The notes below the pieces were generated by a model. That model saw only the letters and a program-made list of their open reading frames with translations. It did not search any database and was not told the DNA's origin. DNA of 35,721 nucleotides from Actinomycetota bacterium (GTDB taxonomy: Bacteria > Actinomycetota > Acidimicrobiia > IMCC26256 > BP-133): assembly GCA_030838815.1 (NCBI GenBank), contig JAUZEX010000700.1, positions 1-35,721 on the forward strand, read 5' to 3'. Below, in pieces: positions 1-35,721 of this stretch; positions within the stretch are counted from its first letter, which is position 1; every line of letters begins with the position of its first letter. Position numbers and translations under genes: made by a program.

Positions 1-1
1 C

Positions 2-160
2 GCCTTCGGCTCGGGGTTCTTCGATCTCGCTGTCCCAAACGCGTCCCCAGCCGAGTGCGTCCGAAGCCGAGCGGTTCGGTTCCCTGGCGACCACGGCGTT
101 TCGTGGCCCGGCGTCCTCTGGGTGGACTGGAAGGCACTCAGCGCACCCGGTGGAAGGTGA
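2..160 (+). CDS. Possible 3' end of an unidentified CDS entering from the left edge (partial)
   Basis: Frame 2 is open from the window edge to TGA at 158-160. Third codon positions are mostly G/C (AFGSGFFDLAVPNASPAECV...WVDWKALSAPGGR*). No family recognised. Absent from the ORF track because it has no start in the window. Confidence 0.25.
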   Translation, partial: AFGSGFFDLAVPNASPAECVRSRAVRFPGDHGVSWPGVLWVDWKALSAPGGR

Positions 161-224
161 ATCAAGAACGTACAGGTAACCCTTGCATGCCATACGCCTG
201 AATAGGAAGTGAGGCGCGCCTCTC

Positions 225-866
225 TCAGGCACCGGATCGGAGCAACAGAGCGAGGCATGACGCCAAGAGTGCCGGGGCGTCGTGATGGGAAGGGTCGAAC
301 CACTTGTAGTGCCAGCTGCTCATGCCAACGATGAGCTGGGTGGCGTGGGCGGGATCGACTGGGGGCAGAACGCCGGCCCGGATGGCATCCTGCACCACGA
401 GGCGGATCTCCTTCAGGTACCGGCGTTCCTTGGCCAGGATCTCGCTCTCGTAGCGTTCGTCGAGCAGCGGGCGGTCTTCGAAGAACACCTTGAACAGGCG
501 GGGCTCGGCCGCGATGGTCAGCATCTGGTTGGTCAGGAGGGCCACCAGGCGCTGGCCAGGATCCTCGATCTCCAGGTATTCCTCGATCTGGCTGAGGGCC
601 GTGGAGATTGCCCGGTCAAGGATGAGGTAGAGGAGGTGGGCCTTCGACGGGACGTAGTGGTAGAGGCTCGTCGGGCGCAGGTCGACGGCCTGGGCAACGT
701 CCTCGAGCGTCGCCGCGGCATAGCCGCGGACCCAGAACACGTCGATAGCAGCGTCGAGGATCTCGCCGAGCTTGGCGACGTATTCCTCGGATGGGGCCTC
801 GAGCCGGGGACGGCCGGGACGCCGCTTTACCGGCCGATCGCTCGCCTCCTCGGCCTGCTCGGCCAC
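225..866 (-). CDS. TetR/AcrR-family transcriptional regulator
   Basis: 213-aa ORF with an N-terminal HTH (ILDAAIDVFWVRGYAAATLEDVAQAVDLRPTSLYHYVPSKAHLL). GTG start preceded by AGGAG. Last gene of the minus-strand operon that starts at 4985. Confidence 0.85.
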   Translation of the reverse strand: MAEQAEEASDRPVKRRPGRPRLEAPSEEYVAKLGEILDAAIDVFWVRGYAAATLEDVAQAVDLRPTSLYHYVPSKAHLLYLILDRAISTALSQIEEYLEIEDPGQRLVALLTNQMLTIAAEPRLFKVFFEDRPLLDERYESEILAKERRYLKEIRLVVQDAIRAGVLPPVDPAHATQLIVGMSSWHYKWFDPSHHDAPALLASCLALLLRSGA

Positions 867-874
867 CGCAACTC

Positions 875-1081
875 CTATGAGACGACGAATTCCTCGGGGA
901 ACAGGTCCTCAGTATGACCGGTGTAGCCGAGCGCGATCTGCACATGGAGCTCCGCTAACCGCAGCGCGTGATCCACCGCTGGCGTCGGTTTCGTCCCCCG
1001 CTCCCGGCGCAGCAGCGATCGCAGGTTCAAAAGACGCTGGCGCTGGCCCTCGGTCTCGGCACCGAGGAGTTCGTCCGTCAT
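875..1081 (-). CDS. Hypothetical 68-aa protein, translationally coupled to the ligase gene
   Basis: ATGA start/stop overlap with the upstream ligase gene (1078-1081). Its TAG lies inside the TetR ribosome-binding site. Coding-like GC3. No family recognised. Confidence 0.45.
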   Translation of the reverse strand: MTDELLGAETEGQRQRLLNLRSLLRRERGTKPTPAVDHALRLAELHVQIALGYTGHTEDLFPEEFVVS

Positions 1082-2451
1082 GGCGTCATCCTCCCCAGGT
1101 CGAACTGCGGCCGCTCGTCGGCCGTGCGGTGGTCGAAGATCCTCTTCGTCTTGAGCTCGTAGCGGGGGAGTGAGGTGGGCGCGACCACCTCGGTGTCGAC
1201 CCGGACCCCGAGGCTCCCCCGGAGATGCTCGGCCAGCCGGCGGGCCACCTCGTTGGCCTCCCCCTCCGCCAGCCCGGCGGCAGCCTCGACCCGGACCAGC
1301 ATCTGATCCATGCCGCCCCGGCGGCTGATGTGAAGTTCGTAGTGTGTTGACAACCCGGAGACGCCCCCGAGAAGGTTCTCCACCGCCGTCGGGTAGACGT
1401 TGGTGCCCCTGATGGTCACCATGAAGTCACTGCGGCCGAGGACCACACCGGGGAGGTGGGCCCAGGTCCAGCCGCAGCCGTGGTCCGGGTGGTAGTTCCG
1501 GCGGACGAGGTCGTGGGTGCGGTACTTGATGAACGGCTGCGCGAAGTGGGTGTAGCTCGTCACGATGTTCTCTCCCACTGCGCCGTCGTCGAAGATGGGC
1601 CGGCCCGTCTCCGGATCGGCGGAATAGCCGTGGCACACGTCTTCGATGACATGGACGCCACCGCCCCATTCCCGGCAGGACTGGGCGACGTGCATTGTCT
1701 CGCCGATGCCGTACATATCGATGACGGCGGGGCCGCCCCAGGCATCGATCAGGCGTTGGCGGGTCATGGGGATCGAGTACCCCGGTTCGCCGCCCCCGCC
1801 GATGACCTTTACGCCGGCACCTCTGAGGTCGAGTCCGTTCTCTCCGGCGATGTCCACGAGGTGCAGAAGGTAGGTGGCCGTGCCGATCACGACCTTCGGG
1901 CGGTACTCCAAGATTTGGCGGACACGATCCAGGCTCGACAGCCCACCGCCCGAGAGGACCAGCAGGTTCATGTTCCGGGCACCCCAGTAGATGCTCCATA
2001 GCCCGATCCACATGCCCCAGTTGAAACAGAAGTAGACGGAGTCGCCGGGACGGATGTCGTGGTCCCAGAACGAGTAGCAGTACTGGGTGGCGCTCTTCTG
2101 CATCTCGAACTGGGTGAAGACCTCGTAGAGGTGCCGCCCGGTCGTACCGGTCGTGTGGAAGTGCTGCTGGAAGGTCTCGGGGGGCAGGGCGAGGCCGCCG
2201 TAGCGCGACAGGCTGCCCTCCTGGTCGGCCAGGTAGTCGCTCTTGTCGGTGATGGGTAACCGGTTGTAGTAGTCGTCCCAGGTGACGATGTCGGCCGGCT
2301 TCACCCCCGCCGCGTCGTAGAGGCGCCGGTACATCGGCGAGTGCTCGTAGGCCCACGCCACCAGGTGGCGGATCCGGCGCAGGTGGATCTCGTCGAGGGC
2401 CTCCCGGGACGCCGTCTGCGTCGGCTCGTTCCACCAGCGGCGGGCGGACAT
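1078..2451 (-). CDS. Phenylacetate-CoA ligase (PaaK)/F390-synthetase-family adenylate-forming enzyme, copy 1
   Basis: 457 aa. PaaK-like N-terminus (LDEIHLRRIRHLVAWAYEHSPMYRRLYDAAGVKPADI...LPITDKSDY), a TTGTTGR P-loop-like motif, and YGIGE and PRYELKTKRI C-terminal elements. Confidence 0.85.
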   Translation of the reverse strand: MSARRWWNEPTQTASREALDEIHLRRIRHLVAWAYEHSPMYRRLYDAAGVKPADIVTWDDYYNRLPITDKSDYLADQEGSLSRYGGLALPPETFQQHFHTTGTTGRHLYEVFTQFEMQKSATQYCYSFWDHDIRPGDSVYFCFNWGMWIGLWSIYWGARNMNLLVLSGGGLSSLDRVRQILEYRPKVVIGTATYLLHLVDIAGENGLDLRGAGVKVIGGGGEPGYSIPMTRQRLIDAWGGPAVIDMYGIGETMHVAQSCREWGGGVHVIEDVCHGYSADPETGRPIFDDGAVGENIVTSYTHFAQPFIKYRTHDLVRRNYHPDHGCGWTWAHLPGVVLGRSDFMVTIRGTNVYPTAVENLLGGVSGLSTHYELHISRRGGMDQMLVRVEAAAGLAEGEANEVARRLAEHLRGSLGVRVDTEVVAPTSLPRYELKTKRIFDHRTADERPQFDLGRMTP

Positions 2452-3242
2452 CAGCGGGCGGTGAACACCGGGGGGCGCTTCTCGAGGAAGGCCTGGCTGG
2501 CTTCTTTGTGGTCGTCCGTCGACTTGAGCACGCTCTGGCCGAGCCGCTCCAGTCGCCGTCCCGTTTCGGCGTCGACATCGGTGCAGCTGTTGAGCACCAG
2601 CTTGGCCATCCCCAGCGCCAGGGGAGCGACCCGTCCGAGTTCAGCGGCCAACTCGAGGGCCACTTCGACGGTCTTGCCCGCTGGCGCTATCTCGGTGGCC
2701 AGTCCCGTCGCCTTGGCGGTGGTGGCATCGAGGGGGCGTCCCAACATGACCATCTCCTTGGCCCGGCCGAGCCCGACGTGGCGAACGAGGCGGGAGCACC
2801 CACCGGACCCGGGAATGAGGCCCACCTTGGCCTCGGGCATCACCAGCCGGGCGTCCTCGCTCACCACCCGGAAGTCGCAGGACAGTGCCAGCTCGAGGCC
2901 TCCACCCGCGGCGACGCCGTTGATGGCGGCGATGACAGGGATCTCGATGTTCTCGATCAGGTCGAAGACCTCGTGGATCTGGCGGGCGATGGCCCGGAAC
3001 CCCCGGGTTCCGATCTCCGCCAGCCCCGCCATTCCGGAGACGTCCTCTCCGGCGGAGAAGGCGCGGCCCGCACCGGTGATGATGAGGACCCGTAGGCCGT
3101 TGTCGGTCGCCGCGCCCTCCACGGCGTCCCGGAGCTGCCGGCGCATGGGCGCGTGCCAGGCGTTGAGCTTGTCCGGACGGTTGAGGGTGAGGAGCCGAAT
3201 GCCGTCGCCCTGGTCCGTCTCGAGGACGAATCGCTCGCTCAT
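2451..3242 (-). CDS. Enoyl-CoA hydratase/isomerase (crotonase) family protein
   Basis: 263 aa with LTLNRPDKLNAW...VLIITGAGRAFSAGEDV...AAINGVAAGGGLELALSCD, the classic crotonase signature. TGATG overlap with the ligase start. Confidence 0.9.
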   Translation of the reverse strand: MSERFVLETDQGDGIRLLTLNRPDKLNAWHAPMRRQLRDAVEGAATDNGLRVLIITGAGRAFSAGEDVSGMAGLAEIGTRGFRAIARQIHEVFDLIENIEIPVIAAINGVAAGGGLELALSCDFRVVSEDARLVMPEAKVGLIPGSGGCSRLVRHVGLGRAKEMVMLGRPLDATTAKATGLATEIAPAGKTVEVALELAAELGRVAPLALGMAKLVLNSCTDVDAETGRRLERLGQSVLKSTDDHKEASQAFLEKRPPVFTAR

Positions 3243-3598
3243 CGGCCGGGCTCGTCCTCGCGGGTGATGACGACCCCGGTGGCCGCCACGGTGCCGTCGG
3301 CCTTGGTGACCGACACGCCGTAGTCGGCGCTCTCCACGGTGAGCTCGTCGCCGGGGAACACCGGCGCCCGCAACCGGACGTCGAGGTTGAGGAGGGCGTC
3401 GGCGCCGAGTTGGGCCACGAGGACGTCGGCGATCTTGGCCACGGTCAGGGGGCCGTGGACGACGGTGTCGGGAAGGCCGGCGGCCTTGGCGAAGTCGACG
3501 TCGAAGTGCATGGGATTGAAGTCCCCCACGGCTTCGGCGTAGTGCTGGACCTGCTCCCGGGTGATGGGCGGCAGCGTCGTCCGTGTGATGGCCCTCAT
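3239..3598 (-). CDS. MaoC-like (R)-specific enoyl-CoA hydratase, hotdog fold (C-type subunit)
   Basis: The internal ATG at 3598 gives MRAITRTTLPPITREQVQHYAEAVGDFNPMHFDVDFAKAAGLPDTVVHGPL, a MaoC dehydratase motif. ATGA overlaps on both sides. The longer track ORF (to 3766) adds an Arg/Pro/His-rich extension that overlaps the upstream gene, so I do not use it. Confidence 0.8.
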   Translation of the reverse strand: MRAITRTTLPPITREQVQHYAEAVGDFNPMHFDVDFAKAAGLPDTVVHGPLTVAKIADVLVAQLGADALLNLDVRLRAPVFPGDELTVESADYGVSVTKADGTVAATGVVITREDEPGR

Positions 3599-3984
3599 GC
3601 TTCCCCCCGTTCGATGAACATGGTCCGCTGCCGTTGGATGAGTTCCCCGTCCGCCCCCCGGAATTCGGCGATGACGGTGGCGAAGGCGGTGGAGTTCTTC
3701 TCGATCAGGTCGGCGATGACCACTTGGAGGTGCACCGTTTCGCCGGGCCGGAACGGGCGGTGCCACTCGAACGCCTGGCCGCCCTGGAGGGCCCGCCTGA
3801 GGTCGAGCCCGAGGGGCGCGATGACCGAGTCCATCCCCGCCGCGGTGGCGGCGAAGAAGGGGAGGAGGAGCGCTGTCTCCGCCGCGCTGTCCGTGCCGAG
3901 GGCGGCGGCCAGGTGCGCCAGCTTGGCTGGATCGACGACCAGGTCGGTGTCGACGACTTTTTGTCCCGCGACGTCGAGGTTCAT
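3595..3984 (-). CDS. Hotdog-fold protein, MaoC_dehydrat_N-like partner subunit
   Basis: 129 aa preceded by AAGGAG. Ends in the ...FATVIAEFRGADGELIQRQRTMFIERG pattern typical of the N-type half of heteromeric hotdog hydratases. ATGA-coupled to the MaoC gene. Confidence 0.7.
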   Translation of the reverse strand: MNLDVAGQKVVDTDLVVDPAKLAHLAAALGTDSAAETALLLPFFAATAAGMDSVIAPLGLDLRRALQGGQAFEWHRPFRPGETVHLQVVIADLIEKNSTAFATVIAEFRGADGELIQRQRTMFIERGEA

Positions 3985-3997
3985 GGGGATACTCCTT

Positions 3998-4258
3998 TCA
4001 ACCGGGGAGCACGGCGTTCCAGATCTGCATCAGCAGCTCTTCGGCCTGGGGGTCGGTGTGCCATCCGGGCGGCTTCTCGATCACGTACAGGCGCGGCTCG
4101 AGATGTCCGGGATTGGTCACGTCGAGAACGGTGATGGCCACGCTCCGTTCGCCTTCGGCGACCTGGAAGAACTCCCGGTGGTTCGGCGAGGTGACTTCGA
4201 GCAGAGCCACGCGATCGTGGGGCCGGGTGAGCGCCAGCGTGAACCCGACCAGGTCCAC
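3998..4258 (-). CDS. Hypothetical 86-aa protein
   Basis: GTG start 4 nt after the TAA of the PaaA-like gene. Strong GC3 bias. No recognisable motif, and not PaaB-like by eye. Confidence 0.5.
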   Translation of the reverse strand: MDLVGFTLALTRPHDRVALLEVTSPNHREFFQVAEGERSVAITVLDVTNPGHLEPRLYVIEKPPGWHTDPQAEELLMQIWNAVLPG

Positions 4259-4262
4259 GGCG

Positions 4263-4985
4263 TTACAGGAAGCGCCGGTTCAAACGGTCTTCCGGGACGT
4301 CGATGCCCAGCTCATCCAGGAGCGGCCGGGTGTCGGCGATGTACTGCCGGCGGAGCTCGGCGTTGTTCTTCTGGCGGAGCCCCCATTCGACATAGGCGTC
4401 GGAAGAGGTCGAGTCGGAGCGGCCGAACATGTCGAGTGCCGCCGGCCACCACGTCTTGATCTTCTCGTTGGCCTCGGCCCGGCCCTCGGGTGTCGAGCAG
4501 ACGAGGCGCAGGTTTCGCATGCCCAGCGTGGAGTGGAACACCTCGTCCTTGTGGAGCTTCGGCGCCACCTTGGCCATCGGCTCGTAGGGCACGGTCTCCC
4601 ACGTCTCGCCGATGTAGACACCGACCCGGTCGCAGAGCCCGTGGAAATAGGCCAGATCGCAGAAGGTGTCCAACGGGATGCGGAAGGCGTACTGCTGGAT
4701 CGGCTCGTTCACCGGCGGAGCCCCGAGCCCTTCCAGGAGACGGGCGGTGATGGCCCCGTGCTCCACCTCCTGCTGCATCAGGCGGGCCAGCGCCACCTTC
4801 ACCTGGTCGTCGGTGGGCAGCCGCATGCAGCGGTCCCACAGGTAGATGATCAGATCGTTGTAGTACGGGTTGGCCGAGTTCTCGAGGTGGTGCGAGAGCA
4901 TCTGCACGAGGAGGTGGTGGAGTTCCTCGGGCATGTCGGGGTCGTTCTCCCGATACATCCTCCGGGCCGGGGCGGCGAGGCTCAT
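4263..4985 (-). CDS. PaaA/PaaC-family ferritin-like diiron protein, paralog 1
   Basis: Start moved to ATG 4985 (MSLAAPARR...), which has AGGAGG 4 nt upstream. Two EXXH motifs are present (QEVEHG, KDEVFH). PaaA-type C-terminus (WWPAALDMFGRS...LRRQYIADTRPLLDELGIDVP). Confidence 0.85.
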   Translation of the reverse strand: MSLAAPARRMYRENDPDMPEELHHLLVQMLSHHLENSANPYYNDLIIYLWDRCMRLPTDDQVKVALARLMQQEVEHGAITARLLEGLGAPPVNEPIQQYAFRIPLDTFCDLAYFHGLCDRVGVYIGETWETVPYEPMAKVAPKLHKDEVFHSTLGMRNLRLVCSTPEGRAEANEKIKTWWPAALDMFGRSDSTSSDAYVEWGLRQKNNAELRRQYIADTRPLLDELGIDVPEDRLNRRFL

Positions 4986-5026
4986 CAAACCTCCTATTTG
5001 GTTCCTTCGAGGCATTGTTCGAAATA

Positions 5027-5055
5027 AATATAGGAAAGCGCTCCGTCGCGGTCAA
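5027..5055 (-). promoter_or_regulatory. Candidate sigma70-type promoter for the minus-strand operon
   Basis: Read on the minus strand: TTGACC (5055-5050), a 17-nt spacer, then TATATT (5032-5027). It sits upstream of AGGAGG and ATG 4985, inside the only AT-rich patch of this intergenic region. Confidence 0.55.
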
Positions 5056-5060
5056 CACCC

Positions 5061-5089
5061 TTGTCTCCTTACTAACGGTACAGTAAGCT
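5061..5089 (+). promoter_or_regulatory. Candidate promoter for the plus-strand operon starting at 5125
   Basis: TTGTCT (5061-5066), a 17-nt spacer, then TAAGCT (5084-5089, TANNNT type). GGAGG lies at 5111-5115 before ATG 5125. Confidence 0.4.
5068..5087. promoter_or_regulatory. Operator-like dyad A: CTTACT-N8-AGTAAG
   Basis: CTTACTAACGGTACAGTAAG has perfect 6-bp arms. It fills the spacer and -10 of the candidate plus-strand promoter, between divergent PaaA-like genes. Confidence 0.55.
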
Positions 5090-5124
5090 GACAACCGAAA
5101 GCCCGGTCTCCAGGAGGTGCTCCC

Positions 5125-5913
5125 ATGCCGATGTCGCCCGTCAGGCTCAGGGACGATGTCCCCGAGGACGTCAAGATCTCCGCCGAGGAGATCCACGCCG
5201 GAAGAGACGTCGACGCGGAGGAGCTCCGGCACACCCCCCGGGAGTACCAGGAGCTCGTCGTCAACATCCTCGGCGGCCACGCCGCCGGCGAAGCCTTCGT
5301 GCTCAACGACAACGTCTATGCCCACTGGGCCGCCGATGCTCCGACGACGGAGGACCGGTTCATGGTGCTCCGCACGATCGAAGAGGAGCTCATGCACGCC
5401 CGGGAGGCGTTCCGCATGCTGCGCCAGATCGACGAGCTCGTCGTCTACGACGAGCTCGTGCCCTATGCCCTGGCCACGTTGGAGGGCTTCCAACACCCCG
5501 TTTCCGAATGGGCGGAGCACGCCGCCCTGTGCGCTCTGACCGACCGCGTCGGAACCTTCCAGCAGGAAGAGCAGCTTGATTGCTCCTACCTTCCCTACGC
5601 CGAGTCCATCCGGACCGCCTTCTTCCCGTACGAGAAGGGGCACGCCGCCCGCGGCCGCTACTGGCTGCGCCGCCTGTGCGAGACCGACGAAGGCCGGGAA
5701 CAGGCCCAGCGAGCAGTGGACGTCTGGTGGCCGCGGTCGCTCGACATGTTCGGCAAGTCGAACACCGCCCGGCAGCACCGCTTCGTGTACTACCGCTTGA
5801 AGAAGCGGACCAACGAGGAGCGCCGCCAGTCGTTCATCTCGATCGTGGGCCCCGAGCTCGAGTCCCTGGGACTGACCGTTCCCGACGAGATGGTCGGTAG
5901 GAAGATCGCCTGA
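5125..5913 (+). CDS. PaaA/PaaC-family ferritin-like diiron protein, paralog 2
   Basis: 262 aa with EXXH motifs (EEELMH, YEKGH). PaaA-type C-terminus (WWPRSLDMFGKS...ERRQSFISIVGPELESLGLTVP). Confidence 0.85.
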   Translation: MPMSPVRLRDDVPEDVKISAEEIHAGRDVDAEELRHTPREYQELVVNILGGHAAGEAFVLNDNVYAHWAADAPTTEDRFMVLRTIEEELMHAREAFRMLRQIDELVVYDELVPYALATLEGFQHPVSEWAEHAALCALTDRVGTFQQEEQLDCSYLPYAESIRTAFFPYEKGHAARGRYWLRRLCETDEGREQAQRAVDVWWPRSLDMFGKSNTARQHRFVYYRLKKRTNEERRQSFISIVGPELESLGLTVPDEMVGRKIA

Positions 5914-5918
5914 TCGGC

Positions 5919-6683
5919 GTGCCTGTGGAACCGAACCTGGTGCGGCGTCCGGTCCACGTCACGCGATCGGGCGCCTGGATGGCGGACTGGTCCTGCTTCG
6001 TCGACGAACCCGACTACCACGATCCCGAGGTGGCGGAGGCGGACGGGTACCGGAACATCCCGCTCCCTCCGGGGGCGCTGTCGCTCATTGCCGTCGCCAC
6101 CGAGGCGCTCGACGTCCTCCCCGCCGACGGGCCGCTCCGCCGGTCCTGGCGGTCCACCCGCCCGGTCGTGGTGGGGGAGCGCCTCTACCTCACCGTGGTC
6201 CAGCAGGACGGTTCTGTCAGCGGCGAGTTCTCCACCGCGGCCGGCGAGCTGGTGGCCTGGGAGACATTGTCGGTCGCCGAGGATCCGTCCCCGGTCGAGC
6301 GGGGTGCGCCGGTGTTCGCCACCGGGGTCATCGACGCCACCCGCCGCCGGGCGTTGGCCTGGAGCGTCTCGCAGCTCCGGCCCGACGGCTCCTGGCGGTG
6401 GGGAGCAGAGCCGGCGGCAGTGGCCGATCTCTGCTGGCGTCTCATCGCTCCGGGGCTGGTCGCCGCCCGGGCGGCGGTGACCGGTGCGGACGCCGCCCGC
6501 CGGATCCGGAAGATCGAGGTCTCGGCCAACGGCTCCCTCGACGCCGGCTCCGCCCTCGTGGCCGAGTCGCTCTTCCGGGCTCCCGGCCGCACGGACCTGA
6601 GCATCGTCGTCGGCGATCACCTCTTCGCCCGGGCGACCGTCATGGACAGCGAGCCAGACCAACAAGGGGCAAAGGGGGCCTGA
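5919..6683 (+). CDS. Hotdog-fold (MaoC-like) protein, possibly double hotdog
   Basis: 254 aa with a GTG start. The N-terminal part has a MaoC-like segment (HDPEVAEADGYRNIPLPPGALSLI). The C-terminal half was not recognised. Tightly packed between neighbouring genes. Confidence 0.5.
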   Translation: MPVEPNLVRRPVHVTRSGAWMADWSCFVDEPDYHDPEVAEADGYRNIPLPPGALSLIAVATEALDVLPADGPLRRSWRSTRPVVVGERLYLTVVQQDGSVSGEFSTAAGELVAWETLSVAEDPSPVERGAPVFATGVIDATRRRALAWSVSQLRPDGSWRWGAEPAAVADLCWRLIAPGLVAARAAVTGADAARRIRKIEVSANGSLDAGSALVAESLFRAPGRTDLSIVVGDHLFARATVMDSEPDQQGAKGA

Positions 6684-6684
6684 C

Positions 6685-7827
6685 ATGGAGTCAGTCGTGG
6701 TGGCCGGTGTGGGGATGACCGACTTCGGGAGGTTCCCGGGTCGCACACCCGCATCGATGGTGCAAGAGGCGGCCCGCGCCGCGTTGGCCGACGCCGGCGT
6801 CGCGCCCAAGGAAGTCGAGGGCGCCTTCTGCGGCACGGTCTTCGGCGGGCCAGGGGCCGGTCAGCGGGCCTTGAAGGACCTCGGCCTGGTGGGACTGCCG
6901 ATCGTGAACGTCGAGAATGCCTGTGCCAGTTCCAGCACCGCCGTCTTCGAGGGCGTCGCCTGGGTCCGGGCCGGGTTGGCCGAAGTCGTGCTCTGCGTGG
7001 GCGTCGAATCCATGAGCGGTATTGCCGGAGCGCTCGGCCCCGATGAAGCCGATCTCTTCGGCTCCATGGGTGTCGTCTGGCCCGCGGTGTACGGCCTCAA
7101 GGCCCGCCGGCACATGACGGAATACGGGACGACGCCCGAGCAGCTGGCGCTGGTGGCGGTGAAGAACCGCCGCCATGCCGCCCAGAACCCCAAGGCCCAG
7201 TTCCAGAAGCTCGTCACGGTCGAGGAGGTCCTGGCCAGCCGGCCGGTCTGCGACCCGCTCACCCTCCTCCAGTGCTGCCCTCCCTCCGACGGCGCCTCCG
7301 CCATCGTGCTCATGTCGGAGGCGCAGGCCCGGCGGCTCGGAGCGAACGGCCGGCCGACGGTCCGCATTGCCGGTTCGGCCATGCGCTCCGGCGTCTTCGC
7401 CGACCAGGCCCAGATGGGAGAGAGCATCACGGCGCTCACGGCCCGCCAGGCCTACGAACGCGCCGGCGTAGGCCCGGCCGACGTCGACACCTGCGAGATG
7501 CACGACGCTTTCACCGTGGGCGAGATCCTGCACTACGAAGCCCTCGGGTTCTGCAAGCCGGGTGAGGGGGGCCGCTACGTCGAGACCGGTAAGTCGGCGA
7601 TCGGTGGCGGAGGAGTGGCGGTCAACCCCGGCGGCGGGCTGCTCTCCCGGGGGCATCCCCTCGGCGCCACCGGCGGTGCCCAGCTGGCGGAGCTCACCTG
7701 GCAGTTGCGGGGTGAAGCCGGCGGGCGGCAGGTCGAAGGAGCCCGGGTGGCGCTGGCCCACACCATGGGCGGGACGGTCTACGAGCTCGAATCGAACGTG
7801 TGCGCCGTCCACGTCCTCACGGTTTAG
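6685..7827 (+). CDS. SCPx/nonspecific lipid-transfer-type thiolase
   Basis: 380 aa with VVVAGVGMTDFGR, the nucleophile motif VENACASSSTA, and GGLLSRGHPLGATGGAQ. It is followed by a DUF35 gene, as is typical for this thiolase clade. Confidence 0.9.
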   Translation: MESVVVAGVGMTDFGRFPGRTPASMVQEAARAALADAGVAPKEVEGAFCGTVFGGPGAGQRALKDLGLVGLPIVNVENACASSSTAVFEGVAWVRAGLAEVVLCVGVESMSGIAGALGPDEADLFGSMGVVWPAVYGLKARRHMTEYGTTPEQLALVAVKNRRHAAQNPKAQFQKLVTVEEVLASRPVCDPLTLLQCCPPSDGASAIVLMSEAQARRLGANGRPTVRIAGSAMRSGVFADQAQMGESITALTARQAYERAGVGPADVDTCEMHDAFTVGEILHYEALGFCKPGEGGRYVETGKSAIGGGGVAVNPGGGLLSRGHPLGATGGAQLAELTWQLRGEAGGRQVEGARVALAHTMGGTVYELESNVCAVHVLTV

Positions 7828-7835
7828 GAGGTCAT

Positions 7836-8237
7836 GTGAGCAGAACCGTCGTTCCCGCCGACGTCTTCGATCCGGAGGCCGGCCTTCTGTTCGGATCCCG
7901 ATGTGCGACCTGCGGGGCGGTTCACTTCCCGCCCATCAATGGTTGCCCCGACTGCTTCGCGGCGAGCACCGATCGGATACCGCTCTCGCCGACGGGCCGC
8001 GTCCGTTCGTACACGGTCGTGAATCTCGGGTTCGCCGGGTTCCCCAAGGGGTACCCGCTCGTCGAGGTGGAGCTGCCGGAGGGGATCGTGGTGCTCGGCC
8101 AGCTGGCCGGGGTCCACGACCCCGGCCTGCTCTACAGCGGCATGGTGGTCAAGGTCGAGGCTGGGCCCGTCCGGGTGGCCGAGGACGGCGAGGCGATGGA
8201 CGGCTACCGGTTCGCCCCCGTCGCCGGGGAGGGCTGA
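7836..8237 (+). CDS. DUF35 Zn-ribbon/OB-fold protein (thiolase partner)
   Basis: GTG 7836 with AGGAGG at 7826-7831. Zinc ribbon CATCG-x10-CPDC, followed by an OB-fold-like segment (GRVRSYTVVN...PLVEVELPEGIVVLGQL). Confidence 0.85.
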   Translation: MSRTVVPADVFDPEAGLLFGSRCATCGAVHFPPINGCPDCFAASTDRIPLSPTGRVRSYTVVNLGFAGFPKGYPLVEVELPEGIVVLGQLAGVHDPGLLYSGMVVKVEAGPVRVAEDGEAMDGYRFAPVAGEG

Positions 8238-8238
8238 A

Positions 8239-8688
8239 GTGAAAGTCGACGGCACCAAGGGGTACGCCTTCCCCGCCCGGGAGATCCTCCCGGAGGAGGT
8301 CCTGTCCGTGAGCCATTTCGCCCGGGTCGTCGGATCGCCCGACCGGGCCTTCTACAGCACGGAGGTGGCCCGGGCGGCCGGCTACGCCGCCCGACCGCTG
8401 CCCCGGGGCCTTCCGCTGTTCTTCAACGCCATCACCGAAGCCGAGCTGCTCGAGACCCTCGGGATCATCTACGGAAAGACCCTGGCCGCCGGGCTGGAGG
8501 TCGAATACGGCGTGGTGGTGACCGAGCAGGACCCACTGGTGGGCCAGGCCCGCGTCGCCGACGCCTACGAGCGCGTGGGCAAGGACGGGACGCTCCGTCA
8601 TTTCCTCGTCCTGGAGACCGAGTACCGCAACCGCCAGGGCGACATGGTCAGCCGCACCCGGGTGACGTTCATCGAAAGGGCGCAGTGA
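8239..8688 (+). CDS. Hotdog-fold protein, MaoC_dehydrat_N-like subunit (second pair)
   Basis: 149 aa ending ...HFLVLETEYRNRQGDMVSRTRVTFIER, the same C-terminal pattern as 3595-3984. Its stop overlaps the start of the next gene. Confidence 0.7.
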   Translation: MKVDGTKGYAFPAREILPEEVLSVSHFARVVGSPDRAFYSTEVARAAGYAARPLPRGLPLFFNAITEAELLETLGIIYGKTLAAGLEVEYGVVVTEQDPLVGQARVADAYERVGKDGTLRHFLVLETEYRNRQGDMVSRTRVTFIERAQ

Positions 8689-9116
8689 TGCATCAGGCTC
8701 TGGCCGGGGTGACCGTGGGGGACGAGCTGCCGGAACGCAGGGTCGGTCCGTTGACCCGCATGGACTTCGCCCGGTTCTCCGTCTCGACCGACGATCCCAA
8801 CCGTGTCCACATCGAAGAGGCCGTAGCGACCGGTGCCGGGCTTCCGGACGTGATCGGCTCGGGAGGCATCGTGGCCGGTCTCCTCACCGACCTCGTCACG
8901 TCATGGGGCGGCCTCGACGCGCTGCGCTCGGCCACGCTGCGGGTCACGGCGCCGCTCTTCCCGGGGACGGTGCTCCTCGCTCGGGGAAACGTCGTCCGGC
9001 GGGACGACGGAGGTGAAGGCGTGGTGGAGGTCGAGGCCTCCGCCGTCGACGCCGGCGGGAATCGAATCGGCGAGGGGACGTTCCTGCTCCGGCTCCGCCC
9101 GGAGGAGCCGTCGTGA
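8685..9116 (+). CDS. MaoC-like (R)-specific enoyl-CoA hydratase subunit (second pair)
   Basis: 143 aa with FARFSVSTDDPNRVHIEEAVATGAGLPDVIGSGG, a MaoC dehydratase motif. Start is GTG 8685 or ATG 8688. Confidence 0.8.
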   Translation: MMHQALAGVTVGDELPERRVGPLTRMDFARFSVSTDDPNRVHIEEAVATGAGLPDVIGSGGIVAGLLTDLVTSWGGLDALRSATLRVTAPLFPGTVLLARGNVVRRDDGGEGVVEVEASAVDAGGNRIGEGTFLLRLRPEEPS

Positions 9117-9289
9117 CCGAACAGCAGCGCATCGACGCGGTGCACGGAATGCTGGCGACGGCCAAGGCCCTCGCCGCCGAGGACGATCCCCTGCTCGACG
9201 AGGTCATGCCCCGGGTGGTGGCCATCCTGCACGACGCCATCCGCCTGCTCGACCCGGATTACATGGACGACTCCCTGTCCCGGGCGTGA
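9113..9289 (+). CDS. Unlisted 58-aa ORF, translationally coupled (GTGA) to the MaoC gene
   Basis: My own translation: VTEQQRIDAVHGMLATAKALAAEDDPLLDEVMPRVVAILHDAIRLLDPDYMDDSLSRA*. Almost every third position is G/C. Too short for the supplied ORF track. Confidence 0.4.
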   Translation: MTEQQRIDAVHGMLATAKALAAEDDPLLDEVMPRVVAILHDAIRLLDPDYMDDSLSRA

Positions 9290-9314
9290 CTCGTTCGGTT
9301 GGAACCGCTCACCG

Positions 9315-9343
9315 TTGACATCATCGGCCGCGAGTTTTACTTT
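9315..9343 (+). promoter_or_regulatory. Candidate sigma70-type promoter of the ABC-transporter operon
   Basis: TTGACA (9315-9320), a 17-nt spacer, then TACTTT (9338-9343). About 35 nt upstream of GTG 9377. Confidence 0.55.
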
Positions 9344-9354
9344 CTGTCCAGTAA
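9337..9354. promoter_or_regulatory. Operator-like dyad B: TTACT-N8-AGTAA
   Basis: TTACTTTCTGTCCAGTAA has the same arm sequence and 8-nt spacing as dyad A. It overlaps the candidate -10 hexamer. Confidence 0.55.
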
Positions 9355-9376
9355 GTTGGGTCAAGGGGGGATCGCT

Positions 9377-10882
9377 GTGAGTGGGTTCCTGCGGAACAGC
9401 GCAGTGGCAATGTTGGCCCTGGTGGCCGCGGCGTGCGGATCGACCGCGCCGCTGACGTCCGTTGGCACACAAGGGGCACCGGGCGCCCAGGCTCTCGGCA
9501 GCGACGCCTCCCAGGGGCTTGACGGCTCCGCCGCCGGCGCCGGTGGCGGCAGCGCCGGGACGGCGGCGGGCGCGAACCCCGGAGCGTCGGGGTCCGTGGT
9601 GGCGGGCACCGGTACCGCCGCAACGGGTGCCGCGGCCTCCCCGAGCGGTGTGGGGGCCGGCGGAAAGAGCGCCACCGTCGGGCCGACGACCACGACCGGA
9701 CGTGCCGCCCCGGGTCCCGGTGTGGGCAAGGGCCCGGCCGCACCAGGTCAACTTCCCGCCTTCCCCGAAGACGGGGTCACCGCCTCGACGATCACCATCG
9801 GCGGGATCTTCCCGATCAGCAGCGGCTTCTCGCAGGTCTTCAACAGCAAGGAACTGGCCCGGATGGTCACCAAGTTGGTCGAGCGGACCAACGCCGCGGG
9901 TGGCATCAACGGCCGCAAGGTCCGGTTCGTCTGGTACGACGACGGGTTCGATCCCGGGCGCGGCGCCGAGGTCGTGAAGAAGCTCGTCGAACAGGACAAG
10001 GTCACCGCCATCATCTCGACGCTGTCGACGTTCACGACCCAGACCACGGCCAAGTACCTGCTGGACCACAACGTGGCCCACATCGCTCCGGAGGGCTATC
10101 AGCCGGAGTCGTATTCCATGCCGAACTTTTACCCGGTGACGAACTTCTTCGACGTTCAGGGCGCCCGGATCGGCAAGTACCTCACCTGCGAGCTCGGCAT
10201 CAAGCGGGTCGGGGTCTGGTCGATCGCCGACTTCCCCGCCTCGAAGCTCGGTGGTGACTCCATCGTCAAGGCCGTCCAGGCCTGCGGGGGAACGGTCGTC
10301 GACCGTGAAGACCCGAAGTTCTTCGAGGCCGACTACACGCCCTACATCCTCCGGATGCGGGCGGCCAATCCCGACGTGATCGCCTCGGCGATGGACCCGC
10401 TCGACGACGCCGTGATGGTCCAGACGGCGCAGACCCAGAACTACCGGCCGCCGAAGGGCATGATGTTCCTCTCGGCGATGTCGGCCTTCAAGTCGATCGC
10501 CCAGGGCATGGGCAGCTTCGCCGACGGCTTCTGGTCGGTGTCCGAGTTCGACGCGTCGGTCGGCGCCAACAGCCCGCTCCTCAACGATTTCCTCACCTTC
10601 GCGAAGTCCATCGGGCTCGACGGCAGCGACCGCTTCCCGCTGGAGGCGTGGTCGGGATGGGCCATCTTCGAGGCCGCCGCCCGGGCCGCCGGCCCCGAGC
10701 TCAACCGGACGACGCTGCGGCGGGAGCTGGACAAGCTCGACATCGACCTGGGCTTCGCCTGTGAACCGTTCCACTTCCGCCCCGGGCCCAAGAAGGCCAA
10801 TCCCTGTCTCCGGGTCATGCAATGGGATGCCAAGAAACAGGTGTGGAACACGCTCAAGCCGTTCGAGCGAGTTGTCGGCTGA
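9377..10882 (+). CDS. Liv/HAAT-type ABC substrate-binding lipoprotein (Peripla_BP_6-like) with a long low-complexity tether
   Basis: GTG 9377 follows a G-rich RBS. Signal peptide plus lipobox (AMLALVAAAC|GS). About 115 aa of Gly/Ala/Ser/Thr/Pro-rich linker. Then a type-1 PBP core (ITIGGIFPISSG...AAGGINGRKVRFVWYDDGFDP). Confidence 0.85.
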   Translation: MSGFLRNSAVAMLALVAAACGSTAPLTSVGTQGAPGAQALGSDASQGLDGSAAGAGGGSAGTAAGANPGASGSVVAGTGTAATGAAASPSGVGAGGKSATVGPTTTTGRAAPGPGVGKGPAAPGQLPAFPEDGVTASTITIGGIFPISSGFSQVFNSKELARMVTKLVERTNAAGGINGRKVRFVWYDDGFDPGRGAEVVKKLVEQDKVTAIISTLSTFTTQTTAKYLLDHNVAHIAPEGYQPESYSMPNFYPVTNFFDVQGARIGKYLTCELGIKRVGVWSIADFPASKLGGDSIVKAVQACGGTVVDREDPKFFEADYTPYILRMRAANPDVIASAMDPLDDAVMVQTAQTQNYRPPKGMMFLSAMSAFKSIAQGMGSFADGFWSVSEFDASVGANSPLLNDFLTFAKSIGLDGSDRFPLEAWSGWAIFEAAARAAGPELNRTTLRRELDKLDIDLGFACEPFHFRPGPKKANPCLRVMQWDAKKQVWNTLKPFERVVG

Positions 10883-10884
10883 GC

Positions 10885-12333
10885 ATGAAGCCTGCACGAG
10901 CATTCAGACGCCTCGCCGTCGCCGCTTCCGCCGTCGCCCTGACCGCCGGTGTGGGCGGGGGGTGGGCTGGGGCCGACACCGAGCAGGAGTTCCACTGGAG
11001 CCGCCTCGACGCCTCGATCGACGTCTCCACCTGGGCCGCCGGACAGGTCAGCGGGGTGGTGCGGGTCTGGGGCGCCCACGCTTTCTCCCACCTGGACGAT
11101 TCGCCCGCCGCCCGGGCCATCGGCTCGCCGATGGACGTGGGCATCCTGGCCACGGCCTCGGGATTCAAGGGCGTTCCGTACCCGCTGACTTCGGAGAGTT
11201 TGAGCCCCGGCGGGGCCGACAAGGCGCAGTTCGCCGACGCCTCGAAGAGCATCCCGGGCGTCGTCGACGCAAAGCAGGTGTTCTCCGCCGCGTCCACCAG
11301 GGCCAATCCTCCGGCGGCGGCGGCCGAGGGCGGCGGGCAGTCGGCCGTCACGCCCAACTTCACCGTCTCGAACTACCGGGCGAACTCCAACCTGGCCGAC
11401 GACGGGAACGGGAAGGTCGCCGGCCACGGCACGGTCTCCCTGGACCAGATCGTGATGGGGCCCCTCGCCGTGGGGAACGTGACCTCGCTGATCGAGGGCG
11501 CCACGGACGGGACTCAGGCGGGCACCAAGATGGCAGCCCGAACCCTGGTCACCGGGGCCACCGTCAACGGGATCCCGGTCGAGATCGGCTCTTCCGGCGT
11601 GACCGTCGCCGACCAACGGGGAGGCGGCGAAGGGGTGGCCGCCCTCAACGAGCAGATCAGCAGCGCCCTCAAATCCGCCGGGATCTTCGAGGTTTCCGTG
11701 GCCGAACCGAAGACATCGACCGGTCCGAACGGCCTGAGCACCGAGGCCGGTGGCCTGCGGGTCAAGTTCGTCCCGACACCCGAGATGAGCGGGGTCGTGA
11801 ACGCCGCCGTTCCGGTCGAAGCGGCCTTCGCCGCCGCCCGCGGAAACCTCCTCGCCACCGCCCGGGGCGAAGGCGGCTCCGACGACGGCTTCGGTGGCGG
11901 GGTTCTCGAGCCCGACCCCTCGTCCGTCATTCCGCCCGTGGCCCCGGGTGACGGCTCGGCCCCGTCGGTCTTTGGAGACTCCGGCTCGTCGGCGCTGCCG
12001 TCGGCCTCTTCGACCATGCCGGCGTCCGGCGGCACCGTTGGCGCCTCGGGCCTTTCGTCCGTCGCCGGCGCCACGTCGGACGGCCTGGGCACCGGCGTCT
12101 CCGAGTCCAGCGCCGCAACATCGCCGGCCGCCGCCCCCCCGGGTCCCACCGACCTTCAAGCCCAACCGATCACGGCCGTCCGCTGGAGCGACGCACCCTG
12201 GGTCGCCGCGCTGGCGCTGTTCAGCGCGGCCATCCTCGCCATCATGGTCGTCGCCGCCCGCCGCGGCCGTGCCGGTCTGGCACCGTCCAACCTCCGGCAG
12301 GCGATGGAGTCCCTGACCGGTGGGGCTTCATGA
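10885..12333 (+). CDS. Secreted protein of unknown function with a C-terminal membrane anchor
   Basis: ATG 10885 lies 2 nt after the SBP stop. Signal peptide MKPARAFRRLAVAASAVALTAGVGGGWAGA. Ser/Gly/Ala/Pro-rich stalk. C-terminal TM helix WVAALALFSAAILAIMVVAARRGR. I saw no LPXTG motif. Confidence 0.6.
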   Translation: MKPARAFRRLAVAASAVALTAGVGGGWAGADTEQEFHWSRLDASIDVSTWAAGQVSGVVRVWGAHAFSHLDDSPAARAIGSPMDVGILATASGFKGVPYPLTSESLSPGGADKAQFADASKSIPGVVDAKQVFSAASTRANPPAAAAEGGGQSAVTPNFTVSNYRANSNLADDGNGKVAGHGTVSLDQIVMGPLAVGNVTSLIEGATDGTQAGTKMAARTLVTGATVNGIPVEIGSSGVTVADQRGGGEGVAALNEQISSALKSAGIFEVSVAEPKTSTGPNGLSTEAGGLRVKFVPTPEMSGVVNAAVPVEAAFAAARGNLLATARGEGGSDDGFGGGVLEPDPSSVIPPVAPGDGSAPSVFGDSGSSALPSASSTMPASGGTVGASGLSSVAGATSDGLGTGVSESSAATSPAAAPPGPTDLQAQPITAVRWSDAPWVAALALFSAAILAIMVVAARRGRAGLAPSNLRQAMESLTGGAS

Positions 12334-12374
12334 CCCCTTCCGCTCCGCTCGCCGTGACACCGGAGGTGTGAACG

Positions 12375-12833
12375 ATGTCAGCCGCCGAATACGATGACCG
12401 GCTCCAACCGCTCGAAGCCGAACAAGCCATCGACGCTCGGGACGAGCGCAAGAGCCGACTGGCGGCGCTCTTCGCCGACCCGTTGTGGATCCTTCTCTTC
12501 CTCGGGGTGGTGACCATCGCCGGAGGGATGCTGGGCGTCTTCCTGTCCCTCACCCGGGTGCGCCCCGAGGTCGTCGTCCTCCGCCAGATCCCCTATGTGG
12601 TCAGCGCCATCGCCTTCGGAACGCTGGCCCAACTGGGCGCCTTCGCCTGCCTGGGCTTTTTCGCCTGGCGCGCCTTCGGCCACATGCGCCGGCTGACGTC
12701 GGAGCTCGAAGAGGCGGCCGCCGCCCTGATGTGGGAACGCGTCGCGACGTCGGAGGCGGACCGCCTCGGCCGCAACGCCGCTCCGCCGCCGTCCCGGACG
12801 GCCCCCCAGCCGTTGCGCAGCTCGGCCGGCTGA
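12375..12833 (+). CDS. Small membrane protein (two predicted TM helices), unknown function
   Basis: GGAGG RBS. Hydrophobic stretches LWILLFLGVVTIAGGMLGVFLSL and VVSAIAFGTLAQLGAFACLGFFAW. Confidence 0.55.
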   Translation: MSAAEYDDRLQPLEAEQAIDARDERKSRLAALFADPLWILLFLGVVTIAGGMLGVFLSLTRVRPEVVVLRQIPYVVSAIAFGTLAQLGAFACLGFFAWRAFGHMRRLTSELEEAAAALMWERVATSEADRLGRNAAPPPSRTAPQPLRSSAG

Positions 12834-12846
12834 GGAGCGACGCCGC

Positions 12847-13704
12847 GTGTTCCTCCAGTTCGTGATCGTCGGCATCGGCATCGGCTTCATCTACGTGCTG
12901 TTCGCCGTCGGCATGGTGCTCATCTACCGCGAGAGCCGGGTGGTGAACTTCGCCCATGGGGGCTTCGCCGCCGCAGGTGCCTACTTCTTCACCACCGTCT
13001 ACAGCGGTGGTGACCGGCACTACGGCCTGGCCCTGCTGGCTTCGATGCTGCTCTGCGCCGCCCTCGGCTGGCTGGCCTATCGGGTCGTCCTCCAGGCCCT
13101 GACGGGCTCCGACGAGCTCACCATGGCCATGGGCACCCTGGGCATCCTCACCTGCACGATCGCCGGGATCCTTTGGGTGTTCGGTCCCACGCCCCGCTCC
13201 GTACCGGCGGCCTTCGGGGCCGACGGGCTCACCTTCGGCTCCCTCGTGGTCACCTACCACTCGATCGCCATCATGGGCGCGGGCACCGCCCTCTGCGCCG
13301 CCCTGGGCTACGTCGTCCAGCGGACGGGTGTCGGCCGCTCGCTCCGGGCCATCTCGGAGAACCGGACGACGGCGACCTTGATCGGGATCCCGGTACGCCG
13401 CTACGACGAAGTGACGTGGGCCATCGCCGGGGCTCTGGCGGGATTCGCCGGGGTCATGGTCACGCCGAGCACCGGAGTCAGCGCTGCCGCCCTCGTGTTC
13501 CTCCTGGTCAAGGGCTTCGCCGCCGCGCTCATCGGGCGGTTCGAGAACCTGCTGATGGTGGTGGCCGGCGGCCTGACGATCGGCGTGATCGAAAGCCTCG
13601 TCATCTGGAAGTTCCAGCAGGTGAACGGGTTGCGCGAGCTTCTGGCCTTCGCCCTCATCGCCGGCGCCCTGCTCTCCCGGGAACGGGAGCGGGTGATCGC
13701 GTGA
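12847..13704 (+). CDS. Branched-chain-amino-acid-type ABC permease (LivH-like)
   Basis: 285 aa. FLQFVIVGIGIGFIYVLFAVGMVLIYRESRVVNFAHGGF is a typical LivH N-terminus. Confidence 0.9.
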   Translation: MFLQFVIVGIGIGFIYVLFAVGMVLIYRESRVVNFAHGGFAAAGAYFFTTVYSGGDRHYGLALLASMLLCAALGWLAYRVVLQALTGSDELTMAMGTLGILTCTIAGILWVFGPTPRSVPAAFGADGLTFGSLVVTYHSIAIMGAGTALCAALGYVVQRTGVGRSLRAISENRTTATLIGIPVRRYDEVTWAIAGALAGFAGVMVTPSTGVSAAALVFLLVKGFAAALIGRFENLLMVVAGGLTIGVIESLVIWKFQQVNGLRELLAFALIAGALLSRERERVIA

Positions 13705-15629
13705 CCCGGGCCGGCCTCAAGGAGATCCTCGGCGCCACGAGGACCTGCTCGCTGGTCGACGTGTCGCGGGGCCGCGTGGTCCTCGAACGGCGACGAGCCG
13801 AGCTCGCCGAACAGGAACGGGCCCGGCGGGACTCGCCGGAGACGTGGCGGGCCCGGGCCCGGGCGGCGCTGGTCGTCCTGGCCGCACTCATGGTCCTGTA
13901 CCCGGCCGCCGTCGACAGCTACTGGACGTTCGTCGGTACCACCGCCCTCGTCACCGCCATCACGGCCCTCAGCTTCGTCGTACTCGTGGGGCTGGCCGGC
14001 CTGCCGTCCTTCGTCCAGGCCACCTTCATGGGAATCGGGGCCTACACAACCTTCAACCTGGAAAAGGCCGACGTCGGCTTTCCCTGGACGGTGCTGCTGT
14101 CGGGGCTGATCGTGATGGTGCCGGCCATCATCGTCGCCCTGCCGAGCCTGCGACTGCGCGGTGTGAGCCTCGGCATCCTCACCCTGGCCGCGGCGGTGGT
14201 GGCCGACCGGCTGGTGTTCCAGTGGCGCTGGTTCACCGGCGTCCTGTCGGGCGCCTCGGTGCCGCCGGCGCAGCTCGGGCCGCTCCACCTCGGGAGCGAC
14301 ACGGCCCAGTACGGCGTGGCGGCGATCGTGTTCGTCCTCTGTCTCCTCTTCGTCTGGCGGATCACCCGGGGCTCGACCGGCCGGGCCTTCCTCGCTCTTC
14401 AGGGCAGCGAACCGGGGGCGGTGGCCGCCGGACTCAACCCCGACCTGCTCAAGCTGGAGGCCTTCGCCATCGGAGGGTTCCTGGCCGGGGTGGGAGGAAG
14501 CCTCTTCGCCTACGGGTTGGGCTCGCTCAGCGTCGTGTCGTTCAACTTCGTCGTGTCCCTCAACCTCATGGTGGTCGCCGTTGTCGGCGGCGTGTACCAC
14601 CCGCTGGGCGCTCTCGCCGCCGGGGTGGTGTATGCCTTCGGGCCCGCCCTGCTCCGAGAGGCGAACCTCGACCCGAACCTCGCCTTCCTTCTCACCGGAG
14701 CCGGCCTCGTCGTGGCCCTCATCGCCGGCCGCGGCGGCATCGCTCAGTGGGTGGGGAGCGCTCTGCGGGCCCGTTCCCGCCCCGCCATCCTCCGGCCGCC
14801 CTCCGCCGGGGCCGTCCCTGCCACCGCCACCCGACCCGCCGGCCAGCCCCAGCTCGACGCCACCCCGTCCGACAGCGTGCTCGAGCTCCGCGGCCTGGGC
14901 AAGCGCTTCGGCGGAGTGCAGGCGGTCTCCGATGTCAGCCTCCGGATCCCGCAGGGCCAACTGGCCGCCCTGATCGGGCCGAACGGAGCTGGCAAGTCGA
15001 CGCTCTTCCGGCTCATCAACGGCATGGTGGCCCCCGACACTGGAGACGTTTTTCTCCACGGGCGATCTTTGCTGGCCCTGAGCTCGACCGCCCGGGCCCG
15101 GAGGGGTCTCGGCTGGACGTACCAGAGCACGCAGCTCTTCCCCTCGCTGACGACGGTGGAAAACCTGCTGGTGCCACTGGAGCAACACCGTCCGGGCGAC
15201 GTGGCCGGCGATGTCCTGTCCCGGCCGAAGTCGCGGCATCGGCGGGGAGAACTGGTCGAACGGGCTTACCTGGCGCTCGACGAGGCCGGGCTCGGACGAC
15301 AGGCCAACGAGCTCGTGGGCAACCTGCCGTTCGGCGTGCTGCGGCGGCTGGAGGTCGCCCGGGCGGTGGTCAGCGACCCGGCCATCCTGCTGCTCGACGA
15401 GCCGGCGACGGGCATGAACGTCGGCGAGACCGAGGACTTCGCCGAGTTCCTCCGCTCGATCTGGGCCCGGCATCACATCACGATCTTCTTCATCGAGCAC
15501 GACATGAACCTGGTGATGCCGGTCGCCCACCAGGTCTTCGTGCTCGACTTCGGCCAGCTGATCGCCTCCGGCACGCCGGCGGAGATCCAGAACAACCAGC
15601 GCGTCATCGACGTGTACCTCGGCGCATGA
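13701..15629 (+). CDS. Fused LivM-like permease and LivG-like ATPase
   Basis: One uninterrupted frame. Permease core (SFVVLVGLAGLPSFVQATFMGIGAYT...). Pro/Ala-rich linker. ATPase with Walker A GPNGAGKST, LPFGVLRRLEVARA and Walker B ILLLDEPATG. The start is taken as GTG 13701 (GTGA overlap with livH), but other in-frame starts up to about 13840 are possible. Confidence 0.8.
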   Translation: MTRAGLKEILGATRTCSLVDVSRGRVVLERRRAELAEQERARRDSPETWRARARAALVVLAALMVLYPAAVDSYWTFVGTTALVTAITALSFVVLVGLAGLPSFVQATFMGIGAYTTFNLEKADVGFPWTVLLSGLIVMVPAIIVALPSLRLRGVSLGILTLAAAVVADRLVFQWRWFTGVLSGASVPPAQLGPLHLGSDTAQYGVAAIVFVLCLLFVWRITRGSTGRAFLALQGSEPGAVAAGLNPDLLKLEAFAIGGFLAGVGGSLFAYGLGSLSVVSFNFVVSLNLMVVAVVGGVYHPLGALAAGVVYAFGPALLREANLDPNLAFLLTGAGLVVALIAGRGGIAQWVGSALRARSRPAILRPPSAGAVPATATRPAGQPQLDATPSDSVLELRGLGKRFGGVQAVSDVSLRIPQGQLAALIGPNGAGKSTLFRLINGMVAPDTGDVFLHGRSLLALSSTARARRGLGWTYQSTQLFPSLTTVENLLVPLEQHRPGDVAGDVLSRPKSRHRRGELVERAYLALDEAGLGRQANELVGNLPFGVLRRLEVARAVVSDPAILLLDEPATGMNVGETEDFAEFLRSIWARHHITIFFIEHDMNLVMPVAHQVFVLDFGQLIASGTPAEIQNNQRVIDVYLGA

Positions 15630-16372
15630 GCCTCCTCCGGCTCGATGGGGTCGTCGCCGGCTACGGCCGCGTGAGGGTGCTCCATGGATTGAGCCTCAGC
15701 GTCGACGAAGGGCAGATCGTCAGCCTCCTCGGCGCCAACGGGGTCGGCAAGACCACGACGCTGAAGGTCATCAGCGGCCTGCTGGCGGCAAAGGCCGGCA
15801 CGGTCAGCTTCGATGGCGTTCCTCTCGGCTCGCGGCCGGCGGATGCCATCGCCCGGGCGGGCATCGCCCACGTGCCCGAGGGTCGGGGCATCTTTGCGAC
15901 GCTCACGGTCGGGGAGAACCTCCAACTCGGTGGGCGCCGGCTCAGGTCGCGGTACGCCGCCGAGCTCGAGCAGGTGTTCGACCTGTTTCCCCGGCTGTCC
16001 CAACGCCTGGGCCAGCGGGCCGGCACCCTCTCCGGGGGGGAGCAACAGATGCTGGCCATCGGTCGGGCCCTCCTCCAGCAGCCCCGGCTGCTCATGATCG
16101 ACGAGCTGTCACTCGGCCTGGCCCCCGTGGTGCTCGACGAACTCTTTCCCGTGCTCCCCCGCATCGCCGCCTCCGGCACGGCCGTGCTGCTGGTCGAGCA
16201 GTTCGTCGGCCGGGCCCTCCAGGTCGCCGGCTACGCCTATTTGCTCGAGAAGGGCCGAGTGCAGGCCCACGGTTCGCCGACGGAGCTCTCGCAGGACCAG
16301 CGCGCTCTGGAAAGCGCCTACCTCGGAGGAGCCCGCGCCACAGCCGCCGCCCACCCGTCCATCAACCCATAA
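15626..16372 (+). CDS. LivF-like ABC ATPase
   Basis: ATGA overlap at 15626-15629. Walker A GANGVGKTT, signature LSGGEQQML, Walker B LLMIDELSLGL. Confidence 0.9.
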   Translation: MSLLRLDGVVAGYGRVRVLHGLSLSVDEGQIVSLLGANGVGKTTTLKVISGLLAAKAGTVSFDGVPLGSRPADAIARAGIAHVPEGRGIFATLTVGENLQLGGRRLRSRYAAELEQVFDLFPRLSQRLGQRAGTLSGGEQQMLAIGRALLQQPRLLMIDELSLGLAPVVLDELFPVLPRIAASGTAVLLVEQFVGRALQVAGYAYLLEKGRVQAHGSPTELSQDQRALESAYLGGARATAAAHPSINP

Positions 16373-16386
16373 GGAGAACCCCTCAC

Positions 16387-16755
16387 ATGGATGACGAGGA
16401 ATTCCGTCCGATCATCGTCAAGGTCATCGGAGCGGTCGTCGACCAACCCGAGCTGAAGAAGCTGGCCGGCTCCGGGAAGGTTTTCGCCTTCGGGACGATC
16501 GACGGTGACGTGAGCTGGTACATCGACTGCTCCGGCGACCCCATCTTCTCCGAGGGCACGCCCGAGAAGTTCGAGGTGCGGGCGAAGATGTTGAAGGCCG
16601 ATTGGCTGTCGATGTTGAGCGGGAAGCTGTCGCCGACCCAGGCAATGCTGCGGAAGAAGCTCAAGGTCGAAGGATCGATCGCCGCCATCACCAGCCTTTC
16701 GATGGACGCGCTGCTGCGCACGTACAAGGAACAGATGGAGGACCAGACCGCATGA
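16387..16755 (+). CDS. SCP2 sterol-carrier-like domain protein
   Basis: 122 aa with an AAGGAG RBS. ...FEVRAKMLKADWLSMLSGKLSPTQAMLRKKLKVEGSIAAITSL is a typical SCP2 C-terminal pattern. Confidence 0.75.
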   Translation: MDDEEFRPIIVKVIGAVVDQPELKKLAGSGKVFAFGTIDGDVSWYIDCSGDPIFSEGTPEKFEVRAKMLKADWLSMLSGKLSPTQAMLRKKLKVEGSIAAITSLSMDALLRTYKEQMEDQTA

Positions 16756-17513
16756 TTCTCGAAGGCAAGGTCGGCATCATCACCGGGGCGGCGCAGGGCA
16801 TCGGGAGGGCCTACGCTCTGGCCGTCGCCGCCCAGGGCGCGAGCGTGGTGCTGGCCGACATCCAGGACGCCGGCCCGGCGGCGAAGGAGGTCGAAGCCGA
16901 GGGAGGCGATGCCCTGGCGGTCACCGTCGACGTGACCAAGTCAGAGTCGCTCGAGGCGATGGTGGCCAAGACCATCGAGCGCTTCGGGCGCATCGACTTC
17001 CTGGTGAACAACGCCGCACTCTACGGCGATCTGGAGCTCACCTACTGGGAGGACATCACTGACGAAGACTGGGACCGCGTCATGGCCGTGAACGTCAAGG
17101 GGATGTTTCTGGCCGCCAAGGCGGTGGCGCCCCACATGACCGAGCAGCGCTCCGGAAAGATCATCAACATCTCGTCGGGCACGGCCCACGCCGGCATCGT
17201 GGGCGCACTGCACTACGTCACGTCGAAGGCGGGCGTCATCGGGTTCACGCGGGCTCTGGCCCGGGAGCTGGGCGACTTCGGGATCAACGTGAACTGCGTG
17301 ACCCCGGGCTTCACCATGAGCGATGCCAGCGTGAAGATCATGCGCGAATCGGGAGCGGAATCGCTCGAGGACCTGATCGTCAGCGCACAGTGCTTCAAGC
17401 GGGCCGAGCAGCCGGGAGACCTCACGGGCGCCATCGTCTTCCTCGCTTCGGGCCTGTCCGACTTCATGACCGGCCAGATCGTGAACGTCGACGGCGGATG
17501 GGTGATGCACTAA
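16752..17513 (+). CDS. Short-chain dehydrogenase/reductase (candidate 3-hydroxyacyl-CoA dehydrogenase)
   Basis: ATGA overlap with the SCP2 gene. TGAAQGIGRA Rossmann motif, NNAA, catalytic Y-V-T-S-K, and a PG motif. Confidence 0.9.
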   Translation: MILEGKVGIITGAAQGIGRAYALAVAAQGASVVLADIQDAGPAAKEVEAEGGDALAVTVDVTKSESLEAMVAKTIERFGRIDFLVNNAALYGDLELTYWEDITDEDWDRVMAVNVKGMFLAAKAVAPHMTEQRSGKIINISSGTAHAGIVGALHYVTSKAGVIGFTRALARELGDFGINVNCVTPGFTMSDASVKIMRESGAESLEDLIVSAQCFKRAEQPGDLTGAIVFLASGLSDFMTGQIVNVDGGWVMH

Positions 17514-18877
17514 ACCGCGGGCCGCGCCGCGAAGAGCCGCCCGACCGCTCCCCGCGGTCGACGCGCCGCCGCAACCTCGTCATCGAGACGGCCGCCGGCC
17601 TGTTCCAGCAGTCCGGCTACCGGCGCACGTCGATGAACGACATCGCCGCCGAGTTGGGGTTCACGAAGGCCGCGCTCTACTACTACTTCGATTCCAAGGG
17701 CGCCCTGCTGGAGGCCATCGCGCTCTCGATCGGAGCCGAGCTACGGGATGGGATCCCCCCGCCGGACGAAGAGTCCCCGTCGATCCGGCTGCGGCATTTC
17801 GCCGAACATCACGTCTCGGTGATCGCCGATCGGCGGGCATTGTTCTCGGTCAGCATGCTGGAGCGGGCGGAGCTCGGCGAGGGCGGGCGGGCTCGCGTGA
17901 CCGAGGGTGAGCGCCAATACCTCCAGCAGGTCATGGAGATCATCAGCCGCCTCCCGCCGCGGCCCCCGGACGTCCCCGACGGGCAACTGGTGGCCGCTCA
18001 CGCCCTGGTGGCGATGTTGAATTCTCCGGCGGAGTGGTACCGACCCGGCCGGCTCACCCCCACCGAGGTGGCCGCCACGCTGGTCGACGTGTTCCGGAAC
18101 GGCATCGGCCGACCCGGTGCCGCCTCCGCCGTGACCGCCTCTGACCCTCGTACCAGCCAGCCGGCGCCGATCCCGGCGCCGGTCAACCCAGCGCCGGTCG
18201 ACATGGCGGCGGAGGGCAAGTCGAGGCGGGGACGGTGGGACGACCTCCTGTCGGTCAGCCTCGACGTCTTCCACGAGCGCGGCTACCACAGCACGACCCT
18301 GCAGCATCTGGCCGATGCCCTCGGCGTGACAAAGCCGGCGCTCTATTACTACGTCGACTCGAAGGCCGACCTGCTCGACGCCGTGGTCACCAGGAGCCTC
18401 GACCCCCTGGTCGAGACACTGAAGTGGTCAGCCGCCACCACGGACGACGGCTGGGAGCGGCTCCGGCTCCAGGTCCGGCTGACGGTGCAGCATCTCCACC
18501 GGGAGCGGGTCGCCTTCTGGGTGTTCCTCCACTCCGGGGCCTACGTCGACGACCGGGTCGGCCAGCGGATCGCCGACGCCAGCCGCCGGTTCGTCGCCCT
18601 GCTGCAGGAGACGTTCGACGCCGGGCGGGAGCAGGGCGTCTTTCGTGACGACATCGACCCGGTGGTGCTTTCCCGGGCGCTGGCGGGGATGCTGAAGGCC
18701 ACGGTGCGGTGGTTCAGGCCGAGCAGAGCCTTTTCGCCGGCCACCCTGGCCGAGCTCCTCTGCCAACTGACGCTCCACGGCTGCTGCGAGCCCGAGGACC
18801 GCGTGATCGACCTTTCCGATCGCCGGCCGACGTCGACCGTCACGCTCGGACGGCCCGATGTTGGCTGGCAGCCTTGA
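17498..18877 (+). CDS. Tandem double TetR-family regulator (two complete TetR units in one frame)
   Basis: HTH 1 is LVIETAAGLFQQSGYRRTSMNDIAAELGFTKAALYYYFDSKGALL. HTH 2 is LLSVSLDVFHERGYHSTTLQHLADALGVTKPALYYYVDSKADLL. They are joined by a Pro/Ala-rich linker with no stop codon. An internal ATG at 18203 could also start unit 2 on its own. Confidence 0.75.
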   Translation: MGDALNRGPRREEPPDRSPRSTRRRNLVIETAAGLFQQSGYRRTSMNDIAAELGFTKAALYYYFDSKGALLEAIALSIGAELRDGIPPPDEESPSIRLRHFAEHHVSVIADRRALFSVSMLERAELGEGGRARVTEGERQYLQQVMEIISRLPPRPPDVPDGQLVAAHALVAMLNSPAEWYRPGRLTPTEVAATLVDVFRNGIGRPGAASAVTASDPRTSQPAPIPAPVNPAPVDMAAEGKSRRGRWDDLLSVSLDVFHERGYHSTTLQHLADALGVTKPALYYYVDSKADLLDAVVTRSLDPLVETLKWSAATTDDGWERLRLQVRLTVQHLHRERVAFWVFLHSGAYVDDRVGQRIADASRRFVALLQETFDAGREQGVFRDDIDPVVLSRALAGMLKATVRWFRPSRAFSPATLAELLCQLTLHGCCEPEDRVIDLSDRRPTSTVTLGRPDVGWQP

Positions 18878-19472
18878 GGCCGGCGGCCTTCGGCGGGGGC
18901 CGCAGGGCGTTGACCCCGAGGCGGCTCGCCAGCTGGCCGAACTCCTCGGGCGACATACCCCGGCCCCGGCGGTACCAGCGGACGGCCGAGTTGGTCATGC
19001 CGACGAGGTTGAGCGCGGTGATCTTGGCCGGCACGTCGTCGAAGTCGCCCTGGTCGATGCCCTCCTGGATGATCGAGGCCAGTTGGTCCACGAACTGACG
19101 CTCTCCGGCCTCGAATCTGTCGCGCACCTTCGCCGGCAGGGCTTTGGTCTCCGCCAGGTAGACGGCGAAGATGTTGACGTTGCCGAGGACGAGTCGGGCG
19201 TGGGAGTCGAGGATACGGGCCACCTTCTCCGCCGGTGGCTCGGGGAGCCGCATGGCCAGTTCCATGTGGCTCAGCATCTCCGCCCCGGCGTTCTCGATCA
19301 CCGCGACGAGGATGTCCTCCTTGCTCTTGAACCAGTAGTAGAGCGCGGCCCGCGTGAACCCGAACTCGTCGGCGATGTCATTCAGGGTGGCTGTCCGGTA
19401 GCCCTTGGTGCGAAAGACGCGGGCCGCTACCCGCAGTATCTCCTCGCGCCTCCCGATGTCCGACTCCGCCAA
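18840..19472 (-). CDS. TetR/AcrR-family transcriptional regulator
   Basis: 210 aa. TTG start with GGAGG 7 nt upstream. HTH ILRVAARVFRTKGYRTATLNDIADEFGFTRAALYYWFKSKEDIL. The 3' end overlaps the convergent double-TetR gene by 38 nt. Confidence 0.85.
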   Translation of the reverse strand: MAESDIGRREEILRVAARVFRTKGYRTATLNDIADEFGFTRAALYYWFKSKEDILVAVIENAGAEMLSHMELAMRLPEPPAEKVARILDSHARLVLGNVNIFAVYLAETKALPAKVRDRFEAGERQFVDQLASIIQEGIDQGDFDDVPAKITALNLVGMTNSAVRWYRRGRGMSPEEFGQLASRLGVNALRPPPKAAGLKAASQHRAVRA

Positions 19473-19578
19473 CCCGCCACCTCCATCGTGCGATCCCGCA
19501 CCGTGTCGCGTCTAGCTTGCCCCATCGCGCTCGCCGGCACCGGTACTTCCCCAGTTTGCCCTTCTCCGCCCCACGTCT

Positions 19579-19599
19579 CTACTAACTTTCACGTAAGTT
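19579..19599. promoter_or_regulatory. Operator-like dyad C: CTACTAACT-N-AAGTT
   Basis: CTACTAACTTTCACGTAAGTT contains AACT-N8-AGTT. It shares TACTAAC with dyad A and GTAAGTTG with dyad B. Lies between the divergent TetR gene (19472) and the reductase operon (19648). Confidence 0.45.
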
Positions 19600-19647
19600 G
19601 AATAGGGGCTACCATATGAGGGTGCGAAGGGAAGTCTGGGGCGGGCG

Positions 19648-20661
19648 ATGAGCTTTCGGATCACCATCGCCAGGACCGGACGATCCTTCCCGGCGGAGGG
19701 GGAGGAGAGCCTTCTCGACGCCGCGCTGCGCCATGGCGTTCCCCTCCGGTACGGCTGCCGCCGAGGGAAGTGCTCGACCTGCAAACACCTGGTGGTCAAA
19801 GGTGAGGTCGACGACCACGGGATCTCGGCCTACGCGTTGCTCGATGACGAGCGCGACGAGGGAGTCACCCTGCTCTGCCAGGCTTTTCCCCGCAGCGACT
19901 GCCTCATCGAGCTGGTCGAAGACGGCGACGACGTTGACGTGGAGTTGCCGGTACCCCGCCTGGTCGGCGCCCGCCTCGCCGAGGCCACGGCGCTCTCCCG
20001 GAGCCTCTGGTCGGTGGTGCTCGAGCTGGACGAGCCGCTCGATTTCATCGCCGGCCAGTACGTCGAGGTCGCCGTGCCAGGGTTGCCTGGCGTCACCCGC
20101 CCGTACTCCGTAGCCAGCGCCGCCGGCGTGGGGGACCGTCTCGAACTGACGGTCAAACGCATCGAAGGTGGACGCTTCTCCGGCCAGCTCGGCTCGCTCC
20201 CGCCGGGCACGCCCACGACGGTGCGCGGGCCGTTCGGGGAGATGCATCTGCGCCGGAGCGGCCGACCGGTCACGCTGGTGGGCGCCGGCTCGGGCATCGG
20301 TCCGCTGCTGGGCATCCTCCGTACGCTGGCCGAAACCGAGCCGGCGCGCCCGGCGAGATTGTTCTACGGCGCGGCCACCCGCCGCGACCTGCCGTACGGG
20401 GACGAGCTCCGCCGGCTGGCCAACGCCTTGGCTTCCTTCGAATCGGTCATCACGCTCAGCCGGCCGGAGCCCGACGACGGCTGGGACGGGCCGGTCGGGC
20501 GGGTGGCCGCCGCCCTGGCGCGGTCGTTCGGCGACGAGTCCGCCATCGACGCCTACGTGTGCGGGCCTCCCGAGATGTGCGAGCACGTGTCGATGTTCCT
20601 CGAGGCCCGAGGGGTCCCGGGCCGCCAAATCCACGCCGACGGCTTCTACGCCGCCGATTGA
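19648..20661 (+). CDS. Ferredoxin-NAD(P)H oxidoreductase with N-terminal plant-type [2Fe-2S] domain (oxygenase reductase component)
   Basis: 337 aa. CRRGKCSTC...C cluster motif at the N-terminus, then RPYSVAS (flavin binding) and LVGAGSGIGPL (NAD(P)H binding). Confidence 0.9.
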   Translation: MSFRITIARTGRSFPAEGEESLLDAALRHGVPLRYGCRRGKCSTCKHLVVKGEVDDHGISAYALLDDERDEGVTLLCQAFPRSDCLIELVEDGDDVDVELPVPRLVGARLAEATALSRSLWSVVLELDEPLDFIAGQYVEVAVPGLPGVTRPYSVASAAGVGDRLELTVKRIEGGRFSGQLGSLPPGTPTTVRGPFGEMHLRRSGRPVTLVGAGSGIGPLLGILRTLAETEPARPARLFYGAATRRDLPYGDELRRLANALASFESVITLSRPEPDDGWDGPVGRVAAALARSFGDESAIDAYVCGPPEMCEHVSMFLEARGVPGRQIHADGFYAAD

Positions 20662-20676
20662 ACCGGAGAGGCAGTC

Positions 20677-20811
20677 GTGTTCCAGGTGCTGTGGGAATGC
20701 GGGGCGTGCGAGCACATCTGGGGTGCGCCCCCCACCGAGATGTTCACGGCCTGCCCGGCCTGCGGGAGCGACGACGTCGAGCAGGGCGACCAGCCCGTGG
20801 CCGTGAACTGA
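20677..20811 (+). CDS. Unlisted 44-aa zinc-ribbon miniprotein (FmdB-like CxxC...CPxCG)
   Basis: My own translation: VFQVLWECGACEHIWGAPPTEMFTACPACGSDDVEQGDQPVAVN*. C8-x2-C11-x14-C26-x2-C29. Near-total G/C at third positions. It fills the gap between the reductase and PaaA-like genes. Confidence 0.55.
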   Translation: MFQVLWECGACEHIWGAPPTEMFTACPACGSDDVEQGDQPVAVN

Positions 20812-20826
20812 GATCAGGAGGAGAGC

Positions 20827-21612
20827 ATGCCGATCGCTGAAGAGCTCGAGCTGGCGGCGCAGCCGATGCAGTTCGAGGCCGGTGACGAGCTTCCGCCCGA
20901 GTACCGGAAGCTCCTGACCACGCTCTTCTACCATCACGCCGAGGTGCTCACCCCGACGCTGGCCTACGAGCGGTTCATCCGCCATCTCGTGGATGTAGGC
21001 ATGGAGATGGCTCCCGACGCCGAGGCGAAGCTCCGGCTGGCCAACTTCTACGCCGAAGAGATCCGGCACGGCTACCTCTTCGCCAAGCTCTACACGGCCA
21101 TCGATCCCGACCTTCCCGGCCAGATCCTCGAGGCGTCCGGGCTCACCAGGGGGATGACCGCCGAAGACCCCGGCACGAGCCCCTTCGCCCAGGCCATCGA
21201 AGACTGGATCGACCTGTCCCTGTTCAACTTCCTCATCGACGGCGAAGGGTGCTGGCAGATCTCGGAGTGGGAGACCTCGTCGTATGCGCCCCTGGCCCGG
21301 ATCGCCGGCCAGGTGTCGCGAGACGAGCGGGGCCACTCGAACATGGGTTACCTCCATCTCAAGCGGGCCGTGCAGAAAGATCCGGCGGCCCACAAGGTGG
21401 CGCAGGGGCGGCTGTACGACAAGTGGTACCCCGTGGCCCTCGACACGTTCGGCCGTTCGGAGTCGTCCCGCAACCTCGCCTATCGGCGCTGGTCGCTGAA
21501 ACGCCGGTCCAACGAGGACCTGCGGCAGGACTTCGTGGCCCACGTCAACCCGATGCTCGAACGGCTGGGCTTCGAGCTCCCGCCCTACCAGCACAACCGG
21601 CACTTCCTGTGA
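20827..21612 (+). CDS. PaaA/PaaC-family ferritin-like diiron protein, paralog 3
   Basis: 261 aa with an AGGAGG RBS. EXXH motifs EEIRHG and RDERGH. PaaA-type C-terminus (WYPVALDTFGRS...LRQDFVAHVNPMLERLGFELP). Confidence 0.85.
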   Translation: MPIAEELELAAQPMQFEAGDELPPEYRKLLTTLFYHHAEVLTPTLAYERFIRHLVDVGMEMAPDAEAKLRLANFYAEEIRHGYLFAKLYTAIDPDLPGQILEASGLTRGMTAEDPGTSPFAQAIEDWIDLSLFNFLIDGEGCWQISEWETSSYAPLARIAGQVSRDERGHSNMGYLHLKRAVQKDPAAHKVAQGRLYDKWYPVALDTFGRSESSRNLAYRRWSLKRRSNEDLRQDFVAHVNPMLERLGFELPPYQHNRHFL

Positions 21613-22949
21613 GCGCCAGCGCAGTGCCGCGGCGAACGTACGCCAAAGCCGAGACGTGGTCCCGGGAGGAACTCGAAGCCTTTCAGCTGCGCAAGCTGCG
21701 GCGGGTCATGGCGCGGAACTGGGAGCACAACCCGTTCTACCGGGACCTCTGGACGCAGGCCAGGGTTTCCCCGGACGACATCCAGACGCTGGCGGACTTC
21801 CGCCACAGGGTGCCGGCGATCGAGAAGCGCGACTGCCTAGCCGACCAGTCGGACTTCCCACCGCTGGGCCGGCGCCTCGGCGTTCCCCCGGAGAGCGTCG
21901 CCCAGATCCACCTGACCAGCGGCACGACCGGTGTGGGTCAGGAGGCCTGGGGTCTTACGCAGGCCGACGTCGAACTCTCGGCCACGCTGTGGCTCTACCA
22001 GTACCACTGGATGGGCCTCCAACGGGGCGACGTCGCCTTCTATTCGATGCCGGTCGCCTTCTTCGCCAACGGCCTGTCGGCCGACTACGCGGCCAAGAAG
22101 ATGGGGATGGTCTCCTTCAACCTCTTCGGGATGGACAAGGAACTCGTCTTCCGGCTCATGGAGCGGTTCCAGCCGCACTACGTCTACGGGACCATGGCCA
22201 TGCCGTCCATGGTCGGCACCGACGACGACAAGCCCCGGGAGCGCTTCCACCGGCTCAAGGGCCTGTCCGGTGCCCTCATGGGGGTCGAGACCATCAAGAA
22301 GGTGACGGACCTCTGGGGCGCACCGCTCTACGAGATGTACGGCTGCACCCAGGCCTCCTCGGTGGTCGGTGCCACGTGCGAGCACACGGCGGTCGTCGGG
22401 GACCGGGGCGGGATGGTCCACTTCCTGGAAAGCCACTTCATCGTCGAGTGCCTCAACCGGGAGACCGGCGAGCCCGCCGGCCCGGAGGAGGACTGCGAGA
22501 TCTTCCTCACCACGCTCGACCGGGAGGCATCGCCGGCGATCCGGTTCCGGATGCACGACAAGGCGACGTTCCTCCCCCACACGGCCTGCACCTGCGGGCG
22601 GCCCTTCAACGGGTACCGCGTCGGCACGATCGCCCGCTGGGACGACATGATGAAGATCAAGGGGATCAATATCTGGCCGTCGATGATGGACGACATCGTC
22701 ATGATGCACCCGGAGGTGCACGAGTACCGGGGTTACGTCGAGGTCGACGCCGCTCGGTCCCGGGAGGTCATGCGCATCGTCGTGGACTTCAAGCCGGACA
22801 CCGCCTCTGAACAACGGGCCCGATTCCTGGAGGGACTCCGCCACGAGGTGAAGGCGACGACGTTCGTGACCCCGACGGTCGAGGAGGCCCCGGAGCCGCT
22901 GCCGGGCTTCGCCTTCAAGCCCGCCCGGTGGACCGACAACCGCCGCTGA
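21609..22949 (+). CDS. PaaK/F390-synthetase-family adenylate-forming ligase, copy 2
   Basis: GTG 21609 overlaps the upstream stop (GTGA). LRKLRRVMARNWEHNPFYRDLWTQARVSPDDIQTLADFRHRVPAIEKRD, LTSGTTG, and MKIKGINIWP. The track ORF from 21249 adds an out-of-frame-looking extension. Confidence 0.85.
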   Translation: MSASAVPRRTYAKAETWSREELEAFQLRKLRRVMARNWEHNPFYRDLWTQARVSPDDIQTLADFRHRVPAIEKRDCLADQSDFPPLGRRLGVPPESVAQIHLTSGTTGVGQEAWGLTQADVELSATLWLYQYHWMGLQRGDVAFYSMPVAFFANGLSADYAAKKMGMVSFNLFGMDKELVFRLMERFQPHYVYGTMAMPSMVGTDDDKPRERFHRLKGLSGALMGVETIKKVTDLWGAPLYEMYGCTQASSVVGATCEHTAVVGDRGGMVHFLESHFIVECLNRETGEPAGPEEDCEIFLTTLDREASPAIRFRMHDKATFLPHTACTCGRPFNGYRVGTIARWDDMMKIKGINIWPSMMDDIVMMHPEVHEYRGYVEVDAARSREVMRIVVDFKPDTASEQRARFLEGLRHEVKATTFVTPTVEEAPEPLPGFAFKPARWTDNRR

Positions 22950-22966
22950 CGGCAACGAGGAGCGAG

Positions 22967-23200
22967 ATGCAGATCAGCCGGCAGTTGGCCATCCAGAAGG
23001 TGTGGGACTCTCCCGACGTCGTCCCCGAAGTGGTCGAGGCGCTCCAGGCCATGCCCGACGCGTTGTGGGATGCCGCTCCCGGCCTCGCGGAACTGCGGGA
23101 GGCGGCCCGGCCCTTCTGCGAATCGGCGGGCTGCGACGTCGAGGAACTGGAGCAGATCCTCAGCCGGCACGTCGGCAACACCTGGTGGCGACCGGAGTGA
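22967..23200 (+). CDS. Hypothetical 77-aa protein, small paralog A
   Basis: ATG 22967 follows GAGGAG. Paralogous to the next ORF, sharing a VW(D/E)..D.VP.V...L.A..D..W...P.L..L pattern. Confidence 0.5.
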   Translation: MQISRQLAIQKVWDSPDVVPEVVEALQAMPDALWDAAPGLAELREAARPFCESAGCDVEELEQILSRHVGNTWWRPE

Positions 23201-23427
23201 CTGGAGAGCGGGAGCTGATCCGCCACCGGGTATGGGAGGCGTCGGACTGCGTCCCCGGAGTGTGCGACGTGCTGGCCGCCGTCAGCGACGAGGAGTGGCG
23301 GACGGTGCCCGACCTGCGGACCCTGGCCGCCGCCCACCGCTCGGACCTGGCCCGCCACGGGACGGACGAGGACGAGTTCGTCCTCGTGACGGCCCGCTGG
23401 TCGGAGTCCGCCGAGGGGGTTGCGTAG
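23197..23427 (+). CDS. Hypothetical 76-aa protein, small paralog B
   Basis: GTG 23197 overlaps the stop of paralog A (GTGA). Its TAG is immediately followed by the GTG of the Mo-hydroxylase gene. Confidence 0.5.
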   Translation: MTGERELIRHRVWEASDCVPGVCDVLAAVSDEEWRTVPDLRTLAAAHRSDLARHGTDEDEFVLVTARWSESAEGVA

Positions 23428-25704
23428 GTGCTCGGAAAGCCGATCCTTCGGGTCGAGGACGCGCCGCTGCTGCTGGGAGCCGGCCTCTGGACGGACGACC
23501 TGGTGCTGCCGGGTCAGCTCCACGTCGTCTTCGTCCGCAGCAACGAGGCCCACGCGCTGGTCCTCGCCGTCGACACCGACGATGCACGACAGGTTCCGGG
23601 GGTGGTCGGCGTGTGGACCGCCGAAGACCTCGACCCGCCGCCCGCCATACCCACCGGGGCCGGGTATCTGCCGCTCCCGGGTCTGGAACAGCCGGTTCTG
23701 GCCCGCCACCGGGTTCGCTACGTGGGTGAGCCGGTGGCGGCGGTGGTGGCCGAGAGTCGTGCCGCGGCGGTGGATGCCGCCGAGGCGGTCGTCGTGACCT
23801 ACGACCCGCTCCCGGCCGTGGTCGATCCGTCGGCGGCGATGCGGGATGACGCACCGACGCTGTTCCCGGACCTCGGGACCAATGTGATCGTCGACGAGAA
23901 CTCGGACCCCGTGCCCGACGGCTTCTTCGACGAGGCAGACGTCATCGTCGACGTGGAGAACGTCAACCACCGGGTGGCTTCCGTGCCGATGGAGCCCAGG
24001 GCGGTGGTGGTCGGGGCCCATCCGGAGACCGGTGAACTCACACTCTGGCTGACGAGCCAGCACCCCCACAAAGTGCGCGACGACGTGATCGCCCTCCTCG
24101 GGCTAGACGACGACGAGTTGCGGGTCATCGCCCCCGAGGTCGGCGGGGGGTTCGGGCCAAAAGCCATGCTGCATCCCGAAGAGGTCGTGCTCGTCATGCT
24201 GGCTCGATTGCTCGGGCGGCCGGTGAAATGGTGCGAGACCCGCAGCGAGCACATGGTGGCCACGCAGCACGGCCGGGCCCAGGTCCACCGCTGGCGCGTC
24301 GGAGCCAAGAGCGACGGAACGCTCGTGGCCATCGCCGGCGATGTCCTCGGTGACGCCGGGGCCTACCCCAGCCTGGCCGCACGGCTGGTCTCGGTCACCG
24401 CCCAGATGGCGCCGGGGTGTTACCGCATCCCGCGGGTGCACCTCCGCGGCCGGGTGGTCGTCACCAACACCACCCCCGTCGGGCCGTTCCGCGGTGCCGG
24501 TCGCCCCGAGGCGGCCTTCTCCATCGAGCGGGCCGTCGACGAGGTGGCCCGACGCCTGGCCCTGGACCCGGTGGAGGTGCGCCGGCGGAACTTCATCCGC
24601 CCGGACGAGTTCCCCTACACCACCGCCACGGAGATGACGTACGACAGCGGTGACTACGAGGCGGTGCTCGACGCCCTCGTCGGCGCGCTGGACCTCGAAA
24701 CGCTTCGCAAGGACCAGGCGCAACGGTTGGAGCGCGGTGGCCCGCTGCTCGGCGTGGGCATCGCCACTTACGTGGAGATCTCCGGCTCGCTGGGTCTCGG
24801 TGAGGACGCCGTCGTGGAGATCATCGAGGGCGGCCGGGTCGAGGTGCGCACCGGCACGTCTCCCCACGGCCAGGGCCACCGGACGGTATGGGCCCAGATC
24901 GCCGCCTCCCTCCTCGGCGTCGACGTGGAGTCGGTCGACGTGGTCCACGGGGATACCCGGCTCGTCCCCCAGGGGGGCGGCACGACCGGGAGCCGTTCCG
25001 CCCAGTTCGGCGGTTCGGCCGTGTTCCGGGCCTCCGAGCTCATGGTCGAGCGTCTCCGGAGTCTGGCCGCCGATCTGCTGGAGGCGGCGCCGGGTGACAT
25101 CGAGTTGGCCGGCGGCGCCGCCCACGTCCGGGGCGCGCCGGCGATCAGCGTCCCGTTCGCCGACCTTCGGGCGGCGGCAGTCGACGAGGAGTCGCTGCGC
25201 ACCGCCTTCTTCTTCGACCAGGACAACTGGACGTACCCTGGGGGCGCGCACGGCGTGGTGGTCGAGGTGGACACCGAAACCGGCCTGGTGACGCCGGTGC
25301 GGGTGGTGGCGGTGGACGACTGCGGCACGATTCTCAACCCCTTGATCGTGGAGGGCCAGGTCCACGGCGGCGTCGCCCAGGGTCTGGCCCAGGCCCTCTG
25401 GGAGGAGGTCCAATACACCCCGGAGGGCCAGCCGCTGACGACGACGTTGCTGGACTATCTGGTGCCGTCGGCCTGTGAGGTGCCGCCCATCGAGACGATG
25501 ACCGTCGAGACTCCGTCGCCTCTCAACCCGCTGGGGGCAAAGGGCATCGGCGAGGCGGGGGCGGTGGGGATGACCCCGGCCGTGGTCAACGCCGTGCTCG
25601 ACGCGCTGGCGCCGCTGGGAGTGCGGGACCTGGCGATGCCGCTGACGCCCGAGCGGGTCTGGCGGGCAGTGGCCGAAGCCCGGGGAGACGGTATCCGGAC
25701 GTGA
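23428..25704 (+). CDS. Molybdopterin-dependent hydroxylase large subunit (xanthine dehydrogenase/CoxL-like family)
   Basis: 758 aa. N-terminus GKPILRVEDAPLLLGAG.W..D, PFRGAGRPEA active-site-loop region, and C-terminal PLNPLGAKGIGEAG. I see no N-terminal [2Fe-2S] domains. Confidence 0.85.
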   Translation: MLGKPILRVEDAPLLLGAGLWTDDLVLPGQLHVVFVRSNEAHALVLAVDTDDARQVPGVVGVWTAEDLDPPPAIPTGAGYLPLPGLEQPVLARHRVRYVGEPVAAVVAESRAAAVDAAEAVVVTYDPLPAVVDPSAAMRDDAPTLFPDLGTNVIVDENSDPVPDGFFDEADVIVDVENVNHRVASVPMEPRAVVVGAHPETGELTLWLTSQHPHKVRDDVIALLGLDDDELRVIAPEVGGGFGPKAMLHPEEVVLVMLARLLGRPVKWCETRSEHMVATQHGRAQVHRWRVGAKSDGTLVAIAGDVLGDAGAYPSLAARLVSVTAQMAPGCYRIPRVHLRGRVVVTNTTPVGPFRGAGRPEAAFSIERAVDEVARRLALDPVEVRRRNFIRPDEFPYTTATEMTYDSGDYEAVLDALVGALDLETLRKDQAQRLERGGPLLGVGIATYVEISGSLGLGEDAVVEIIEGGRVEVRTGTSPHGQGHRTVWAQIAASLLGVDVESVDVVHGDTRLVPQGGGTTGSRSAQFGGSAVFRASELMVERLRSLAADLLEAAPGDIELAGGAAHVRGAPAISVPFADLRAAAVDEESLRTAFFFDQDNWTYPGGAHGVVVEVDTETGLVTPVRVVAVDDCGTILNPLIVEGQVHGGVAQGLAQALWEEVQYTPEGQPLTTTLLDYLVPSACEVPPIETMTVETPSPLNPLGAKGIGEAGAVGMTPAVVNAVLDALAPLGVRDLAMPLTPERVWRAVAEARGDGIRT

Positions 25705-26606
25705 AGATCATCGACATCCACAGCCACTGCGTGTCGGGGAGCCGTCCGGCGGCCGACGTGGCCGGCGACCTCCTCCGATTGGCCGACCATGGCCTCGAGC
25801 GGTTGATGGTGATCATGGCGCCGGCCTTCGGGCGATCACAGGAGGAGATCGCCGCCCTGTTCCCGGAGGTGGCCCGCGACGTCGCCGCCCGTTCCGACGA
25901 CTTCGAGCTGTCGTTCGGCCTGAAGCTGCTCGACGCCCTCGGCCCCCGTCGCGATCTCGTGGCCCCCTACCTGGCCTTCCACACGTACTTTCCGGAAGTG
26001 GCGCGGGGCGGCGGCATCGGACCTGTGAGGGCCGTGCTCGACGAACTCGACGGCGTCGTGGCCGGGATCAAGCTCCACTACTTCGCGCTGGGGCCGGACG
26101 ATCCCATGGTCCGGCACTTCGGGGTGACGGATTGGGACCAGGCGCGGTTCGACGCCTTCACGGCCGCCCTGCTGGCCGAGGCCCGGGAACGGGAGATTCC
26201 CGCTGTCGTCCACGTGGACCTCCGGGACGCCGGGCCGGCCTTCGTGGACCTGGTCCGGCCCTACTCCGACGTGGCGTTGTGCCTCTGCCACTTCGGGTAC
26301 AGCCGGCGGCTATGCGCCGAGGTGCTTGAGGAGCTGCCCTGGCTGGTGACCGACATGTCGGGGATCGAGCTGCACCAGAGCATGTACGAGCGGTTGCCGG
26401 CCTATCACGAGTTCGTCACCCGCTTTGCCGGACGGGTGCTCTACGGCTCCGACCAGTACGTGTGCGACACCGCCGCGCTGCAGGGGGCATGGGGCCTCCT
26501 CGACGCCCTGGGACTGGGCGTCGAGGTCGACGAGCAGGTCCGCTACGCCAACGCTGAGCGGTTCCTCCGGCGGGAGTCGCGCCGGTCGGGCGTCAGCTTC
26601 CGGTAG
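25701..26606 (+). CDS. Amidohydro_2-type metal-dependent hydrolase/decarboxylase (TIM barrel)
   Basis: GTGA overlap with the upstream gene. IIDIHSHC at the N-terminus, later HVD, CHFG and GSDQY motifs consistent with PF04909-type enzymes. Confidence 0.75.
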   Translation: MKIIDIHSHCVSGSRPAADVAGDLLRLADHGLERLMVIMAPAFGRSQEEIAALFPEVARDVAARSDDFELSFGLKLLDALGPRRDLVAPYLAFHTYFPEVARGGGIGPVRAVLDELDGVVAGIKLHYFALGPDDPMVRHFGVTDWDQARFDAFTAALLAEAREREIPAVVHVDLRDAGPAFVDLVRPYSDVALCLCHFGYSRRLCAEVLEELPWLVTDMSGIELHQSMYERLPAYHEFVTRFAGRVLYGSDQYVCDTAALQGAWGLLDALGLGVEVDEQVRYANAERFLRRESRRSGVSFR

Positions 26607-26919
26607 CGCCGGGCTCCGCGTCGTCGAGCTGGAGGAAGCGGGACGTGACCCGCACGATGTCGCCGTCCACCTCCGCCCGTCCCGCATACGAAGTGAACGT
26701 CACCAGGATGTCCTCGACCGACACGTCCTCGCCGACCTCGTCGGACAGCTCCTCGACGTCCACGGCGATCTCGTCAGGGGCCTCCAGCATCCAATAGGCG
26801 CCCCGGTCGGTAATGGTGACGGGGTGACCGGAACGGCGCATCAGGGCGACGATGGCGTCCCCTTCGGTGCTCTTCATGAGTGCGACCCGAACGAAGTCCG
26901 CCCCGTGTTCGACAGCCAT
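26593..26919 (-). CDS. Soluble diiron monooxygenase coupling/effector protein (MmoB/DmpM family)
   Basis: 108 aa with ITDRGAYWMLEAPDEIAVDVEELSDEVGEDVSVEDILVTFTSYAGRAEVDGDIVRVTSRF, the typical MmoB/DmpM pattern. Confidence 0.85.
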   Translation of the reverse strand: MAVEHGADFVRVALMKSTEGDAIVALMRRSGHPVTITDRGAYWMLEAPDEIAVDVEELSDEVGEDVSVEDILVTFTSYAGRAEVDGDIVRVTSRFLQLDDAEPGATGS

Positions 26920-26920
26920 C

Positions 26921-27931
26921 TCAGTTCACCCCCGCCGGGACGCCCAAGCTGGATCCGGCCAGCAGGGAACGCCAGGCCGCTTCCACCGTTGAGCGGGCCT
27001 CGCCGGTGTCGACGCCGACCCGCTCGGCCACCGGGGCCAGGGTCTCCATAGCGGCGACGATCTCCGGGTACCAGCTCGTGAGCCATCCTTCGACAAGTCC
27101 CCGGTTGTGCTCCCCGTGGGTCTCGTCGTCGAGGACCAGGCTGGCGAACGACACCATGGCGGCGATGTTTAGCTGCCGGTCGTTCTCGGCCTCGCCCAGG
27201 ATCGCCGGCGTGGTCACGTCGCGATGGGCAGCGGCCGCCTGCCAGAGCAACTCGTTGAAGAGGAACCGGCTGAGGAGTGGTTCCACCAGGAGGTTGACGA
27301 CGAGCGCCACCTCGGCCCAGTCCGATGTGGCGTTGATGTGCTCGACCAGCGCCCGGAGGCCCTGGAGGGCCGGGTCTTCGAGCCAACGCGAAAGGCGGAC
27401 GTCGGCGCCGACCGGCACCCCGGCCTCGGCAAGGTCGTAGTGGTAGAAGACGATGTCCTGGGCGTGCCGCTCCTTGTCCGAGGAGTTGAGGATCAACGTC
27501 AGCATCACCATGTCCGACAGCGCGATTCCCGCCGCGTGCATCAGCGCCCGGGAGAGGCCTCGCTCGAAGAAGGCGGCGGGGACGTAGACATCGCCGATCA
27601 CGCCCTCGGCCCATTCCGCCGGCATCCGGCTCAGCCGACCGGCGTCGCGGGCGGAGGCCAGGGCCCGCTCCAGGCCTCGTTCCTGTTCGGCCTGGCGCTT
27701 GATGTAGGGCCGTTGCCAGCGCTGCGCGGGGTCCCGGAAGGCGTACCAGTTCTCCGACCGGAGGGCGGTGCTGTCGGCCGGCCACCCCGCCCGCTTGGCG
27801 ACGGGATGGTCCATCGACGTCTCCAGCGGCAGGATGTACTGATTGAGCGCCTCGTACTCCGAGAGCCTCCGCCCCATCGGGGTGATGTAGAAGAAGTCGC
27901 GGGGGCCGTCGAAGGGACCCTTCTCGCTCAT
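26921..27931 (-). CDS. Soluble diiron monooxygenase beta (small) subunit
   Basis: ATG 27931 (MSEKGPFDGPRDFFYITPMGRRLSEYE...NWYAFRDPAQRWQRPYIKRQ) overlaps the alpha-subunit stop (ATGA). About 336 aa. The rest of the 854-aa track ORF is the out-of-frame shadow of the alpha gene. Confidence 0.8.
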   Translation of the reverse strand: MSEKGPFDGPRDFFYITPMGRRLSEYEALNQYILPLETSMDHPVAKRAGWPADSTALRSENWYAFRDPAQRWQRPYIKRQAEQERGLERALASARDAGRLSRMPAEWAEGVIGDVYVPAAFFERGLSRALMHAAGIALSDMVMLTLILNSSDKERHAQDIVFYHYDLAEAGVPVGADVRLSRWLEDPALQGLRALVEHINATSDWAEVALVVNLLVEPLLSRFLFNELLWQAAAAHRDVTTPAILGEAENDRQLNIAAMVSFASLVLDDETHGEHNRGLVEGWLTSWYPEIVAAMETLAPVAERVGVDTGEARSTVEAAWRSLLAGSSLGVPAGVN

Positions 27932-29481
27932 CGCGCCGACCCTCCATTCTGCGACTCGCCGTAGACGCGGGCCGGGTTCTCGATGGCGACGTCGTGCCGG
28001 CGGATGTCGTCGATGGTCCAGAGACGGTCGGACTCGAGGTGGGGCTGCCCCAGCAAGGTCTTTCCGTCGGCCCGCAGCAGCCCCTGCTTGATGATGAACT
28101 CCGAGAGGCTCCAGCCGTCGTAGCGTGTGTAGAAGGGCTTCCGGGGGAACTTCTCCGGGAACATCTGGAAGGCCATCTGGCAGAAGATCGAGCAGAACGA
28201 GTACCACTCGCCGTCCAGCTGTTCGAACGACGCCTCCCCCTCGTAGGGATCGGGCAGGTAACAGGGGGAGTTGCAGACCTGGCAGATGGGCGGCAGTTTG
28301 CCGCCCGGGAGGAGGCCGAACGGCGTCGCCCCGCTGGCCGGGTCGCTGGCCTCCTTGTACTGCTCCCAGAACTTCCCATAGGTCGAGTACCAACCGGGGT
28401 ACTTCTCTTCGAGCCACTCGAAGTCCCGGGGGCCCAACGGATCGAACCGATTGATGGCCAGGGGCCAGGCGCCGAAGTAGAAGACGGCCGAGGCGTGGCC
28501 CGCCAAGCGGCTGTGATCGCGGGCGAACTCCGCCGAGGCCGGCGGCTCGAGGCCGAACGGCTGCAGCCGGCCCATGTAGGCACCGACGAAGTTCTCCCAG
28601 ACCCACTCGTCCCAGATCTCTGCGTAGGAGCGAGCCCGGTTCGTCGGCATGTAGTCGTAGAGGACCCCGAAGTACCCGTTCAGCAGCACGCTGAACTGCA
28701 GGAAGGAGCCGTCGACCTCCGGCTGGAGCATCGGCAGGTTGTCGGGCTCGGACAGCACGGCGGCCAGGCCGGCGTAGCCGTTGGCCATGTGGCGGGCCTC
28801 GTCGGATTGAATGCTGAGGAACACCGTGGGTGTGACGTGGTCGGCGTTGGCGGCGGCAAGTTCGGTAACGGCGATGAAGATGGGGTTCGTGTAGGCGGTC
28901 TCCGCCATGGCCTGGAAGGAGATGGCGATGGTCATCGGGTCTTCGTTCCAGAGGCCCTCGGTGAAGGCGTGCATGGGGCCGAAGATCGGGAGGTCCCGGT
29001 CCCGCAGCTCGAAGGCCCGAGCGAACGCCTCCGGGTCCTCCCAGTGCTTCGCCCAGTAGCGCTGGAGGTACGTCTGCTGGTTGAAGTGACGGACCTCGTC
29101 CATCACCTGGGCCATGTAGCCGGATTTGAGCTCGGGGTTGTCGAGGGAATCCATGCACACCCGGGCGCCCTGCATCGCGCCGAGCTCCAGCTGCGTCAGG
29201 ATCGGCAGCATGAACTTGAGCGTCTCGATCCAACCCCGGTCCGCCCGGTCCGGCTGCCCGACCCGGTTGATGACGTCGGCGATCGAGCCGTACATCCGGT
29301 CGTCCTTCTCCTCCTCCATGGAGGAGTACTGCCGGATCAGGTGCTTGAACGGGTCCTTGGTGTGCTTCGGGATCTTGTACTTCGTCGGCCTCGGGTACGC
29401 CGTCTGGTGATACGTAGGGCTCCAGTCGAGGCCCTTCACGCGGTCGTGGACTGCGTTGAGACGTGTCACGGAAGACCTCAT
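27928..29481 (-). CDS. Soluble diiron monooxygenase alpha (catalytic) subunit
   Basis: Diiron motifs MDEVRH and SIQSDEARH. Also SMEEEKDDRMYG, DFEWLEEKYPGWY and DGKTLLGQPHL. Start set at ATG 29481 (AGGGGG upstream), although GTG 29511 is also possible. Confidence 0.9.
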   Translation of the reverse strand: MRSSVTRLNAVHDRVKGLDWSPTYHQTAYPRPTKYKIPKHTKDPFKHLIRQYSSMEEEKDDRMYGSIADVINRVGQPDRADRGWIETLKFMLPILTQLELGAMQGARVCMDSLDNPELKSGYMAQVMDEVRHFNQQTYLQRYWAKHWEDPEAFARAFELRDRDLPIFGPMHAFTEGLWNEDPMTIAISFQAMAETAYTNPIFIAVTELAAANADHVTPTVFLSIQSDEARHMANGYAGLAAVLSEPDNLPMLQPEVDGSFLQFSVLLNGYFGVLYDYMPTNRARSYAEIWDEWVWENFVGAYMGRLQPFGLEPPASAEFARDHSRLAGHASAVFYFGAWPLAINRFDPLGPRDFEWLEEKYPGWYSTYGKFWEQYKEASDPASGATPFGLLPGGKLPPICQVCNSPCYLPDPYEGEASFEQLDGEWYSFCSIFCQMAFQMFPEKFPRKPFYTRYDGWSLSEFIIKQGLLRADGKTLLGQPHLESDRLWTIDDIRRHDVAIENPARVYGESQNGGSAR

Positions 29482-29520
29482 CCAAACCCCCTGCAACGCC
29501 GGATACCGCACGCGGCTACT

Positions 29521-29537
29521 TAACTACTGGAAAGTTA
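29521..29537. promoter_or_regulatory. Operator-like dyad D: TAACT-N7-AGTTA
   Basis: TAACTACTGGAAAGTTA lies within CTACTTAACTACTGGAAAGTTAGCA. Its reverse complement shares CTAACTTTC with dyad C. Lies between the SDIMO alpha gene and the divergent TetR gene. Confidence 0.45.
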
Positions 29538-29611
29538 GCAAAGGGCACCCGGGGCGCCAAGGCAGGGGAACACAATTCTGTCCCCTCGTCGGCCTCTAGG
29601 ATGGTGACCCG

Positions 29612-30253
29612 GTGAACCGGAGCGACCCCTGGAGTCCCAAGCAGCTGGCTCGGCGGGCGCTGATCGTGGCCGCGGCGGTGGAGACGATGAGACGGGACGG
29701 CATCGCCGGATGCACCGTTCGGTCGATCGCCTCTGCGACGCCGTTCAGCAAAGGGACCGTTCACTACTACTTCGCCGACGTGCGGGAGATCGTCGACGCC
29801 GCCTACCTCCAGTTGACCGACGAATACGTGTCGGCCATCGACGCCGTGGCCGATGGGGAGACGCAGCCGGCTGAGGCGTTCTGGAGAGCGGTCCGGTCCT
29901 ACCTCGAGGGATTCAAGGTCCACCGCCGGCTGGGCCTCCTGTGGTTCGAGTACACCTCGTGGGCGGTCCGACACGAGGACCAGCAAGGGGTCGCCTCGTC
30001 CGTCGAGGCGATCCGGCGGATGTTCGAGAGACGGCTCCTGGCGATCGATCCCGACAAGGGCGACCGCGTCGTGGTGCTCGTCAGGTATCTCCTGGGAGCA
30101 GTGCTGGAGTTGAGCTCCTCTGGGGTTCCCGTGGAAGACCTGCTGGCCGACGTCGGGCGCATCTGCGGCCTCGAGGCCCCTCCCCGGCGCCGGCGCGCCG
30201 ATCACGCCCGGGACTGTCCGGTCTGCCGCCAACCCCGTCGGACGGGACCCTAA
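29612..30253 (+). CDS. TetR/AcrR-family transcriptional regulator
   Basis: 213 aa with a GTG start. HTH ALIVAAAVETMRRDGIAGCTVRSIASATPFSKGTVHYYFADVREIV. Confidence 0.8.
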   Translation: MNRSDPWSPKQLARRALIVAAAVETMRRDGIAGCTVRSIASATPFSKGTVHYYFADVREIVDAAYLQLTDEYVSAIDAVADGETQPAEAFWRAVRSYLEGFKVHRRLGLLWFEYTSWAVRHEDQQGVASSVEAIRRMFERRLLAIDPDKGDRVVVLVRYLLGAVLELSSSGVPVEDLLADVGRICGLEAPPRRRRADHARDCPVCRQPRRTGP

Positions 30254-30257
30254 AAAG

Positions 30258-30273
30258 CTGGACACATGTCCAG
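30258..30273. promoter_or_regulatory. 16-bp inverted repeat CTGGACA-CA-TGTCCAG (operator-like)
   Basis: Perfect 7-bp arms with a 2-nt centre. Sits 5 nt after the TetR stop and 20 nt before the crotonase GTG. The loop is too short for a stable terminator hairpin. Confidence 0.4.
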
Positions 30274-30293
30274 AGTTGTGACAGGGTCCGGCT

Positions 30294-31064
30294 GTGATCC
30301 AGATCGACCGGGGAGCGGTGGCCGTCGTCACCATCGACCGCCCCGAAGTCCGCAACGCCCTCGACATTCCGACCCTCCTCGAACTCGAAACGGCCTTCGC
30401 CGCCCTCGAGGGCGACGACGGGGTACGGGCGATCGTCGTCACCGGGGCCGGCGATCGGGCCTTCGTCGCCGGGGGCGACATCGGCGATCTGAACTCGCGC
30501 CAGGGCCTGGCCCACTACCGAGAATTCGCCGAGGTGATCCACCGGGTCTTCCGTCGCGTCGAACGGTGCCCGAAGCCGACCGTGGGGGCGGTCCGGGGTT
30601 ATGCCCTCGGCGGGGGAGTGGAGCTGCTCCTCGCCCTCGACATCCGCATCCTCGGCACGAGCGCCAAGCTCGGAGTGCCGGAGATCACCCTCGGGCTCTT
30701 CCCGGGCGCCGGAGGGACCCAGCGGCTCATCCGCCAGATCCCGCTCTGCCGAGCCAAGGAGCTCATGATGACCGGCGATGCCATCTCGGCCGAGGAGGCG
30801 GTGGCGATCGGGCTCGCCAACCGCGTCGTGTCCGACGAGGACGTCGTGGCCGCCGCCCGGGAAGTCGCCGAACGGATCGCCCAACGATCCCCGCTGGTCC
30901 TGTCGATGCTCAAACGCACGCTGGCTGAGGGGGCGGAGATGCCGCCGAGCGCCGCGCTGGCCTTCGAACAGGCGATGATCGGGCTCGTCCTCGACAGCGC
31001 TGACGCCCACGAAGGCTGCAGCGCGTTCCTGGAGCGTCGCCCGCCCCAGTTCACGGGATCATGA
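30294..31064 (+). CDS. Enoyl-CoA hydratase/isomerase (crotonase) family protein
   Basis: 256 aa with VVTIDRPEVRNAL...IVVTGAGDRAFVAGGDI...GYALGGGVELLLALD. Confidence 0.9.
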   Translation: MIQIDRGAVAVVTIDRPEVRNALDIPTLLELETAFAALEGDDGVRAIVVTGAGDRAFVAGGDIGDLNSRQGLAHYREFAEVIHRVFRRVERCPKPTVGAVRGYALGGGVELLLALDIRILGTSAKLGVPEITLGLFPGAGGTQRLIRQIPLCRAKELMMTGDAISAEEAVAIGLANRVVSDEDVVAAAREVAERIAQRSPLVLSMLKRTLAEGAEMPPSAALAFEQAMIGLVLDSADAHEGCSAFLERRPPQFTGS

Positions 31065-31079
31065 GTTGACGGCGCGGCG

Positions 31080-32246
31080 ATGACCCTCACCGACGAACAG
31101 GAGATGATGGTCGGCCTGGCCCGCAAGGTGGGGGAGCGGTTCGGTCTCGACTACTGGCGGGAGCAGGACCGGCGCGGCTCCTACCCGCACGAGGCATGGA
31201 CCGAGATCTGCCGGGCCGGACTTGCTGGCGTCGCCCTCCCCGAAGAGTACGGCGGCGCCGGGTGCGGCATGGTGGAGATGGCCCTGATCGTCGAGGAGCT
31301 GGCGGCTGCCGGTGCCGGAGCGACCGTCGGGCAGCTCTTCATGATCAACCCCATCTTCGGCGGGGTGGCGGTCGCCCGGTACGGCCATGAGGCCATGAAA
31401 TCGGCCGTACTGCCCGGGCTGATCCGGGGAGACGTCATCTGCTGCATGGCGCTCACGGAGCCGGACGCCGGGACGAACACCCTCGAGATGCGCACCACTG
31501 CCCGCCTGGACGGCGACGGTTGGATCCTCCGGGGCAGCAAGATCTGGATCACCGCCGTGCCCGACGCCGACAAGATGTTGGTGGTGGCCCGTACCCGGCC
31601 GTTAAAGGAGGTTCGCCGCCGAGCAGACGGGATTTCGATGTTCCTCATCGACCTTCCCCGCGACGGCGTGGCTCACGAGACGATCGACAAGGTGGGGACG
31701 AACACACTCGCCGCCAGCAGTGTTTCCTTCGACGACGTCCGCGTGCGCCCGGACGAGCTGGTGGGCACCCCCGACGGCGGATGGCCGGAGCTGCTCGACG
31801 TCCTCAACACCGAGCGCATCGTGACGACTGCGGCGCTCGTTGGCGCCGGCCGGCTGGCGCTCCGGCTGGCGGCCGACTATGCCGGTGAACGGCGCGTGTT
31901 CGGGACCACGCCGATCGGCGCCTACCAGGGCATTCAGTTCCCGTTGGCCCAGGCCTATGCCGAGCTGGAATGTGCCCGGCTCATGAACCTCCAGGCCGCC
32001 GCCCTGCACGACGCCGGGGGAGCCTACGGCCGCGAGGCCAACATCGCCAAGCTCGTCGGGTCCCAGGCGGCCAGCGCGGCCATTGACCGGGCGATGCAGA
32101 CCATGGGCGGTATGGGCTTCGCCAAGGATTCCCACGTCGAGCGCCTGTGGCGCGACGCCCGGCTGTTCCGGTTCGCGCCGGTGTCCGAGGAGATGATCCT
32201 CAACTACCTCGCCATGCACTGCCTCGGGATGCCTCGAAGCTATTGA
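31080..32246 (+). CDS. Acyl-CoA dehydrogenase
   Basis: 388 aa with PEEYGGAGCG, CMALTEPDAGTN, KIWIT, and a C-terminal QTMGGMGF...RLWRDARLFRFAPVSEEM pattern. Confidence 0.9.
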   Translation: MTLTDEQEMMVGLARKVGERFGLDYWREQDRRGSYPHEAWTEICRAGLAGVALPEEYGGAGCGMVEMALIVEELAAAGAGATVGQLFMINPIFGGVAVARYGHEAMKSAVLPGLIRGDVICCMALTEPDAGTNTLEMRTTARLDGDGWILRGSKIWITAVPDADKMLVVARTRPLKEVRRRADGISMFLIDLPRDGVAHETIDKVGTNTLAASSVSFDDVRVRPDELVGTPDGGWPELLDVLNTERIVTTAALVGAGRLALRLAADYAGERRVFGTTPIGAYQGIQFPLAQAYAELECARLMNLQAAALHDAGGAYGREANIAKLVGSQAASAAIDRAMQTMGGMGFAKDSHVERLWRDARLFRFAPVSEEMILNYLAMHCLGMPRSY

Positions 32247-34210
32247 GCCCGCTCGAGGAGCGTCTGGAGCGGTACCGGCGGATGGTCCGCATCCGGCGGT
32301 TCGAGGAGCGCGTCTCGGAGCTGTACCGCGACGGGGAGATCCCCGGATTCGTCCACCTCTCGGTCGGCCAGGAAGCGACCGCCGTCGGGGCGACCTGGGC
32401 CCTCCGCCCGTCCGACCACATCACCTCGACGCATCGGGGTCACGGCCACGTGTTGGCCAAGGGCCTTGACGTGCGGCGGGCCTTCGCCGAATTGATGGGC
32501 CGGGACGACGGCGCCTGCCGCGGCCGGGGCGGCTCCATGCATCTCGCCGATCCGGCGTTGGGGATTCTCGGTGCCAACGGCATCGTGGCGGCCGGCCTCC
32601 CGATCGCTACCGGCGCCGCTCTCGCCTGCGCACTGCGCGGCGGCGGGAACGTCGTGGTGGCCTTCTTCGGCGACGGCGCTGTCGCCCAGGGCGCCTTCCA
32701 CGAGGCCGCCAACCTCGCCTCCCTCTGGCGCTTGCCGGTCGTCTTCTGCTGTGAGAACAACCACTATGCCGAGTTCAGCCTGGCCGAGCGCCAGCACCCG
32801 GTGTCCTTCGAGCGGCGGGCGGCCGGATATGGGCTCCCCTATCACCACGTCGCCGGCAACGACGTCGAAGAGGTCACGGCGCTCATGTCCGACCTGGTGG
32901 AGCGCATCCGCACGGGCGAGGCCGGCCCGGTGTTCGTGGAGGCCGAGACACACCGCCTGCGGGGCCACTACGAGGGCGACCCGCAGCGTTACCGGGAAGC
33001 CGAACTCGACCGGCGCTGGGCGGGCTCCGAACCGCTGGCTTTGACGCGCCGGCAACTGGAGAGCCTGGGAGTCGAGGGAGGCCGACTCGACGCCGTCGAG
33101 GACGACGTGGCCCTGGAGGTCCAGGAGGCAGAGGTGGCGGCTCGGAAGGCGTCACCGCCCGACGAGGCATCGCTGTTCGACTTTGTCGTCGCCGAACGCG
33201 TCCCGGTCGCCGAACCGGAGCTGCTGTCCGGGGGCGGGGAGGAGCGTCGCGTCTCCCAGGCGATCCGGGCGGCGCTCGAGTACGAACTCGAGCATGACCC
33301 CACCGTCGTCGTCTTCGGGGTGGACGCCGGCGCGGGCGGCAACGTCTTCGGGATCACCCGGGGACTGCACGACCGGTGGCCCGACCGGCTGCGGGACACC
33401 CCCATCTCCGAGACGGCCGTCATCGGGGCCGGCGTCGGCGCGGCCATGGCCGGTCTCCGACCGGTCGTCGAGCTGATGTACCTCGACTTCCTGGGCGTGT
33501 GTTTCGACCAGCTCCTGAACCAGGCGGCGAAGCTTCGGTTCATGACCGGCGGGGCGGCCCGGATCCCTCTTGTGGTGCGCACCCAATTCGGTGCCGGGCG
33601 GTCCTCCGGCAGCCAGCATTCCCAGAGCCTCGAAGCCCTTCTGGCCCACATCCCCGGGCTCACCGTCGTCATGCCGTCGTCTCTGGCCGACACCTACGGT
33701 CTCCTGCGGGCGTCCATCCGGGATCCGAACCCGGTGGTCTTCATCGAGCATCGCCTGCTTTACGAGAAGAAGGGCGTGATGCCGCCGCCCGACCACCTTG
33801 TCCCCATCGGCAAGGCGAAGGTGGTCCGCGAGGGAGCCGATGTCACCATCGTCTCGTGGTCGCGAATGGTCTTCGAGTGCCTCGAGGCGGCCGAGATCCT
33901 GTCCCTGGAAGGGATCGACGTCGAAGTGATCGACCTGCGGACGATCGCTCCCCTGGATCGCGAGACGGTCCTCGCCTCGGTGAGGAAGACGGCTCGGATG
34001 GCCGTCGCCCATGAGGCGGTGACCGACTTCGGGGTCGGGGCCGAACTTGCCGCCCTGGCGGCGGGGCCGGGGTTCTGGAGCCTCGACGCTCCGATCCGCC
34101 GGATCGGCGCCCCCTTCATGCCCGCTCCCTACGCGCCGAACCTCGAACGGTTGTGGCTGCCGGCGGCGGACCGGATCGTGGACGAGGTCCGGCAACTCGT
34201 GCTCACGTGA
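32243..34210 (+). CDS. Fused E1 alpha-beta subunit of a TPP-dependent 2-oxoacid/acetoin-type dehydrogenase
   Basis: Alpha part: RMVRIRRFEERVSELY and the TPP motif GDGAVAQGAFHEAANLASLWRLPVVFCCENN. Beta part: DTPISETAVIGAGVGAAMAGLRPVVELMYLDF and a Transketolase_C-like end. Single frame. Start is TTG 32243 (TTGA overlap) or ATG 32282. Confidence 0.85.
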   Translation: MSPLEERLERYRRMVRIRRFEERVSELYRDGEIPGFVHLSVGQEATAVGATWALRPSDHITSTHRGHGHVLAKGLDVRRAFAELMGRDDGACRGRGGSMHLADPALGILGANGIVAAGLPIATGAALACALRGGGNVVVAFFGDGAVAQGAFHEAANLASLWRLPVVFCCENNHYAEFSLAERQHPVSFERRAAGYGLPYHHVAGNDVEEVTALMSDLVERIRTGEAGPVFVEAETHRLRGHYEGDPQRYREAELDRRWAGSEPLALTRRQLESLGVEGGRLDAVEDDVALEVQEAEVAARKASPPDEASLFDFVVAERVPVAEPELLSGGGEERRVSQAIRAALEYELEHDPTVVVFGVDAGAGGNVFGITRGLHDRWPDRLRDTPISETAVIGAGVGAAMAGLRPVVELMYLDFLGVCFDQLLNQAAKLRFMTGGAARIPLVVRTQFGAGRSSGSQHSQSLEALLAHIPGLTVVMPSSLADTYGLLRASIRDPNPVVFIEHRLLYEKKGVMPPPDHLVPIGKAKVVREGADVTIVSWSRMVFECLEAAEILSLEGIDVEVIDLRTIAPLDRETVLASVRKTARMAVAHEAVTDFGVGAELAALAAGPGFWSLDAPIRRIGAPFMPAPYAPNLERLWLPAADRIVDEVRQLVLT

Positions 34211-34232
34211 CGGCTCGGAGGGACGGACCGTC

Positions 34233-34604
34233 GTGAAGCTCGATGGAAAGGCCGCCGTTCTCACCGGTGCCGGTGGCCTGCTGGGACGGGCGCTCGCCGA
34301 GCGGTTCATCGCCGAGGGCGCCACCGGGCTGGTCCTCTGCGACGACGACCCCGGCCCCTCGGAGACCACCGCGGCGTCGCTGCAGTCGAGTGCCACGGAG
34401 GTCGTCGTCGCACCCGCCGATGTCCGTGACCCGGCGGCGGTCGACCGGCTCGTCGATGTGGCCATGGCCCGTCACGACCACTTGGACGTGATGCTCAACA
34501 ACGCAGGAATCATCGCACCCAATGGCGCATTCACAGTGATCTCCGCCGCGAAGCCGGCCAGCGAGAAGGTGGCGTCCTGCTCGCCGCCTCGAACGGTTCG
34601 GTAG
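34233..34604 (+). pseudogene. 5' fragment of an SDR gene (truncated after the NNAG motif)
   Basis: GTG start with a GGAGGGA RBS. TGAGGLLGRA and NNAGI are present. SDR similarity stops near 34525, and no YxxxK or catalytic Ser region appears in any frame downstream. The frame ends 34604. Confidence 0.6.
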
Positions 34605-34720
34605 TGGCGGATTCCGGCTGCGCTGATGGAGAGTTCCCAGACGCGGGGTCGGAGTTGGCGCATCGTCCCTGATCCCCGCGGGGCGTGTCGGCGACGGTCC
34701 GGTACCTCGGGACGGGACGA

Positions 34721-34969
34721 GGCGCGGTGCTTGCGTCCGAGGGACAGATGGTCCAGCCGGACGCAGCGCGGTTCGTCGGCGCAGGCTGCGACGGTGGTGC
34801 CGGCCGGCAGGGGACCGTGGGTCTGTTCCCAGACCACCCGCCGGACGGTCGTCAGGCGGCCGTGGATCTGGATCTGCGGGGTCCCGTGTGCCCCGGCGGC
34901 GCCGAGCCAGCGGTGGTGCTCGCCGGCGTATCCGCGGGCTTGGCTGACCGGGATTCCCCTGCAGCCACG
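34721..34969 (-). pseudogene. Degenerate HNH-endonuclease-like remnant
   Basis: Minus-strand frame reads C..x..GYAGEHH...RRVVWEQTHGPLPAGTTVAACADEPRCVRLDHLSLG. This matches the GY...HRxxWexxxGpxPxGxxVxHxCDNxxCvnPxHL layout of HNH_3-type proteins, but the expected His residues are replaced. No convincing start. Confidence 0.3.
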
Positions 34970-35345
34970 TGGAGTGGCAGGAGGCTGGGATTCCAGGGTT
35001 TCGGATTCGTGGCCATCCGCCTCCGAATCTCGCTCCGCCGGTACGGTCGCGGGGTGCGCTGGAGTGCCGGGGAGAAGGTGATCGCCTTTCTGCTCGAACG
35101 GGGCCGCTTGGAGTCGGTGGCGGCTGACGTGGAAGAGGCCTGCAACGCGCTCCTGGAGCGAGCGGCAAAGCGGCTGGCGACAGCTCGGGCGGCGGCGGCA
35201 GGCGAGGACTGGGAGGGGGCGTTTCGCCAACGCTTATGACGTGTATCGCATGTCAGCCGAGGTGTTGCTCCTCCGTCAGGGCTTGCGGGCGACGGGCGGT
35301 GTTGGTTCGCATGTCGCGGTGGAGGATGCGGTGAGCGTTGTCGCT

Positions 35346-35388
35346 GGCCAGCGTGATGGGACCGTCCTTCGGCCAGTGTGATGGGACC
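35346..35388. repeat. Two 18-bp direct repeats (GGCCAGYGTGATGGGACC) 25 bp apart
   Basis: 35346-35363 is GGCCAGCGTGATGGGACC and 35371-35388 is GGCCAGTGTGATGGGACC, one mismatch. They lie between the istB stop and the presumed IS end. Confidence 0.6.
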
Positions 35389-35445
35389 ACTGGGCCGGGG
35401 TCTCCTGCGTCGGCGGGGTGATGATGGCGGGCTTGTGGCCTGGGG

Positions 35446-35721
35446 TCAAGGGCGTGGTCGTCGGCGGCGGGTACAGGGGGTGGTGCCGCCGACGTCGAGG
35501 CCGGGTTTTTGGCGGCGGCGGTAGGACTCGCCGTCGAGGATGAGTTCGTAGGCCGCGGACTGGAGTCGGTCGATGGCGCTCTGGGCGAGGAGGGCGTCGG
35601 CCATCTGGCCGATCCACTCGATCGGTTCTCGGTTCGAGGTGACGACGGTGGAGGCGGCTCGGTGGCGTTCGACGATGAGTTCGTAGATGTCGGCGGTGTC
35701 GAGCGGGTCGAGGGGCTGGAG
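35446..35721 (-). CDS. istB: IstB-like IS21 helper ATPase, C-terminal 91 codons (5' part outside the window)
   Basis: My own translation of the minus strand from the window edge: LQPLDPLDTADIYELIVERHRAASTVVTSNREPIEWIGQMADALLAQSAIDRLQSAAYELILDGESYRRRQKP...*. This matches the conserved IstB C-terminus (LyelI..Ry...S.i.TSN....W......d..la.A.lDRL.h.a..i...GeSYR). Stop at 35446-35448. Confidence 0.8.
   Translation of the reverse strand, partial: LQPLDPLDTADIYELIVERHRAASTVVTSNREPIEWIGQMADALLAQSAIDRLQSAAYELILDGESYRRRQKPGLDVGGTTPCTRRRRPRP

Follow-up and report, generated by a model that had tools for sequence, protein, structure and literature searches.

An eight-gene actinomycetotal operon encoding a PaaA-type diiron subunit outside the orthodox families, putative small helical subunits, and an SDIMO-type reductase

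Phenylacetyl-CoA epoxidase is a complex of composition PaaA2B3-4C2E1, in which PaaC is ligand-less and PaaB serves as a bridge, and its PaaA subunit contains a "lysine bridge" formed by K68 and E49 (PMC4498308). BoxB, by contrast, is monomeric and without a PaaC-like structural subunit, and its reductase is separately encoded and loosely associated (PMC4498308). Here, we describe an operon of eight genes (positions 19648 to 26606) within a 35,721-nucleotide stretch of DNA (the window; contig JAUZEX010000700.1) from an Actinomycetota bacterium. On sequence grounds, it rather probably specifies a diiron acyl-CoA oxygenase of the PaaA/BoxB type in an uncharacterised variant, together with the enzymes feeding it, small subunits, and a shared reductase. 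An earlier note on this DNA stated that its reading would fall if identical gene sets had already been characterised biochemically; no paper describing this set was found in the literature.

The four genes to which that note drew attention, for a reductase, a Cys4 mini-protein, a PaaA-like protein, and a PaaK-like ligase, are all present with every motif quoted for them, and they constitute the 5' half of the operon. Beyond position 22949, four further abutting or overlapping genes encode two small proteins (SMALL-A and SMALL-B), the large subunit of a Mo-cofactor dehydrogenase, and an amidohydrolase, such that the description of the module as "stripped-down" or "minimal" does not survive. Spacings along the eight genes, all on the + strand, are +15, +15, -4, +17, -16 (or -4), 0, and -4 nt, and the same gene order occurs in two related loci, L005 and L039. 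Divergent from the operon is a gene for a TetR-family regulator (18840 to 19472, - strand; TetR_N and TetR_C_24), and this TetR/reductase pair is kept in L005 (70% identity) and L038 (72%). The cohesion of the four genes holds only in part across neighbourhoods: the pairing of the Cys4 open reading frame (ORF) with the PaaA-like gene and that of the ligase with the small ORFs are each kept in all four close loci, but the reductase is adjacent in only two of the four. Across the wider family, the setting is one of CoA esters, with genes nearby for, among others, enoyl-CoA hydratase, SDR, acyl-CoA dehydrogenase, CoA ligases, and B12 acyl-CoA mutases.

The third gene (20827 to 21612) encodes a 261-aa protein, PAA3, that matches PF05138 (Pfam; E = 7e-18) and carries the motifs EEIRH and DERGH. 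A sequence search of the PDB recovers PaaA at an E value of 4e-13, and the AF2 model (pLDDT 90.5) has PaaA chains as its best fold matches (TM 0.70 to 0.72). The EXXH residues align, as the correspondence with PaaA would have it, with the iron ligands E72/H75 and E155/H158 of PaaA, and D138 aligns with D126; the sixth ligand, E39, corresponds to PaaA E42 by way of an H-x-E motif, in a place where the MAFFT alignment is ambiguous (gaps). The ligand set E39, E78, H81, D138, E167, and H170 is invariant across the PAA3 family. The lysine-bridge residues K68 and E49 of PaaA are not kept, being replaced by F74 and A46. Scores against the PaaA (TIGR02156; 60.3 bits versus an equivalog cutoff of 280), PaaC (27 bits versus 133), and BoxB (TIGR03225; 21 bits versus 499) profiles all fall below cutoff, and in a neighbor-joining tree 38 of 40 bootstraps keep E. 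coli PaaA out of the PAA3 clade, which bears out the placement of this protein outside the orthodox PaaA clade. PAA3 is a PaaA-type catalytic subunit outside the orthodox families. Its binding of two irons is predicted from the conserved ligands and fold, from which we infer an oxygenation chemistry. Such proteins are rare: out of 1.84 billion cluster representatives, PAA3 matches 370 at E values of 1e-3 or less and 18 at 1e-30 or less.

Searches of the window with E. coli PaaB, PaaC, and PaaD (BLAST) and with Pfam returned no match, nor did the window contain a DUF59 ORF of the PaaD type, in agreement with the reported absence of PaaB- and PaaD-like ORFs and of a ligand-less partner. Two further PF05138 paralogs with full ligand sets, Paa1 (4263 to 5015, - strand) and Paa2 (5125 to 5913, + strand), lie 15 kb upstream of PAA3. 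All three paralogs retain the E/H/D/E/H ligands; no ligand-less PaaC-like member was found in the window. Given these paralogs and the likely subunits SMALL-A and SMALL-B, the term "lone" oxygenase is inapt.

The Cys4 mini-protein (20677 to 20811; 44 aa), whose gene lies directly upstream of PAA3, has the pattern C8-x2-C11-x14-C26-P-x-C29-G. Its GC3 is 0.93, its dN and dS relative to the L005 ortholog are 0.17 and 0.83, and the four cysteines are invariant in three orthologs. It was found in the window, L005, L006/L001, and L039, always directly upstream of a PaaA-like gene, and it is specific to the PAA3 clade. Pfam yields only sub-threshold zinc-ribbon matches. PaaD consists of a DUF59/SufT-like domain followed by a zinc ribbon, and an identity with PaaD was rejected (Zn_ribbon_PaaD, 15.6 bits versus a cutoff of 27; hhalign probability, 9%). 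Rubredoxins have CxxCG and CPxCG knuckles about 29 residues apart, and this identity was likewise rejected on the basis of the 14-residue spacing and the lack of a rubredoxin family among the matches. Its putative role is either that of a small, rubredoxin-like electron relay or, if stabilised by zinc, that of a structural or assembly factor of the oxygenase.

Downstream of the ligase gene, SMALL-A (22967 to 23200; 77 aa, preceded by an AGGAG ribosome-binding site) and SMALL-B (23185 to 23427, with GTG starts at 23185 or 23197) are tandem paralogs of 77 to 80 aa that are all-helical and 33% identical. SMALL-A has a GC3 of 0.88, a dN of 0.21, and a dS of 0.92, and SMALL-B has a dN of 0.27 and a dS of 1.04 and is 66% identical to its L005 ortholog; both are, as judged from sequence, under purifying selection. 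Pairs of these genes occur in the window, L005, L006, and L039. No Pfam family covers either protein, and a PDB fold search with the SMALL model (SMALL-A AF2 pLDDT, 91) gave no match, the PaaB fold included; their identification as PaaB was rejected on both counts. Both are homologous to an N-terminal domain that is fused to a PaaA-like domain in relatives of about 390 aa (BLASTP E values of 1e-7 and 2e-6), and such fusions, mostly proteobacterial, were counted in some 35 database proteins and in 18 of the loci fetched. A free-standing 119-aa homolog is encoded directly after the oxygenase gene in P0093, the nearest other cluster. Because of this gene fusion and the gene neighbourhood in relatives, SMALL-A and SMALL-B are likely partner subunits of the PAA3 oxygenase. 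Counting against a role as subunits, the SMALL genes of the close clade stay with the ligase and not with PAA3, from which 9.5 kb separate them in L006.

The operon is headed by RED (19648 to 20661; 337 aa), the single FNR-type reductase in the window. Its translation contains CRRGKCSTC, RPYS, and GAGSGIGP, and its Pfam domains run in the order Fer2 (5 to 81), FAD_binding_6 (109 to 199), and NAD_binding_1 (210 to 315). Relative to E. coli PaaE, residues 110 to 333 align to 9 to 244 and residues 4 to 93 to 263 to 354, confirming the reversed domain order that had been noticed. The best NCBIfam match is MmoC (187 bits, short of the equivalog cutoff of 500), the score against BoxA is 23 bits (cutoff, 459), and RED is 100% identical to a public protein named "propane monooxygenase reductase component." Beyond its ortholog group, the nearest relatives of RED (56, 44, and 41% identity) are without exception encoded in operons for soluble diiron monooxygenases (SDIMOs). 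SDIMO hydroxylase genes, with Phenol_Hydrox and MmoB_DmpM domains, converge on the operon 6 kb from RED (26593 to 29511, - strand) and comprise an alpha subunit (27928 to 29511), an MmoY-like beta subunit (26921 to 27931), and a coupling protein (26593 to 26925). No reductase gene was found among them, and L005 shows the same reductase-less arrangement. RED is, by its sequence relationships, SDIMO-type by descent. Given this kinship and an SDIMO neighbour without a reductase of its own, RED would therefore be at least shared and not a dedicated re-invention, and the "differently wired" electron supply suggested earlier has a simpler origin. The reductase is probably common to the PAA3 oxygenase and the convergent SDIMO hydroxylase.

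The ligase (LIG2; 21609 to 22949; AMP-binding and AMP-binding_C_2) is translationally coupled to PAA3, as had been proposed, its GTG start overlapping the PAA3 TGA stop (GTGA). It has the P-loop TSGTTG and the motif RWDDMMKIKG but scores 142 bits against TIGR02155 (PaaK), below the equivalog cutoff of 646. The Mo-cofactor gene (23428 to 25704) begins with a GTG immediately after the SMALL-B stop and encodes a hydroxylase or aldehyde dehydrogenase large subunit of the CoxL/XDH family (Ald_Xan_dh_C, MoCoBD_1, and MoCoBD_2) with glyceraldehyde dehydrogenase alpha as its best NCBIfam match (658 bits versus a cutoff of 790); no CoxS-like small subunit was matched in the window, and no small or medium subunit was found near this gene. 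The last gene (25701 to 26606), for an Amidohydrolase_2 protein (PF04909), overlaps the Mo-cofactor gene by 4 nt and is kept in L005 and L039.

Three other accounts of the locus bear on how PAA3 is assembled and reduced. A self-contained minimal module of four genes, with a dedicated reductase, a zinc ribbon, a homomeric lone PaaA-like oxygenase, and a ligase, would accord with the tight packing of these genes and their identical order in L005, and BoxB, monomeric and without a structural subunit, offers a precedent (PMC4498308). The packing nevertheless carries on through four more genes, in relatives the SMALL proteins and the oxygenase domain form one polypeptide, and the reductase is of SDIMO descent beside an SDIMO that has none. 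Adjacency of the reductase is, moreover, lost in both L006 and L038, the latter having the orthologous TetR/reductase pair without the Cys4-PAA3 genes, and we regard a module of this kind as quite improbable. Still harder to credit is PAA3 as a subunit of a PF05138 hetero-oligomer with Paa1 and Paa2, resembling PaaA-PaaC but with both partners bearing metal. All three paralogs keep the ligands, and in L006/L001 the Cys4-PAA3 pair adjoins orthologs of Paa2 (71% identity) and of the protein encoded at 5919 to 6683; yet in the window and L005 PAA3 lies more than 15 kb from Paa1 and Paa2 in a different operon, the paralogs are only 27 to 31% identical and form separate clades, and in other phyla PAA3 relatives are unaccompanied by paralogs of this kind.

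Less remote, although we consider it unlikely, is that RED serves the SDIMO only, with PAA3 reduced either by a generic ferredoxin or through a Cys4 relay that an unlinked reductase would feed, and with co-transcription reflecting the co-regulation of two pathway steps. The closest homologs of RED outside its ortholog group are all SDIMO components, and PAA3 relatives manage without an adjacent FNR-type reductase: it is absent in all of the more distant loci, and in some of these (L021 to L026) the slot immediately before the oxygenase gene, taken here by the Cys4 ORF, is occupied by a 64-aa Fer4 ferredoxin. L006 has the Cys4-PAA3 pair and a Rieske ferredoxin about 6 kb from it, but an FNR reductase is lacking within 18 kb. 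In two genomes, however, the reductase gene ends 15 nt upstream of the Cys4-PAA3 pair, with the SDIMO genes about 6 kb off on the other strand, and the x14 spacing of the Cys4 protein is not that of a rubredoxin.

If the operon does encode a PaaA/BoxB-type variant with small subunits and a shared reductase, the PaaK-like ligase would, from its family and translational coupling, activate a carboxylic acid to its CoA thioester. The Mo-cofactor dehydrogenase may make this acid from an aldehyde, possibly at a step that follows the SDIMO. PAA3 would bind two irons through its six conserved ligands and oxygenate the thioester with O2, by epoxidation or hydroxylation, and one or both of the SMALL proteins would replace PaaB and PaaC as its structural subunits. 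Electrons would pass from NAD(P)H through RED to PAA3, with RED most likely serving the SDIMO hydroxylase as well, and the product could then be passed to a hydratase, a dehydrogenase, and a thiolase whose genes surround the operon. The context speaks against orthodox phenylacetyl-CoA as the substrate; a short acyl-CoA, branched or alicyclic, would fit it. More tentatively, and with doubt prevailing, PAA3, SMALL-A and SMALL-B, and the Cys4 protein could represent an unrecognised class of diiron oxygenases acting on non-aromatic (branched or alicyclic) acyl-CoA and sharing the reductase of an SDIMO. Such a class would have its own quaternary design and a new all-helical subunit without a solved or Pfam-described relative, one that marine and soil Proteobacteria carry as a fusion with the catalytic domain, and a single reductase would supply both of the diiron oxygenases, unrelated to each other, in one catabolic route.

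Among known systems, PaaABC(D)E of E. coli and Pseudomonas (PDB 3PW1 and 4IIT) shares with this locus the PF05138 family, the fold, and the same six iron-ligand positions, as well as a PaaK-family ligase alongside, surrounding crotonase, dehydrogenase, and thiolase genes, and an NAD(P)H-[2Fe-2S]-flavin reductase, on which the dependence of PAA3 is putative. It differs in that PaaA is only about 27% identical to PAA3 and in that the window has SMALL-A, SMALL-B, and the Cys4 protein and lacks a ligand-less PaaC, PaaB, and DUF59-type PaaD. PaaE is a class IA reductase with its FNR part N-terminal and its ferredoxin C-terminal, whereas the ferredoxin of RED is N-terminal. SSO1313 of Sulfolobus solfataricus (PDB 4MUD; structural genomics) is a short (about 235 aa), stand-alone PF05138 protein that ranks second among the matches in sequence and structure alike, but its identity to PAA3 is about 20%. 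The diiron acyl-CoA oxygenase of BoxAB from Azoarcus (PDB 3PM5) and PAA3 belong to one superfamily. At about 470 aa, BoxB is far longer than PAA3, and BoxA, a [4Fe-4S]/FAD reductase, is unlike RED. We know of no small helical subunit for BoxB. The SDIMO reductases MmoC and PrmB/MimB, the latter of propane/phenol monooxygenases, share the Fer2-FAD-NAD order of RED, whose closest homologs beyond its ortholog group lie within alpha-beta-MmoB-reductase operons; unlike them, RED is encoded apart from the hydroxylase genes, at the head of a PaaA-type oxygenase operon.

The four ORFs described in the earlier note (reductase, Cys4 protein, PaaA-like oxygenase, and PaaK-like ligase) are present as reported. 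The module, which the note had called minimal, proves larger, because its operon (eight genes, 19648-26606) runs on past the ligase with genes for two small helical proteins (SMALL-A and SMALL-B), a Mo-cofactor protein, and an amidohydrolase.

The PaaA-like protein (PAA3; 20827-21612, 261 amino acids [aa]) belongs to PF05138 (E 7e-18), with scores far below the curated cutoffs for PaaA (60 versus 280 bits), PaaC (27 versus 133), and BoxB (21 versus 499). A sequence search of the PDB returned PaaA first (E 4e-13), followed by SSO1313 (4MUD) and then BoxB, and the folds closest to its AF2 model (pLDDT 90.5) were those of PaaA chains (TM 0.70 to 0.72), then SSO1313 and BoxB, with PaaC last (TM ~0.6). 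Residues E78, H81, D138, E167, and H170 align with E72, H75, D126, E155, and H158 of PaaA; E39, which is invariant across the PAA3 family, corresponds to PaaA E42 through an H-x-E motif common to both, gaps leaving the automatic alignment ambiguous at this position. Four of the six ligand residues are absent from E. coli PaaC. The "lysine bridge" of PaaA (K68/E49; PMC4498308) is not conserved, these positions being F74 and A46 in PAA3.

In a neighbor-joining phylogeny of 123 sequences (40 bootstraps), PAA3 and its close homologs formed a clade in 39 of 40 replicates. A wider clade, which takes in fused proteins of ~390 aa and the relatives P0093 and P0095, stood without E. coli PaaA in 38 of 40 replicates and without each of the window paralogs in 37 of 40. 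Close homologs (67 to 97% identity) numbered 9 among 5.8 billion proteins, all metagenomic. The family accounted for 370 of 1.84 billion cluster representatives at E <= 1e-3 and for 18 at E <= 1e-30, and a scan of metagenome_contigs with PAA3 yielded only three weak 27-residue matches. Judged from its sequence, PAA3 is a predicted catalytic-type subunit constituting a separate, rare clade. Given the scores, the ligand alignment, and the tree, it lies outside the orthodox clades and its EXXH residues align with the PaaA ligands, against two of the contrary outcomes that the earlier note had named.

PAA3 had also been described as a lone oxygenase, a view that gives way to one in which small partners are indicated by gene fusion and neighborhood, classic evidence of physical partnership. 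Directly 3' of the ligase stop codon comes SMALL-A (22967-23200, 77 aa), with AGGAG as its ribosome-binding site. It is overlapped by SMALL-B (starting at 23185 or 23197 and ending at 23427), whose stop is followed without a gap by the GTG of the downstream gene. These paralogs share 33% identity, have GC3 values of 0.88 to 0.93 and dN/dS of ~0.2 to 0.26, and are each conserved in three of the fetched loci of relatives (L005, L006, and L039). The ~390-aa relatives of PAA3 are set apart from the short ones by an N-terminal extension of ~125 residues, to whose first ~75 residues SMALL-A is homologous (BLASTP E 1e-7 and 2e-6). Fusion of a SMALL-like domain to a PaaA-like domain occurs in 18 fetched loci, and a free-standing 119-aa SMALL homolog lies directly 3' of the oxygenase gene of P0093, the nearest other cluster (46% identical to PAA3).

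The model of SMALL-A (pLDDT 91) contains six short helices. It had no PDB fold match in Foldseek (best E 1.3), and SMALL-A, SMALL-B, and the fused domain had no Pfam match at E <= 1. That the SMALL proteins are PaaB was rejected, since BLAST with E. coli PaaB, Pfam, and Foldseek all lacked a match, no PaaB chain being returned among the folds. They are plausibly a new type of subunit, filling the structural role that PaaB and PaaC have in PaaABCE. A different partner could come from the two further PF05138 proteins in the window, Paa1 (4263-5015, minus strand) and Paa2 (5125-5913, plus strand), which are divergently transcribed, retain the full set of E/H/D/E/H ligands, and share 27 to 31% identity with PAA3 and with one another; both match PaaA and not PaaC. 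The genes for the Cys4 protein (ZN) and PAA3 adjoin a Paa2 ortholog in L006, and a hetero-oligomer of PAA3 with such paralogs therefore retains a slim chance, although we consider it very improbable. Paa2 is followed in the window by a conserved 254-aa protein (5919-6683, plus strand) with only a subthreshold hot-dog match, and orthologs of Paa2 and of this protein flank the ZN-PAA3 pair in L006.

The favored pairing is that of PAA3 with the SMALL proteins. L005 (Actinomycetota MAG083) and L039 (forest soil) show the eight genes in the same order as the window, apart from the insertion of a RidA-family gene. ZN is paired with PAA3 in all four loci (the window, L005, L006/L001, and L039), as is the ligase with SMALL-A and SMALL-B, and the reductase precedes ZN-PAA3 in two of four informative loci. 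No FNR reductase occurs within 18 kb in L006, where a Rieske ferredoxin and a CoxS-like protein are encoded ~6 kb from ZN-PAA3; L038 keeps the orthologous TetR/reductase pair, followed by unrelated genes; and none of the distant PAA3 relatives has an adjacent FNR-type reductase. The inserted RidA/YjgF gene (Ribonuc_L-PSP) separates the PaaA-like gene from that of the ligase (~10800-11217 in L005 and 879-1292 in L039); the window lacks it, and the two genes there overlap by 4 nucleotides (nt).

The reductase (19648-20661, 337 aa) comprises Fer2 (residues 5 to 81), FAD_binding_6 (109 to 199), and NAD_binding_1 (210 to 315) domains in Pfam, and the motifs CRRGKCSTC, RPYS, and GAGSGIGP are each found in its translation. 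The opposite domain order claimed for it is correct: residues 110 to 333 align to E. coli PaaE residues 9 to 244, and residues 4 to 93 align to PaaE residues 263 to 354. NCBI and JGI name the identical protein "propane monooxygenase reductase component," and the relatives beyond its own ortholog group whose contexts were read (56, 44, and 41% identity) all fall within operons for soluble diiron monooxygenases (SDIMOs), their genes adjoining those for MmoB and the hydroxylase. Convergent with the present operon, on the minus strand, are genes for an SDIMO coupling protein (26593-26925, overlapping the operon by 14 nt), hydroxylase beta (26921-27931), and hydroxylase alpha (27928-29511). No reductase gene lies among these SDIMO genes (26593-29511), L005 being arranged alike, and by tblastn the 35.7-kb window has no FNR-type reductase other than the one at 19648-20661. 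The protein is most likely an SDIMO reductase that at least also serves the SDIMO. The SDIMO-like wiring, which the note had taken for independent rewiring, therefore has a simple origin. The reductase may also reduce PAA3; the one observation that points this way is that, in two genomes, its gene precedes ZN-PAA3 by 15 nt. No inverted repeats were found between the TetR gene and the reductase gene, and a promoter and terminator scan of 19300-27000, which DNA of 69% G+C renders uninformative, returned no sites.

The Cys4 ORF (20677-20811, 44 aa; C8-x2-C11-x14-C26-P-x-C29-G) has a GC3 of 0.93 and dN/dS of 0.17/0.83 versus L005 and 0.21/1.13 versus L006, and its four cysteines and C-terminal EQxDQPVxVN are invariant, features that mark it as a real gene. 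Any resemblance to the zinc ribbon of PaaD is insignificant (a subthreshold Pfam match and an hhalign probability of 9%); an ordinary zinc ribbon is favored by the x14 spacing and by the lack of a rubredoxin match. Loci of Mycobacterium and Acidimicrobiia type carry a 64-aa Fer4 ferredoxin in the exact slot of this ORF, a positional analogy by which an electron-relay role is possible.

The ligase (LIG2; 21609-22949) starts at a GTG within GTGA, overlapping the preceding stop codon, and contains AMP-binding and AMP-binding_C_2 domains with the P-loop TSGTTG and the motif RWDDMMKIKG. Its closest homolog in a cultured organism is that of Nocardia rhamnosiphila (60% identity; L040, JBEYBD010000047). 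There, a reductase gene (35-1018) precedes the ligase gene (1092-2444) and encodes the domain order of PaaE and phthalate dioxygenase reductase, in which the FNR part is N-terminal and the ferredoxin C-terminal; the end of the contig lies just upstream. 3' of SMALL-B are genes for a Mo-cofactor large subunit of the CoxL/XDH family (23428-25704, plus strand) and, overlapping it by 4 nt, an Amidohydrolase_2 protein (25701-26606). The best match of the former, archaeal-type glyceraldehyde dehydrogenase alpha, was below the cutoff (658 versus 790 bits), and no [2Fe-2S] small or FAD medium subunit for it is encoded in the 35.7-kb window.

The window (~69% G+C) forms an island of genes for the catabolism of CoA thioesters, containing a second PaaK-like ligase, enoyl-CoA hydratases, MaoC and hot-dog hydratases, a thiolase, an SDR, an acyl-CoA dehydrogenase, a branched-chain-type ABC transporter, and four TetR regulators. 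Recurrent neighbors of the distant relatives include an SDR ~50% identical to that at 16755-17513, a hydratase ~39% identical to that at 30294-31064, TetR regulators, AMP-forming ligases, and acyl-CoA dehydrogenase, and B12-dependent acyl-CoA mutases lie nearby in several loci (L002 5378-7003, L026 1-305, and related loci). The neighboring genes support a CoA thioester as the substrate of PAA3 and, in preference to phenylacetate, hint at carbon skeletons that are branched or rearranged. Of the acids weighed as substrates (phenylacetate, 2-hydroxyisobutyrate/isobutyrate, and N-heteroaromatic acids), none is supported beyond context.

The mutases are two-subunit or IcmF-like fused enzymes and often occur near both fused and unfused relatives, which are also followed by a conserved ORF of 145 to 170 aa without known family. 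Elsewhere in the window, a 495-aa ORF (17390-18877, plus strand) is a tandem-duplicated TetR regulator with two TetR_N and two TetR_C_24 domains. Two ORFs between the ABC solute-binding and permease genes (10822-12333 and 12375-12833, both plus strand; 57% and 62% identity in L005) match no Pfam family. A 687-aa ORF (32147-34210, plus strand) fuses 2-oxoacid dehydrogenase E1 alpha (E1_dh) and E1 beta (Transket_pyr, Transketolase_C); L017 encodes a homolog of it (41% identity) at a distance of 7 kb from its PaaA-like gene.

The operon encodes a real uncharacterized enzyme system, neither minimal nor independently rewired, and a literature search whose coverage stopped short of subscription journals found no papers on the PAA3 clade. 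The current labels "phenylacetate-CoA ligase," "propane monooxygenase reductase," and "1,2-phenylacetyl-CoA epoxidase" are misleading when combined. With a third clade, differing in its subunits, the O2-dependent chemistry known for CoA thioesters would be wider, and a helical domain at present without annotation would acquire both a function and a partner. In many environmental Proteobacteria the fused relatives have B12-dependent acyl-CoA mutases as neighbors, a hint of an unrecognized route for branched-chain or quaternary-carbon acids. If one reductase does serve both an SDIMO and a PaaA-type enzyme, this would be an unusual case in which an electron-transfer component is reused as a module.

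To our knowledge, characterized diiron acyl-CoA oxygenases are of only two kinds, PaaABCE and BoxAB. Measured against the features that define PaaABCE (equivalog score, PaaB, PaaC, PaaD, and PaaE type), the system falls short, as it does against those of BoxAB. BoxB, which has no PaaC and is only loosely coupled to its reductase (PMC4498308), is a precedent, so a lone oxygenase would not by itself be unprecedented. The working principle, as predicted from homology, is that of a PaaA/BoxB-type diiron acyl-CoA oxygenase with a PaaK-like ligase; what is new here is the helical small subunit (free, duplicated, or fused), the clade-specific Cys4 protein, and the SDIMO reductase heading the operon.
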